The position numbers were made by a program, and so were the translations under genes. From sequence record DRR378314_695: a stretch of 46,692 nucleotides of DNA. One strand, given 5' to 3'. The notes under the pieces are model-generated. The model worked only from the letters and a program-made list of their open reading frames with translations. It ran no database searches and had not been told where the DNA came from. Below are positions 1 to 46,692 of the stretch, in pieces. Each line of letters begins with the position of its first letter. Positions within the stretch are counted from its first letter, which is position 1.

Positions 1-6
1 CAAATG

Positions 7-30
7 GGACATTTCTACTTGGTTGCAACA
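7..30. mobile_element. Putative terminal inverted repeat of an IS1202-group (ISNCY) insertion sequence whose body lies left of the window
   Basis: GGACATTTCTACTTGGTTGCAACA (reverse complement TGTTGCAACCAAGTAGAAATGTCC) resembles the TGT...AGAAATGTCC ends recalled for this IS group; no transposase is visible. Confidence 0.45.
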
Positions 31-78
31 ATAGCGGAGTAGTAAGGCACAAAAAAGAGCGGCTCGCAACGAAGCTAC

Positions 79-759
79 CTATTCATCAAAGTAGGCGTTG
101 TGCGTCGTGTAAATTGCCTGGATCGTTGGTGTCAAACGCTCAAGATGCGTGCGAAGGACTTGATCGGCCGCCTTTGCATCACCATTAAAAAGGCCCTCTA
201 AAAGAGTTTGGTGATCCACATACAAATCATCCATTGCTTTTTTGCTGGTCAACGCGAGCATACAAAGGCGATCAACCTGCGCTTTGTTCTCGGCGATAAT
301 TTCAAACGCAAATTCTTGTTTGGCCGAGGCACAAAGTAATTTGTGAAACTGGTAATCCAGATCATGAAACAGGCTGACATCTTCCGCTGAAATTGCTTCC
401 GCCTGTTTGCGAAGGTTCGCTTTCAATGCTGCGTCCACCGACTTGTCGCGATCTAACGCGGCAGCACGAACGACTTCCAATTCAACCGCAGCACGGACGA
501 AGCGGGCGTTCGCGATGAGCTGCCGTGAGAATGGTCGAACAACTGTTGCGCGCTGCGGTCGCACCAATAGGAGATTGAGGTTGGCTAGTCGTGTAAAAGC
601 CTCTCGCACAGGTTGACGTGAGAACCCGAATGACTTTGCGACGTCCGTTTCGGATATCTTTGTCCCTGGGAGCAGTTCCAACCGGGTGATTTGTCCAAAC
701 AGTTCGTCAAAGACGACATCGCTACTCGTCGTGCGCTCAAGGGTTCCCAATGCTACCAT
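79..759 (-). CDS. GntR/FadR (FCD) family transcriptional regulator of the uronate module
   Basis: wHTH ELLPGTKISE...GFSRQPVREA; FCD motif DYQFH; ATG at 759 preceded by AGAGG; divergent from the TRAP operon. Confidence 0.9.
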   Translation of the reverse strand: MVALGTLERTTSSDVVFDELFGQITRLELLPGTKISETDVAKSFGFSRQPVREAFTRLANLNLLLVRPQRATVVRPFSRQLIANARFVRAAVELEVVRAAALDRDKSVDAALKANLRKQAEAISAEDVSLFHDLDYQFHKLLCASAKQEFAFEIIAENKAQVDRLCMLALTSKKAMDDLYVDHQTLLEGLFNGDAKAADQVLRTHLERLTPTIQAIYTTHNAYFDE

Positions 760-824
760 TTTTGTATTCCAACCTCTGTTTGACAGCATTGTGGCAGATC
801 AACGAGGTAAATAATAGTTCAAAA

Positions 825-1013
825 TTGGATACTAGAAGACAATATTTTCATTATTTTTAAGAGAAAAACGCAAAGTATGTATGGATATTATGAAATAATA
901 TGTTGACTAGTATCCCAGATATCGTGTTGTGTGTGCCCATAACGAGGTCGGAGCAATCGTGCTAGTCGGGAGGGCATCAGATCATCCAGATTTGGATGAA
1001 GACTGGTTTGGTA
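825..1013. promoter_or_regulatory. Divergent promoter region with repeated candidate GntR operators (GGATACTAG core)
   Basis: TTGGATACTAG at 825-835, inverted GACTAGTATCCCA at 905-917, weaker GCTAGTCGGGAG at 961-972 and GACTGGTTTGGTA at 1001-1013. Confidence 0.5.
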
Positions 1014-1098
1014 TCGCCGTTTGCAAGGCTTCGAAGACGATCGCCGGTCAGAGATGACTGGGAGAAAACAAGACCTGAACTTGATCTGGGAGGATAGA

Positions 1099-2082
1099 AT
1101 GTTCAATTTTTCACTGAAGACTATGGCTGCGACGGCTGTTTTGCTAAGCGGGGTTTCAATCGCACAAGCGGATGTCACACTGCGCGGCGCGAGCATGTTT
1201 GATGAGGAGCATGCCTTCACTAAGACTCTGCGAGAGTTTGAGCGCCTGGTCGCTGAAAACTACGATGGAGAGGTGGAGTTTGATCTACGCTTGAATGGTG
1301 AGCTTGGGGTCGAATCTGATTACGTTACCTACCTTAATCAGGGTGTCGCGGTTGACTATACGATCCTGGCCCCGTCCAACATGGCCGTGTTTTCTGAGTC
1401 CATTCCTTTGATGGATATGCCTTTCCTGTTCCGTGATCTTGAACACTGGGACGCGGTACTTTCATCGGACGCACTGAAACCTCTTGAGGATGATCTGCGC
1501 GAAGCCGCGGGCATTGTGATTGTGGGTTATCACGGCGGCGGCGTAAGGAACCTAGCCTCTGCCGAGCCCATCACAAACATGGACGAACTTGCAGGGCACC
1601 GAATGCGCGTCATGGGGGCGCCGATTCAGGCGCAGACATTCTCGGCCGTTGGTGCGGCACCTTCTGCCATCGCCTACAACGAAGTCTATAACGCAATTCA
1701 AACAGGCGTTATCGCCGGGTTCGAGAATGAAGCAGCCTCGATCCAGAACCTGAAGTTCTACGAAGTCGCGCCGCATGTTTCATTGACCCAGCACACGATC
1801 ACTGTGCGCCCAATTGTGATGTCAGCTAAAATCTTCGATGAACTGCCTGCGGACCTGCAAGCCGCCATCATGGAAGCTGGTGCTGAAGCCGGTGCATATG
1901 GTCGCGCGCTAGAGAGCGGTCAGGACGGTGAAAAACTTCAGGCGATGATCGACGCAGGTCAGATCGAAGTGCATGAGTTCGAGGGCCGCGAGAAAATGCT
2001 GGAATTGGTTCAGCCGGTCCAGGACGCCTATGCTGAAGAGCTGGGCGCGACAGAACTGCTCAATAACGTTCGCGGAATGTAA
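1099..2082 (+). CDS. dctP: TRAP transporter substrate-binding protein
   Basis: GGGAGG RBS before ATG 1099; signal peptide ending AQA; GHRMRVMGAP, EVYNAIQTGVIAGFEN, KFYEV motifs. Confidence 0.93.
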   Translation: MFNFSLKTMAATAVLLSGVSIAQADVTLRGASMFDEEHAFTKTLREFERLVAENYDGEVEFDLRLNGELGVESDYVTYLNQGVAVDYTILAPSNMAVFSESIPLMDMPFLFRDLEHWDAVLSSDALKPLEDDLREAAGIVIVGYHGGGVRNLASAEPITNMDELAGHRMRVMGAPIQAQTFSAVGAAPSAIAYNEVYNAIQTGVIAGFENEAASIQNLKFYEVAPHVSLTQHTITVRPIVMSAKIFDELPADLQAAIMEAGAEAGAYGRALESGQDGEKLQAMIDAGQIEVHEFEGREKMLELVQPVQDAYAEELGATELLNNVRGM

Positions 2083-2089
2083 TCTCCCG

Positions 2090-2127
2090 GCTGACGGGCG
2101 GGTGAGTCTTCAAGCTCGCCTGTCGGC
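2090..2127 (+). other. Intercistronic stem-loop between dctP and dctQ
   Basis: GCTGACGGGCGGGT...GCTCGCCTGTCGGC pairs with G-U wobble; no U-tract. Confidence 0.45.
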
Positions 2128-2175
2128 ACAATTTCCGATGCGCTTGGCGCGTCACATTGCGGAGTAGGGCGGAAC

Positions 2176-2670
2176 ATGCTTGGAAAATATCTGGATAAGT
2201 TCTGCGCTGGGCTTCGTATATTGCTTGGTGTGATGATGGGCACACTAGCCATCCCTGTCGCGATGCAAGTTGTCTCTCGCTACACCGGTTTGATTCCAAC
2301 ATACCTTTGGACCGAAGAACTGGCGACGTTCCTGTTCGTTTGGATTGTGATGATCGGGTCGATTGTTGCTGTCTGGGACGGCACGCATTTCGACGTTCGG
2401 ATTACCCGCAATGCAATGAGACCGCTGCCACGTTTGTTCCAAGACGGCATCGTTCACGTTGCCATCATGATTTTTGGGGCGTTCTTCCTGTTTTACGGCA
2501 TCGAATACACCGAATTTGGGGGCAAACAGCGGTCGGTAATGATGCGTGCAAATCTTGCGATTACGCACATCTCGGTCCCGATTGCCGGAGGGATTTGGTT
2601 TCTCCTGTCAGGCTACCGGTTGTCCGAAGCCATCGCGAAATATCTAAACCGAGAGAGCAGCCAGACATGA
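2176..2670 (+). CDS. dctQ: TRAP transporter small permease
   Basis: About 4 hydrophobic segments; QVVSRY, WTEELA, HFDV motifs; lies between dctP and dctM. Confidence 0.9.
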   Translation: MLGKYLDKFCAGLRILLGVMMGTLAIPVAMQVVSRYTGLIPTYLWTEELATFLFVWIVMIGSIVAVWDGTHFDVRITRNAMRPLPRLFQDGIVHVAIMIFGAFFLFYGIEYTEFGGKQRSVMMRANLAITHISVPIAGGIWFLLSGYRLSEAIAKYLNRESSQT

Positions 2671-3977
2671 TCCTCGATACTGCAACTGCCGCCACGATGC
2701 TTATTACTGGCTTTCTGGTGCTGATTTTTATCCGCATCCCTGTGGCATTCGCATTGGGTTTGGCGACCCTCCCGGTTGTGTTGCTTGAGCTGCGGTTGAC
2801 GCCGTTCATCGTGCTGGATCGGATGTTCCAATCCTATAACTCCTTCATCTTATTGGCCGTTCCATTCTTTCTACTGGCGGCCAACCTGATGAATTCCGGC
2901 AAAGTAACCGACCGGCTGATCGAACTGGCCCGTGTGCTAACCGGCTGGATGCCCGGCGGATTGGGTCATGTAAATGTCGCTGTGTCGATGCTGTTTGCAG
3001 GCATCTCCGGATCTTCCACAGCAGATGCGGCGGGTATTGGAAAAATTCTGATCCCAGCCATGCAGAAAGAGGGGTACGACACGCGGTTTGCCGTTGCTAT
3101 CACGGCCTGCTCTTCGGTGATGGGGGTCATCATCCCGCCGTCGATTTTGATGATCGTTTGGGGCGGTGTCATGCAGGTCTCTGTCGGCGCATTGTTTTTG
3201 GGCGGCGCGATTCCGGGCCTGATGATTGGCCTCGCCTTGATGGCTACGGTCTATGGCTTTGCAAAAGCCCGCAATTACCCGGTGACAGCGACGCCGAATT
3301 GGGGTGAGTTCTGGGCTGCTTGGAAAGGTGCCGCGCTTGCTCTTTTGACGCCGGTCTTTGTGATTGGCGGTATCGTGGGCGGCCTCGTCACACCAACTGA
3401 AAGTGCAATCATCGCGGCGGGTTACGCGCTGATCCTGGGCATGTTTGTCTATCGGACGGTCACACCCAAGGACTTGGGCTTCATCCTCTATGACACGGCA
3501 CGCTTTGCAGCCATCTCGCTGTTTGCAATCGGCACTGCGTCAGCATTCGGGTGGTTACTGTCATTCTACGATGCGCCGCGCCTGATCGTCAGTGTTTTGA
3601 CCGCTTGGGAGTTCGGCGCTTTTGGGACTGCACTGTTGATTGCGCTGCTGTTTCTCCTTTTTGGCCTGTTCATCGACGCGATTCCGACAATTATCATCCT
3701 TGGCACGGTTCTGATGCCTGTGGCCCAGGCGGGCGGGGTTGATCCAATCGCATTCGCAATCATTGGTATCGTCTCGCTTGCCTTCGGGCTGGTGACGCCG
3801 CCCTACGGCTTGTGCTTGCTAATCTCTGCTGCGATTGGCGGCCTAAACGTTGTGCAAGTCCTGCGAGAGGTTGTGCTTATCCTGGCCCCAATGCTGGTCA
3901 TTCTCATTCTGCTGGCAGCATTTCCCGAAATCATTCTGTGGCTCCCAAAGACAGTTATGCCGGGGGCATTCCGTTAG
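2667..3977 (+). CDS. dctM: TRAP transporter large permease
   Basis: ATGA overlap with dctQ; LLAVPFF, GISGSSTADAA, IIPPS, TPTES, VTPPYG motifs. Confidence 0.93.
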   Translation: MILDTATAATMLITGFLVLIFIRIPVAFALGLATLPVVLLELRLTPFIVLDRMFQSYNSFILLAVPFFLLAANLMNSGKVTDRLIELARVLTGWMPGGLGHVNVAVSMLFAGISGSSTADAAGIGKILIPAMQKEGYDTRFAVAITACSSVMGVIIPPSILMIVWGGVMQVSVGALFLGGAIPGLMIGLALMATVYGFAKARNYPVTATPNWGEFWAAWKGAALALLTPVFVIGGIVGGLVTPTESAIIAAGYALILGMFVYRTVTPKDLGFILYDTARFAAISLFAIGTASAFGWLLSFYDAPRLIVSVLTAWEFGAFGTALLIALLFLLFGLFIDAIPTIIILGTVLMPVAQAGGVDPIAFAIIGIVSLAFGLVTPPYGLCLLISAAIGGLNVVQVLREVVLILAPMLVILILLAAFPEIILWLPKTVMPGAFR

Positions 3978-4073
3978 TGGCGTCTCCAGTTGCGCTCTGA
4001 GCGCAATTCGAAGGCGGCCAAACTAGACCCATGACAAAAGCGAAGCTCGCGCTTTGCAATAGGAAGGATCGAC

Positions 4074-4817
4074 ATGAAACTTGCAGGTAAGACCGCCATC
4101 GTGACCGGAGGAGGCCGCGATATTGGCCGCGCTGTTGCGATCAAACTCGCCTCTGAAGGCGCGAATGTTGCGATTAACTATTTTTCCAGCTCGAATGGCG
4201 CTGAGGAAACCGTCGCTGCAATCGAAGCCAATGGCGGGAAAGCGATTGCCTTGCAGGGCGATCTGAACAAGAAGGCGGATGTTGACGCGTTGGTATTCCG
4301 CACTGTCGAAGCTTTTGGCGGCGTTGACATTCTGGTCAACAACGCTGGCGGTCTGATCGCCCGTAAAACCATTGCGGAAATGTCAGTTGAGCATTGGGAC
4401 GCCGTGATGACCCTGAACCTAACCAGTACATTCCTGATGACGCAGGCCTGCCTGTCCAGGATGACGTCAGGGACTATTGTGAATCTCGCCAGTCAAGCCG
4501 GGCGTGATGGCGGTGGGCCGGGCGCCGTCGCCTATGCCACTGCCAAAGGCGCGGTGATGACCATGACACGCGGTCTGGCAAAGGAGGTTGGTCCTGACAT
4601 TCGCGTAAATGCGCTTTGTCCCGGTATGATCGATACCGATTTTCACAACGTTCACACGCCTGATGCAGGTCGCCGTGGCTTTGAAGCCAACGCGCCGCTT
4701 AAGCGTCAAGGTCATGTGGATGATGCAGCGAATCTCGTTTTATTCCTGGCTTGTGAGGACAGTGCTTTCATCACGGGCGCGAATATTGATCTCAACGGTG
4801 GTATGCTGTTTTCCTAG
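4074..4817 (+). CDS. SDR oxidoreductase, DEH (4-deoxy-L-erythro-5-hexoseulose uronate) reductase-like
   Basis: TGGGRDIG, NNAGGLIARK, GGGPGAVAYATAK, PGMIDTDFH; the NNAGGL and GGGPGA signatures match alginate DEH reductases; next to kdgF and kdgK. Confidence 0.8.
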   Translation: MKLAGKTAIVTGGGRDIGRAVAIKLASEGANVAINYFSSSNGAEETVAAIEANGGKAIALQGDLNKKADVDALVFRTVEAFGGVDILVNNAGGLIARKTIAEMSVEHWDAVMTLNLTSTFLMTQACLSRMTSGTIVNLASQAGRDGGGPGAVAYATAKGAVMTMTRGLAKEVGPDIRVNALCPGMIDTDFHNVHTPDAGRRGFEANAPLKRQGHVDDAANLVLFLACEDSAFITGANIDLNGGMLFS

Positions 4818-4835
4818 TAAAAAAGGAGAGACCCG

Positions 4836-5147
4836 GTGTCCCAATTCCCAATCGTCTCGACCGGTGAACATGTCACGCGGCAGGTACTAAGTGATCATTC
4901 GGACCTCATGGTTGTCGCCTTCCGGTTTCAGGCGACCGGGGCGAGTGGTGCCCTGCACAGCCATCCGCATGTTCAGGCGACTTATGTCGAGAGCGGACGA
5001 TTTCGATACACGCTTGGTGAACGCGAACAAGAGTTTGGTCCCGGCGACAGCTTTGTCATCCCATCAGGCCAAACCCATGGCTGCATATGCCTGGAGCCCG
5101 GTACATTGGTCGACAGTTTCGCACCCCGTCGCGACGATTTTCTGTGA
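4836..5147 (+). CDS. kdgF: KdgF cupin (unsaturated uronate to DEH/DKI conversion)
   Basis: HSHPHVQATYVESG, HGCICLEPG and C-terminal DSFAPRRDDFL typical of KdgF; GGAGAG RBS, GTG start. Confidence 0.85.
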   Translation: MSQFPIVSTGEHVTRQVLSDHSDLMVVAFRFQATGASGALHSHPHVQATYVESGRFRYTLGEREQEFGPGDSFVIPSGQTHGCICLEPGTLVDSFAPRRDDFL

Positions 5148-5152
5148 CTGAC

Positions 5153-6076
5153 ATGCGTTTCTTGGCAATCGGGGAGTGCATGGCAGAACTTGCCCCAGTA
5201 GATGGGGTTAGGGAGTTCAAGCTTGGTTTTGCGGGCGATACCTTCAACACAGCATGGTATCTTGCACAGGTCGCATCAGACATAGACGTCAGCTATCTGA
5301 CCGCTGTCGGAGACGATGCGATTTCGCAGGACATGCGAACGTTCATGAAAGACAGTCGGATTTGCGATACGCACGTCCAAGTCATCGCAGGTAAAACGGT
5401 TGGGCTATACCTTATCCATCTCAACAATGGTGAACGTAGTTTTTCATATTGGCGCGACGACTCCGCAGCCAGACAACTGGCGGTCGATGAGATTGCACTT
5501 GGGCGGGCAGTTGGAGACGCAGACTTGATCTACTTTTCTGGAATAACTCTCGCCATTCTCGATCCACAATCACGCGAAAAGTTGCTTAATGCATTGCGTC
5601 ATGCGCGTGCGTACGGAATAACTGTAGCCTTCGACACAAACCTGAGACCGCAGCTTTGGTCTTCGCCAAAGGAAATGACAGACACAATCATGGAGGCGGC
5701 GGCACAATCCGATATCGTCCTGCCATCTTACGACGACGAGGCCGAGTGGTTCGGGGATCGCGATTCAATCGCAACGCTGAACCGATATGCTGAGATTGGT
5801 GCGGATCAGATTGTCGTAAAAAACAGCGCTCAGCCAGTGTTGTTTCAGAATGATGGCCAACGCGGGGCGGTGGACGTTGATACAGTGACGAGTGTCGTCG
5901 ATACCACCGCGGCAGGGGACAGTTTCAATGCTGGTGTGTTGGCAAGCGTTATTAGGAACGATGATTTAATTTCCGGAATACGGCAAGGATGTCGCCTTGC
6001 AGGCCGCGTCGTCCGTCACAAAGGCGCGCTCATTCCTATCGAAATAAATCTCCGGAGAGGTGAGGTGGGATGGTGA
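5153..6076 (+). CDS. kdgK: 2-dehydro-3-deoxygluconokinase (PfkB family)
   Basis: IGECMAEL, GDTFNTAWYL, GERSFSYWRDDSAA, FDTNLRPQLW, DTTAAGDSFNAG; alternative GTG start at 5144. Confidence 0.9.
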   Translation: MRFLAIGECMAELAPVDGVREFKLGFAGDTFNTAWYLAQVASDIDVSYLTAVGDDAISQDMRTFMKDSRICDTHVQVIAGKTVGLYLIHLNNGERSFSYWRDDSAARQLAVDEIALGRAVGDADLIYFSGITLAILDPQSREKLLNALRHARAYGITVAFDTNLRPQLWSSPKEMTDTIMEAAAQSDIVLPSYDDEAEWFGDRDSIATLNRYAEIGADQIVVKNSAQPVLFQNDGQRGAVDVDTVTSVVDTTAAGDSFNAGVLASVIRNDDLISGIRQGCRLAGRVVRHKGALIPIEINLRRGEVGW

Positions 6077-6104
6077 TCCCCTATGATCGTGGAGTAACAA
6101 GACC

Positions 6105-7301
6105 ATGAAACAGACCTGGCGGTGGTTTGGCCCTTCCGACGCGATTTCGATTGGTGAAATCAGGCAAACCGGCGCAGCCGGCATCGTCTCAGCCTTGCAC
6201 CATATTCCAACAGGAGAGGCTTGGTCGGTCGAGCACATCAAAGAGCGGCAGCAACAGATAGAACAACCCGGAGGCGTCCCGTCTGGGTTGACTTGGGATG
6301 TTGTTGAAAGCGTGCCGGTATCTGAAGCTATCAAATCGCAAACCGGACCAATGAGACATCACCTTGAAGCGTACAAAGAAACACTACGCAATCTGGCCGG
6401 GTGCGGTATTCAAACGGTCTGCTACAATTTCATGCCCGTATTGGATTGGACGCGGACAGACCTTAGCCATCCGCTGCCGAATGGCGGGCACGCGATGCGG
6501 TTTGATCTTTTGGATTTTGTCGTATTTGATTGTTTCATCCTATGCAGGAAGGGCGCAGAGCAAGACTATTCAGTCGAGATCGTAGAAACCGCACAGGCCC
6601 GGTTTGCAGACCTCGGCGATGGAGATCGCCTGAAACTGTCTAACAATATCGTCGCTGGTTTGCCGGGGGCGAACGACAATTGGTCTCTAGAGGACGTGAA
6701 TCGAAACCTCGACGCATATGTTGACGTGACGCCTAAAATGCTCCGATCCAATCTGGTTGATTTCCTGTCTGAGGTCATCCCAACAGCTGAAGATCTTGGC
6801 ATCCGGTTATGTTGCCATCCTGATGATCCGCCTTTTCCCTTGCTTGGGCTACCAAGGGTCATGTCGTCGCAAAGTGATTACGCCACTGCGCTGAATGCTG
6901 TCGACAGCCCAGCAAATGGGGCAACGCTATGCACCGGTTCATTGGGTGTTGATAAAGAGTTCGACCCCGTGTCTTTCATCGCTCAGCTTGGTCATCAAAT
7001 CCATTTCGTACATCTTCGCAATACAGTGCGCGACGGTCCAAGTGACAACAATCGCCACAGTTTTTCCGAGTCTGAACATCTGGCAGGAGACACCGATATG
7101 GTTGCAACGATCCGCGCCTTGTTGGCCGAGGAACAACGGCGCCGAATTCAGGGACGATCAGATTACGAGATTCCCATGCGACCGGACCACGGCCATGCCT
7201 TGCTGAGCGACCTCACACGTCCGTCACAGCCTGGTTACCCGTTAATAGGCAGGATGCGCGGTCTCGCTGAGCTGCGTGGTGTCATGCGTGGCTGCAATTA
7301 G
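6105..7301 (+). CDS. uxuA: Mannonate dehydratase
   Basis: MKQTWRWFG, CYNFMPVLDWTRTDL, HPDDPP, HFVHLRN, MRPDHGH, PGYPLIGR. Confidence 0.96.
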   Translation: MKQTWRWFGPSDAISIGEIRQTGAAGIVSALHHIPTGEAWSVEHIKERQQQIEQPGGVPSGLTWDVVESVPVSEAIKSQTGPMRHHLEAYKETLRNLAGCGIQTVCYNFMPVLDWTRTDLSHPLPNGGHAMRFDLLDFVVFDCFILCRKGAEQDYSVEIVETAQARFADLGDGDRLKLSNNIVAGLPGANDNWSLEDVNRNLDAYVDVTPKMLRSNLVDFLSEVIPTAEDLGIRLCCHPDDPPFPLLGLPRVMSSQSDYATALNAVDSPANGATLCTGSLGVDKEFDPVSFIAQLGHQIHFVHLRNTVRDGPSDNNRHSFSESEHLAGDTDMVATIRALLAEEQRRRIQGRSDYEIPMRPDHGHALLSDLTRPSQPGYPLIGRMRGLAELRGVMRGCN

Positions 7302-7572
7302 ATGCATATCTGTGTTCAACGCCGTTATTCGCTGTTTATTTGCGGGCGTCTTCCCTCGCGGACAGAAAAGACCGTTTCCCTGACTTGATGGAAGCCTTTG
7401 AGTCGCAAATGACAAGACCTGTGCGCTCATGAAAAACCCAATGGATCAAAATCAAATTCTGAGCTGTCGTCGAACGGCAAAACTACTCGTCGCCCGACAG
7501 CCCCTCTGATCACGAAACTCATAAAGCTCGGGCTTCTCGGGAATTGTTCTCGGAGAACAGTAGGCGTTTGAA

Positions 7573-7599
7573 GCGAAACCAACGCAAGGTTGGTTTCGC
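7573..7599 (-). terminator. Hairpin downstream of the hydrolase gene, putative terminator
   Basis: Perfect 11-bp stem GCGAAACCAAC/GTTGGTTTCGC 12 nt after the stop at 7612; weak U-tract. Confidence 0.5.
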
Positions 7600-7611
7600 A
7601 GCTCGCCGAAA

Positions 7612-8499
7612 CTATTTCAGATAGGTGTTGAACCAATCAATTGTGCGGTCCCAGGCTAAGTTTGCCATCTCCTCGTCATAGCGTGGCGTGCTGTCATTGT
7701 GGAAACCGTGGTTGGCATTTTCGTAGATGTAGGCCTCGTATACCTTGTCGTTGGCCTGCAGGGCGGCCTCAAAATCTGGCCAGCCCGCGTTGATGCGTTC
7801 GTCAAGCTCACCCATCTGAACAAGCAAGGGCGCTTGGATTTTGGCCACATCCTCGGCCGCTGGCTGACGTCCGTAGAACGGCACTCCAGCGGCCAGTTCG
7901 GGATAGGCCACGGCAATTGCGCTAACTACACCGCCGCCATAGCAGAAACCCACAGCGCCGACCTTGCCGGTGCAGTCTTCTCGGTTCAACAGGTATTCAA
8001 ATCCATTGAAGAAATCATTCATCAACTCGACTCGGTCCACAGTCTTTTGCAGGTCGCGCCCATCGGCGTCGTTGCCCGGGTATCCGCCCACCGACGTCAG
8101 GCCGTCGGGGGCCAGTGCCATAAACCCGGCTTTCGCCAATCGGCGCGCCACATCTTCGATGTAGGGATTCAAGCCGCGGTTTTCGTGGATGACCAGCACC
8201 GCGGGCAGCGGCTCTTCCACACCGGCCGGCCGGACAAGGTAGCCACGGACATCACCGGTTCCGTTCGGCGAAGGATAGGTGATGTAATCCGCGTGGATAT
8301 CAGAATCGTTGAATGAAACCTGCTGCGCCATCGCGTAGTTCGGGCTGAGCATGTTCAGCAATGCGGCTGCGGATAAACCACCAACCGCGAACTTACCGGC
8401 GCGGTCCAGAAACTGGCGCTTGGTGATCTTGCCGTGCGCGTAAAAGTCGTACAGGTCCAGAAGTTCCTGGTCGAAATCTTTTGCCGTCATGCGAGTCAT
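7612..8499 (-). CDS. Dienelactone hydrolase family protein (YghX-like)
   Basis: IHENRGLNPYIEDVARR, nucleophile motif GFCYGG, HGFHNDSTPRY; Tat-like KRQFL leader; AGGAG RBS. Confidence 0.9.
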   Translation of the reverse strand: MTRMTAKDFDQELLDLYDFYAHGKITKRQFLDRAGKFAVGGLSAAALLNMLSPNYAMAQQVSFNDSDIHADYITYPSPNGTGDVRGYLVRPAGVEEPLPAVLVIHENRGLNPYIEDVARRLAKAGFMALAPDGLTSVGGYPGNDADGRDLQKTVDRVELMNDFFNGFEYLLNREDCTGKVGAVGFCYGGGVVSAIAVAYPELAAGVPFYGRQPAAEDVAKIQAPLLVQMGELDERINAGWPDFEAALQANDKVYEAYIYENANHGFHNDSTPRYDEEMANLAWDRTIDWFNTYLK

Positions 8500-8588
8500 T
8501 GTAAGTCTCCTTATGAGTTGGCAGTTCGAAGGGTGGGGTATTGTCAGACCAAAAAATATTGGCCTGTTAGAGTTTCTGAGCAGGTCTG

Positions 8589-10112
8589 CTAGGGCACTGC
8601 CGGTTGTAGTTCCTTGTGCGCGTGTTGTTCGCGCAGCACGTTCTTTTGAATCTTTCCCATTGTGTTACGCGGCAGTTCCGGGACGAGTTCATAGCGGCGC
8701 GGATGTTTGAAGCGGGACAGCTTGTCTCTGATGATCCCAGCAATCTGTTCTATGTCAAGTTGTGCGCCGGGTTCGGCAACCAGAGTGGCAATGATCGCTT
8801 CGCCGAAATCGGTGTCCGGAATTCCGAATACAGCCGATTCCAGAACACCATCAATGTCGTTCAGGACGTCTTCAATTTCTTTGGGGTAGACGTTATAGCC
8901 ACCGGTGATGATCAGGTCTTTTGACCGGCCTACGATCGACAGGTAGCCATCCTCGCTGTATTGGCCCAGATCTCCGGTGATGAAAAACCCATTCTCTCGG
9001 AGCTCTTCGGCGGTTTTCTCCGGCATCTGCCAATAGCCTTTGAAAACATTGGGCCCACGCACCTCGATCATTCCAACTTCGCCCTGCGGCAGCGGTTCTC
9101 CAGTTTCGGGGTTTGCCACGATTACCTCGGTGTCGGGTAACGCCATGCCGACAGTTCCCGCGCGACGTTCACCATCATAGGGGTTCGAGGTGTTCATGTT
9201 CGTCTCAGTCATGCCATAGCGTTCAAGAATGCGGTGGCCTGCACGAGCTTCGAACGCCAGGTGCGTCTCGGCCAGCAATGGGGCTGAACCGGAAATGAAC
9301 AGACGCATGCTCCCTGTGACCTCTTTGGTGAAACCTTCATCCGCCAGCAATCTGGTGTAGAAAGTGGGAACCCCCATCAAAAGGGTCGAATGAGGCAGCT
9401 CTTCCAAGATCATCCTCAAGTCGAATTTTTCCATCAAACGAACTTTGGCACCTGCGAGCAATGACGTATTCATCGCCACGAAAAGCCCATGTGTGTGAAA
9501 GACCGGCAGCGCATGAAGCAGTCGATCGGCGTTTGTGATGCCCCACAATTTTACGAGAGTTTGTGCATTGGATAGAAGGTTTTGATGGCTCAGCATCGCG
9601 CCTTTCGAGCGGCCAGTGGTGCCTGATGTATATAGCAAGGCCGCAAGGTCGTCTGGTGCGCGATCCACGGTTTCGAATACGCAAGGTTGTGTGTCTGCCT
9701 CGTGGCTCAGGCTTGGAGTGTCGCCACCAAGAGTCAGCAGCTTTGCGCCGGACCGGGTCGCTAGTTTTTCGATTTCCGCTTCGTCGTTGCTGTCGCAGAC
9801 GATCATCGCTGGCTGGGCGTCAGAGATAAAATAGTCCAGCTCTGCCAACGTATAGGCGGTATTCAGTGGTACGTAGACAGCGCCTACCTGAACCGAAGCA
9901 GCGTAGAGTGCAATCGTATCTGCCAGCTTTGGGGCCTGCACGACAATGCGATCACCTGGGGCAACTCCGCTGTCTTGCAAAAAATGCGCGATCTGCGCGG
10001 CGCGCTTCAGAAACGCGTCATAGGAAACCACTTGGCCATCATCGAGTTGCAGGAATGGTGCTTTGTTACCTTGGTGGCAGGCAAACAGGCTGTCGTAGAG
10101 AAAGTTGGTCAC
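8589..10112 (-). CDS. matB: Malonyl-CoA synthetase (malonate-CoA ligase)
   Basis: YTSGTTGRSKGAMLS, HALPVFHTHGLFVA, ERYGMTET, NPYDGERRAGTVG, PRNTMGKIQKN; overlaps matA. Confidence 0.93.
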   Translation of the reverse strand: MTNFLYDSLFACHQGNKAPFLQLDDGQVVSYDAFLKRAAQIAHFLQDSGVAPGDRIVVQAPKLADTIALYAASVQVGAVYVPLNTAYTLAELDYFISDAQPAMIVCDSNDEAEIEKLATRSGAKLLTLGGDTPSLSHEADTQPCVFETVDRAPDDLAALLYTSGTTGRSKGAMLSHQNLLSNAQTLVKLWGITNADRLLHALPVFHTHGLFVAMNTSLLAGAKVRLMEKFDLRMILEELPHSTLLMGVPTFYTRLLADEGFTKEVTGSMRLFISGSAPLLAETHLAFEARAGHRILERYGMTETNMNTSNPYDGERRAGTVGMALPDTEVIVANPETGEPLPQGEVGMIEVRGPNVFKGYWQMPEKTAEELRENGFFITGDLGQYSEDGYLSIVGRSKDLIITGGYNVYPKEIEDVLNDIDGVLESAVFGIPDTDFGEAIIATLVAEPGAQLDIEQIAGIIRDKLSRFKHPRRYELVPELPRNTMGKIQKNVLREQHAHKELQPAVP

Positions 10113-11407
10113 GATGTATTTTCCCTTGAATTGACCGCAAGCGCTGTGGTCGAAGCTGCGCGAACAGAACGCGAGGCTTCGATCGTGGCATGTGTTGCAA
10201 ATTCTTCGTGATGACGTTCTGTCTTGTTTAAATCGTAAAGGTAGTTGGCCATCGCGCCGCCGGATTGGGACTGTCCATTCGGCGACAGATCAGCTTCAGC
10301 ATGAAGTTCGTGAAGCTCTGCGCCATTCCCAAGGTGAAACCGTGCCACCGGATCCAGAGGCATCCCATCTTCGCGCTTGGCAAACATTAGGTACCGGGCG
10401 GCCATCGCACGCAAGTCCTGCGGCGTGGCTGTTCCCGCAAGCACGGCCTCGGCGGCATGGCCGTGCTCAGAATGTTCTGTTTCGCCAGCCAACCAACGGG
10501 TCAGCCCCGGTATCGGTGACAATGTCACAAATGTATCAAGCCCCAGAAGCTCTCGCGAAAGCTCGGTGACTACCTGTTTGATTAGAAGATTGCCAAAGCT
10601 GATACCCGTTAAACCCCTCTGGCAGTTTGAAATGGAATAGAACGCTGCGACTTTTGCCTGCTCGGCTTCGATCGGTTCTCGACCTTCGGACAAAAGCGTA
10701 TCAATCGCGTCCGGAATATCAGCTGTCAGAGCAACTTCGACGAAAATCAAAGGCTCATCTGGCATCGAAGGATGAAAAAAGGCAAAGCAACGACGATCTG
10801 GCGGGTAGAGCCTACGCCGTAGATCGTCCAGATCGTTGATCTGGTGGACCGCCTCATAAGCAACGACCTTGTCCAGAATGCGGGCAGGAGTATCCCAGCT
10901 GATCTGTTTGAGGACAAGAAAACCTCGATTGAACCAGCTTCGCAGCAAATGGACGAAATCAATGTCGGTCCGTTTGAGTTCGGGATTGGATTCGAGAAAG
11001 CGCAGCAGGTCAACGCGCATAGCCACAAGTTCTTGTGTCGCACCAGACGGCTGATTCAACCGGCGCAACAATTCTTGCCGCCTTGGTTCCGCGACTTCAC
11101 TAAGCTTTTGATATAGTTCGATGCTTCGAGCATCAGCGTAGAGGCGTGCCGTTTCAGCAAGCTGATCTGCGTCTAACTCAAGCTGGTTGTTCAAATAGAT
11201 GAAAAAGTCGATTTTTGCCGGATCGTCCAAGGTCTGGTAGCGATCAAGAATCGTTGAGGCGAGCATGAAGCCCGATACTTCACCTTCAGCGGACAAAAGC
11301 GCCTCACAAAGTTCTGCGATGGATCGTTTGTCATCTTTGCCCCGCCTTTTGCCAGGGCGGTCCAACAATTGGTTTAATAAATCACCCAGAAACCAATTCC
11401 GCTGCAT
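10109..11407 (-). CDS. matA: Malonyl-CoA decarboxylase
   Basis: SWFNRGFL, YEAVH, DRRCFAFFHP, FYSISNCQRGLTGISFGNLLIKQV, TLSPIPG, DPVARFHLGNGA. Confidence 0.94.
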   Translation of the reverse strand: MQRNWFLGDLLNQLLDRPGKRRGKDDKRSIAELCEALLSAEGEVSGFMLASTILDRYQTLDDPAKIDFFIYLNNQLELDADQLAETARLYADARSIELYQKLSEVAEPRRQELLRRLNQPSGATQELVAMRVDLLRFLESNPELKRTDIDFVHLLRSWFNRGFLVLKQISWDTPARILDKVVAYEAVHQINDLDDLRRRLYPPDRRCFAFFHPSMPDEPLIFVEVALTADIPDAIDTLLSEGREPIEAEQAKVAAFYSISNCQRGLTGISFGNLLIKQVVTELSRELLGLDTFVTLSPIPGLTRWLAGETEHSEHGHAAEAVLAGTATPQDLRAMAARYLMFAKREDGMPLDPVARFHLGNGAELHELHAEADLSPNGQSQSGGAMANYLYDLNKTERHHEEFATHATIEASRSVRAASTTALAVNSRENTS

Positions 11408-11408
11408 T

Positions 11409-12074
11409 TCAGGAACCCATCTGACTGCTCAGGTACTCACCCGTTCGACGGTAGTGATCGATCAAATGACCAGTTGCACTATCCGCGTCGCGATCAAGTG
11501 CCGCGTCCAGTATCTGCTGATGCTCTGCGGAGATATCGCGTTTCTTGTAACTCGACCCACCCGCCGCCAAATAGCGGTAGCGAATGTTCAGGTCGTAGAG
11601 CTGCGAACAATATCGCAGCAGCAATGGCAATTTCGCATTGTCCAACAATGCCATATGAAACGCTTTATGCGCGTCTTCAAAGTCGTGTGCCTCATTTTGA
11701 CTGGCTTTTTTCATATGGTGGTGACGCAAAACAAGCCTGTCCTCCCAAGCCGCATCCGCGTTTGCGATGGAGGCGCGCAACGCCGTTTCTTCGAGGTTGC
11801 ACCGCAGCAGAAGGATTTCCTCGAAGTTACTCTTGCTCACTGGCGCAGCCCTGAACCCGCGTTGGTCAATCCGCTCGACCAGCATGTCTGAGGTCAAAAG
11901 GCTAAGCGCCTCGCGAACCGGGCTTGCGCCGGTGTCCAGTAGCCCACGAAGCTGCTCGATCTTTAGCTTTTGTCCGGGCGGCAATTCGCCGGTCAGGATC
12001 ATTTCGCGCAGCCTTCGATACGCACCATGAGTGGCTGATGATTCTTTGCCCTCGGTATCAAGCATGGCGTCCAT
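11409..12074 (-). CDS. GntR/FCD family regulator
   Basis: GELPPGQKLKI, GASPVREAL, QRGFRAAP, HKAFH, EHQQI. Confidence 0.9.
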   Translation of the reverse strand: MDAMLDTEGKESSATHGAYRRLREMILTGELPPGQKLKIEQLRGLLDTGASPVREALSLLTSDMLVERIDQRGFRAAPVSKSNFEEILLLRCNLEETALRASIANADAAWEDRLVLRHHHMKKASQNEAHDFEDAHKAFHMALLDNAKLPLLLRYCSQLYDLNIRYRYLAAGGSSYKKRDISAEHQQILDAALDRDADSATGHLIDHYRRTGEYLSSQMGS

Positions 12075-12115
12075 ATCCGACTGTTCCTTTTTGGCGGCGC
12101 ATATCTTGGGTGCTT

Positions 12116-12502
12116 TTAACTGAGGGCACTCGTTCCAGTCGATAGACCAACTGAAAGGTTCAGCGAGCCCTCGTTTATCATCCAGCGTCGAAGTACAAAA
12201 CTGCGCGCCCCACTTTTATGCATGGGATCGTCCTCGGCCTGCTTTCGGGCGGCTTCGAGACTGTCAGCGCGATAGATGATCAGGCCAACCCCTTGCATAT
12301 GCTCTCCAGTTTCATCCGACATCGGTCCGGCAAAAGCCAACAGCCCAGCACGTTCAAGATCCGCCTGATACGCCAAGTGATCTGGAAGTGATGCCTTTAC
12401 ATCTTCGGGCGCTTTGGCCGGTGTGCTGAGTGCAACATAAAGCTCCAAAGCAAGTGCTCCACGGCTCTTTGCTTCTGATTTGTAGTCTGCCCAAGCAACC
12501 AT
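12116..12502 (-). CDS. YciI family protein
   Basis: LPDHLAYQ, FAGPM, GLIIYRADS, EDDPMH motifs; GGAG RBS before ATG 12502. Confidence 0.85.
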   Translation of the reverse strand: MVAWADYKSEAKSRGALALELYVALSTPAKAPEDVKASLPDHLAYQADLERAGLLAFAGPMSDETGEHMQGVGLIIYRADSLEAARKQAEDDPMHKSGARSFVLRRWMINEGSLNLSVGLSTGTSALS

Positions 12503-12512
12503 CAGTGTCTCC

Positions 12513-12531
12513 AAAAATATCGATATTATTT
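12513..12531. promoter_or_regulatory. Candidate GntR operator in the YciI/FAH divergent promoter
   Basis: Perfect palindrome AATATCGATATT (12516-12527) in the short AT-rich divergent gap. Confidence 0.6.
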
Positions 12532-12585
12532 GACATATGCCAAAATAGTCGGCAAAAATCAAGCGAACTGACATGGATGGTGAAA

Positions 12586-13470
12586 ATGAAATACCTGGTG
12601 GGAGAAACCTCAGAAGGAACTGCGGTATTTGCCGTAAACGGCGAAAACGCAGTGAATTTAACGGCTTTAGACCCTGCCGTCGGTTCCGATCTGATGGGTT
12701 TGATAGCCAAGCCAGAACTGGCCGACTCACTCACTGACAAAATCGCAACTGCAGGCAGTGTACCTGTGTCCTCGGTCACGCCAGCGTTGCCCGTCGCAGC
12801 GCCCGGCACGATCATTTGCATGGGGTTGAACTATACGGACCACATCAAAGAAGGCGGCTACGACATCCCCGAATATCCGACGCTGTTCATGCGCGGGAAG
12901 AACTCGATCATGGCGGCGGGGCAGCCCATGGTGCGGCCAGCATGTTCTGAGAAACTGGACTACGAAGCCGAACTTATGCTGATTGTCGGAAAACGTGGCC
13001 GCCATATCTCGGAAGAGGACGCGCTGGATTATGTCTTTGGCTATACCGTGTTCAATGACGGGTCTCTGCGGGACTATCAGCGCAAGACGGTCCAGTGGAC
13101 GCCCGGTAAAAACTTCGATGATACGGGCGCGATCGGTCCTTTCACCGTAACGCCGGACGAACTGCCCGAAGGGGCGTCCGGTCTGAAGATCGAAAGCCGT
13201 GTGGGCGATGAAATCCTACAAAGCTCGAACACGGCCAACATGATTTGGGGCGTTCGTCAGGTCATTGCGACGATTTCGGAATATACCACTCTAGAGCCCG
13301 GAGATCTGATTGCGTTGGGCACGCCGCCGGGTGTCGGCCACGCCAAAAAGCCTAATCCGCGTTGGTTGAAGCCGGGCGAAACCGTCGAGATCGAGATTGA
13401 AGGCATCGGCATTTGCGCTAGCCCGATCATCGACGAAAAGGACGCCAAATCAAGGGTGGCTGTGGCATGA
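12586..13470 (+). CDS. Fumarylacetoacetate hydrolase family protein
   Basis: ICMGLNYTDH, LDYEAEL, FNDGSLRDYQ, GKNFD, LEPGDLIALGTPPGVG. Confidence 0.92.
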   Translation: MKYLVGETSEGTAVFAVNGENAVNLTALDPAVGSDLMGLIAKPELADSLTDKIATAGSVPVSSVTPALPVAAPGTIICMGLNYTDHIKEGGYDIPEYPTLFMRGKNSIMAAGQPMVRPACSEKLDYEAELMLIVGKRGRHISEEDALDYVFGYTVFNDGSLRDYQRKTVQWTPGKNFDDTGAIGPFTVTPDELPEGASGLKIESRVGDEILQSSNTANMIWGVRQVIATISEYTTLEPGDLIALGTPPGVGHAKKPNPRWLKPGETVEIEIEGIGICASPIIDEKDAKSRVAVA

Positions 13471-14132
13471 GCGCACCGACCGGGGCAGAGCTGGAGGCAC
13501 TTCGCGCCAAGGCGCAGCAAGATCATCGCGATCTGCGCGAACGCATTCCGCGTTTGTCGGATGACGCGATTGCCTTGATCCTGCGCGAATCCAGATCGCA
13601 CTACGCGTGGACCGACAAGCCAGTTTCTGACGATTTACTTGAAGAAATCTACGACATTACGATCAACGGCGCGACGAGTATGAACACACTTCCCGCGCGC
13701 TTTATCTTCGTGAAAAGCGCCGAGGGAAAAGAGCGGCTTGCCAAGTCGTTAAAGCCGAAGAACGTACCGAAGATGATGGATGCGCCCGTCACGGCGATCA
13801 TTGCATATGACATGGATTTCTGGAAGGAGCTGCCCTTTCTTTTTCCGCACGAAGACCGTCGGCCATTGTTCGAAAACAAACCCGACTACGTGGCGGACAC
13901 TGCGTTTCGCAATGGAACGCTTCAGGGCGCTTACTTCATGATAGCCGCCCGCGCCGTCGGGTTGGACGTTGGCGCGATGTCAGGTTTTTCGAACAAGATC
14001 GTCGATGAAGAATTCTTTGAGGGAACAACGCTCAAGTCGAACTTTCTGTGCAATCTGGGCTACGCCGATGAAACAGGTTTGTTCCAAAAGCTTCCGCGTT
14101 TTCCATTCGAAAAGGTTTGCTCTTATGCATGA
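13467..14132 (+). CDS. rutE: RutE-like nitroreductase (malonic semialdehyde reductase family)
   Basis: RSHYAW, GATSMNTLPARF, AFRNGTLQGAY, GLDVGAMSGF, SNFLCNLGY, LPRF; actual substrate not established. Confidence 0.8.
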   Translation: MSAPTGAELEALRAKAQQDHRDLRERIPRLSDDAIALILRESRSHYAWTDKPVSDDLLEEIYDITINGATSMNTLPARFIFVKSAEGKERLAKSLKPKNVPKMMDAPVTAIIAYDMDFWKELPFLFPHEDRRPLFENKPDYVADTAFRNGTLQGAYFMIAARAVGLDVGAMSGFSNKIVDEEFFEGTTLKSNFLCNLGYADETGLFQKLPRFPFEKVCSYA

Positions 14133-14144
14133 GGAGGTGACGCT

Positions 14145-14606
14145 GTGGCTATGAAAGTGAAACCTGTTGTGACTTATCGCACGACAGCTCAGTGCCCGAC
14201 ACATGCGCGTACCGAGATCCCAATTCGCGATCTTAATGTGGTTGTCGACGAACCGATCGAACGCGGCGGAACAAACCTTGGCCCGTCCCCGACCGAGACC
14301 GCAATGGCTGCCCTGATCGCCTGTACCAATGTCATCGGGCATAAGAACGCGCACCGGTTAGGAATTGATCTTGGCACTGTGACAATCGACGCGAAATGCA
14401 GGTTGGATCGGCGCGGCGTTCTGATGGAGGAGGAGATCGATGTTCCATTTCCTGAAATCGAACTCACCGTGAAATGTCACACACCCGCCAGTCAGGAGGA
14501 GCTGACACGGGTGGGCGAAGAAACAGCCAAGTATTGCGCCATCGCGAAACTATTTGAAGCGGCAGGCACGGACCTGACCGTCAACTGGGTCAAAACAAAC
14601 CAATAA
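14145..14606 (+). CDS. OsmC family protein
   Basis: DEPIERGGTNLGPSPTE, ALIAC and YCAI (two Cys); GAGGAGG RBS. Confidence 0.85.
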   Translation: MAMKVKPVVTYRTTAQCPTHARTEIPIRDLNVVVDEPIERGGTNLGPSPTETAMAALIACTNVIGHKNAHRLGIDLGTVTIDAKCRLDRRGVLMEEEIDVPFPEIELTVKCHTPASQEELTRVGEETAKYCAIAKLFEAAGTDLTVNWVKTNQ

Positions 14607-14639
14607 AAATAAAAGACCCGACTTTCTGGGAGGAGAGAA

Positions 14640-15713
14640 ATGAAAATCTGGACCAAACGCAGCCTTATGGGTGCTGCTCTGGCAAGCGTCATGGCGCTGC
14701 CCGCCGCAGCAGAAGAAACTATTTCTGCCGTTGTCATCGATGGCTACCCGGACCGGGCATTGTGGGTGAAGGAGTTCACCAACTTCTTCATTCCGGAAGT
14801 GGACAAGCGACTTGCTGAATCCGGCGACTACAAGATGAACTGGCAAGAGAACTATGGCGGTTCAATCGTAAAGCCGAAAGGCGTTCTGGAAGGTATCCAG
14901 TTGGGCCTTGGTGACATAGGCATCGTCACAACCATCTTCCATTCCTCGAAACTGCCTAGCCAGGGTATTTCAGGATCGACACCCTTTGTGGCATCGGATT
15001 CCCGTGCCGTGGCCAAAGCCGTAGATGAAATCGCACGCGAATACCCGGCAATGCAGAACGAGTTTGCCGCACAGAACCAGGTGTATCTGGCCACGGGTGT
15101 TGTCCTCGACACATATCAGATTTTCTGCACGGAACCGGTTGCTTCCGTTTCGGACCTTGAGGGCCGCAAGATTGCTGGTGCAGGGCTTAACCTGCGGTAT
15201 CTCGAAGGCATCAAGGATGCGGCAGGTGTACGAGGTGGTCTGACCGATTTCTACAACATGCTTCAAACCGGGCTTGTGGATTGCGGAATGCTGTGGCCCG
15301 AAGCGGCGAAGACGTTCAAGATCGCTGAAGTTGCGCCCTATATGCTCAAGGCTGATCTGGGTGCTGTGAACTCAAAGACCATCACGGTCAACGCCGACTA
15401 TTGGGCAAATCTCCCGGACGAGGTCAAAGACGTGTTGACGGCGGTTGCCATCGACTACCGTGACCATGTCGCTGGTATTGCAATGGACAGGGCTGCTGCT
15501 TCGCGGGATGCTTATGTTGAAGCGGGCGGAACGATCGTTGAAGTTTCGGACGAAGACCGCGCTGCCTGGGCAAATGCCATGCCGAATGTCGCGCAGGAGT
15601 GGGCCGCGACGCTGAATGACAACGGCGAACAGGGCACAGAGATGCTGGCCGCCTATCTTGGCAAGCTTCAAGACGCTGGTTTTACCGGAGTGCGCGACTG
15701 GACGGCCGAATAA
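14640..15713 (+). CDS. dctP: TRAP transporter substrate-binding protein
   Basis: Signal peptide; DLEGRKI, FYNMLQTGLVD, KIAEVAPY, WANLPDEVK; first gene of a TRAP triad. Confidence 0.88.
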   Translation: MKIWTKRSLMGAALASVMALPAAAEETISAVVIDGYPDRALWVKEFTNFFIPEVDKRLAESGDYKMNWQENYGGSIVKPKGVLEGIQLGLGDIGIVTTIFHSSKLPSQGISGSTPFVASDSRAVAKAVDEIAREYPAMQNEFAAQNQVYLATGVVLDTYQIFCTEPVASVSDLEGRKIAGAGLNLRYLEGIKDAAGVRGGLTDFYNMLQTGLVDCGMLWPEAAKTFKIAEVAPYMLKADLGAVNSKTITVNADYWANLPDEVKDVLTAVAIDYRDHVAGIAMDRAAASRDAYVEAGGTIVEVSDEDRAAWANAMPNVAQEWAATLNDNGEQGTEMLAAYLGKLQDAGFTGVRDWTAE

Positions 15714-15743
15714 CCGTCTGGCGATCCACGAAAGGGGCCTTTC

Positions 15744-16295
15744 ATGCTGAAGACCGCAGTTTCTGGCCTGTCGCGGGTCGCCAATTCACTCGCAATCGCT
15801 GCCAACGCCTTGGGTACGCTTGTCGTCCTAGCGTTGGTGGTTGTGCTGAATGTCGACGTCATTGCACGTGGCCTGTTTTCAGCCCCGCTGCGTGGCACTT
15901 ATGAGATGGTGCAATTCTCGGTCGTGATGATCGTCTTTTTACAGCTGGCAGATGTGGTCAGAGTTGACAGGCTGACACGCTCGGACGGGTTCCTGAACCT
16001 GCTACACCATCGTCGCCCGGGCCTAACAGCCAACCTGAGGCGCATCATCAACGCCATCTCGGCGATCTTCATGGCATTGATCGCCTATGTGACATTCCCT
16101 GAATTCCTACACATGTGGCAGACGCAGGACTACTTCGGAGTTCCGGGTCTTTTTACATTGCCATGGTGGCCGGTAAAATTGGTCATCGCGTGCGGGACTG
16201 CGCTTGCCTGCGTGATCTTCCTGCTAAAGGTCGTCACGGCGCAGGACCGCCCGCAACTTGTCCGCACCCCAGAACATGACGAGGCCGCAGAATGA
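15744..16295 (+). CDS. dctQ: TRAP transporter small permease
   Basis: DVIARGLFSAPLRGTYEMV; 4 TM segments; position in the triad. Confidence 0.88.
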   Translation: MLKTAVSGLSRVANSLAIAANALGTLVVLALVVVLNVDVIARGLFSAPLRGTYEMVQFSVVMIVFLQLADVVRVDRLTRSDGFLNLLHHRRPGLTANLRRIINAISAIFMALIAYVTFPEFLHMWQTQDYFGVPGLFTLPWWPVKLVIACGTALACVIFLLKVVTAQDRPQLVRTPEHDEAAE

Positions 16296-17596
16296 CGCCG
16301 ATTGAGATTGGCCTGATCTCGGTCGTTGCCATTGTTTTCCTGATTTACGCGGGTGTCTACATTCCCATCGCGCTGGGCGTCGTCTCGTTCGTGTCGATCT
16401 GGTTGATGCGGGACAACTTCATGCTAGCGCTTAACCTGCTGAAAGTGGCGGTCGGCGACAGCGCGATGGAATATAGCTTCGCGACAATCCCACTGTTTAC
16501 CTTCATGGGGCTCATCGTTTCAAAGGCTGGGTTGGGCAGGGATATTTACGAAGTCATGACCATGCGGTTTCGTAAGGTCAAAGGCGGCATTGGGATGGCG
16601 ACAGTCGGGGCCAATGCCGTTTTTGCCGCGGTGACAGGGTCATCAATCGCGTCGGCATCCGTGTTCACCAAAGTCTCAGTGCCTCAGATGATGGCGCAGG
16701 AGTACAATCCACGTTTTGCTGTGGGCGTGGTGGCAGGATCCTCGGTTTTGGGGATGATCATCCCGCCATCGGCGATGCTGATCATCTACTCCTTTGTTGC
16801 TGAACAATCCGTAGGGGACATGTTCCTTGCCGGGGTCATTCCCGGGATCATGTTGGCGATCGCCTATGTTGGCGCGATCTGGGCCATGGGCCGATTCACA
16901 CCGGCGTTCGTCGGTGGCCGCATCGTGGCAGATACCGAATGGATGTCCGGGCGCGAGATTGCGTCCAAAACCCTGCCGACATTGTGCATCATCACTATCG
17001 TTCTTGGGGGGATCTACACTGGCTGGCTTACTGCGGTCGAGGCAGGAGCAGCCGGTGCCTTCGTGGCTTTGATCATCGCTGTCCTGCGCAGGTCTATGTC
17101 CCCAAAGGCGTTTTGGGACGCGTTGCTGGAAACCGGTCATATCACAGCGGCGATCCTGTTCCTAATCACAGCGGCATCGATCTACAGCCGCATGTTGGGA
17201 CTGGCCGGTCTGCCCAACCAATTGCAGGACTTACTTGCAGGGAATTCCGCGTCCTTCTGGTCGATCATGTTGCTCTACGTCCTGTTAATGTTGTTTCTGG
17301 GAACATTGCTGGATACGGCATCCATCATTCTGATCGTCGTCCCGTTGTTCCTGCCTATGGCCGAAGCGCTGGATATGTCACTGATCTGGTTTGGGATCAT
17401 CACTGTGGTTGGAGCTGAGATCGGGCTTTTAACCCCGCCGCTGGGCATATCCTGCTTTGTTATAAAATCCACGATCAACGATGATCGCATCTCGCTGAAG
17501 GACGTGTTTATGGGCGCGCTGCCTTTCGCCTTTGTAATGCTGATCGTTCTGTTCATTCTGATCGAGTTCCCGATCCTCAGCCTTGCCCTGATTTAA
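16292..17596 (+). CDS. dctM: TRAP transporter large permease
   Basis: IPLFTFMG, AVTGSSIAS, GMIIPPS, EIGLLTPPLG. Confidence 0.92.
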   Translation: MTPIEIGLISVVAIVFLIYAGVYIPIALGVVSFVSIWLMRDNFMLALNLLKVAVGDSAMEYSFATIPLFTFMGLIVSKAGLGRDIYEVMTMRFRKVKGGIGMATVGANAVFAAVTGSSIASASVFTKVSVPQMMAQEYNPRFAVGVVAGSSVLGMIIPPSAMLIIYSFVAEQSVGDMFLAGVIPGIMLAIAYVGAIWAMGRFTPAFVGGRIVADTEWMSGREIASKTLPTLCIITIVLGGIYTGWLTAVEAGAAGAFVALIIAVLRRSMSPKAFWDALLETGHITAAILFLITAASIYSRMLGLAGLPNQLQDLLAGNSASFWSIMLLYVLLMLFLGTLLDTASIILIVVPLFLPMAEALDMSLIWFGIITVVGAEIGLLTPPLGISCFVIKSTINDDRISLKDVFMGALPFAFVMLIVLFILIEFPILSLALI

Positions 17597-17606
17597 GGAG
17601 GCCAAG

Positions 17607-18473
17607 ATGCGCTCTGTCACCAAAGACAATATCACCGACGTGTTCATGGGATACCTGCCCAAAGACACCGATCCGAGGATGCGTGAAATCATGGGATCTC
17701 TGGTTAGGCATCTCCACGAATTCGCCCGTGAAACCAACCTGACGCATGACGAATGGCGCACGGGAATTGCATTCTTGGAAGGTTGTGCAGCTGTAGAAAC
17801 CGAAGACAGGCATGAGTTCGTCTTGGCCTCGGATGTATTGGGCCTGTCATCGCTGGTGGATATGCTCCATTCAACTCCAGACGCCACAAGCTCTTCTGTT
17901 CTTGGGCCTTTTCACGTCTCTGGCGCACCTGCTTTGGCATTCGGGGGTGATATGAAGCGTCACTACGGTGGGTCGGTTCTACTTGCCGAAGGCGTTATCC
18001 GGGATGTTGAGGGTAATCCGATTGCCGGGGCGGAACTCGACATCTGGCAAACGGCACCAAATGGAATGTATGCAAGCCAGGATGAAGAACAGGACACCTA
18101 TTCTTTTCACGGCCTGATGACTACCGGCGAAGACGGTAAGTATGCATTCACGACCGTCAAGCCGGTGGAATACACCGTACCGTCTGATGGGCCGGTCGGG
18201 GATATTCTACGCGCTTGCGGTCGCCACCCGTGGAGACCGTCGCACCTGCACTATATCGTTAAGGCACCCGGCCACCGATCTTTGGTTACCGAGATTTTTC
18301 CCGACGACGATCCTTACTTGGATCAGGACACAGTGTTTGGTGTTCGGGATGACCTGGTGATGACTTATGTTGAAAGGCCGGCTTCAGAATTTCCTGAAGG
18401 CATGGAGCTTTCTGGCAAGATCACTGAACCTTTCTTGCACGTAAAGTTCGATGTGAAGCTTGCCAGTGTCTGA
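17607..18473 (+). CDS. Intradiol ring-cleavage dioxygenase (hydroxyquinol/catechol 1,2-dioxygenase family)
   Basis: LASDVLGLS, LGPFH, DIWQ; Fe(III) ligands in NGMY, YTVP and WRPSHLH; DTVFGV. Confidence 0.92.
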   Translation: MRSVTKDNITDVFMGYLPKDTDPRMREIMGSLVRHLHEFARETNLTHDEWRTGIAFLEGCAAVETEDRHEFVLASDVLGLSSLVDMLHSTPDATSSSVLGPFHVSGAPALAFGGDMKRHYGGSVLLAEGVIRDVEGNPIAGAELDIWQTAPNGMYASQDEEQDTYSFHGLMTTGEDGKYAFTTVKPVEYTVPSDGPVGDILRACGRHPWRPSHLHYIVKAPGHRSLVTEIFPDDDPYLDQDTVFGVRDDLVMTYVERPASEFPEGMELSGKITEPFLHVKFDVKLASV

Positions 18474-18743
18474 ATGCTATTGGGGATGATTGAGATACTG
18501 AAGCAAACCTTTATTTTAGGCTGAAGACACCTAGTCAGAACATGACGGTAGCTGCGAGGTCGATTGCAAATCGGATGACTTCTAGTCATCGGTCATAGCA
18601 GGTGGTCACGCACTACCAATCTTTCAGACGACCAAACATGATCTCAATCCGGTTACACCTGAAATAGCGAAGCATGTCGTACTCGATGATTTTATCGGGT
18701 GGCCTACGCCCTATGATACAGGGCTATATTCCCCTACACCTCG

Positions 18744-19077
18744 TTGATTGGCGACTTGAAAGCCGAAGACAAGGAGGTCGAGTGCGTTGTCTTTCTGGAC
18801 CAGTTGGATGCCGTGGAATACTGGATGCGGAATGTAGAGAACAATAAAACTTCTTTCTGGCTCCAGTTACCGCACAAAAAAGTTCTATTCGGATTTTGTA
18901 GCGATGCTCGACGCAGGGCGACTCTTGGTTATCGAATACAAGGGTGCGCATCTCTACGACTCGGAAGAAGCCAAGCGCCAGATAGGCGACGCATGGGCTG
19001 ACACCAGCGGCGGTCAATGTCTGTTCTATATACAGTCCGATCGAGGATTCGAATTTATAGACAGGACAATCGGTTAG
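18744..19077 (+). pseudogene. C-terminal nuclease fragment of a type III restriction (Res) subunit-like protein, frameshifted
   Basis: One frame reads ...VEYWMRNVENNKTSFWLQLP; after the A6 run at 18876-18881 the next frame reads FYSDFVAMLDAGRLLVIEYKGAHL...IGDAWADTSGGQCLF...stop (PD-(D/E)xK-like); helicase part missing. Confidence 0.7.
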
Positions 19078-19105
19078 GGCCGGGTTAGATTCCCTACAGC
19101 CGGGC

Positions 19106-19125
19106 TGCAGTCCCATTGCAGTCCC
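19106..19125. repeat. Tandem direct repeat TGCAGTCCC x2 (arm-type integrase site-like)
   Basis: Exact 9-mers at 19106-19114 and 19117-19125. Confidence 0.5.
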
Positions 19126-19385
19126 GGCGGGAAGCCCGCTGGGAGGATTTTGGGTGATAACCGCAATCGCCTGATTTTAAGGGAAATTATGGTGGTGGAG
19201 GTTCGTCTTGGACACCCCCCCACATTAATCCTCTGTAAAACAAGGGTGCCGCGACCTTCGAGAGGTAGGCAGAAAGGTCAATCGTCGCAGAAGTACCTTG
19301 CCTGTTGAATTCGATCTAAAGAAATTGGTCTTCACCGAGTTGTCCTACGTTGAAGGCCGTCGCAATTGCGGCAAGGGGGAATGAC

Positions 19386-20048
19386 CTACATCGCCTCCAA
19401 GGTATGAGCGAGGCCATTTCGGATGTGATCTTCCAAAAGCTTCTTGGCCGTATCGGCGTCTCTGGTCAACGCAGCGTCGAACATACCCTTGTGCTCCTTG
19501 ACTGCCTCTTCGCCGCGATAGGTCAGCACGAGCATCTGATACCGCAGATACTTATCGTAGATGATTGAGTGCAGAGACAGAAGGTTCTTGGAGTTGCAGG
19601 CCGCAATCATCGCTTGGTGGAACTCCCAATCATACCGTTTCCAAGTCTCTTTCTCGGAATCGTCGCCCTTGAGAAGCTGCTGCTCAATCAAGTGCAGCTT
19701 ATGATGCGCAGCAACCAGGTTTCCTTCCCAATCCGTGTCGCCGCTCGCAATCGACAATTCCAGCGCGTGGCATTCCAGCAGGACGCGCAATTCGGCTATT
19801 TCAGTCAAATCTTCGCGAGAGACCGGAGTGACCAGGAAACCCCGTTGTTCCGGCGCTTCGACAAACCCGTCGCTGGCAAGCCTGTTGAGGGTTTCACGAA
19901 GTGTCGAAAGACTTGCCGAGTAGCGCTCTTTCAATGCGTCCAGCTTCAGTTTGGAGCCGGGCTGCAACTCTCCAAAGATGATATCTCGTTTGATGCGCTG
20001 ATAGGTGCTTGCACCTATTGTAGACGGCTGTTTCGCCATGCTTTTCAC
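19386..20048 (-). CDS. GntR/FCD family regulator (resembles 11409-12074)
   Basis: GELQPGSKLKL, TLRETL, EQRGF, DWEFH, YLRYQ, EHKGM; alternative ATG at 20039. Confidence 0.9.
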   Translation of the reverse strand: MKSMAKQPSTIGASTYQRIKRDIIFGELQPGSKLKLDALKERYSASLSTLRETLNRLASDGFVEAPEQRGFLVTPVSREDLTEIAELRVLLECHALELSIASGDTDWEGNLVAAHHKLHLIEQQLLKGDDSEKETWKRYDWEFHQAMIAACNSKNLLSLHSIIYDKYLRYQMLVLTYRGEEAVKEHKGMFDAALTRDADTAKKLLEDHIRNGLAHTLEAM

Positions 20049-20248
20049 CCGATATTTTTAGATTCCTCCTTCAGGTACCATTTTTAGGAGTTATCAGCAA
20101 TCCAATGTGATGTATGGTAGAAATAAAAATATCATACATTATTGCGGAATCGTAAAAACAACAATACGGTCGTGGCCAAGTTGAGCAATACAGCTCGGTC
20201 GCAAACACAGGTTTCGGTATTTTTCCGGATCCTCCGGAAGGAAGTAGA

Positions 20249-21331
20249 GTGTCTAAGAACTTTCGCGTTGCCATAGTCGGCATTGGCCTTGTTGGACGCC
20301 GCCACGCAGACGCAATTCGAGCGTTGCGTCATGTCGATCTTGTGGCGGTCGTCGATCCCAGTGACGAAGGCCGCGCATATGCCGATGAGCATGGGGTTGA
20401 GTGTTACGAGACCCTCGAGGAGATGTTTGCAAACCAATCGCCGGATGGCGCTGTGCTTGCGACCCCGACGACACTTCATGTAGAACAAGGCCTTACGTGT
20501 GTTCGACACGGTTGCCCCGTTCTTGTCGAAAAGCCAATTGCTGTGGAAGCCATTGCAGCCCTGGAGCTTGTTCAGCAGGCCGAGAAGGCAAATGTGCCGC
20601 TCATGGTTGGGCATCATCGTCGACACAATCCCCTGATCAAGTCAGCCAAAGAAGCGATTGCAAGCGGGAAGATCGGTGACGTCCGAGCAGTCCATGCGAA
20701 CTGTTGGTTTTATAAGCCCGACGAGTATTTTGATGCCGCTCCCTGGCGAAAGAAACCAGGGGCAGGTCCCATCTCGGTCAATCTGGTTCATGACGTTGAT
20801 CTTTTAAGGCATCTGGCCGGAGAGGTCATAACCGTCCAGGCACAATCTGCTGTTTCACAGCGCGGTTATGACAACGAAGATGTTGCCGGAGCGCTGTTGA
20901 CATTCGAAGGCGGAGCGATTGGCACCATAAGTGTTTCTGACAGCATCGTTGCTCCGTGGAGCTGGGAGATGACATCTCAGGAATATCCAATTTACCCGTC
21001 CACCACCGAAAGCAGCTACATGATTGGGGGCTCACATGGGTCGTTGTCTGTCCCGGATCTCCGACTATGGAGCTACCAGGGCGGGCAAAGGGACTGGTGG
21101 ACGTCAATCTCGTCAACGGCGCTGAAGAAAGGTGCATCTGACCCGTTGGTCAATCAGCTCAGGCACTTTGTTGAAGTTGCTCGGCATGAAGCAGATCCGA
21201 TCGTGTCCGGATGGGAAGGCTTTAGAACACTTCAAGTTATTGAAGCCATACAGAATTCCTGCAGAACTGGCGAGGTGATCAGGATCGAATCCTTTCAAAA
21301 GTCACCTATGGCAAATGTACCGGTGGCATAA
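20249..21331 (+). CDS. Gfo/Idh/MocA family NAD(P)-dependent oxidoreductase
   Basis: GIGLVGRRH, ATPTTLH, VEKP, GHHRRHNP, NLVHDVD. Confidence 0.9.
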   Translation: MSKNFRVAIVGIGLVGRRHADAIRALRHVDLVAVVDPSDEGRAYADEHGVECYETLEEMFANQSPDGAVLATPTTLHVEQGLTCVRHGCPVLVEKPIAVEAIAALELVQQAEKANVPLMVGHHRRHNPLIKSAKEAIASGKIGDVRAVHANCWFYKPDEYFDAAPWRKKPGAGPISVNLVHDVDLLRHLAGEVITVQAQSAVSQRGYDNEDVAGALLTFEGGAIGTISVSDSIVAPWSWEMTSQEYPIYPSTTESSYMIGGSHGSLSVPDLRLWSYQGGQRDWWTSISSTALKKGASDPLVNQLRHFVEVARHEADPIVSGWEGFRTLQVIEAIQNSCRTGEVIRIESFQKSPMANVPVA

Positions 21332-21346
21332 AATATCAGATATTTT
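21330..21346. promoter_or_regulatory. Candidate GntR operator upstream of the third TRAP operon
   Basis: Palindrome AAAATATC-A-GATATTTT, repeated exactly at 30166-30182. Confidence 0.7.
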
Positions 21347-21431
21347 GTAAAACATCTTGCAAAATGTCCAAAATAGGTCAAAACTTGGAATCGTCAAAAA
21401 GAAGCATCATGATGTCTCAGGGAGGAGCAAA

Positions 21432-22442
21432 GTGATTACCAAACTTACCCGCCGGGCTGCTGTGTCAGCCCTGGTCGCAACCGGTGTCCTGTTTAGCGCA
21501 ACAAGTGGTGCGCTGGCGGAAGACAAAGTGCAACTACGACTCGCAACGTCAGGATCGGAGACAGATCAGCGTTCGGTCGCTTTGGCCGAGGTTTTCGCTC
21601 CGATGGTTGCCGATTTCGCAAGTTATGAGCCCAGCTATAACGGCACCATCTTCGCCCAAGGCACCGAGCTGGACGCCATCAGCCGAGGTAACCTGGAAAT
21701 GTCGATTACTTCGGCGCAAGAACTGGCTCAGTTCTTCCCCGAATTTTCGATCTTTACAGCCGGTTATGTCCACCAGGACGCCGCGCATCAGGTTGCCGTC
21801 TTCAACGATCCATTGATGGATACCTTCAAGCAAAAGGCCGAAGAAGAATTGGGCGTCAAACTGCTGTCTGTCATGTATCTGGGCCGCCGCCAGGTGAATT
21901 TGCGCCAGCCCAAGGATGAGCTGACAGTTTCTACGCCCGCGGACCTGGAAGGCGTGAACCTACGGATGCCGGGCACTGATGCGTGGCAGTTCCTCGGTAA
22001 AGCACTGGGCGCAGCCCCGACACCAATGGCCTTCTCAGAGGTTTATACAGCTCTGTCGACCGGTGCCGTTGACGGTCAGGACAACCCGCTGCCGACCGTG
22101 GTGGATGCCAAGTTTTATGAAGTGACAAATCAGATCGTTCTAACGTCGCATCTGGTGGACCTTAACTATATCGCCATTGGCAAAGAGGTTTGGGACGGGC
22201 TGACGCCAGAGCAGCAAGAAAAGGTTCAAGCCGCAGCTGATGCAGCGGCGGAATCGGGTCGCCAGAAACAGTTGCAGAAAGAAGAGGACCTCGTCAGCTT
22301 CCTCAAGGAGCAAGGCATGGAAGTCTACGAGCCCGATCTCGCGGCTTTCCGCGATCAAGTACAATCCATGTATCTTGATAGCGAATTCGCCGGTTCCTGG
22401 CCGGACGGTGTGCTGGAACAGATCAACGCTCTGGGCAACTGA
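21432..22442 (+). CDS. dctP: TRAP transporter substrate-binding protein
   Basis: GGAGGAG RBS plus GTG; signal peptide; LRMPG, PTPMAFSEVYTALSTGAVDGQDNP, KFYEV. Confidence 0.92.
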   Translation: MITKLTRRAAVSALVATGVLFSATSGALAEDKVQLRLATSGSETDQRSVALAEVFAPMVADFASYEPSYNGTIFAQGTELDAISRGNLEMSITSAQELAQFFPEFSIFTAGYVHQDAAHQVAVFNDPLMDTFKQKAEEELGVKLLSVMYLGRRQVNLRQPKDELTVSTPADLEGVNLRMPGTDAWQFLGKALGAAPTPMAFSEVYTALSTGAVDGQDNPLPTVVDAKFYEVTNQIVLTSHLVDLNYIAIGKEVWDGLTPEQQEKVQAAADAAAESGRQKQLQKEEDLVSFLKEQGMEVYEPDLAAFRDQVQSMYLDSEFAGSWPDGVLEQINALGN

Positions 22443-22472
22443 GTTCTGTAAAACTAGGGAGGGAGAACCGCA

Positions 22473-23048
22473 ATGAAAGCCTTTATCAAGGGGTTCTCCC
22501 GACTGACCGAAGCGATTGCCGGCGGGATGCTGGCGGCAATCTTCCTGATTTTCCTTCTGCAAATTCTCCTGCGGTACTTCTTTACGCCCGCTGGTTGGAC
22601 GCTTGAACTGATCGGCATCCTTTGGGTCTGGGTGATCTTCTTCAGTTGCGCCTTCATCGTGCGCGAGAGGGATCATGTGAAGTTTGACATCATCTACCTT
22701 TCGGTTCCGATGCGCGTACGTCAGGTCTTTGCGATGTTGGCGGCTGCGGCGATCGTGGTTGGAATGCTCTACAGCTTCCTGCCGACGTGGGACTACATCG
22801 ACTGGATGAAAATCCGCAAAACAGCGACCGTCCGCAATCCCTTCTCGGGTGAGAAGATACCACTGCGCACCGTGTTTTCGATCTATGCCGTGTTCATGTT
22901 GGTTGTCGCCGCGCGGTATGCATGGCTGTTCTTTGACATCATGCGCAACGGCCCACCAAAAACCGAACTTGAAATGGTCGTGGGATATAACGTGGTTGAC
23001 GATCATCCCCGAGTCGACGGTGAAGACGACGAGGACGCAAGCAAATGA
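22473..23048 (+). CDS. dctQ: TRAP transporter small permease
   Basis: QILLRY, WTLEL, HVKFDI; 4 TM segments. Confidence 0.9.
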   Translation: MKAFIKGFSRLTEAIAGGMLAAIFLIFLLQILLRYFFTPAGWTLELIGILWVWVIFFSCAFIVRERDHVKFDIIYLSVPMRVRQVFAMLAAAAIVVGMLYSFLPTWDYIDWMKIRKTATVRNPFSGEKIPLRTVFSIYAVFMLVVAARYAWLFFDIMRNGPPKTELEMVVGYNVVDDHPRVDGEDDEDASK

Positions 23049-24340
23049 GTTTTGAACTTCTTTCCTGCCTGCTCGCACTTTTTCTTCTGGCAGGTATCGG
23101 CACGCCTATCGGCTATTCTATCCTCTTGGCCTCTTTGGTGTATTTGGGCACCGCCGGATTGGACGTCGCTCTCGCGGGTGAAAAGATCCTGCAAGGCTTC
23201 TATAAAAGCACGATCCTGCTTGCCGTGCCTCTGTTCATCGTCGCAGCCAATATCATGAACGCTGGGTCGATCACGGACCGTCTGCTAAACTTCTGCGTCG
23301 CTGCTGTCGGTCGTTTCAAAGGCGGTCTTGGGCATGTAAACGTGGTAGCATCTCTGATCTTTTCGGGTATGTCCGGCTCGGCTGTCGCGGATGCCGCGGG
23401 GATCGGCAAAATCATCATTGAGATGATGACCAAGGATGGCCGCTATAGCCGTGGATATGCTGCAGCGATCACAGCGGCTTCGGCTACGATCGGTCCGATT
23501 ATACCGCCCTCGATCCCAATGGTCCTTTATGCGCTCGTTTCCAAGGCCTCCATCGGGTCTCTGTTCCTGGCCGGTATTCTGCCGGGCCTGATCATGGGCG
23601 TCGTCCTCATGGCGATGAACTACTATCTGGCCGGAAAACGGAACTTTGCGCTGGAAGAACCTGTTCCGCTGCGCGAGTTGCCCGCAAAAACCGCCAACGC
23701 GTTTCCAGCATTGCTGATGCCCGCAATCCTGCTCTACGGCATCTATGGCGGTGTCACCACTCCGACCGAGGCCGCCGCAGTTGCTGCTTTCTACGCGTTA
23801 CTATTGGCGGCGTTGTTCTACCGGGCACTGACCTTCCGTGGTCTTTATCAGGTGTTCGTCGATAGTGCCCGTTCGTCTGCGGCCGTGGGGGTGGTTATCG
23901 GTGGCGCGTTTATTCTGAACTTCATCGTAATCCAAGAACAGATTCCGCAGTCGATCTCGGCTCTGCTAGAAGGCTCAGATGTCAGCCCAATTGTCTTCCT
24001 GATCCTCGTCAATCTGCTGATCCTCGCGCTGGGATGCGTATTGGACGCAACGACGATCATTCTAGTGATTGTGCCCCTATTTATTCCCACCTGCGAAGCG
24101 CTCGGGATCGATCTGGTGCATTTCGGGGTTCTGGTCGTCGTGAACTCGATGATCGGCCTGATCACGCCGCCCTATGGCATTCTCCTCTTTGTGATCAACG
24201 CCGTAACGGACATTCCGCTGCGTGAAATCATCTCGGAAATTTGGGCCTTCCTCGCGGTGCTCATCTTCGCCTTGGTGATCATGATGCTGATGCCCGATCT
24301 AGTCCTTTGGTTGCCGCGTATGTTTGGGTATCAGGGATAA
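23045..24340 (+). CDS. dctM: TRAP transporter large permease
   Basis: LLAVPLF, GMSGSAVADAAG, GPIIPPSIP, TPTEAA, ITPPYG. Confidence 0.93.
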   Translation: MSFELLSCLLALFLLAGIGTPIGYSILLASLVYLGTAGLDVALAGEKILQGFYKSTILLAVPLFIVAANIMNAGSITDRLLNFCVAAVGRFKGGLGHVNVVASLIFSGMSGSAVADAAGIGKIIIEMMTKDGRYSRGYAAAITAASATIGPIIPPSIPMVLYALVSKASIGSLFLAGILPGLIMGVVLMAMNYYLAGKRNFALEEPVPLRELPAKTANAFPALLMPAILLYGIYGGVTTPTEAAAVAAFYALLLAALFYRALTFRGLYQVFVDSARSSAAVGVVIGGAFILNFIVIQEQIPQSISALLEGSDVSPIVFLILVNLLILALGCVLDATTIILVIVPLFIPTCEALGIDLVHFGVLVVVNSMIGLITPPYGILLFVINAVTDIPLREIISEIWAFLAVLIFALVIMMLMPDLVLWLPRMFGYQG

Positions 24341-26232
24341 TGTGCCTGTCAGTTTCGACAACGTCGATCCCCGGCGATCTGGCTGAGAAACTTAGTGCTA
24401 TCGCTGACGCAGGATTCGGAGGCGTCGAATTACACGAACCGGATTTGACCGCTTTTGACGAACCGCCATCGCAAGTCCGCGAAATTGCATCGGACCTCGG
24501 CCTGAAGATTTGCCTGCTACAATCCTTCCAAAACCTTGAAGGCCAGGCCGACGCCGGACGGGAGCGCGCCTTTGATCGGCTGAAGCGCAAACTCGACCTG
24601 ATGAGCGAGTTGGGTACGGATCTGCTGCTAATCGGGTCTGCCTTCGAGGTCGATGCCACTGCTACCGAAGAACAGGTAATCGCAGACCTGGGCGAGGCGG
24701 CCAAAATCGCGAAAGAGATGGGGCTGCGTCTGGCCTATGTGGGTTTGCCCTGGTCGGATCTTATTCACTCGGATGAGCAGGCGTTACGCGTCGTTGAAAC
24801 CATCGACAGCCCTCATCTGGGGTTGGCGTTGAACTCATTCTTCGCGCTTGCCGACGGGTCCAAACCCGCCCGCCTTCGGGACATTCCCGGAGAGCGGCTA
24901 TTCCATGTGCAACTGTCCGATGCACCCCGGCTTGAGATGGACATACGTCGGCTCAAACGTCACTTTGGGCTTCTACCAGGGCTTGGGTCGCTGAACCTTG
25001 CTGGCTTCGTACGGGTGTTGTCCCGCGCCGGGTACAAGGGGCCTTGGTCCATTGCGCGCGTCAACGAAGCAGCTCCTCAACCCGGTGGCCGAACACTGGC
25101 CCGAGACAGCTACAGGTCGCTGGTGAACCTCCTGGATGAGGTGTCCCGGACCGAGCCGGGAACCGATTTCGGCATCCCGGACCTGCCGGAACGCGTCTAT
25201 GCGTCAGGCTTTGAGTTCGTCGAATTTACAGCCGACGAAACAAGCGGCGCGCAGCTGGCAGACATGCTCTCGGCCATGTGTTTTCGAATGGAGCGAAAGC
25301 ATGTGAGCAAGTCCGTCGAGTTGTGGCGGCAGGGCGCGATAAACATCGTGGTGAATACTGAAAAGGAAGGCTTTGCCCATTCGGCGTTCCTGGGCCACGG
25401 TCCTTCGGTCTGCGACATGGGGTTGCGCGTCAGGGATGCGGATCAAACGGTTCAGCGCGCGACTGCGTTGGGCGCGCCGAATTTCTCTCAGCCAGTGGGA
25501 ACAGGGGAACTGGACATCCCGGCCATCCGAGGCGTCGGTGGCAATGTTGTCCATTTTATCGACGAGAAATCCGATCTGCACCGAGTCTGGGACATCGAGT
25601 TCGAGCCGGTTGCGAAAACCAAAGCTACCCAACCAGCCGGTCTTCGCCGTATCGACCATCTGGCACAGACGATGCGTCATGATGAGATGCAAAGCTGGCT
25701 GCTCTACTACATTTCGACTTTCGAGATGGCAAAATCCCCTATCGTGAACGTCGCCGACCCGTCCGGTGTCGTGCAAAGCCAGGCTATTGAAAGTCCCGAA
25801 GGGGAAGTGCGCTTAAACCTGAACGGGGCAGTTGGGCGCCGAACTCTGGCAGCGTCATTCCTTGAAGATGGTTTTGGGGCCGGTGTTCAGCACATCGCCT
25901 TTCAGTCGGACGACATATTTGAAACTTCAGACCAATTGCGCAAATCCGGCTTTCCCAGCCTGTCCATCCCTGAAAACTACTACGCTGATCTGCAAGCGAC
26001 TTTCGGATTGGATGACGATTTGATCGCCCAGCTGCGCCGAGGCAACATTCTCTACGATCGGGCAGCGGGTGCCGAGTATTTTCAGATATACAGCCGCCCC
26101 ATCTTCAACGGGTTCTTCTTCGAAATTGTTGAACGCCGCATGGGCTATGCCGGTTATGGCGCGCGGAACGCGCCCATTCGCCTTGCCGCGCAAAGCAAAA
26201 ATCAGACGGTGAAAGAGGTGCAGACTCAATGA
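24340..26232 (+). CDS. QuiC1-like fusion (xylose-isomerase-like TIM barrel + HPPD-like VOC domain); N-terminal active site appears degenerate
   Basis: TAATG overlap with dctM; AGFGGVEL, VQLSDAP; C-domain FEFVEF, LWRQGAI, RIDHLAQ, GVQHIAF, NILYDR, FFFEIVERR, GYGARNAPIRLAAQ. Confidence 0.88.
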   Translation: MCLSVSTTSIPGDLAEKLSAIADAGFGGVELHEPDLTAFDEPPSQVREIASDLGLKICLLQSFQNLEGQADAGRERAFDRLKRKLDLMSELGTDLLLIGSAFEVDATATEEQVIADLGEAAKIAKEMGLRLAYVGLPWSDLIHSDEQALRVVETIDSPHLGLALNSFFALADGSKPARLRDIPGERLFHVQLSDAPRLEMDIRRLKRHFGLLPGLGSLNLAGFVRVLSRAGYKGPWSIARVNEAAPQPGGRTLARDSYRSLVNLLDEVSRTEPGTDFGIPDLPERVYASGFEFVEFTADETSGAQLADMLSAMCFRMERKHVSKSVELWRQGAINIVVNTEKEGFAHSAFLGHGPSVCDMGLRVRDADQTVQRATALGAPNFSQPVGTGELDIPAIRGVGGNVVHFIDEKSDLHRVWDIEFEPVAKTKATQPAGLRRIDHLAQTMRHDEMQSWLLYYISTFEMAKSPIVNVADPSGVVQSQAIESPEGEVRLNLNGAVGRRTLAASFLEDGFGAGVQHIAFQSDDIFETSDQLRKSGFPSLSIPENYYADLQATFGLDDDLIAQLRRGNILYDRAAGAEYFQIYSRPIFNGFFFEIVERRMGYAGYGARNAPIRLAAQSKNQTVKEVQTQ

Positions 26233-27056
26233 CCGCGCAGATGACAAGCGATGAGCGCGCCGTTCGCCAATGGTGGCGTACCTCCATCATCGACATGAAA
26301 CCCGGACAGATCGCTTTTCGCGGCAACGCCATAGAGGACCTGATCGGGAACGTATCTTTCCCGCAGATGATCTGGTTGATGGTGCGGGGCGATCTGCCCA
26401 GCGACGCGCAAGCGCGCCTGTTCGAAGCCGCTTTGGTCGCAGGCGTGGATCACGGCCCACAGGCTCCCTCAATCGCGGCGGCGCGTATGGCTGCGACCTG
26501 CGGGGTTGGCCTCAACAACGCGATGGCGACTGCAGTGAACATGCTGGGCGATGTGCATGGCGGGGCAGGGGAGCAGTGTGCAGAGCTGTACTATGATATC
26601 GCGGTTCGCACGGATGCGGGAGCTTCGCTGAACGACGCTGTTCGGGATGGTCTGGACAGCTGGCGCGAGACCTACGGCAAGATCGTCTCGGGCTTTGGCC
26701 ACAGGTTTCACAAACCCGTCGACCCGCGCGCACCCCGATTGATGCAACTGGTTCGAGAAGCCGCGAATGATGGCACCGTTTCCGGCCGCTATGCCGATAT
26801 CGGAGAAGAAGTTCAAGCCGAACTCGGTCGCCAACGCGGCGGTCGGCCAATTGCCATGAATATCGACGGCGCAACAGCTGTGATCTTCTGCGAACTTGGC
26901 TTTCCTGCGCCCTTGTCACGCGGGCTGTTCTGCCTGTCCCGCTCGGTCGGTATTCTGGCCCACGCTTGGGAGCAGATGAACCAGGGTGGCCGCAACAAAG
27001 GGCCGATGCCCCCGAATTACTTACCCCTCTACGAAGACAGGAATGATGACACGTGA
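26229..27056 (+). CDS. Citryl-CoA lyase-like protein (short citrate synthase family)
   Basis: DHG, APS, VHGGAG, GFGHRFH, DPRA, NIDG, SRSVGILAH; 275 aa. Confidence 0.85.
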   Translation: MTAQMTSDERAVRQWWRTSIIDMKPGQIAFRGNAIEDLIGNVSFPQMIWLMVRGDLPSDAQARLFEAALVAGVDHGPQAPSIAAARMAATCGVGLNNAMATAVNMLGDVHGGAGEQCAELYYDIAVRTDAGASLNDAVRDGLDSWRETYGKIVSGFGHRFHKPVDPRAPRLMQLVREAANDGTVSGRYADIGEEVQAELGRQRGGRPIAMNIDGATAVIFCELGFPAPLSRGLFCLSRSVGILAHAWEQMNQGGRNKGPMPPNYLPLYEDRNDDT

Positions 27057-28233
27057 GACATCGAAATCCTTCCGGGTCGGCCTTATCGGCTGTGGTCGTA
27101 TCAGCGATATCTATCTAAAAACACTATCCAAATTTTCGAGCGTCGAGGTCGTGGCTTGCGCAAGCCTTGATCCTTCGGAAAGCCGCGCCAAGGCGGATCA
27201 ATATGGCATCGTCAAAGCCTGCGCACCAGATGAGGTGTTTGACGATCCGACGATTGACTGCGTTCTGAACCTGACAATTCCGGCGGCGCATGCCGAAATC
27301 AGCCTGCGTGCGTTAGAGGCGGGCAAGCACGTCTATTCCGAAAAGCCGCTGGTTATGAATCGAACTGATGGTAAGGCGATCCTGTATACTGCCACTGAAA
27401 AGGGGCTACTGATCGGTTGCGCACCCGACACGTTTCTGGGCGGTCGTTGGCAGACCGTTCGGCGCTTGATCGACGAGGGTGCTATCGGGAAGCCGACAGG
27501 CGTTTTTGCCCATGTCGGGACCCACGGGACGGAGCGCCACCATCCCAACCCGGATTTCTACTACCAGGCCGGTGGCGGGCCCTTGCTGGACCTTGGCCCC
27601 TATTACTTGACCGCCATGATTTTCTGCCTTGGGCAAATTGACCGGGTCGCCGGAATGGCTCGGCGCACGTTCGACAAAAGGATGATCGAAAACGGTCCTC
27701 GCAACGGCGAATGGATGGATGTCGAGGTCGACACTCACTCCCTAAGCCTGCTTCAGTTCTCATCCGGAGCTATAGGGTCGATGACCATGAGCTTCGACGT
27801 CTGGGACAGCGAAACTCCGCGGTTCGAGATCTACGGTGAAAACGGCACCATCAGCATCCCTGACCCTGACCCGGTTCATGGAGCTAACATCTTTCAGGGG
27901 GATGTCTGGTTGAAAACGCGGGACACCTCACGCTGGTCTTATCAACCTCGTCCAACCGGTCGCGAAGACTGGCAGGTGATAGACAACAAACACGGGTTCA
28001 ATGAAGACAGCCGCGGGCTCGGCCTTTTGGATCTGGCTCTGGCGGCACAAGAAGGACGCCAACCGCGTGCAAGTGGAGCGCTTGCCTACCACGTTTTCGA
28101 GGTCATGGACGCAATCGAGCGGGCGCCGAAATTCGGCGCCTATCAGACGATAGAAAGCCGTTGCGCGGCTCCGGAGCCTCTGCCGGTCGATTTCCTATTT
28201 AATGAGAGGAAGGAGTTGGTCCATGCCGATTGA
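27043..28233 (+). CDS. Gfo/Idh/MocA family oxidoreductase
   Basis: GCGRIS, NLTIPAAH, GKHVYSEKP, GCAPDTFLG, HPNPDFYY, GGPLLDLGPYY. Confidence 0.9.
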   Translation: MMTRETSKSFRVGLIGCGRISDIYLKTLSKFSSVEVVACASLDPSESRAKADQYGIVKACAPDEVFDDPTIDCVLNLTIPAAHAEISLRALEAGKHVYSEKPLVMNRTDGKAILYTATEKGLLIGCAPDTFLGGRWQTVRRLIDEGAIGKPTGVFAHVGTHGTERHHPNPDFYYQAGGGPLLDLGPYYLTAMIFCLGQIDRVAGMARRTFDKRMIENGPRNGEWMDVEVDTHSLSLLQFSSGAIGSMTMSFDVWDSETPRFEIYGENGTISIPDPDPVHGANIFQGDVWLKTRDTSRWSYQPRPTGREDWQVIDNKHGFNEDSRGLGLLDLALAAQEGRQPRASGALAYHVFEVMDAIERAPKFGAYQTIESRCAAPEPLPVDFLFNERKELVHAD

Positions 28234-28897
28234 GACACTCGACTTTGCTCAGCCATTCTTTCGCGTCCAGCACATCACTGACGAGCGCAGAATATCTGTC
28301 GAGGGTCGCGCCATTGTTCTGAACCTCGGGGGGAGGGGCCTCGCGGTCGAGGATCAGGCCATTGCACCGCTTTCCTCTGTGATCGTGCAAGACAGCACGC
28401 TTAGCGGCGTGGAACGTGCAGTCATTGTCCACGATTTCGACGCCCATGCCGATGACAACGAGCTGTTCGCATGGGTGAAAGATACGTGGCCATCTGCTTT
28501 TGATGTCCGCCAAGAGGAGCGTCTGCGCGGTGTCAGCCATTACATGTCGCCAAAGGTCTTCGTGGGTAACGTTGGACTGACCATGTACCATTCCGGCTCG
28601 GTTCCACTGAACGTCGGATTGCACAAGGATCATCCGTTCTGCCCGGTACCGGGGTTTCGCGAAGTGCATACGCAAATCGTAGGCTTTGGCAAAATGCAGC
28701 AATTCCGCGAACGGGACTTTAAAACCCTTTATCTCGAAGAATTCATGGCTCCGGGCGCGACACATAAGCCGATGTATGACGCTGAAGGCAACTATCCCTG
28801 GCATCAATACGAGACGATTACCCCCAGCATCTTTATGGCGGTGGAAATACTGCCCGAGGACGCGCGGGTTCCGGACATGGAGGTTCAGAATGGCTGA
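28223..28897 (+). CDS. Hypothetical protein with a C-terminal aldos-2-ulose dehydratase/isomerase (AUDH)-like cupin
   Basis: AGGAG RBS, overlaps both neighbours; LHKDH, FREVHTQIVGFGKMQQF, MAPGATH, YPWHQY, MAVE resemble the AUDH cupin pattern. Confidence 0.65.
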   Translation: MPIETLDFAQPFFRVQHITDERRISVEGRAIVLNLGGRGLAVEDQAIAPLSSVIVQDSTLSGVERAVIVHDFDAHADDNELFAWVKDTWPSAFDVRQEERLRGVSHYMSPKVFVGNVGLTMYHSGSVPLNVGLHKDHPFCPVPGFREVHTQIVGFGKMQQFRERDFKTLYLEEFMAPGATHKPMYDAEGNYPWHQYETITPSIFMAVEILPEDARVPDMEVQNG

Positions 28898-30080
28898 GAG
28901 ACTTTTACCCGAAAATCTGCACTTTGATGGACCTTTCCCCCGCCTGTCCCGCCGTTTGCGGCTGGGCGTTGTGGGCGGTGGACGTATTTCAGTCACGCAG
29001 GCAACGGCGGCCCGGATGACCGACCGGTGGGAGGTCGCCGCAGGCGCGCTCAGTTCAGATGCCGCGCGCAGCATGGCGCGCGGGGTCGAGTGGTTCCTGC
29101 CATCAGACAGGTGTTATGCGTCCTTCGACGAAATGGCGGGGGCCGAGGCGGCGCGCCCGGATGGCGTGGATGCTGTGATGATCACCACCCCGAACCACGT
29201 TCATTTCGACGCGGCCAAAGCGTTTCTGGAAGCAGGCATCGATGTGCTGTGTGACAAACCCCTGACCAATGAAGTCGCCAAAGCCGAGGGACTTGAGGAA
29301 ATCACCGCGCGTACGGGACAGGTCTTTGCCGTCGGCTATGCGATGTCGTGTTTTCCAGTGATCCGGCAGGCCAAACATATTGTCGCCGAAGGAGGCATCG
29401 GCAAGATCAACCAAATTCATGTTGAATTCATGCAAGATTGGATGACGCCCGAAGATGTGGCTGATGCGCCCCATGTCAAATGGAGGTTGGACCCCAGGAT
29501 CTCAGGCCCAACCAGTTGTGTCGGTGATATCGGCACCCATGCCGCGCATCTCGCCAGCTTTGTCTCGGGTCTGCCGATGACCGACCTGAGGGCCGAGTTC
29601 CATGTCTGCGGCGCGCCAAAGCCTTTGGAAGACACGGTTTTCATGTTCACCCGCTATCAAAACGAGGTTCCCGGGACCTTGGTGGCGACGCGCCTTGCCC
29701 CCGGAAACCGGGGTGGGTTGCGGTTGCGGATCTTCGGCAGCGAAGGAGGTCTCGAGTGGGACTTGGAGAACTCGGAACAGCTGAAGTTCAATCGGTTTGG
29801 TGAGCCGGATCGTATCATCAGCCGAGGTCACGGGCATGGCATCGGCCCCGGCGCAGAACGTCTGATCCGTACCGCGCGAGGCTTCCCCGAAGGAATTATC
29901 GAAGCCTGGGCCAACCTGTATACTGAATTTGCCATGGCGGTTGCCGCGCGCCGGGATGGCGTCACCGTTCCGGCCGATTGGCTTACTTATCCCGGTGTGG
30001 GTCAAGGTGCAGACGGTGTCCGATTCATTGACGCTTCTGTGCGCTCTCACCAGTCCGGAGGCGATTGGGTCACTAACTAA
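28890..30080 (+). CDS. Gfo/Idh/MocA family oxidoreductase
   Basis: LRLGVVGGG, ITTPNHVH, CDKP, WRLDP, GDIGTHA, EAWANLY; GGAGG RBS. Confidence 0.9.
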   Translation: MAERLLPENLHFDGPFPRLSRRLRLGVVGGGRISVTQATAARMTDRWEVAAGALSSDAARSMARGVEWFLPSDRCYASFDEMAGAEAARPDGVDAVMITTPNHVHFDAAKAFLEAGIDVLCDKPLTNEVAKAEGLEEITARTGQVFAVGYAMSCFPVIRQAKHIVAEGGIGKINQIHVEFMQDWMTPEDVADAPHVKWRLDPRISGPTSCVGDIGTHAAHLASFVSGLPMTDLRAEFHVCGAPKPLEDTVFMFTRYQNEVPGTLVATRLAPGNRGGLRLRIFGSEGGLEWDLENSEQLKFNRFGEPDRIISRGHGHGIGPGAERLIRTARGFPEGIIEAWANLYTEFAMAVAARRDGVTVPADWLTYPGVGQGADGVRFIDASVRSHQSGGDWVTN

Positions 30081-30100
30081 GGCTCTGCCAACACGATTGT

Positions 30101-30130
30101 AAAACGCCCGGGCCGTTGCCCGGGCGTTTT
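30101..30130 (+). terminator. Rho-independent terminator (potentially bidirectional)
   Basis: AAAACGCCCGGGC-CGTT-GCCCGGGCGTTTT, followed by CATTTT. Confidence 0.85.
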
Positions 30131-30154
30131 CATTTTCTGCTCAGTATTAAAAGT

Positions 30155-30183
30155 TGATATTTTTAAAAATATCAGATATTTTT
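30155..30183. promoter_or_regulatory. Compound candidate GntR operator (three half-sites)
   Basis: Perfect palindrome TGATATTTTTAAAAATATCA (30155-30174) overlaps AAAAATATC-A-GATATTTTT (30165-30183). Confidence 0.7.
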
Positions 30184-30231
30184 TACTACGTGTGATAAAA
30201 TGAGATTCGCAGACACGTGGAGCTGTCGTTC

Positions 30232-31146
30232 ATGGTGAAACCCGAAGAGGTTGGCACAAGCCCCTCTCTCTATTCCTTGGCGCATCTGACGCTGATCGGC
30301 TGTACGCCGCCCGAGTTGGTCTATATCGCCGCACGGGCCGGATACGATGCCGTCAGCCCTCGGTTCATCCCAATGCATGTGCAGGGTGAATTCACTCAAT
30401 CCCCAATCGACAAGGCACAGGTGCAGGCCACCAAAACTGCTCTCTCTACCACCGGCTTGAAAGTTCTCGATGTCGAGCTTGCGCGCATCACCGAGGATGT
30501 CGATCCGCGCAGTTTTGAGCCTTCGCTGGAGATCGGTGGGGAACTGGGCGCCAAACGCATGATCATGAGCGCGTGGACCAACACCCGCGATGATCGTGAC
30601 TTTCTGATCGACGTCTATTCTGAGACTTGCGAACTGGCAGCGCCCTATGGGCTGACGGTGGACCTGGAGTTCCCGAGCTTCTCTCGCTTGCGCACTCTGG
30701 ATGAGGCGCTGGATATTGTCCGCGCCTCCGATCAGCAAAATGGTGGTATTCTGGTCGACACGCTCTATCTGCACCTCAGCCGAGTGGATCTCGGGGAGCT
30801 TTTGCACGTCCCTTCGGACCTGTTTCACTTCCTGCACATCTCTGATTGCCTGCCCGGCATCGCTGATACGCGCGAGGGCATGATCCAACTTGCCCGCGAT
30901 GCGCGGCTCTATCCTGGCGAAGGCTGGATCGATTTCACCGGCATCATCGAACGCATGCCACCCGTCGATTATTCTATTGAACTGCCCAACCAAAGCCGCG
31001 TTGCCGAGTTGGGGTATGAAGAACACGCGCGTCGCTGTCTCAGCCACGCCAAGCGAACATTCGGCGAGGCGCGGTCACAGCGCCGTATGCCCGATGCAGC
31101 AATTCCAAAACACCAAGAGGATTATCATGGGCAAAGAGCTCACTGA
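30232..31146 (+). CDS. Sugar phosphate isomerase/epimerase family (xylose-isomerase-like TIM barrel)
   Basis: SLAHLT, AGYDAV, DVEL, DLEF, LVDTL, HISDC, RLYPGEG, SIELP. Confidence 0.85.
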   Translation: MVKPEEVGTSPSLYSLAHLTLIGCTPPELVYIAARAGYDAVSPRFIPMHVQGEFTQSPIDKAQVQATKTALSTTGLKVLDVELARITEDVDPRSFEPSLEIGGELGAKRMIMSAWTNTRDDRDFLIDVYSETCELAAPYGLTVDLEFPSFSRLRTLDEALDIVRASDQQNGGILVDTLYLHLSRVDLGELLHVPSDLFHFLHISDCLPGIADTREGMIQLARDARLYPGEGWIDFTGIIERMPPVDYSIELPNQSRVAELGYEEHARRCLSHAKRTFGEARSQRRMPDAAIPKHQEDYHGQRAH

Positions 31147-32536
31147 AAACGACCGCCAACTGGCGGCCGATATGCTGTCACGCGCCCGCGCTGCAATGGC
31201 CGAAATCGAGGATTGGGATCAGGACCGCCTGGACCGCCTGTCTCAGGCCATTGCGTGGTACGCTGGGAACGAGACAACCTTCACACGTCTGGCCCAGCAA
31301 GGCGTGGACGAAAGCGGTATCGGAGATCGTGCGGGACGTCCAGCAAAGCGGTTCAAGATTCACATGGTGCTGCGCGATGTCCTGCGCACGCCATCGACCG
31401 GCATTGTTGAGGTTGATGAGGAAAAGGGGCTCGTGAAGTACGCTAAACCTGCCGGTGTGATCGCGTCTCTGATCCCCATGACTAACCCAGCGATGACACC
31501 ACCGGTGACCGGCGTTTCCGCAGCCAACGCCCGGAATGCGGTCATCTTCAGTCCGCACCCGCGAACCGCCCAAACTACTTTTGAAATGGTTGAGGTCATG
31601 CGTGCAGCCTGTCGTGCGGCCGGTGCCCCCGAGGACTTGTTTCAATCCATTCGCAAACCGTCGATCCCATTGACGCAACATCTGATGGAGATCTGCGACC
31701 TGACGCTGGCGACTGGCGGCAAGCCGATGGTCAAAGCTGCCTATAGCTCGGGCCGTCCGGCGTATGGCGTCGGTGCTGGCAATTCGTCCATCATCATCGA
31801 TGAAACCGCCGATCTGGACATTGCGGCGCAGAATACGCGTATTTCTAAAACGTCAGACTTTGGTTCAGGTTGTTCCGCAGACGGTAACATCATTATCCAG
31901 CGTTCGGTCTACGACGATATGGTCAAGGCGCTTGAGGCCGAAGGCGGGTACCTATGTTCGGGCGAAGAGAAGGTCATGCTCGAAACCGCCATGTGGGACG
32001 AAAAGGGCAACCGTACGTTCCCAACCATCGCCTGCCCGCCGCAGCAAACGGCTAAGGTCGCGGGTTTCTCGATCCCCGAAGATCGCAAATTCCTGATGGT
32101 TGAAAATCAGGGGCAAATCGGGCCGCAGCACAAGTTTTCGAAGGAAAAACTGACCACGCTGATGGCGCTTTATCACTTCGACACTTTCGATGAAGCGCTG
32201 GAAACGGTCACCCAGATCTACAACACCGGAGGTAAGGGTCATTCCTGCGGGATTTATAGCCATAACGACGATCACATCGATCGGCTCGCGCGCTTGGCCC
32301 CGGTCAGCCGCATGATGGTGCGACAGCCACAATCGAAGGCCAACGCTGGTTCTTGGACCAATGGCATGCCTATGACTAGCAGCCTGGGATGCGGTATCTG
32401 GGGCGGAAACATCACCAATGAAAACGTCACCATAAAACATATGATGAACTACACCTGGGTGAGCCGTCCAATCCCCGAGGATCGCCCTTCGGAGCCTGAC
32501 CTGTTCGGTGAGTTCTACGGACAGGAGGTCGCGTGA
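31127..32536 (+). CDS. CoA-acylating aldehyde dehydrogenase (SauS/EutE/AdhE-N-like)
   Basis: IPMTNP, FSPHP, ATGG, AYSSGRPAYGVGAGN, SKTSDFGSGCSA (catalytic Cys), EKL, GKGHS, LGCGIWGGN. Confidence 0.88.
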   Translation: MGKELTENDRQLAADMLSRARAAMAEIEDWDQDRLDRLSQAIAWYAGNETTFTRLAQQGVDESGIGDRAGRPAKRFKIHMVLRDVLRTPSTGIVEVDEEKGLVKYAKPAGVIASLIPMTNPAMTPPVTGVSAANARNAVIFSPHPRTAQTTFEMVEVMRAACRAAGAPEDLFQSIRKPSIPLTQHLMEICDLTLATGGKPMVKAAYSSGRPAYGVGAGNSSIIIDETADLDIAAQNTRISKTSDFGSGCSADGNIIIQRSVYDDMVKALEAEGGYLCSGEEKVMLETAMWDEKGNRTFPTIACPPQQTAKVAGFSIPEDRKFLMVENQGQIGPQHKFSKEKLTTLMALYHFDTFDEALETVTQIYNTGGKGHSCGIYSHNDDHIDRLARLAPVSRMMVRQPQSKANAGSWTNGMPMTSSLGCGIWGGNITNENVTIKHMMNYTWVSRPIPEDRPSEPDLFGEFYGQEVA

Positions 32537-34317
32537 TGGACGGAGTGAAACTGGAAGGCAAAACCGTTGCCGAACACATCGTAGATTTCCTCGAACGTCG
32601 TGAGGTCAAGCACGTATTTGGCCTGTGCGGACACACGAACATCGCGGTTTTGGCCGCGTTGGCCGAAAGCCCGATTGATTTCGTCACTGTAAGACATGAA
32701 CAGATCGCCAGCCATGCGGCGGACGCCTATGCCCGCGTGACGGGCAAGGCCTCGGTGGTATTGTCACACCTCTCCCCAGGTTTGACAAACTGCGCCACCG
32801 GGGTCGCCAACGCGGCGCTGGACTGTATCCCCATGGTCGTGATCGCGGGTGACATTCCCACACATTACTATGGCAAACATCCGCATCAGGAGGTGAACCT
32901 GCACGCAGACGCCGCCCAGTGGGAGATCTATCGCCCCTTTGTCAAACGCGCTTGGCGGGTGGATCGCGCGGACCTCATGGCTGAGATCTTGGAGAAGGCG
33001 TTCCATCTGGCCGAAAGTGGCCAGCCCGGGCCGGTACTGGTCAATGTCCCCATGGACGTTTTTTCCGATGTGATCCCGTCGGACAGCTTCGACCGTATCC
33101 GCGACAACACCCGCGCGCTCAAGAAACCGTCGATTGACGATGAAACAGCGTGTGAAATCATTGAGGCACTGGCACAGGCTGAAAACCCGGTCGCTTATGT
33201 CGGTGGCGGTATCCTGCTGGCACAAGCCAGCGAGGAGTTGCGCGAATTCGTTGAGCATATGGGCCTGCCCGTCGCGCATTCCTTGATGGGTAAAGGCGCC
33301 CTACGGGACGACCATCCGCTTGTATTGGGAATGACTGGCTTTTGGGGCACCGAACTGGTTAACCAATCCTGCCTGAATGCGGACTACATCTTTGCCGTGG
33401 GCACGCGGTTCAAAGAGGCCGATTGCTCTAGCTGGTATCCCGGCTACACGTTCAACATTCCGGGGTCCAAGGTCATTCATATTGACATCGAACCGCAAGA
33501 GATCGGCCGGAACTATCCCACCGAGATCGGTGTCGTTGCGGACGCCAAGGCCGCGCTGCGTGTTCTGACCCGCGTTGCCAGAGAGATGTATCCGGACGGG
33601 TTTAACCGCCCCGCGCTGGAACAGAAGATCGCCGATTTCCGGACGGATTTCAAAGCCCGCAATGTGGAAATGGCGACCTCATCCGCGTTTCCGATGATGC
33701 CCGAGCGTATTCTGGCAGATACCCGAAAGGCGCTGCCCGAGGATGCCATCATCACGACGGATGTTGGATGGAACAAAAACGGGGTAGGGCAACAGTTCGA
33801 TATCCTGACGCCCGGCTCGATCCTGACCCCGGGCGGGTTTGCTACGATGGGTTTTGGCCCTCCGGGTGCCATCGGCGCGAAACTGGCAGCACCTGATCGT
33901 GTGGTTCTTAGTCTGGTTGGTGATGGAGGTTTTGGTCAGAATCCGTCGATGCTGGCAACAGCAGTCGAACTTGATCTGGGCATCATCTGGCTGGTGATGA
34001 ACAACAATGCGTTTGGCACTATCGCAGGCCTTCAAAAGGCGCACTACGGTCTAACCTATGGAACCACGTTCCCTGGATCAGCCGAGGCGCCCGCCAACGG
34101 ACCGGGCTACGCAGATATTGCGCGTGCATACGGTGCTGAAGGGCACAGGCTGAGCTCTGCTGATGAACTATTGCCTGCATTGGAAGCGGCAATCGCCAGC
34201 GGCAAACCAACTGTTCTCGATGTCCCAATGATCAACAACCCAACTCCAACGACCGGGCACTGGAACATTCTGGACATCTACTCCCCCGACAAAGAGGTTT
34301 CCCACGTCGCGACTTAA
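32536..34317 (+). CDS. ThDP-dependent enzyme (acetolactate synthase-like fold), substrate unknown
   Basis: VFGLCGHTN, VRHEQ, SPGLTN, PGPV, TDVG, ATMGFG, GDGGF...NNN ThDP motif; TGATG overlap; alternative GTG at 32533. Confidence 0.9.
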   Translation: MDGVKLEGKTVAEHIVDFLERREVKHVFGLCGHTNIAVLAALAESPIDFVTVRHEQIASHAADAYARVTGKASVVLSHLSPGLTNCATGVANAALDCIPMVVIAGDIPTHYYGKHPHQEVNLHADAAQWEIYRPFVKRAWRVDRADLMAEILEKAFHLAESGQPGPVLVNVPMDVFSDVIPSDSFDRIRDNTRALKKPSIDDETACEIIEALAQAENPVAYVGGGILLAQASEELREFVEHMGLPVAHSLMGKGALRDDHPLVLGMTGFWGTELVNQSCLNADYIFAVGTRFKEADCSSWYPGYTFNIPGSKVIHIDIEPQEIGRNYPTEIGVVADAKAALRVLTRVAREMYPDGFNRPALEQKIADFRTDFKARNVEMATSSAFPMMPERILADTRKALPEDAIITTDVGWNKNGVGQQFDILTPGSILTPGGFATMGFGPPGAIGAKLAAPDRVVLSLVGDGGFGQNPSMLATAVELDLGIIWLVMNNNAFGTIAGLQKAHYGLTYGTTFPGSAEAPANGPGYADIARAYGAEGHRLSSADELLPALEAAIASGKPTVLDVPMINNPTPTTGHWNILDIYSPDKEVSHVAT

Positions 34318-34908
34318 ATCACTTAGCGCCGGAACCCGCGCCAGTAGTCCGCCGCTAAAAGATCTGTTACCGATCGGCAGAACTGTTGCATTGCAGCGGG
34401 CTAAAGATACTCGTTCCCGAGTTCTACGCACACTCAGCAGGAGCCAATAAGAGTATATATTACAGCAGCCTTAAACGCATTAGGATGGGCAGCTAAAAGT
34501 TGGCCGTTGTATTCGGAGTTTCGGGCGGGATGCCGATCTACGCTGCATCTCATTATTCCCGCCGCACCTGCGGTGATCTCTTGGGGAGACGGGGAATCCG
34601 GACTTGCTCTGCTGGTGCGAAATGACGACCTCACGCTGCCCAAAGCGGAACATCAGACTCTGCCAACTGGAGCCTTAACGCTGCGCCGCCGCAAGACCGC
34701 TCAATGCCCGTAGGGTCGAATGTTACGCAATCTAAGAAAGGCCGCGACGTCAGTAAACGGGTTTTGCAAAAGCTATACCCGTAACCCTTTTCGTTGTTAG
34801 CGTATCATTCGAGACGCCGCAGTGCGGCAACTCGCTTCGAAGGTTTGAAAAAGTACATCTACTAACCATACCGGTATCAGCGTCTACCAATGCCGGCCGA
34901 CTTTGTGG

Positions 34909-35358
34909 CTAGCAAAGAGCGCAATTCAAGTGAACGAGGAGAAAACAGCGAAGTTGCGATCGAACGTTAAAACAGAGGAGGTCATGTTTCTGCTGTGACA
35001 GCGTTGCACGTACGGCTTCTGGGTCCGCGGGCTGACCTTCGGGGACAGGCATCAACACGGCGGTTGCCCCACAGCCTTCAACAGATTTTTTCAGGATATT
35101 GCTGAAATAACCTGCATCCAGGATCAATGCCGTCTGGCCCTCGTCCAGCATCGCCTGGATCGCCATTTCATTGGCCAATGTGCCAGAGCCCGGGAAGATC
35201 TCGATATACCCGCTGGTTCCAAAAACAGGTTTCAGGTTTTCAGTCGCGCGCACGTAGGCTTGTGCAAACTCAGGACCGACATGCAAGCCCTGGGGGCTAT
35301 GCTGTGCCGCCAACACATTTGCAGCCACTTCCACGGAGCCAGGCGTAAGATTGCGAAT
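34909..35358 (-). pseudogene. Truncated class V (serine/alanine-glyoxylate-like) PLP aminotransferase
   Basis: RNLTPGSVEV, FPGSGTLANE, GYFS; similarity ends at HDLLCF near 34965, before the H-x-ETS motif, D-x-x-S and PLP lysine; the expected start position reads ATT. Confidence 0.75.
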
Positions 35359-35366
35359 GTGCGCCT

Positions 35367-36101
35367 TCAGTAGGTTGCTCTTCCACCTGAGAGATCAAAG
35401 ACCGCGCCAGTGTTGAATGTGCAGTCTTCAGAACTTAGCCACATCACCATGCGCGCGGCCTCTTCAACCCACCCGAGGCGTTTCATCGGGGATTTGTCGA
35501 TCATGATTTGCACGAAATCTGGCGTCATCTGATCCAGGATCGCGGTCTTGATGGCAGCAGGAGCGATGCAATTGACGCGAATATCAGTCTGCGCCAGTTC
35601 CTTTGCAAGCGACTTGGTGAAACCAATGACACCTGCCTTGGACGCAGAATAGGCCGAGGCATTGGGTGTGCCTTCTTTGCCTGCAAGCGAGGCCATGTTG
35701 ACGATCCGACCAAAGCCAGCCTCTTGCATCACGGGAACAATGGCATGAGCCAAGTAATAAGTTCCGGTCAGATTGACCTCGACGACGCGTGCCCAGATTG
35801 CGGGGTCGCTTTCTACGACACTCATGGTCGGACCTGCAAAACCCGCATTGTGCGACAGAAAACCGATGCCACCGAATGCTTTTCTGGTCTCTGCGACGGC
35901 TACGGCGATCTGGTCTGGTTGGCTGATATCCACTTTGCAAGCGATTGCACCCTCAGGGGCGTCAGTGGGTTCGGATAGATCCCAGATTGCCACGTTGGCA
36001 CCGGCGGCTACGTAATGGCGTGCGATTTCGGCTCCGATCCCGGCTGCCCCGCCTGTGATAACGGCGGTACGGCCTGCAAAGTAGTAGGTCACATTGCTCA
36101 T
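35367..36101 (-). CDS. SDR family oxidoreductase (FabG-like)
   Basis: TGGAAGIG, HNAG, ASLAGKEG, YSASK, FDLSGGRATY. Confidence 0.9.
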   Translation of the reverse strand: MSNVTYYFAGRTAVITGGAAGIGAEIARHYVAAGANVAIWDLSEPTDAPEGAIACKVDISQPDQIAVAVAETRKAFGGIGFLSHNAGFAGPTMSVVESDPAIWARVVEVNLTGTYYLAHAIVPVMQEAGFGRIVNMASLAGKEGTPNASAYSASKAGVIGFTKSLAKELAQTDIRVNCIAPAAIKTAILDQMTPDFVQIMIDKSPMKRLGWVEEAARMVMWLSSEDCTFNTGAVFDLSGGRATY

Positions 36102-36107
36102 GATGTT

Positions 36108-36638
36108 TTACCGGATAAATTGCTTCACGTAGTCAGCGCCAAGGCCAACCTTTTCGAAATGCGCACGGCACATATCGATCTTGGTGAACACATCCTCATA
36201 GCCCAGGTGATTTCCGTCGGGATCGCAGTAGTACATCACCCCGTTAACCTGAAAATAGGTGATCATTTCCTCGACATCATCGGGCACAACAAGGGTGTGG
36301 GTCTCTCCGGGCGGTTCGAATACATAGCTGCCTTCTTCGGCGATCCAATCATGCTCAAGATAATGCCAGCGACCCTTCATAACAAAGCCATGCACCGGGC
36401 AGGCATGCCGGTGACGTGACAAAACACCGGATTTGGTGACTTTCAGCAGATTCATCCAGTAGCCTTGCGAGACATTCAGGCAGAGCGGGCGGAAAAACAC
36501 GTGCTCAGCCTGTTGTACCCACATGCGCGGATCATCTTCGGCCAGAGCGTCTGGGATCACAATCTCGGGCAAGGCATCCTGCGGCATCGGATGCTTGTAT
36601 GGCACGCGCGGATTTTCGTCAGTTTCGGTCAGTGGCAT
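36108..36638 (-). CDS. 2,4'-dihydroxyacetophenone dioxygenase (DAD) family cupin
   Basis: DALPE, RPL, RHRH, GRWHYLEHDW, EPPGETHTL, MCRAHFEKVGLGAD match the DAD layout; AGGAG RBS. Confidence 0.85.
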   Translation of the reverse strand: MPLTETDENPRVPYKHPMPQDALPEIVIPDALAEDDPRMWVQQAEHVFFRPLCLNVSQGYWMNLLKVTKSGVLSRHRHACPVHGFVMKGRWHYLEHDWIAEEGSYVFEPPGETHTLVVPDDVEEMITYFQVNGVMYYCDPDGNHLGYEDVFTKIDMCRAHFEKVGLGADYVKQFIR

Positions 36639-36671
36639 TTCGGCTCCTACCCATCGCGATCAGCTTATCAA

Positions 36672-36706
36672 TTCCACAATATGGACAAATTGTTCAACAT
36701 ATGGAA
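36672..36706. promoter_or_regulatory. Candidate IclR operators in the divergent promoter
   Basis: Imperfect palindromes TTCCACAATATGGAC (36672-36686) and TTCAACATATGGAA (36693-36706). Confidence 0.55.
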
Positions 36707-36746
36707 TATACACCGTCGAGACGCCCCGTCAATCAGAGAGGTAGGA

Positions 36747-37508
36747 ATGGCAAAACAGGTCCAGGGAACCCAAAGCTTTGCGCGCAGCATCGGACTGCTG
36801 CAGCATATTTGCGATCGCAGAAACCCGCCAACTTTGGCCAAACTTCTGGATGAATGCGCCTTCACACGCCCAACGCTGTACCGCCTACTAAATGGCTTGG
36901 AGTCCGAGGGGCTGATCGTGCAACTAAAGGACAAAAGCTACAAACCCGGCCCGCGCCTGATCAATCTAGCCCGTTCTGCGTTGGCCAAGTCTGACATTCG
37001 TGACAGGGCGCGGGATGCCTTGGTTCGCGTCAGGGACCAGACGGGTGAAACGGTACATCTCGCCGTGCCAAGTGGCGAGGGGCTTGTCTATATCGACAAG
37101 ATCGAAAGCCTTGAGACGGTGCGCATGAATTCGACCATAGGCACGTTTGTCCCGCTTCACTCCAGCGGGGTCGGCAAAGCTTACCTTTCGGCCTTGCCCG
37201 AAGAAAAGCTTACCGTCTTCCTGGAAAATGCGCCTCTGGAGCCGATCACCCCTTTCACAACTACTGATCCAATCAAGTTGCGCGCGCAGATCAATCAATG
37301 CCGCAGGCAGGGGTTCGTTTTTGATAGTCAGGAGAACGAAGCCGGCATCGCATGTTTTGGCGCGCCCATCCTGGATGAAAACGCCCAGCCAATCGCCGCA
37401 GTCAGTGTATCCGTGCCGTTGTTTCGGTTGAAAGACGAAACGTCTCGATACTCGACCGCCTTACTGGACTGCGTTCGAGAGTTGTCTGATGGTGAGTTTC
37501 AACGCTGA
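36747..37508 (+). CDS. IclR family transcriptional regulator
   Basis: GTQSFAR, RPTLYRLL, TGETVHL, PLHSSGVGKA, QENEAGIACFGAPI. Confidence 0.92.
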   Translation: MAKQVQGTQSFARSIGLLQHICDRRNPPTLAKLLDECAFTRPTLYRLLNGLESEGLIVQLKDKSYKPGPRLINLARSALAKSDIRDRARDALVRVRDQTGETVHLAVPSGEGLVYIDKIESLETVRMNSTIGTFVPLHSSGVGKAYLSALPEEKLTVFLENAPLEPITPFTTTDPIKLRAQINQCRRQGFVFDSQENEAGIACFGAPILDENAQPIAAVSVSVPLFRLKDETSRYSTALLDCVRELSDGEFQR

Positions 37509-37714
37509 ACCTACATCTTGTTTCCAAGGTTTCACCAAAGCGGCCACTAGCAGAGCTGCGACAAACAATGGCCTTGTTGCGCACAGTGTGAATTTGAGAA
37601 ACCGGAATTGTGTAGTCGCAGTGGATGGCAGATCTGACGGGCTGCGTTGCAGCGCCGCAGGCCACTTGTGAGTGTCCGCAAAGGGCTGCGCGCGACTTAA
37701 ATCGCAGGTCTTTG

Positions 37715-38401
37715 TCACTCCACTTCGGATGATAGTAAATGCTCTTTGATCCGCTGGTAGCCATAGCCGATATGGGTGCGCTGGATAAACCCAATCGCAG
37801 CCACATCGCCAAGTTTCAGTGCTGTGTTGATATCCTCAAGCTCCATAACTAAGGCCAACGCCACTTCAGGGCCCACGTCGTTGCCAACCCTGTACCAGGT
37901 GCTGGCGGCCTGATGGTAGGTTTGCCACCAGAACGATTTCAATGTGCTGTTTCCGATAAGGTTGGCGATCAGTTCGTGCAGACGGTGGTTGATTTCAACA
38001 TATCGTTTGGTATCGAAGAACACGCATAATGCTCGGGCTTCCTCCAACAGGCCTTTTCCAGCTTCGTTGTCGGCGGGCGTGATTGCGCGAGGTGACATGG
38101 TGCCGATCAACGAAGCCAATTCCAGGCGCATGTCATAGACATGCCTTACCTGGGCCGCCGTCAGCGCGACAACCACGGTGCCCACGCCATTACGTGTTTC
38201 CACCAGCTCCAGATGGCTGATCCGGCTGATCGCATCGCGAACCGGTGTGCGACTAACCCCAAATTCGGCCGCCAGTTCAGACTCTTTCAGCTGATGTCCG
38301 GGCTGATAGTCCAGAAAACAGATACGTTTCAATAGCTCAGTCTGAATGGACTCGACTATGTTTCTTGGGCTTGTCTCGTCGATTTGCGCAATGCGGCTCA
38401 T
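37715..38401 (-). CDS. GntR/FCD family regulator
   Basis: YQPGHQLKESELAAEFGVSRTPVRDA; AAGGAG RBS before ATG 38401. Confidence 0.9.
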   Translation of the reverse strand: MSRIAQIDETSPRNIVESIQTELLKRICFLDYQPGHQLKESELAAEFGVSRTPVRDAISRISHLELVETRNGVGTVVVALTAAQVRHVYDMRLELASLIGTMSPRAITPADNEAGKGLLEEARALCVFFDTKRYVEINHRLHELIANLIGNSTLKSFWWQTYHQAASTWYRVGNDVGPEVALALVMELEDINTALKLGDVAAIGFIQRTHIGYGYQRIKEHLLSSEVE

Positions 38402-38422
38402 GACTGTCTCCTTATCACTACA

Positions 38423-38493
38423 TGCATACACCATTGATGATATACCTACAATATTCGCGATTATGGCCTAATTGACTCCTATCCTGTATACAG
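38423..38493. promoter_or_regulatory. Candidate GntR operators
   Basis: TGCATACA (38423-38430) and palindrome CTGTATACAG (38484-38493) in the divergent gap. Confidence 0.5.
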
Positions 38494-38541
38494 CTAATGC
38501 ATTTGCCAAGCACACCGACTCACAATCGCAGGAAATCCTCC

Positions 38542-39699
38542 ATGCTGGTCGAAGCCAGAACCCGCACCCTTTCACTTCAGGCCCGCATGCGGGACATGGG
38601 CATTGAGCGCGCCGTTTTTACCGATGAAAGCTCAATCGCTTATCTTGCCGGGTTTTGGGGTTATCTTGGCGTCGAATTCGGTCGCCCGACCATGCTGGTG
38701 GTGGGCGCCGAAGAGGCCCCCGTCGTAATCACGCCGCTGATGGAAAGTGAAATGGTGGCAACCATGACTTGGGTCGAGGATGTGCGCACCTGGGAGGACA
38801 TGGGCGAACGCAACTGGGGCCGCGCCCTGGCCGGTGCCTTGGGTGACAAGCCCGATGAGATCTGGGTCGAACGCGGCAGCATTCCCGCCATCGTGCGCAA
38901 CCATCTGGACGAAACCTATCCGGATGTGCCCGTCAAGGATATTTCGCCGGTTCTGGGTGCCATGCGGGTGATCAAATCCCCGTTGGAAATTCAGGTGATG
39001 AAAGAGGCTGGCCAGATTGCCAACGCAATGATGACCGCCGCATTTGGCAGCCTGCGCGAAGGTGCAAAGGAATATGAAAGCGCACTGGCGGTGATTGATG
39101 CGGGTTCCCGCCGAGCCGCAACTTTTTTGACCGACAAGGGGTGGGAGCGGTTTGTCTCGCCGATGATTCACAACCTACAAATTCTGCAAAGCGGGAAAGA
39201 CACCTCCATGGTTCATCGTCGCGCCTCGGTGAGAGAGTATCAGCGCAGCGATCCGGTCTATTTTTGCTTTTGCAACATGGCACAGTTCAAGCAATACAAG
39301 CTGGGATTCGACCGGATGTTCCACATCGGTGAAGTGACAGATGAGGCCGCCCGCGTTCAGCAGGCCGCCATTGATGCCCAACAAGCAGCTATCGCCGCCA
39401 TCCGCCCGGGCATTGAGGCACAGGAGGTGGCGGCAGCTGCCAATGAGGTCTACGGGGCACGCGGATACGAAACCGGCTATCGCACTGGACGCTCTATTGG
39501 TGTAGCCTATCTGGAGGCACCAGAGCTGAAAACCGGGGACACCACGATCCTGCAACCGGGTATGACCTTTGCGGTGGACGGTGGCATATCTATTGACGGC
39601 GTCACGGCAGGGCGTATTGGCGACTCGGTTGTGGTGACGGAAACGGGAATTGACTACATCACCGACTATCCCCGCACCTTGCTGGTCACGGAAAACTAG
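38542..39699 (+). CDS. M24 (Xaa-Pro peptidase/creatinase-fold) hydrolase lacking the canonical metal ligands
   Basis: Creatinase-N-like YLAGF, MRVIKSPLEI, GRSIG, LQPGMTFAVD, RIGDSVVVTETG. Confidence 0.85.
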   Translation: MLVEARTRTLSLQARMRDMGIERAVFTDESSIAYLAGFWGYLGVEFGRPTMLVVGAEEAPVVITPLMESEMVATMTWVEDVRTWEDMGERNWGRALAGALGDKPDEIWVERGSIPAIVRNHLDETYPDVPVKDISPVLGAMRVIKSPLEIQVMKEAGQIANAMMTAAFGSLREGAKEYESALAVIDAGSRRAATFLTDKGWERFVSPMIHNLQILQSGKDTSMVHRRASVREYQRSDPVYFCFCNMAQFKQYKLGFDRMFHIGEVTDEAARVQQAAIDAQQAAIAAIRPGIEAQEVAAAANEVYGARGYETGYRTGRSIGVAYLEAPELKTGDTTILQPGMTFAVDGGISIDGVTAGRIGDSVVVTETGIDYITDYPRTLLVTEN

Positions 39700-39701
39700 C
39701 G

Positions 39702-40496
39702 ATGGGCCGCACGTTCCGCCTTGCCGTGGGGCAATCTTCGGCCGAATTGCCAACGACGCGGGACCGGCTGGACTGGCTGGCCGAAACGCTCCCCACAGTT
39801 GCAACGCATCGTGCTGACCTCTTGGTGCTGCCGGAGCTTTTTGCCACTGGTTACAACATCGGTGATCAGATCGCGGAACGGTCCGAACCCGCAGATGGCC
39901 CCATCGCACAGGCAATCTTGGGATTGGCCAGTGTCCATGGCCTCGCTATTCATTATGGCTTTCCCGAGGTCGACGGGAACGCAATCTTTAACACCGCGCA
40001 GTGCTTTGGGCCGGATGGCACGCGATTGGGCATTCATCGCAAACTGTCCATCCCGCCGGGTTTCGAGCGCAAGTATTTCACACCGGGCGACGGATATACG
40101 CTCTTCACCTACCGCGAAGTACGGATCGCGACGCTGATCTGCTATGACGCCGAATTTCCCGAGACAGCGCGGCATGTGTCGTCGATCGGAGCAGAGTTGA
40201 TCCTGGTCCCCACGGCGCTCGGGGAGCAGTGGGATTGGGTCGCGCAGCGGATGATACCTACGCGCGCCTATGAGAACGGTGTTTACCTCGCCTATGCCAA
40301 TAGTGCAGGGGCCGAAAACGGCTTGTCGTTTCTGGGGCAAAGTTTCATCGCAACCCCGGATGGACAAGAACTTACACGGGCCGGAGCAGAGACCGAGATT
40401 CTATATGGAACATTGGAGTTAGACAGAGTGTCGGCCGCTCAATCTCGGCTCCCGTACCTCAGGGACCGGGAGGTATTCAAACTCGATAATCTTTAA
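39702..40496 (+). CDS. Carbon-nitrogen hydrolase (nitrilase superfamily amidase)
   Basis: Catalytic triad in LPELFATGY, HRK, ICYDAEFPE; RAYEN. Confidence 0.9.
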   Translation: MGRTFRLAVGQSSAELPTTRDRLDWLAETLPTVATHRADLLVLPELFATGYNIGDQIAERSEPADGPIAQAILGLASVHGLAIHYGFPEVDGNAIFNTAQCFGPDGTRLGIHRKLSIPPGFERKYFTPGDGYTLFTYREVRIATLICYDAEFPETARHVSSIGAELILVPTALGEQWDWVAQRMIPTRAYENGVYLAYANSAGAENGLSFLGQSFIATPDGQELTRAGAETEILYGTLELDRVSAAQSRLPYLRDREVFKLDNL

Positions 40497-40624
40497 CTTG
40501 TTTCAAACTGCGGGTATTCCTACGCTGCAGCCGCTAGGTTCCTCAATATGCTATGCGTGTCATTCAAAGTCTGCTTTGGCGAAAACTGCGATGCGCCACC
40601 CATAGCCACGATGAACGTTTCCTA

Positions 40625-40648
40625 TGGGCCGTCTGTGAAGACGGCCCA
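40625..40648. repeat. Perfect hairpin directly after the integrase relic stop
   Basis: TGGGCCGTCT-GTGA-AGACGGCCCA. Confidence 0.6.
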
Positions 40649-40654
40649 GAACAC

Positions 40655-40929
40655 CTAGATTTCAATGGTTTCTGCAATGGCCAGGGCGTCTTCAAGCTCA
40701 ACACCAAGATACCTGACTGTGCTGTCCATCTTCGTATGACCTTACAGCAGTTGGTCGGCGCGTAGGTTACCGGTTTTCTTGTAAATCTGCGCCACCTTCG
40801 TCCGCCGCATTGAATGCGTACTGTAAGCGCTCGCCTCAAGGCCAATCGAAGTTACCCAGTCGCGGACAATCCTCGCATACTGGCGAGTCGAGATGTGTAG
40901 GCGTTCATGGAGCCGACCTGGCCAAAGAT
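40655..40929 (-). pseudogene. Tyrosine recombinase/integrase C-terminal fragment with a premature stop
   Basis: LWPGR..HISTRQYARIV..THSMRRTK..TGNLRADQLL*GHTKMDSTVRYLGVELEDAL; H-x-x-R, GH and Tyr motifs; in-frame TAA at 40742-40744; N-terminus absent. Confidence 0.85.
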
Positions 40930-41648
40930 CCGGCCTTTGTGCCATGCAGGCCGCAGCGCGCGGATGGTAAGTAGGTTTGGTGTTTCCATAGCTGATCCTC
41001 CGATCCGCCATGCCCTCCCACAACGACAACCCGACGTTGACTGAAACGCCGTACCACAGGATGCCGCGCCACATCCGCTATCGGTTACGAGTCCTCACGA
41101 CATGTTTTCAGTGATGCAGCGAATGTCGGCTTCAGAGTGGCATACTAAGAAGGTTGCCTAAGTGGTTACGGATTTGCCGATACACAAGGCGAAGGCTGGG
41201 TTGTAACCAATTCTTTCATCTGTATCGGGCCTTGGAAAAAGCGTTAGGCCCACGAACATTGTAATACCGTCGCCAAGTGGTTATGTTAAGCCCACTAAAG
41301 TTCTGGTTTTCTGCGGCCTAGGTGTATCGCCAGCTAGAGTGAACTAAGTTCTTCCATCATGAAAATTCAGCTGTCACGTCCTCTACTTGGATCTGATGTT
41401 TGGGAAGGTTGCCGATGTTTTCGCGCACAACCACATCGCTTGTGACGTTTGGTGATCCGTTTTGGTGATCAGGCGCACCGATGGTTTGCCAAAGAACCAC
41501 AACGCAACCGTTGATCAACCGAGCTTCCGGAAGGCCCGAACTGCGCCTATCGGTCATCGCGGCTTGGGAATGGCCCTAGCGCGAGAATAAGAATGCGCAA
41601 AAAGACACAAAACAGCGTGGCGGCGCTTTCTCCGCCAGAGGATCTAAA

Positions 41649-42002
41649 ATGACATTTCCAGAATGGACGAAACCAGGCATCTACGGTGCTTTGTGTGGTG
41701 CAATTGCGGTCTCAATCCTTGGCTTTACCTGGGGCGGTTGGACAACCAGCGGCAGCGCTCAAGAATTGGCTAAGGATCATGCAAGCGAAGAAGTGACGCT
41801 CGCGATGGTGCCGGTTTGCCTGAACAGGTCAGCCGCTGACCCCAGGCGCGACGAAATAATCTTAACCCTCCAAGAGGCCTCTGGCTTCAGTCGCCGTAAG
41901 GCTATGATGGATACGGGTTGGGCTACGCTGCCGGGGTCGGAAACGCCAAGCCGCGACCTTGCAGATGCCTGTATCGCGGGGCTTGAGTTGGATGGATCAT
42001 AA
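41649..42002 (+). CDS. Hypothetical membrane-anchored protein
   Basis: GAGGA RBS; N-terminal TM segment with GFTWGGW; two Cys (PVC, DAC) and GWATLPG, a pattern recalled from small alphaproteobacterial proteins. Confidence 0.75.
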   Translation: MTFPEWTKPGIYGALCGAIAVSILGFTWGGWTTSGSAQELAKDHASEEVTLAMVPVCLNRSAADPRRDEIILTLQEASGFSRRKAMMDTGWATLPGSETPSRDLADACIAGLELDGS

Positions 42003-42012
42003 CTCAGAGGCA

Positions 42013-42831
42013 ATGCCGCAACTCTGTCGGGTGACCTGGGGATCGCATCTGCCACCTGGCATTTGGATGATTGCGGCTCTGATTGTGCTCCCAATCTGTG
42101 CTCTATTTCTGTCTTCAACGCCTACGCATGCTCAATCCACATCGCAATCTGTGCCTGAAAATGCCACTGCAAGGAGCTACGGCGAAGGTTGGAAATGTAA
42201 CGCCGGGTACAGGCTGAATGGCGACGTCTGCGCCGTTGTCATCGTGCCAGCAAATGCGTACCCGACCAACCGCACCTATGGTTCTGGTTGGGAATGTCTT
42301 CATGGTTTTAGCATGCAAGATGCGACGGCCTGCGTCGCGGTGATTGTACCTGATGGCGGATTTCTTGATCCATCAGGTGAGCGCTGGCAGTGCTCGCGCG
42401 GTTTTCAAAAAATAGACGACACATGCCAAGAAATTGTCGTACCCGCAAACGCTTACCTGGCAGTTACGACCCATGGACCCGGGTGGGAATGCAAACGTGG
42501 GTTTCAAGCAAAGGACGACCTTTGCATCGCCGTTGTAATCCCAGCCAACGCTTATCTGAACTCATCGGGATACGGCCAGCCATGGACATGCGAACGTGGA
42601 TTCTTTGATCAGGATGGCTCGTGCGTGGCCGTTGTAATCCCTGAACATGCCTACTTTGACGATGCAACTTACGGTACGGGATGGAAGTGCGAGCGGGGAT
42701 ACGCTGCATCAGGTGCGATCTGCGAAATAATAGACCTCCCTGCAAATACCCATCTTAGCAGGTCCGGAAACCGTTGGGAATGCAACAAGAATTTCAAATT
42801 GTCCAAAGGTCTGTGCATTCTCGATAACTGA
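42013..42831 (+). CDS. Secreted cysteine-rich tandem-repeat protein (7 repeats)
   Basis: Signal-like MIAALIVLPICALFLSSTPTHA (alternative ATG at 42067); 7 repeats of consensus vPanA..W-x-C-x-x-G[FY]..C. Confidence 0.8.
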   Translation: MPQLCRVTWGSHLPPGIWMIAALIVLPICALFLSSTPTHAQSTSQSVPENATARSYGEGWKCNAGYRLNGDVCAVVIVPANAYPTNRTYGSGWECLHGFSMQDATACVAVIVPDGGFLDPSGERWQCSRGFQKIDDTCQEIVVPANAYLAVTTHGPGWECKRGFQAKDDLCIAVVIPANAYLNSSGYGQPWTCERGFFDQDGSCVAVVIPEHAYFDDATYGTGWKCERGYAASGAICEIIDLPANTHLSRSGNRWECNKNFKLSKGLCILDN

Positions 42832-42914
42832 GCGGGCGGCACGACATAATTGGCTTCATTACCCGATAGTGACGACAGCGTTGCCTTCGGCGTCGACCAC
42901 AAAAAGGAAACATC

Positions 42915-44114
42915 ATGAAAACCGACTTTAGCGCGGCAAACACGATCCGTCGTCCAGTCAGCGGTGCACAAGCGCCGCCATTGGCCCGCGACGAACCCAT
43001 AAGATCAATCTCTGCCACTCAGATCGTCTTGCCGCCAACTGCAATTGTCTATTGCCAAGGAAACTTCGCCAAAATTGATGGCAAAACTGCAAATGGCCTC
43101 GTTCGTCATTCAGAAGCCTACAGGATTTTATCTGTCATCGATAGCAACTATGGCGGTGAAGACAGCGGGCTGGTTCTTGACGGCACGGTTAACCATATTC
43201 CGGTCTTCAGAAGCTTGGACGCTGCTGTCGCCCATGAAACCGTCATCCCAGATACCCTCATTTATGGGATGGCACCATCTATTGGGAGACTCTCATCGAC
43301 AGATCGCGACGTTGTTCTCGACGCGATTTCACTAGGTATGAATATCGTCAGTGGATTGCATGAATATCTGAGCGATGATCCGGAAATTGCGTCTTTTGCG
43401 GTCGAACGCAAAGTCACCATTCGAGATATTCGAAAACCTAAACCCAGCAAGAATATGCGCCTGTTCGACGGAAGTATTGCAGGAGTGAAGGCACTGCGCA
43501 TAGCGGTTCTTGGAACTGATTGTGCCATTGGAAAACGGACAACAGCAACCGTATTGGCCCGCGTCTTGAACGCAAGGGGCATCAAGACTGTTCTTGTTGG
43601 TACGGGCCAGACGGGTTTGATGCAGGGCGCAAAATATGGGGTGGCAATGGATGCCGTGCCGCCGCAGTTTTGTTGTGGTGAACTTGAAGGTGCGATTGTT
43701 GACGCTTCCGAGGCTGAACAACCCGATGTCATATTGATCGAAGGCCAAGGAGCGTTGAGTCATCCGGCATTCTGCACATCCGCCTTTATCCTGCGGGGCA
43801 GCCAACCAGACGCCGTGATCCTTCAGCACGCTCCAAAGCGCGCACATCGCTGTGATTTTCCCAATATGCCAATGCCCAAGCCTGCAAGTGAGATTGCCCT
43901 TATCGAAGCTTTTGCTGACACAAAAGTCATCGGTGTCACGCTCAATCACGAGGGGATGTCTGAGGTCGAGATTACCGACACTATCGCCGCACAGTCACAA
44001 AAACTCGGGCTGCCTGTAACGGATGTACTCAGCCGGCCAGTATCGCATTTGCTTGCAATGGTTGTCGCCGCCTATCCTGGGTTACATCAATCCACGCCTG
44101 TGGCTGCGATATGA
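42915..44114 (+). CDS. DUF1611 domain protein (DgcN-like P-loop fold)
   Basis: GKTANGL, GLHEYL, GTDCAIGKRTT, GTGQTG, IEGQGALSHP, LRGSQPD. Confidence 0.9.
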   Translation: MKTDFSAANTIRRPVSGAQAPPLARDEPIRSISATQIVLPPTAIVYCQGNFAKIDGKTANGLVRHSEAYRILSVIDSNYGGEDSGLVLDGTVNHIPVFRSLDAAVAHETVIPDTLIYGMAPSIGRLSSTDRDVVLDAISLGMNIVSGLHEYLSDDPEIASFAVERKVTIRDIRKPKPSKNMRLFDGSIAGVKALRIAVLGTDCAIGKRTTATVLARVLNARGIKTVLVGTGQTGLMQGAKYGVAMDAVPPQFCCGELEGAIVDASEAEQPDVILIEGQGALSHPAFCTSAFILRGSQPDAVILQHAPKRAHRCDFPNMPMPKPASEIALIEAFADTKVIGVTLNHEGMSEVEITDTIAAQSQKLGLPVTDVLSRPVSHLLAMVVAAYPGLHQSTPVAAI

Positions 44115-45232
44115 GTACACCCCGCATTGAGGTGCATCTGAGCAAGATACGCCACAATGCAAAGACTGTGATCGGGCGCCTCAAGACTCGCGGCATCAGC
44201 GTCACCGGTGTGACCAAAGCAGTGTGCGGGCATCCAGCAATCGCTCGGGCCATGCTGGACGGTGGCGCTGTGGGACTTGCAGAAGCGCGGCTTAGCAACG
44301 TGCGGAAATTACGCAATGCGGGCATGACATGCCCGATCACCATGATCCGTACACCAACGCTGAGCCAGGTCGATCAGGTCGTCCAATACTGTGAGGCAAG
44401 CTACAACACAGAGATCCTCGTGATTACCGCTCTGGCCGCCGCCGCGATCCGGAAGGACTGCATTCACGGCATTATCCTGATGGTTGAGATGGGCGATCTG
44501 CGCGAAGGGATCATGCCAAAATACCTCGGCTCAATTGCACAGCAAGTGGTGGATATGCCAGGTGTCGCGCTGAAGGGCATCGGAGCGAACTTCGCATGTC
44601 TGAGTGGAATTGCCCCGAATGCCACAGACATGGACGCCATGTCTGTCTTGGCGAATGACACAGAGGGACAGTGTGGGCCCATCCTTCAGACGGTATCTGG
44701 CGGTAACTCGGCCAACCTTCCTTGGGCCCTCGGTGGACACCCAGTTGGTCGCATCAACGATTTAAGGCTGGGCGAAGCAATCCTTCTGGGCGTTGATCCG
44801 GTATCCGGAGATCAGATAGGCGGGATGTATACTGATGCCTTTACGCTTGTCGCTGAGGTCATTGAAACAGGGTCCAAACCTGCAACTCACCCTCAGAGTA
44901 TCTGCGACCCGGTATTCAAACGACTTCACCTTGTCCCAAAAAATGGACAGAGCACACAATTAGTTCTCGCCATTGGTCAACAAGATACGGACGTTTTTGG
45001 GCTTTCTATGCATCCTAGAAACAGGCTCATCGGTGCAACAAGCGATCATCTTGTCATCGGGACATCCCATTCGACACAGAGCGTAGGATCGGAAATGAGG
45101 TTCCAAATGAACTATAGTGCGTTGATGAAAGCTATGTCCGCTCCTGACGTTCAGACAAAGCTGCTACATCGCAGTCCTTCACGACACGCGCATGTCTCTC
45201 AAGGACCAGGCAATCACCTGGCATCAATTTGA
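44111..45232 (+). CDS. Alanine/ornithine racemase family PLP-dependent enzyme
   Basis: VTKAVCG (PLP Lys), EMGDLREG, GANFAC, SGGNS, LRLGEA, GATSDHL; ATGA overlap with DUF1611. Confidence 0.88.
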   Translation: MSTPRIEVHLSKIRHNAKTVIGRLKTRGISVTGVTKAVCGHPAIARAMLDGGAVGLAEARLSNVRKLRNAGMTCPITMIRTPTLSQVDQVVQYCEASYNTEILVITALAAAAIRKDCIHGIILMVEMGDLREGIMPKYLGSIAQQVVDMPGVALKGIGANFACLSGIAPNATDMDAMSVLANDTEGQCGPILQTVSGGNSANLPWALGGHPVGRINDLRLGEAILLGVDPVSGDQIGGMYTDAFTLVAEVIETGSKPATHPQSICDPVFKRLHLVPKNGQSTQLVLAIGQQDTDVFGLSMHPRNRLIGATSDHLVIGTSHSTQSVGSEMRFQMNYSALMKAMSAPDVQTKLLHRSPSRHAHVSQGPGNHLASI

Positions 45233-45281
45233 AATACTCAACTGATAAATGCGCCGTTGGAAACGGATAGGAGAACAACCA

Positions 45282-45494
45282 TTGGCAAAGCCGAAAAAAG
45301 CTACTGTCTTCAATGCACACGTACCCAAGGCGGAAACGCCGATGGAAAAAACAACGCGGGTCGTTAGGGAAATGGTCACCGAAGAAGCAGAGCAAAGACA
45401 GATCAAGAACGCCCGGCTTCGCAAAACTCGGCTCGAAAGGGATGCGAAGACACCATTTGAAGCCCGTCCGCCGAAGCCCGTCAAAAAGCGGTGA
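45282..45494 (+). CDS. Small basic hypothetical protein
   Basis: AGGAG RBS plus TTG; ETPMEKTTR and KNARLRKTRLER, a pattern recalled from small alphaproteobacterial proteins. Confidence 0.6.
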   Translation: MAKPKKATVFNAHVPKAETPMEKTTRVVREMVTEEAEQRQIKNARLRKTRLERDAKTPFEARPPKPVKKR

Positions 45495-45612
45495 CAGGAT
45501 CTTTGGCCTTTCTCTCCGCGCGACTTGATTGAGCGAAACACAAACAAAGTGGCTAGCGAGCACTGTATATCTCATGCATCAGTAGCGCCGTACTCGTTTC
45601 AAGGATATTGCC

Positions 45613-45894
45613 ATGACAATCTCACATGAGAGCTCAGAAAAAGTTCACTATATCTGCCAGACATATGTCGAACAGAAGCCAGGACGCGGAGGGCAAGGAA
45701 GCCTGAAAATAGGCAAGCAATTTGAGTACTCCACGGCAGTGGAGGCACAGAACAGAGCAGAAAGAGAAGCGCAATCCGACGATTGCGCGGGCGCCGACGC
45801 CTACATGGTCAGTGAGGATCCGAACAGTGGCGAAGTCGGGTCGCCAAGTTTCCTCATTCGGCTTGGCAACGTCCCGGAATTTGATGAGTTTTAG
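45613..45894 (+). CDS. Hypothetical protein
   Basis: AAGGA RBS; 93 aa with AGADAY..DPNSGE..P..L.R.G.VP pattern. Confidence 0.65.
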   Translation: MTISHESSEKVHYICQTYVEQKPGRGGQGSLKIGKQFEYSTAVEAQNRAEREAQSDDCAGADAYMVSEDPNSGEVGSPSFLIRLGNVPEFDEF

Positions 45895-45970
45895 ATATTT
45901 AACTGGCTTTCGCTTTACACTCTAGTTGCACCTCGAATGCGGCACGACCTCGACCGAAAGCTCTTTTATT

Positions 45971-46447
45971 GGTGTTGTCACGTTAACTGTCGCTCGGTTG
46001 CCCATGATATGATTTGGACGTAGGTGACATCGATGAACTCATCGTCCATCATCTACAAGCGCCACCGATTTCCCTCTCAGATCATTATCCACGCGGTGAG
46101 GCTTTATGTTCGCTTCAATTTGAGCCTGCGTGAAGTTGAAGAGATGTCGCTGCAGCGCGGGATCGATGCCTCTTGCGAGACTATCAGGCGTCGGGTGACC
46201 AAGTTCGGACCGCTGATTGTTCGAAACTTGCAACGACGACAGGGACGTCAAGGCGACGTCCGGCACCTCGATGAGGTTGTCGTCAGAATCTCCGGTCGCA
46301 AGTATTGGCTTTGGCGCGCAGTCGATCAACATGGCGTGGTGCTGGACGAATTACTGCAACCGAAACGGGACAAACGGGCCGCAAAACGGCTGTTGCGCCG
46401 CCTGATGAAGCGTCTTGGTTTCATTCCCAAGCGGGTCGTCGCGGACA
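45971..46447 (+). mobile_element. Partial IS6-family insertion sequence (left end + truncated transposase)
   Basis: GGTGTTGTCACGTT at 45971 resembles IS6 GG..(T)GT termini; followed by the transposase 5' half; no right IR found. Confidence 0.75.
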
Positions 46448-46473
46448 CCGGCCCTGCATTTGTTTCCAGATAG
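46033..46473 (+). pseudogene. IS6 family transposase, 3'-truncated
   Basis: YKRHRFP, SLREVEE, RGID..ETIRR, HLDEV, WLWRAVDQHG, KRDKRAAKR; similarity stops at RVVAD, so the third DDE residue is missing. Confidence 0.88.
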
Positions 46474-46610
46474 TGGTAGATTTCTTCGATTTCGCATCTT
46501 CTCTGGTTCGCCTCCCAATTAGATTTGAACTTTCTAATCACCAGTACATGTTGTACGTGGAAAGGGTTCTGATGGAATCGACATCCCCTGATCTCTCAGG
46601 ACAGAAAAAA

Positions 46611-46644
46611 ACTTCGCAACAGAGCCTTAACACTTCGCAACAGA
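46611..46644. repeat. 13-bp direct repeat ACTTCGCAACAGA x2, 21-bp period
   Basis: Exact copies at 46611-46623 and 46632-46644. Confidence 0.7.
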
Positions 46645-46692
46645 ACTCGTTCAGTGGCCCAGAATCTGGCTCAGGAACAGTTTGGTCCGTTC

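Follow-up and report, generated by a model that had tools for sequence, protein, structure and literature searches.

The gene cluster at positions 7612-18473 of the window (the whole stretch of DNA analysed, 46,692 nucleotides of record DRR378314_695) probably takes up a polyhydroxybenzene prone to oxidation, cleaves its ring and metabolises the fragments via malonate, as judged from its gene content. We tentatively read it as a GntR-controlled catabolic island for a readily autoxidised polyhydroxybenzene, with 1,2,3,5-tetrahydroxybenzene or its quinone form as the simplest fit, an assignment that we regard as quite possible rather than probable. If true, the cluster might provide the bacterial genes, so far missing, that degrade phloroglucinol-type algal phenols aerobically. 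The host is a Ruegeria-type marine bacterium.

Two divergent operons flank a 74-bp control region. The leftward operon runs YciI-like, GntR, MatA, MatB and YghX hydrolase, with matA and matB overlapping by 4 bases; the rightward operon runs FAH, RutE-like flavoreductase, OsmC, TRAP DctPQM and dioxygenase. The features are:

7612-8499, minus strand: YghX-family alpha/beta hydrolase (dienelactone hydrolase fold), last leftward gene; PF01738 154.5 bits, NF041440 558.9 bits (cut-off 460)
8589-10112, minus strand: MatB, malonyl-CoA synthetase; NF005702 758 bits (cut-off 558), PDB 4fuq 1.3e-175
10109-11407, minus strand: MatA, malonyl-CoA decarboxylase; PF05292 303 bits, PF17408, PDB 4ksa 1.9e-112
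11409-12074, minus strand: GntR/FCD-family regulator; PF00392, PF07729
12116-12502, minus strand: YciI/YCII-domain protein, 128 aa, first leftward gene; PF03795 50.4 bits, start read from sequence
12516-12527, unstranded: perfect 12-bp palindrome AATATCGATATT, candidate GntR operator; conserved motif
12530-12559, plus strand: promoter-like site of the rightward operon (TTGACA, 18-nt spacer, AAAAAT); consensus match only, 10/12
12577-13470, plus strand: FAH-superfamily enzyme, proposed malonylpyruvate (2,4-dioxoadipate) hydrolase; PF01557 222.6 bits
13467-14132, plus strand: RutE-like nitroreductase-fold flavoprotein, proposed hydroxyquinone reductase; NF003768 254.9 bits (cut-off 152), PF00881
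14145-14606, plus strand: OsmC/Ohr-type thiol peroxidase-like protein; PF02566 53.7 bits
14640-15713, plus strand: DctP-type TRAP substrate-binding protein; PF03480 83.2 bits
15744-16295, plus strand: DctQ, small TRAP membrane subunit; PF04290, kept in 93/93 loci
16292-17596, plus strand: DctM, large TRAP membrane subunit; PF06808 266 bits, TIGR00786 301 bits (cut-off 268)
17607-18473, plus strand: hydroxyquinol-type intradiol ring-cleavage dioxygenase of a distinct clade; PF00775, PF04444

Profile and PDB matches located every gene that a first-pass annotation of this DNA had named, each where it had been placed. That annotation had also described maleylacetate reductase, 3-oxoadipate genes and an upstream hydroxylase as absent, and a Pfam search across the long ORFs of the window agreed: it detected neither the Fe-ADH type of maleylacetate reductase nor a 3-oxoadipate CoA-transferase or thiolase type, and aromatic hydroxylases of the flavoprotein kind were likewise absent. 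The RutE-like, OsmC, YCII, GntR and YghX genes lie within the same interval and had gone unmentioned.

The cluster is widely conserved yet unstudied. We compared distinct orthologous loci that had 9 kb or more of upstream sequence. The TRAP genes adjoined the dioxygenase in 93 of 98 such loci; these 93, all marine, come from Rhodobacteraceae, Stappiaceae and a few other taxa, and because they repeat the same gene set, the grouping is far beyond chance. Tallied over 93 loci, the near-constant core consisted of TRAP (93), RutE-like (92), YCII (91), GntR (90) and OsmC (81) genes. The YghX hydrolase was accessory, found in Ruegeria loci only (6/93).

Gene families and linkage are observed; we infer all chemical steps of the route that follows. 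The TRAP system would take up the compound through a binding protein that lacks the usual carboxylate-binding arginine. The RutE-like flavoprotein may act on the quinone form, reducing it to the quinol and maintaining the reduced state, and OsmC may clear peroxides derived from autoxidation. The dioxygenase would then cleave the ring between two hydroxylated carbons, giving 2,4-dihydroxymuconate in equilibrium with its lactone and malonylpyruvate (2,4-dioxoadipate). The lactone or tautomer would be handled by the YciI-like protein, plus the YghX hydrolase in Ruegeria. FAH would convert malonylpyruvate to malonate and pyruvate, and MatB and MatA would take malonate to acetyl-CoA and CO2. The passage from 1,2,3,5-tetrahydroxybenzene through malonylpyruvate to malonate and pyruvate, as put forward in the first-pass annotation, appears chemically sound, is the simplest fit and has partial precedent.

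The linkage of dioxygenase, FAH and matAB to which that annotation had pointed is real and conserved. Co-occurrence of matAB with this dioxygenase clade stood in part: MatA was present in 63 and MatB in 44 of the 93 loci, but both, like FAH (80), varied from locus to locus, and MatA was missing from 30. MatB was restricted to FAH-bearing loci (44/44, against 0/13 FAH-less loci). A phylogenetically independent test of this association, underpowered at only 6 pairs, gave about 3.4 pairs in the same direction and none opposite (median p 0.25). MatA was present in 38 of 42 genomes with a dioxygenase ortholog (one as a fragment only), compared to 75 of the family's other 259 genomes. Of the 37 genomes with dioxygenase and full MatA, 27 had the two at most 10 kb apart, and MatA was usually the sole copy per genome. 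Two further layouts are independent rearrangements joining FAH to matAB. In L148 the order is DctPQM, dioxygenase, FAH, MatA and MatB, with FAH, MatA and MatB just 43-56% identical, and L200 has a stand-alone unit of MatB-MatA and FAH (70%) with a cluster-type GntR.

FAH was absent from 13 of the 93 loci, and a search of five such genomes found no ortholog elsewhere, only paralogs of 37-45% identity. MatA stood without an adjoining MatB in 20 loci; in five of these genomes MatB was elsewhere in three, partial in one and not found in one. MatA had no match in two near-complete genomes (G256, G098) whose cluster has FAH.

The window's MatB and MatA belong clearly to the malonate-utilisation families known from Rhizobium and Rhodopseudomonas (MatB and MatA) and Sinorhizobium (matPQM), and likewise occur with a GntR-family regulator. 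They differ in that the usual type of malonate importer is absent and in forming part of an aromatic ring-cleavage cluster, whose candidate operator they share. At ordinary matAB loci a TRAP of another family lay beside MatA in 16 of 20 cases, and the window-type TRAP in 0 of 20. In-cluster matAB without an importer is the picture to be expected for malonate formed within the cell. FAH-matAB linkage, layouts and importer absence thus fit intracellular malonate from the FAH step.

The window FAH has the fold and the metal-binding and dyad motifs of FAH-superfamily acylpyruvate hydrolases (FAHD1, acetylpyruvate hydrolase, L-2,4-diketo-3-deoxyrhamnonate hydrolase 8gsr), and the motifs were kept in 93 orthologs. 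FAHD1 has acylpyruvase activity, according to the available text of PMC3196145. Unlike these known hydrolases, the window FAH scored below the cut-off of every named NCBIfam equivalog, the best being 2,4-didehydro-3-deoxy-L-rhamnonate hydrolase (191.5 vs 500), and the literature search found no description of malonylpyruvate as a substrate of such hydrolases. Its nearest PDB entries were HpcE 1gtt (C-terminal half; whole-protein E 9.9e-60) and the diketo-deoxyrhamnonate hydrolase 8gsr (4.3e-47). Because HpcE, a decarboxylase/isomerase, is the nearest solved relative and no equivalog reached its cut-off, the predicted hydrolysis stays a proposal. The HpcE match would suit a pyrogallol-type pathway, with 2-hydroxymuconate as the product of intradiol cleavage and FAH in the role of an HpcE-like decarboxylase or isomerase of the oxalocrotonate-type product; for yeast, the available text of PMC10832562 describes a catechol-like dioxygenase that turns pyrogallol into 2-hydroxymuconate. 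The later steps of such a pathway would call for a hydratase or aldolase, which the cluster does not contain, and MatA and MatB would go unexplained; we consider this pathway improbable.

In a PDB search, the closest solved structures to the dioxygenase were hydroxyquinol dioxygenases (PnpC 3n9t, 1.7e-71; 1tmx, 2.5e-68), with catechol dioxygenases far behind at 1.9e-37 or weaker. Identity was bimodal: 42 of 301 Rhodobacteraceae genera had an ortholog at 52-97%, and other matches did not exceed 48%. The clade carries the motifs TSSSVLGPFH and WRPSHLH. The window shares this enzyme family with the bacterial hydroxyquinol pathway (PnpC/PnpE, the 1tmx enzyme, TcpC/TcpD and HadC, with dioxygenase and maleylacetate reductase). 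Quinone reductases accompany such pathways (PMC6922536), and YciI-family genes adjoin pnpC (PMC6063337). In contrast to that pathway, the window has neither maleylacetate reductase nor hydroxylase, its dioxygenase falls in a separate clade, uptake would be by TRAP, and the exit would be via FAH and matAB rather than 3-oxoadipate.

These likenesses bear on whether the substrate might be hydroxyquinol (1,2,4-trihydroxybenzene) or 2-hydroxy-1,4-benzoquinone. The dioxygenase would then yield maleylacetate, the RutE-like flavoprotein would replace maleylacetate reductase to give 3-oxoadipate for ordinary enzymes to finish, and FAH and matAB would be add-ons for something else. True hydroxyquinol dioxygenases are the nearest solved relatives, the TRAP, RutE-like, YCII and dioxygenase genes are constant where FAH and matAB vary, and 13 loci manage without FAH. 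However, hydroxyquinol breakdown gives no role to MatA, present in 63 of 93 loci and usually the only genomic copy, leaves the FAH-matAB units of L148 and L200 unexplained, and sits poorly with a dioxygenase clade of at most 48% identity to the family's other hydroxyquinol-type enzymes. We know of no nitroreductase-fold maleylacetate reductase, which also counts against this pathway, and we judge it unlikely.

The RutE-like protein scored above the curated cut-off of NF003768, a family annotated as malonic semialdehyde reductase, and its best PDB match was IstO 7vqk (1.2e-26). The proposed tetrahydroxybenzene route does not need a malonic semialdehyde reductase. A pathway for 1,2,4,5-tetrahydroxybenzene or 2,5-dihydroxy-1,4-benzoquinone would give annotated roles to both malonate-related families, MatA and MatB being well identified: the strongly acidic quinone would be imported and reduced, intradiol cleavage would produce 3,4-dihydroxymuconate (3,4-dioxoadipate), and this would yield malonate for MatB and MatA and malonic semialdehyde for a true reductase. 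Such a pathway explains the near-invariant RutE-like gene (92/93), and a Dct-type transporter without the usual arginine could be suited to a quinone with two negative charges. It would, to our knowledge, ask of FAH a 1,2-diketone cleavage that is no known reaction of that family. The cluster has no thiamine-dependent enzyme, the literature search found no account of such chemistry, and the tendency of MatB to follow FAH would be unexplained; we therefore hold this pathway to be quite unlikely.

Both OsmC cysteines, C60 and C131, were kept in 92 orthologs. In the YciI-like protein H42, D92 and H95 were invariant and D63 nearly so. A profile of its orthologs matched HI0828 (8.8e-4) and TftG (4lbh, 9.4e-4), a YciI-family enzyme whose substrate is a chlorohydroxyquinol, and the HLAY histidine fell into line in these matches.

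The first-pass annotation had allowed that related chemistry might already be published. This held in part for the tetrahydroxybenzene route, which has precedent in fungi and in bacterial biochemistry, but the literature search found no publication on these bacterial genes. In the available text of Martins et al. 2023 (PMC10832562), 1,2,3,5-tetrahydroxybenzene is the central fungal intermediate, as proposed for the window, and its route passes through 5-hydroxydienelactone, which needs a dedicated small protein, and an FAH-like step after ring cleavage. The same text describes the compound as very prone to autoxidation, an instability that fits the window's reductase and peroxidase genes, and reports that hydroxyquinol dioxygenases accept the 6-methoxy analogue. 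The fungal system as described there differs in that it starts with a decarboxylating monooxygenase on gallate, cleaves the ring with a DUF3500 protein instead of an intradiol dioxygenase, ends in acetopyruvate-type products with no occurrence of malonate in the main text, and has a cluster with neither matAB nor TRAP.

Bacterial phloroglucinol catabolism (Armstrong and Patel 1993, as cited in PMC10832562) is reported to hydroxylate phloroglucinol to the same proposed intermediate, with acetopyruvate, a 2,4-diketo acid, near the route's end. That work, as cited, is biochemical, and the literature search found no named genes for it. The window differs in having no hydroxylase, and its predicted split to malonate and pyruvate precedes any decarboxylation. 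An origin of the substrate from phloroglucinol, as the first-pass annotation had suggested, found no support in the gene content: no gene in the window or its conserved neighbourhood makes tetrahydroxybenzene from phloroglucinol, and no such hydroxylase is conserved near the cluster.

DctP gave weak PDB matches (best 7nr2, 1.3e-14). Its Ala179 (codon 15174-15176) occupies the canonical arginine column of TRAP binding proteins, where the arginine binds carboxylate according to the available text of PMC4646407 and PMC11668362. This column was R in 5/5 aligned PDB binding proteins and, across 102 orthologs, A in 101 and G in 1. Other conserved arginines (NLRY) remain near the column, so a carboxylate ligand may still be possible.

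The transporter also bears on whether two unrelated units simply adjoin, a malonate-utilisation operon (regulator, matA, matB and TRAP as malonate importer) beside an aromatic ring-cleavage gene. A TRAP malonate importer (matPQM) has been used in the literature available to us, and matAB loci of this family normally have an adjoining TRAP (16/20). However, the window's TRAP type adjoins the dioxygenase in 93 of 98 loci, and it does so even in the 30 of these 93 that have no MatA. It belongs to a different family from the TRAPs beside ordinary matAB, and its binding protein lacks the carboxylate-binding arginine. One conserved candidate operator for both operons further argues against two units, an arrangement that we consider very improbable.

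For the single cluster that we favour, the GntR/FCD regulator is a probable repressor of both operons. Its ortholog was found in 90 of 93 loci, in the same place or directly after the dioxygenase. Both operons would share one operator, the palindrome, located 2 nt ahead of the -35 box for the rightward operon and overlapping a leftward promoter-like site. The TTGACA/AAAAAT site was the best promoter-like match of the region, and its TTGAC box was conserved across loci. Comparison of intergenic regions showed the palindrome conserved as A(A/T)ATCGAT(A/T)TT followed by TTGAC. The full motif occurred once per genome in 5/5 genomes, each time at this cluster.

The cluster at 7612-18473 comprised 12 genes in two divergent operons, with even base composition over the region. 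Gene identities confirmed the divergent unit of dioxygenase, FAH-superfamily (FAH) enzyme and matAB described in the first-pass annotation; the genes it had named were all found, but five of the 12 had been left out.

Genes of the cluster at 7612-18473, in order of transcription
12502-12116, leftward: YCII/YciI-domain protein, 128 aa
leftward: GntR/FCD regulator
leftward: MatA (malonyl-CoA decarboxylase)
leftward: MatB (malonyl-CoA synthetase)
leftward: YghX-family alpha/beta hydrolase
start codon at 12577 or 12586, rightward: FAH enzyme
rightward: RutE-like protein, nitroreductase fold
rightward: OsmC-like protein
rightward: DctP
rightward: DctQ
rightward: DctM
rightward: intradiol dioxygenase

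A longer reading frame listed for YCII was discarded as an artefact; the ATG at 12502 is preceded by GGAG.

The dioxygenase matched PF00775 (131.4 bits) and PF04444 (85.9 bits), both above cut-off. Its nearest solved structures in the PDB comparison were PnpC (1.7e-71), 1tmx (2.5e-68) and 8r2x (1.5e-62); the best catechol 1,2-dioxygenase match was weaker than these hydroxyquinol enzymes (1.9e-37), and every catechol and chlorocatechol NCBIfam equivalog scored below cut-off. By sequence, the characterised enzymes nearest to it act on hydroxyquinol; those for catechol and chlorocatechol are more distant. Y155, Y189, H213 and H215 were invariant in 17 orthologs, and from the Tyr...Tyr...His-x-His pattern we take them to be the iron ligands.

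The earlier reading that the genes normally following such a dioxygenase are missing, as is an upstream hydroxylase, was borne out. Pfam scans of the window's long open reading frames revealed no Fe-ADH-type (maleylacetate reductase) gene, 3-oxoadipate enzyme or aromatic hydroxylase. All open reading frames of 60 loci were also clustered and the recurrent families scanned: no maleylacetate reductase-type gene recurred in the 42 clustered Rhodobacteraceae ortholog loci, no hydroxylase was conserved nearby, and the only further conserved neighbour in ortholog loci was an HMGL-like gene (5 loci). The cluster begins like a hydroxyquinol pathway and ends like one for acylpyruvate and malonate. The classical hydroxyquinol pathway has a maleylacetate reductase and the cluster does not, so it is not a member. 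A hydroxyquinol pathway with the RutE-like protein in place of that reductase would suit the affinities of the dioxygenase, but we consider it unlikely.

FAH matched PF01557 (222.6 bits), and its motifs GLNY..HIKE, DYEaELM and FNDGS, presumably the metal-binding acids and the N-Y-x-D-H-x-x-E motif, were conserved in 93 orthologs. The best named equivalog was 2,4-didehydro-3-deoxy-L-rhamnonate hydrolase (191.5 against a cut-off of 500), with similar scores, also below cut-off, for HpaG-type decarboxylase/isomerase models. FAH was equally close by sequence to HpcE decarboxylase/isomerase and to diketo-acid hydrolase, and reached no named equivalog cut-off. A pyrogallol-type route with FAH as a decarboxylase would agree with the first of these likenesses and is improbable beside the malonate genes. 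MatB was well supported (NF005702, 758 bits against a cut-off of 558; 4fuq, 1.3e-175), as was MatA (PF17408, 76.9 bits; PF05292, 303.3 bits; 4ksa, 1.9e-112).

The closest dioxygenase homologs were from Ruegeria (96%), R. atlantica CECT 4292 being among the loci, and the nearest genome, G001, had 83% of sampled words in common with the window. In a Rhodobacteraceae sample of 301 genera, one genome each, the dioxygenase had matches at E<=1e-40 in 116 of 301 genomes. Identity was bimodal: orthologs of 52-97% occurred in 42 genomes, and the rest were at or below 48%, two gene fragments excepted. Two further orthologs, from other families (66% and 63%), came out of a class-wide sample (401 genomes), and one more, in a family already represented, out of a phylum-wide sample (401 genomes). 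Named loci came from Ruegeria, Tateyamaria, Yoonia, Planktotalea, Pacificibacter, Shimia, Roseibium/Labrenzia and a Rhodobiaceae MAG, together with one MAG labelled Oceanospirillaceae and one labelled Granulosicoccaceae; they were marine without exception. Pacificitalea manganoxidans carries the cluster on a 112-kb plasmid, under merely generic RefSeq names. The cluster is well conserved, plasmid-borne in places and entirely unstudied.

For each ortholog, 20 kb of neighbourhood was fetched and window proteins were placed by tblastn (at least 40% of query length; family-specific identity floors of 38-60%), and duplicate loci were removed when the dioxygenase DNA was identical. This gave 117 distinct loci, 98 of them with at least 9 kb upstream. 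A TRAP transporter lay beside the dioxygenase in 93 of the 98 and the dioxygenase stood alone in five. Across the 93 loci we found DctQ in all, the RutE-like protein in 92, YCII in 91, GntR in 90, OsmC in 81, FAH in 80, MatA in 63, MatB in 44 and YghX in six (Ruegeria only). FAH, MatA and MatB occurred together in 43 loci; 26 had FAH only, 10 MatA only, 10 FAH with MatA, one FAH with MatB, and three none of them. These counts, which come from mutually related loci and are not independent events, indicate a constant core of transporter, flavoreductase, YciI protein, dioxygenase and regulator, with FAH and matAB as a variable shell.

The first-pass annotation had named co-occurrence of matAB with this dioxygenase clade as a check. 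At the level of genomes this held for MatA, which was present in 113 genomes of the 301-genus sample: it was found in 38 of the 42 with a dioxygenase ortholog (one as a fragment) versus 75 of the 259 others. Of the 37 genomes where the copy is full, 27 have it no more than 10 kb from the dioxygenase, and in nearly all of those 27 it was the sole copy. At the level of the individual locus it held only in part, FAH and matAB being variable. Wherever MatB lay beside the cluster FAH did too (44/44), and MatB was beside none of the 13 FAH-less loci. FAH and MatB were compared in phylogenetically independent pairs on the dioxygenase tree; about 3.4 of six usable pairs were concordant and none opposite (median p 0.25), a consistent direction with no power at six pairs. 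Chance adjacency of a malonate operon to the dioxygenase was considered very improbable and was rejected: the window TRAP accompanies the dioxygenase even at the 30 MatA-less loci, its family differs from that of the TRAPs at ordinary matAB loci, and one conserved candidate operator serves both operons.

Gene order and transport gave further information on the malonate link. At locus L148, DctPQM, dioxygenase, FAH, MatA and MatB all run in one direction; transporter and dioxygenase were 75-86% identical to those of the window and FAH, MatA and MatB only 43-56%, a contrast that suggests separate recruitment of FAH-MatA-MatB. At locus L200 of genome G272 such a unit stands by itself, with a GntR regulator of the cluster type and unrelated flanking genes:

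Locus L200 (G272 contig 9)
6112-11604: FAH paralog (37%), GntR (58%), MatB, MatA; divergent FAH ortholog (70%)

G272 has a further FAH inside its dioxygenase cluster. As controls we took 20 matAB loci away from the dioxygenase. A TRAP transporter of a different family directly adjoined MatA in 16 of the 20, and the window type occurred in none, which argues that the window TRAP is not the usual malonate importer. That importer was absent beside the cluster matAB, where the only TRAP is of the different type that accompanies the dioxygenase. For this reason the cluster is not a plain malonate locus, and with a TRAP at 16 of 20 control loci the in-cluster matAB appears to have lost its importer, as expected if malonate is made within the cell. 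Taken together, we think it likely that the cluster is a module that opens the ring of a polyhydroxybenzene or hydroxyquinone and is coupled in function to the catabolism of malonate.

Some genomes departed from the common pattern. Five MatA-only genomes lacked an FAH ortholog genome-wide and had only paralogs of 37-45% identity; a MatB ortholog lay elsewhere in three of them and was partial in one, and none was found in the fifth. Genomes G256 and G098 had an FAH-containing cluster and zero MatA matches. In five loci, each without FAH (L046, at 16043-17263, and L047, L059, L060 and L072), the regulator is followed by an isopropylmalate/homocitrate/citramalate-synthase-like (HMGL-like) gene that reaches no equivalog cut-off and might substitute for the FAH step. 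At two MatA-only loci (L047, 13082-16629; L072, 3203-6676) a second TRAP system directly adjoins MatA, accompanied by a conserved gene whose product, about 165 aa long, matched no family; this second TRAP is possibly a malonate importer.

The window's TRAP subunits were assigned to PF03480 (DctP), PF04290 (DctQ) and PF06808 (DctM). DctP matched solved TRAP binding proteins weakly, at best 1.3e-14. In pairwise sequence alignments, DctP Ala179 (codon 15174-15176) fell at the column of the arginine in the K-I/V-R motif of all five aligned PDB binding proteins. Among 102 orthologs this column held alanine in 101 and glycine in one. This arginine-less subfamily strictly conserves AGAG(L/M)NLRYLEGI. 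Two papers describe the canonical arginine as a filter limiting TRAP substrates to carboxylates (PMC4646407; PMC11668362). Another conserved arginine, in NLRY, lies seven residues past Ala179 and might replace the canonical one, so Ala179 is a pointer to, and not proof of, a ligand other than an ordinary carboxylate.

The RutE-like protein scored 254.9 bits against a cut-off of 152 for NF003768, named 'malonic semialdehyde reductase' by NCBI. Family scans of the cluster genes showed none of the other Rut-pathway families, and no additional gene family of Rut context was recurrent in the 42 clustered Rhodobacteraceae ortholog loci. Cleavage of 1,2,4,5-tetrahydroxybenzene or 2,5-dihydroxybenzoquinone to malonate and malonic semialdehyde would give RutE its annotated role; we rate this slightly below the modified hydroxyquinol pathway, itself unlikely. 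TcpB belongs to the nitroreductase family and fold. Hydroxyquinol pathways are regularly accompanied by quinone reductases, HadB and TcpB among them (PMC6922536).

YCII matched PF03795 (50.4 bits); H42, D92 and H95 were invariant and D63 nearly so. The single sequence had no match among solved structures. A profile of its orthologs gave two borderline matches, one of them TftG (E 9.4e-4) with the HLAY histidine aligned; D63 and D92 are both candidates for the Asp that would pair with this histidine in a catalytic dyad. TftG is a YciI-family dehydrochlorinase of 5-chlorohydroxyquinol with a His-Asp dyad (PMC7641849), and in pnp clusters a YciI-family gene adjoins the hydroxyquinol dioxygenase gene pnpC (PMC6063337). 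Both cysteines of the OsmC-like protein were conserved.

The gene set points to a substrate that yields malonate, whose ring a hydroxyquinol-type enzyme can open, and whose instability calls for both a reductase and a peroxidase. All three properties would fit 1,2,3,5-tetrahydroxybenzene, the compound put forward in the first-pass annotation. Intradiol cleavage by the dioxygenase would give 2,4-dihydroxymuconate, that is, malonylpyruvate; FAH would hydrolyse this, in the manner of an acylpyruvate, to malonate and pyruvate, and MatB and MatA would complete the conversion of malonate. We favour this substrate and route tentatively, at somewhat less than even chances, every chemical step being predicted; whatever probability the alternatives leave falls to some other substrate. 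Martins et al. (PMC10832562) report that 1,2,3,5-tetrahydroxybenzene is unstable, even at low pH, that its fungal ring-cleavage product closes to 5-hydroxydienelactone with an FAH-like enzyme downstream, and that hydroxyquinol dioxygenases convert its 6-methoxy analogue. A lactone could be the natural substrate for YciI and, in Ruegeria, for the dienelactone-hydrolase-type enzyme YghX. In seawater 1,2,3,5-tetrahydroxybenzene would exist largely as an acidic quinone, a form that would fit both the arginine-less binding protein and an obligatory reductase. The same paper cites a bacterial route from phloroglucinol through 1,2,3,5-tetrahydroxybenzene to acetopyruvate, and acetopyruvate is the decarboxylation product of malonylpyruvate.

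The fungal tetrahydroxybenzene pathway relies on a decarboxylating flavin monooxygenase and cleaves the ring with a DUF3500 protein; neither family appeared in the window's Pfam scans, and the cluster is not a member of that pathway. The suspicion that related chemistry was already published proved right for the chemistry of 1,2,3,5-tetrahydroxybenzene (PMC10832562) and not for bacterial genes. That paper cites the aerobic degradation of phloroglucinol and 1,2,3,5-tetrahydroxybenzene by bacteria as biochemical knowledge only. In the literature searched, which excluded most subscription journals, no bacterial genes were assigned to aerobic 1,2,3,5-tetrahydroxybenzene cleavage or phloroglucinol breakdown, and no link between a hydroxyquinol-type dioxygenase and matAB was found. 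An origin of the substrate in phloroglucinol or phlorotannins, also proposed earlier, gained no gene support because no hydroxylase is conserved nearby. On a still broader reading, the cluster would be the whole of the aerobic route, missing until now, by which roseobacters degrade phloroglucinol-type algal phenols. The arginine-less TRAP would then be an importer of a phenol or hydroxyquinone that is not a carboxylate, a first for its class, YciI a cofactor-free oxygenase or tautomerase making or preparing 1,2,3,5-tetrahydroxybenzene, the dioxygenase its cleaving enzyme and FAH the source of malonate and pyruvate from malonylpyruvate, a metabolite and reaction so far undescribed. As a joint claim we regard this as rather improbable.

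The analysis provides a concrete set of genes carried by marine bacteria that can be cultured, among them Ruegeria, Tateyamaria, Yoonia, Planktotalea, Roseibium and Pacificitalea. If the 1,2,3,5-tetrahydroxybenzene route is correct, it adds a malonate-yielding exit to intradiol ring-cleavage pathways, a physiological source of malonate in the sea, roles for four poorly understood families (RutE-like, YciI, OsmC-like and YghX proteins) and a TRAP binding protein that breaks its family's carboxylate rule. It would also bear on roseobacter use of brown-algal phenolics.

The 74-bp YCII-FAH intergenic region holds a perfect palindrome, AATATCGATATT, at 12516-12527. It lies 2 bases upstream of a TTGACA box, the best promoter-like match of the region, and also overlaps a leftward promoter-like site. 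Palindrome and TTGAC were conserved in the intergenic regions compared, even between genera that share just 50-70% protein identity, and the full motif occurred once per genome in five of five genomes, each time at this cluster. Most simply, the palindrome is a candidate operator for the cluster's GntR protein. The bare palindrome had additional copies in two of the five genomes; those inspected (the single extra copy in G001 and one of the five in G235) were intragenic and chance-like, and were rejected as regulon sites. Neither a hydroxylase nor any other regulon member came out of the five-genome search.

Four small RNA-library runs from one sample (X1-X4) contained contigs of a relative about 91% identical, matching window positions 7616-8513 and 12591-18482 and leaving the matAB stretch in between uncovered. 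In one run the FAH-to-dioxygenase block lay on a single contig; the relative's YghX gene was on a separate contig with different flanks. Contigs tens of kilobases long occur in this RNA library too, so those of the relative are no proof of transcription.

A second catabolic cluster follows in the window, whose substrate is possibly a cyclitol or sugar acid:

Second catabolic cluster, window 19386-34317
GntR regulator
three GFO/IDH/MocA oxidoreductases
second TRAP DctPQM
QuiC-like dehydratase fused to an HPPD-like domain (540 bits against a cut-off of 1200)
citryl-CoA-lyase-like protein (NF004864, 440.6 bits against a cut-off of 261)
TIM-barrel protein
SauS-like acylating aldehyde dehydrogenase
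thiamine-dependent enzyme

We suspected a link to the dioxygenase cluster, since cyclitols could be turned into polyhydroxybenzenes by a dehydroshikimate-dehydratase-like enzyme. The two clusters were adjacent only in the nearest genome and not in nine named Ruegeria loci or elsewhere, and the link was dropped.

Paralogous hydroxyquinol-type dioxygenases (41-46% identical) lay in a different recurrent cluster at six Rhodobacteraceae loci (L073, L076, L078, L079, L083 and L087). This cluster has a TRAP transporter (DctP 31-33% identical, with serine at the arginine column in all six binding proteins), YCII (42%), FAH (40%), a family III CoA-transferase, a citryl-CoA-lyase-like protein, an IclR regulator and an amidohydrolase, and looks like a second uncharacterised module of TRAP, YCII and dioxygenase. 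Elsewhere in the window, a 290-aa open reading frame with no Pfam match (41959-42831) lies upstream of a DUF1611 protein and an alanine-racemase-N-domain protein. The genes at 79-7301 look like an ordinary hexuronate-type utilisation cluster; they encode a GntR regulator, a TRAP system of binding protein and fused permease, an SDR, the mannonate dehydratase UxuA and a KdgK-like kinase that scored below its cut-off.

Follow-up and report, generated by a model that had tools for sequence, protein, structure and literature searches.

What does a fusion protein of the QuiC type do when its dehydratase site has gone? The question is raised by one gene in DRR378314_695, a stretch of 46,692 nt from Ruegeria (the window). 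A sequence-only reading of the window had described this gene as a QuiC-like fusion with an eroded dehydratase site and an intact C-terminal metal site. Table 1 lists the features of the locus.

Table 1. Features of the QuiC-like locus, with the plasmid clusters used for comparison (positions are those of the window).
Feature	Position	Strand	Evidence or remark
GntR/FCD regulator, divergent	19386..20048	-	Pfam GntR+FCD; same position in 71/80 related loci
Gfo/Idh/MocA oxidoreductase (Gfo1), first gene of the operon	20249..21331	+	Pfam; 73/80 loci
TRAP transporter	21357..24340	+	DctP 21357-22442, DctQ 22473-23048, DctM 23045-24340; Pfam/NCBIfam
QuiC-like two-domain gene (P0001)	24340..26232	+	Open frame, Pfam, PDB 5HMQ match, AF2, Foldseek
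N-terminal xylose-isomerase-like TIM barrel (residues 1-275)	24340..25164	+	Alignment to 5HMQ
Former dehydratase site	V134 24739-24741, N165 24832-24834, F168 24841-24843, A239 25054-25056	+	
C-terminal HPPD-like VOC domain (residues 289-620)	25204..26199	+	Alignment to 1CJX, family models
2-His-1-Glu	H440 25657-25659, H518 25891-25893, E595 26122-26124	+	
Citrate-synthase-fold citryl-CoA-lyase homologue (CCL)	26229..27056	+	Overlaps QuiC-like stop codon; 78/80 loci
Accessory module, approximate starts	27043..30080	+	Gfo2 ~27043-28233, unk28 28202-28897, Gfo3 ~28956-30080; Pfam (Gfo2/Gfo3)
TIM2, separate xylose-isomerase-like TIM barrel	30217..31146	+	Pfam AP_endonuc_2
CoA-acylating aldehyde dehydrogenase	31127..32536	+	ATG start (MGKELT...); 70/80 loci
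Thiamine-diphosphate (TPP) enzyme, acetolactate-synthase/glyoxylate-carboligase superfamily	32533..34317	+	Pfam TPP_enzyme N/M/C; 68/80 loci
Plasmid quinate cluster, Sulfitobacter sp. W002			NZ_CP081129.1
Plasmid quinate cluster, Loktanella salsilacus			NZ_CP072995.1
Plasmid quinate cluster, Chelatococcus daeguensis			NZ_CP018096.1
Plasmid quinate cluster, Limimaricola variabilis			NZ_CP139693.1

The frame is unbroken, as had been stated, and translates into 630 amino acids without an internal stop. One base is common to its ATG and the TAA that ends DctM upstream, and at its 3' end the TGA and the ATG of the following gene overlap as ATGA. Pfam assigns residues 19-249 to AP_endonuc_2 and residues 289-558 to Glyoxalase_5/Glyoxalase, and the protein aligns with PDB 5HMQ (P. 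putida QuiC1) over residues 3-622 (E 1.1e-145). Structure modelling, which had been proposed as a check, returned the two-domain QuiC1 fold: the AF2 model has a pLDDT of 90.8, with the barrel mostly above 90, and Foldseek matches it to 5HMQ with TM 0.89-0.90 at 39-40% identity. The fusion of a TIM barrel with an HPPD-like domain, as in QuiC1/QsuB, is present according to Pfam, the 5HMQ alignment and Foldseek. With the QuiC equivalog model NF042435 (cut-off 1200), the protein scores 540.5 bits and the eroded representatives score lower (247-487 bits); this cut-off does not discriminate, because all 10 intact representatives tested also fall short of it (522-947 bits).

The residue-by-residue alignment to 5HMQ reproduces all four motif changes that had been quoted, namely gyEalawg to YVGLPWS, ilDsfH to LNSFF, wSrhfR to KRHFG and slEifn to SIARVN. 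The published active-site list for QuiC1/QsuB comprises R64, L97, E134, L136, D165, H168, Q191, S206, R210 and E239 (PMC7442255). At these ten sites the QuiC-like protein has Q64, L97, V134, L136, N165, F168, Q191, K206, G210 and A239. Seven of the ten listed residues are altered, His168 and three of the four metal ligands among them, in agreement with the earlier claim that most metal and catalytic residues are replaced. We take the metal ligands to be Glu134, Asp165, Gln191 and Glu239. Only Q191 is retained among them, with V134, N165 and A239 at the other sites; for the substrate and catalytic sites, L97 and L136 are retained while Q64, F168, K206 and G210 are replacements. D194 is retained as well.

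None of the 121 nearest relatives has E134, H168 or E239, and all 121 keep the 2-His-1-Glu triad. The same holds for the 77 orthologous genes from genome loci, save one His at 168. For the clade in total, Glu134 or Glu239 occurs in 0/125 members and His168 in 1/125, in a sample that spans 54-98% identity to the query. Strain-private substitutions had been set beforehand as a refuting test of the sequence-only reading; the orthologues share them. Because the substitutions are common to relatives, they are neither chance nor sequencing artefact. Among the 600 pattern matches listed for one-genome-per-species contigs, at least 557 encode relatives; the search patterns were [IV]DH[VL]AQTM and VHFIDE[KQ]S, both unlike QuiC1 at the first place. 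In the FastTree phylogeny, a 15-row clade (14 eroded sequences and 1 partial) has an SH-like support of 99 and stands beside the intact P0128/P0129, and the site loss appears to have one main origin. Judged from these comparisons, the loss is old and fixed in a large clade of marine bacteria, and the gene is no degraded QuiC but belongs to a paralogous family of its own, widespread and housed in another conserved operon.

For comparison, 57 canonical dehydratases were taken as representatives of 50%-identity clusters, chosen as having D165, H168, S206, R210 and E239. Eleven N-domain sites are conserved but different between the two groups (V8T, G139A, D165N, H168F, A193S, L203R, W205L, S206K, R210G, F212L and E239A), and all eleven appear to fall in the former pocket region. 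The set conserved at this place in the clade is N165, F168, H189, S193, R203 and K206, of which H189 (123/125), R203 (102/125) and K206 (106/125) are novel; R207, H208 and G210 are variable. The former pocket thus seems remodelled, more than merely eroded. The earlier term "eroded" is correct in that the dehydratase site is gone, but it understates a barrel with new conserved residues and a confident model. Catalytic residues lost, purifying selection and a retained fold give the barrel the usual marks of a pseudoenzyme domain, though it may have a new activity.

Over 275 pairs the median NG86 dN/dS is 0.100 in the N-terminal and 0.047 in the C-terminal domain; neighbouring operon genes have values of 0.044-0.094. 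Both domains are under purifying selection, and that on the barrel is comparable in strength to that on the neighbouring genes. The C domain is the part of the gene with the lowest dN/dS, level with the most conserved enzymes of the operon. The proposal that selection maintains the VOC domain therefore stands in so far as the C half is more constrained, but the barrel is also under purifying selection. Identity within the clade (77 orthologues) is 58% for the N domain and 74% for the C domain, compared to 49% and 31.5% among the 57 canonical representatives, where N exceeds C in every pair. The constraint pattern of the clade is the reverse of that of the canonical dehydratases, a comparison that holds for the N-to-C ratio within each group and not for counts of conserved columns, as the clade is far less diverse.

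In the C domain, the IDH, VQH and FFE motifs are kept as had been noted, within RIDH (H440), GVQH (H518) and FFFE (E595). In P. fluorescens HPPD (1CJX) their counterparts, counted in the alignment, are positions 161, 240 and 322, which we take to be iron ligands. VOC modules are recognised (Glyoxalase_5 at 1e-36; Glyoxalase and Glyoxalase_4 at 5e-06), and Foldseek gives structural matches to HPPD and HMS chains; the VOC fold is shared with HPPD 1CJX and HMS 2R5V, and the metal triad aligns exactly. Nine HPPD-type catalytic positions, the triad and six of the second shell, are found in 125/125 clade members: H440, S480, N495, Q517, H518, Q582, E595, R599 and N610. Here S480, N495, Q517, Q582 and N610 are the equivalents of 1CJX S201, N216, Q239, Q309 and N336, and 1CJX R326 is also matched in the QuiC-like protein. 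The place of 1CJX Phe337 is occupied by Ala in 125/125 and that of Gln225 by Phe or Leu. We assume S201, N216, Q225, Q239, Q309, N336 and F337 of 1CJX to be second-shell or aromatic-substrate residues. In the 57 canonical sequences, Q517 is present in 34, Q582 in 20, H518 in 48 and the triad in 47. As these positions are relaxed in the canonical proteins, the C domains of the two groups may differ in function. The nearest intact relatives (P0128, P0137 and L081-L084) also have the triad with Q517 and Q582, and therefore this set is ancestral and not an innovation of the clade. As had been suggested, the protein could plausibly act as a natural probe of what the C-terminal domain does in true QuiC1/QsuB, but the canonical counts for Q582 and the triad limit its value. 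The HPPD equivalog model TIGR01263 (cut-off 277) gives 206.8 bits for the QuiC-like protein and does not separate the groups (eroded 141-217 bits, canonical 122-209 bits, all below 277).

The gene lies in a conserved operon of 10-13 genes, an unstudied acid-breakdown operon found in Rhodobacterales, Hyphomicrobiales, a Ca. Puniceispirillum MAG and Arenicellales. The 13-gene order is identical in 44 of the 80 related loci and a 10-gene core is present in 12 more; the accessory module is missing from 12/80. Gfo1 is IolG-like at 137.9 bits, below the NCBIfam cut-off. DctP, whose true start is probably later than 21357, matches PDB 4PF6 at 527 bits over 307 ungapped residues, and shares 47-49% identity with its counterparts in two of the plasmid quinate clusters (L081 and L082). 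The name of 4PF6 is "C4-dicarboxylate-binding protein", and we take the ligand of this crystallised orthologue to be KDO. CCL scores 440.6 bits with NF004864 (cut-off 261) and matches PDB 6HXP, a citryl-CoA lyase, at 1.8e-42; among 77 orthologues its HGGAG, DPR and NIDG motifs occur in 77, GFGHR in 76 and LSRS in 74. For unk28 no significant Pfam, NCBIfam or PDB match was found, and its sole lead is an AUDH-cupin-like Atlas match. TIM2 has IolI as its best PDB match, and in alignments to 1I60 (IolI) and 5HMQ it has Glu, Asp and His at the places of E134, D165 and Q191. The Glu of its SIEL motif sits just past the end of the 5HMQ alignment, and in our reading is probably the equivalent of E239. 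The aldehyde dehydrogenase is EutE/AdhE-like (SauS-like at 424.9 bits, cut-off 600), and the best NCBIfam and PDB matches of the TPP enzyme are under their cut-offs. A QsuD-type quinate/shikimate dehydrogenase gene lies between the QuiC-like gene and CCL in 30/80 loci; the window itself has none. Quinate/shikimate dehydrogenase, dehydroquinase and pca genes are absent from the window operon, and in the 80 related loci pcaG, pcaC and pcaB occur in 0 and aroQ in 3. Because dehydroquinase and pca genes are missing from this context, aromatisation to protocatechuate appears unlikely, as the sequence-only reading had proposed.

QuiC1 (5HMQ) and QsuB of Corynebacterium glutamicum have the architecture, fold, residue numbering and C-terminal 2-His-1-Glu in common with the QuiC-like protein, and share ancestry with the clade, which nests beside intact members. 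The clade differs in the replacement of 7/10 of the residues in the published list, in a C domain more constrained than the N domain, and in a context without dehydroquinase and pca genes. All ten dehydratase residues are intact in 4/4 annotated plasmid relatives (47-51% identity; Table 1). There, a TRAP transporter adjoins the two-domain gene in 3/4 clusters (Limimaricola has a TTT transporter), an adjacent shikimate/quinate dehydrogenase and aroQ are each found in 3/4, and pca genes in 2/4 (pcaCHG/pcaD/pcaB/pcaF/pcaIJ); the CCL, TIM2, aldehyde dehydrogenase and TPP genes of the window operon are absent. The myo-inositol (Iol) pathway uses the IolG dehydrogenase, the IolE/IolI TIM barrels, the ring-cleaving TPP hydrolase IolD and the acylating aldehyde dehydrogenase IolA. 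The same enzyme classes (Gfo/Idh/MocA, xylose-isomerase-like barrel, TPP enzyme, acylating aldehyde dehydrogenase) occur in the operon, but no operon protein reaches an Iol equivalog cut-off, the TRAP transporter is for an anionic substrate, and CCL and the QuiC-like protein have no Iol counterpart.

The explanation that we favour, with moderate confidence, is a repurposed paralogue of QuiC1/QsuB type whose C-terminal Fe(II) domain is catalytic on a ring acid resembling quinate or KDO. The ancestor would have been an intact dehydratase-HPPD fusion in a quinate/shikimate module (TRAP transporter, shikimate/quinate dehydrogenase and fusion protein). The clade lineage would have lost the divalent-metal dehydratase site of the barrel; the barrel itself would have stayed folded and under selection, its pocket remodelled, and may serve as scaffold and/or in ligand binding. 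The HPPD-like domain, with its Fe(II)-type 2-His-1-Glu and HPPD-like second shell, would have become the constrained, presumably catalytic half. The operon may import a six-membered-ring hydroxy-carboxylate, which ancestry would make quinate-like and the presumed ligand of the transporter orthologue would make KDO. Gfo1, or the QsuD-like enzyme in loci that have one, would oxidise a ring hydroxyl NAD-dependently; a keto/enediol or alpha-keto-acid intermediate would chelate the iron and be cleaved or oxidatively decarboxylated with O2, not aromatised; and the TPP enzyme, the acylating aldehyde dehydrogenase and CCL could convert the product to acetyl-CoA and a 2-oxo acid. Iron, O2, substrate and reaction are what we infer for the QuiC-like protein. 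KDO is unbranched, a poor fit with a citryl-CoA-type lyase that counts against this explanation. The QuiC-like step is also not forced by the operon, because Gfo1, TIM2, the TPP enzyme, the aldehyde dehydrogenase and CCL by themselves would make up a chemically complete inositol-like route.

A less probable reading that still deserves weight makes both halves catalytic. The remodelled barrel would have a new metal-independent activity or substrate handling through H189, R203, K206, N165 and Q191; it might, for example, open the cyclic acid or isomerise it and so deliver its keto form to the iron site of the C domain. The N-domain dN/dS of 0.100, placed with those of functional neighbours, argues for it, together with the confident barrel model, the eleven group-differing sites clustered at the former pocket region and the new conservation of H189, R203 and K206. 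R203 and K206 are, however, not invariant, R207, H208 and G210 vary, and the operon encodes a separate intact barrel, TIM2. Domain contacts alone could also account for the selection, given that the published QsuB account proposes a scaffold role for the other domain in QsuB oligomers (PMC7442255). Continued 3-dehydroshikimate dehydratase activity, with residues such as H189, D194, N165 and Q191 standing in for the lost ligands, is very improbable: Q191 and D194 are kept, the new His189 stands two residues ahead of Q191 and a QsuD-type dehydrogenase is adjacent in 30/80 loci, but all three acidic ligands have gone, as have His168, R64, S206 and R210, with mostly hydrophobic or small residues in their places, the operon has no dehydroquinase or pca genes, and the intact relatives in true quinate clusters have 10/10 residues. 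The lost N-domain site, and the absence of any activity ever found for the QuiC1/QsuB C-terminal domain according to the same account (PMC7442255), would also suit a wholly non-catalytic scaffold or sensor, pseudoenzyme in both halves, that assembles or regulates the operon enzymes. We hold this improbable in view of the nine HPPD-type positions, full triad included, in 125/125, and of the C-domain dN/dS, the lowest in the gene and level with the most conserved operon enzymes; those positions drift in the canonical dehydratases, where the C domain may be structural.

Division of labour on an aromatic route is unlikely, with TIM2 as the dehydratase to protocatechuate or a related catechol, the VOC domain as an extradiol-type ring-cleaving dioxygenase, and 4-carboxy-4-hydroxy-2-oxoadipate passing on to the TPP enzyme, the aldehyde dehydrogenase and citryl-CoA lyase. 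In its favour, TIM2 has acidic/His ligands, an Arg at the R210 place and a PGEG motif in the 5HMQ alignment, its best NCBIfam match is the QuiC model (weak, 31 bits), and the CCL homologue would then receive true citryl-CoA. The operon also has Gfo/Idh/MocA enzymes, the family to which LigC of the 4,5-cleavage route presumably belongs. Against these points, TIM2 has Tyr at the H168 place and Ala at the S206 place, dehydroquinase is absent from 77/80 loci, no LigI/LigJ-type genes were seen there, and the conserved second-shell residues are HPPD-type, not extradiol-type. In addition, QsuB is reported to have left protocatechuate unchanged in vitro, with Mg2+ as the only metal tried (PMC7442255). 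An ordinary 4-hydroxyphenylpyruvate dioxygenase (HPPD) of tyrosine catabolism, as several database names say, is scarcely credible: JGI gives "4-hydroxyphenylpyruvate dioxygenase" to family members, and the triad and several second-shell residues are common to 1CJX, but the protein is barrel-fused, stays below the TIGR01263 cut-off (206.8 against 277 bits) and belongs to a ring-acid or sugar-acid operon with no homogentisate-pathway genes seen among its annotated genes. Ala at the Phe337 place in 125/125 and Phe or Leu at the Gln225 place count against it as well, by the roles we presume for these two 1CJX residues.

We retain the repurposed paralogue with a catalytic C-terminal domain as our most likely reading of the QuiC-like protein. 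For the family, the lost dehydratase site together with the strictly kept, putatively iron-binding half suggests a different job.

The dehydratase site of the QuiC-like protein (P0001) is gone, and its C-terminal HPPD-like domain is the constrained half. The reading frame itself is unbroken, as the sequence-only reading had stated. Orthologues start at the ATG at 24340 (consensus MxLS..TTS) and not at the TTG at 24241, where a longer version of the ORF begins. This ATG and the TAA of DctM, the gene upstream, overlap by one base, and the TGA overlaps the ATG of the next gene, as is usual for operon genes that are translated together. Pfam places a xylose-isomerase-like TIM barrel at residues 19-249 and HPPD-type VOC modules at 289-558, and the closest solved structure is P. 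putida QuiC1 (PDB 5HMQ; E 1.1e-145, residues 3-622). The AlphaFold2 model, built from 68 aligned sequences, has a mean pLDDT of 90.8 (mostly above 90 in the barrel) and a pTM of 0.90, and Foldseek matches it to 5HMQ with TM 0.89-0.90.

According to the QsuB paper (PMC7442255), from whose list the residue roles were taken, the dehydratase active site of QuiC1 and QsuB comprises R64, L97, E134, L136, D165, H168, Q191, S206, R210 and E239. The corresponding residues of the window protein are Q, L, V, L, N, F, Q, K, G and A; seven are changed, including all three acidic ones of the list. Every substitution that had been quoted against QuiC1 from the sequence alone is seen in the 5HMQ alignment. 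For comparison, 86 full-length proteins (560-700 aa) were taken from 150 listed 50%-identity representatives, and the 57 of them with canonical residues at eight selection positions formed the canonical set. Twelve sites are conserved in the clade and in the canonical set alike, yet with a different residue in each. The N-terminal barrel contains eleven of them (V8T, G139A, D165N, H168F, A193S, L203R, W205L, S206K, R210G, F212L and E239A); the twelfth, G314C, lies outside it. In a comparison of 125 clade sequences with the 57 canonical ones, new clade-specific residues are H189 (123/125), R203 (102/125) and K206 (106/125). The earlier description of the site as eroded holds for the loss of residues and understates the change, as the newly conserved positions suggest that the old barrel pocket is rebuilt rather than drifting.

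In the protein search, with 8000 scored, 1668 matched, and an alignment was made of the query and the best 120 of them. In these 121 sequences, position 134 has no Glu (V2, M19, L70, I30), position 165 is Asn in 120, position 168 has no His (F107, L11, Y3) and position 239 has no Glu, while H440, H518 and E595 are kept in all 121. A genome scan with two clade motifs and one genome per species matched at least 600 stretches, at least 557 of which encode a relative, and the best 80 loci of the latter were retained. The window shares 98% identity with an uncultured Ruegeria and 93-96% with named Ruegeria species. The other loci among these best 80 come from many Rhodobacterales genera, Hoeflea, Roseibium/Labrenzia and Afifellaceae, and further hosts are Arenicellales, a Ca. 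Puniceispirillum (SAR116) MAG and one more gammaproteobacterial MAG. As orthologues, 77 coding sequences were used (the window and 76 loci, leaving out the partial L019, L034 and L070, and L078); all have the same loss pattern, with one His at position 168, and the triad is complete in 77/77. The substitutions are thus not private to the strain, being common to the 121 nearest proteins (best 120 of 1668 and the query) and the 77 orthologues. Locus L078, from a Roseivivax MAG (match 4056-5942), showed an internal stop on extraction and was excluded from the counts; a pseudogene, an assembly error and a start-extension artefact are all conceivable causes. L021 and L034 are two contigs of one assembly (Ruegeria sp. 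HKCCD8929), each with a relative (81% identical over the full length, 91% over residues 299-630), and represent either two copies or a mixed assembly.

A FastTree phylogeny was computed from 90 rows (the query, four family members and 85 of the 86 representatives, all but P0271) and midpoint-rooted. The clade that holds the query has 15 rows, of which 14 are eroded and one is partial; its SH-like support is 99, which is a local measure only. The intact proteins P0128 and P0129 adjoin this clade, deeper eroded branches include P0122-P0127 and P0130, and a few other erosions are scattered elsewhere.

Selection was evaluated by the Nei-Gojobori method on the 275 orthologue pairs with 0.1 < dS < 1.5. 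The per-domain comparison proposed from the sequence alone came out at a median dN/dS of 0.100 (IQR 0.074-0.145) for the N domain (residues 1-275) and 0.047 (IQR 0.035-0.067) for the C domain (289-620), both purifying. Nine neighbouring genes gave 0.044-0.094 by the same method, so the barrel is about as constrained as its working neighbours and is not decaying. Recent decay or a pseudogene was ruled out by the intact frame, the clade-wide fixation and the dN/dS of 0.05-0.10. Mean pairwise identity is 58% in the N domain and 74% in the C domain among the 77 orthologues, and 49% and 31.5%, respectively, among the 57 canonical representatives; because the two samples are not equally diverse, the comparison is confined to which half is the more similar inside each group. 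Every pair of canonical sequences is more similar in the N domain than in the C domain. QsuB and QuiC1 go in the same direction, with 50.9% identity in the N domain versus 39.9% overall as reported in the QsuB paper (PMC7442255). The dS values of the window gene (N domain, C domain) are 0.063 and 0.432 against L001, and 0.995 and 0.566 against L005. Such a sharp contrast between gene halves in close Ruegeria pairs looks like recombination within the gene.

In P. fluorescens HPPD (PDB 1CJX), the counterparts of H440, H518 and E595 are positions 161, 240 and 322 (counted from the printed alignment), which we take to be the iron ligands. The intact C-terminal 2-His-1-Glu site of the sequence-only reading is thereby matched to a known HPPD, and it is found in 125/125 clade members.

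Residues of the C-terminal domain in the clade and in the canonical set
P0001 residue	1CJX residue	Clade	Canonical
H440	H161	125/125	55/57
S480	S201	125/125	51/57
N495	N216	125/125	45/57
Q517	Q239	125/125	34/57
H518	H240	125/125	48/57
Q582	Q309	125/125	20/57 (His in 35)
E595	E322	125/125	55/57
R599	R326	125/125	57/57
N610	N336	125/125	50/57

The complete triad is present in 47/57 canonical sequences. All 125 clade members have Ala at the position of 1CJX Phe337, and Phe or Leu is found at that of Gln225; the HPPD residues compared, these two included, are presumably functional positions. By model score the domain is no more HPPD-like than the canonical one (eroded 141-217 bits, canonical 122-209 bits, all below 277). 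The NCBIfam QuiC equivalog cut-off of 1200 was dropped as a membership test; intact proteins miss it too, so it says nothing. The closest intact relatives keep the triad and both glutamines, and the C-domain residues were therefore inherited, not newly gained. The 2020 QsuB paper (PMC7442255) states that the role of the HPPD-like domain in two-domain dehydratases is unknown.

Features of the window
Feature	Coordinates	Strand	Remarks
Divergent GntR regulator			operon
Gfo1, Gfo/Idh/MocA oxidoreductase			operon
TRAP transporter DctPQM			operon, before the QuiC-like gene
QuiC-like gene (P0001)	24340-26232	+	630 aa, stop-free translation
CCL, citrate-synthase fold			NCBIfam 'citryl-CoA lyase' NF004864, 440.6 bits (cut-off 261); top PDB match 6HXP
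unk28	28202-28897	+	231 aa, between two Gfo/Idh/MocA genes
Gfo2 and Gfo3, Gfo/Idh/MocA			either side of unk28
TIM2, second TIM barrel			Glu, Asp, His at the E134, D165, Q191 places
CoA-acylating aldehyde dehydrogenase			operon
TPP enzyme, acetolactate-synthase superfamily			operon
Sugar-acid island, separate	79-7301		GntR regulator, DctP, SDR, PfkB kinase, UxuA mannonate dehydratase; 556-aa ORF, perhaps a DctQM fusion, whose DctM domain begins at residue 134
Malonate-type trio	8589-12074	-	AMP-binding ligase, malonyl-CoA decarboxylase, GntR regulator
Third TRAP island	12430-18473	+	FAA-hydrolase-family protein, nitroreductase, OsmC, DctPQM, intradiol dioxygenase (under the catechol and chlorocatechol model cut-offs); common only to the closest Ruegeria locus among the best 80 of at least 557

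Among the best 80 of at least 557 loci, all 13 operon genes occur in the same order in 44, and 12 lack only the Gfo2-unk28-Gfo3 block. Three Arenicellales loci have the complete TIM2-aldehyde dehydrogenase-TPP block divergently upstream and a fourth, L068, has TIM2 and the aldehyde dehydrogenase there; contig ends cut most of the remaining loci. CCL follows the QuiC-like gene in 78/80. The minimal set is a divergent GntR, then Gfo1, DctPQM, the QuiC-like gene, CCL, TIM2, the aldehyde dehydrogenase and the TPP enzyme. The SIEL Glu of TIM2 lies just past the 5HMQ alignment, so its equivalence to E239 is our own reading. PDB matches gave no specific function for Gfo1 or the TPP enzyme. The unk28 gene is conserved in 59 of these 80 loci and has no significant match in Pfam, NCBIfam or PDB; ESM Atlas features give a weak lead to clusters in which 33% of members have an aldos-2-ulose dehydratase cupin domain. 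A universal-stress-protein gene follows the TPP gene at L024:20754-21269 and in 10 other loci (14 by tblastn), and window 34318-35366 holds no such ORF.

A search for further conserved neighbours gave one frequent extra gene, a shikimate-dehydrogenase-family gene between the QuiC-like gene and CCL (for example L012:11889-12761), found in 30 of the best 80 loci and in many genera; the window lacks it. Its product scores 315.7 bits against NCBIfam NF009201 (cut-off 235), and its closest solved relative (3e-62) is PDB 3JYO, 'Quinate/shikimate dehydrogenase', which we take to be C. glutamicum QsuD. The plasmid collection held 607 records with relatives, all below 60% identity, and four annotated contexts (Sulfitobacter, Loktanella, Chelatococcus and Limimaricola) were examined. 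Unlike the window protein, all four plasmid relatives keep all ten dehydratase residues, and they sit in ordinary quinate/shikimate clusters, with shikimate dehydrogenase in 3/4, type II dehydroquinase in 3/4, a TRAP transporter in three and a TTT transporter in one. The Sulfitobacter cluster has pcaC, pcaH, pcaG, pcaD, 3-carboxy-cis,cis-muconate cycloisomerase (pcaB), pcaF and pcaIJ-type CoA-transferase genes, and the Loktanella cluster has pcaF/pcaIJ. In contrast, pcaG, pcaC and pcaB occur in none of the best 80 loci. The DctP-DctQ-DctM-fusion gene order is the same in Sulfitobacter and the window, and the two DctP proteins are about 30% identical; against the Chelatococcus and Loktanella clusters, the window has 47-49% identity in DctP and 56-58% in DctM. 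The aroQ gene occurs only in three Nioella loci of the 80 (L046, L047 and L072), where this type II dehydroquinase gene lies downstream on the opposite strand just past the operon, at about 18.08-18.49 kb; Nioella is the sole genus of the best 80 with such a link, and L046 and L072 also show a weak pcaD-like match (27% identity). The simplest reading is that a quinate/shikimate transporter-dehydrogenase-fusion module was duplicated and joined to different downstream enzymes.

For the substrate, we infer a quinate- or KDO-like ring acid, and the operon is probably a sink for an abundant one. The window DctP aligns with PDB 4PF6 over 307 ungapped residues (527 bits), and its next best PDB matches are sialic-acid-binding SiaP proteins (1e-39). 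As a lead only, we take 4PF6 to be a Roseobacter denitrificans protein whose crystal structure has 3-deoxy-D-manno-oct-2-ulosonate (KDO) as its ligand. KDO pyranose resembles quinate in having a ring carbon with a hydroxyl and a carboxylate, an adjacent CH2 and then two ring hydroxyls, a likeness that would account for why quinate-type parts were recruited. The quinate skeleton is a better fit for a citryl-CoA-type lyase, because quinate C1 and its two CH2 arms make up the citrate core; unbranched KDO matches such a lyase poorly.

Tentatively, we propose an undescribed, non-aromatising, O2-dependent route for such an acid, derived from the module duplication, in which the HPPD-like domain cleaves a C-C bond; the proposal is possible rather than probable. 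More generally, by analogy with its relatives HPPD and hydroxymandelate synthase, the domain most likely binds Fe(II) and uses O2, and we infer that C-C cleavage or oxidative decarboxylation takes the place of aromatisation. One or two ring hydroxyls would be oxidised first, and the resulting cyclic 1,3-diketo/enediol would be bound as HPPD binds triketone inhibitors. Triketone inhibitors and 1,3-diketones chelate the HPPD metal, and the Foldseek matches include HPPD complexes with NTBC, sulcotrione and tembotrione. Cleavage with O2 would yield a 4-hydroxy-4-carboxy-2-oxo acid, which the TPP enzyme would decarboxylate and the acylating aldehyde dehydrogenase would convert to a citryl-CoA-type thioester (3-hydroxyacyl-CoA), and CCL would split this to acetyl-CoA and oxaloacetate or another 2-oxo acid. 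On the quinate skeleton, the sequence would run from 4-carboxy-4-hydroxy-2-oxoadipate through citryl-CoA to acetyl-CoA and oxaloacetate. The substrate of the domain may be the alpha-keto-acid form of the imported acid, whose CH2-CO-COO- group is in common with 4-hydroxyphenylpyruvate, or a keto/enediol made by Gfo1 or the QsuD-like enzyme, and the dead barrel would hold the substrate's ring form, or open it.

Several other readings have to be weighed. Gfo1, TIM2, a TPP hydrolase, the aldehyde dehydrogenase and CCL could make up an inositol-like route that needs no oxygenase, so the operon forces no step on the QuiC-like protein. A barrel with a second, new activity, for which the rebuilt pocket speaks, is compatible with the main reading, a presumably catalytic C-terminal domain, and is improbable on its own. 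An aromatic route would have TIM2 as the dehydratase, its residues at three of the old acid and glutamine places being suggestive, and the QuiC-like protein cleaving a catechol; we consider this doubtful. The strict conservation of the metal triad leaves a purely structural role for the protein quite unlikely. A compensated dehydratase is more improbable again with all three acidic residues of the site replaced, and the least credible of these is a plain HPPD, given the scores of the domain and the Ala at the Phe337 position.

Neither the fold nor the family is new, and the same goes for the two domain types. The novelty lies in a loss of the dehydratase site that is fixed and selected, in the reversed constraint between the domains and in the conserved operon. 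The literature searched holds no account of the clade or the operon, and nothing relevant was found on Kdo catabolism, Kdo-HPPD, quinate-citryl-CoA or Ruegeria DSD-quinate-TRAP; the original QuiC1 and TRAP-screening papers, outside this coverage, may bear on the matter. Public names of family members are '3-dehydroshikimate dehydratase' or '4-hydroxyphenylpyruvate dioxygenase'; both are probably wrong for the clade, whose annotation is corrected accordingly. Many marine Rhodobacterales and Hyphomicrobiales, as well as Arenicellales and a Ca. Puniceispirillum (SAR116) MAG, carry the tightly conserved operon of 10-13 genes for which the QuiC-like gene is a marker. With the dehydratase chemistry removed and selection on the HPPD-like domain tightened, the protein is a clean one in which to seek the activity of that domain, and the proposed route, if true, would for the first time assign a chemistry to the C-terminal domain of the QuiC1/QsuB family, which has been enigmatic.
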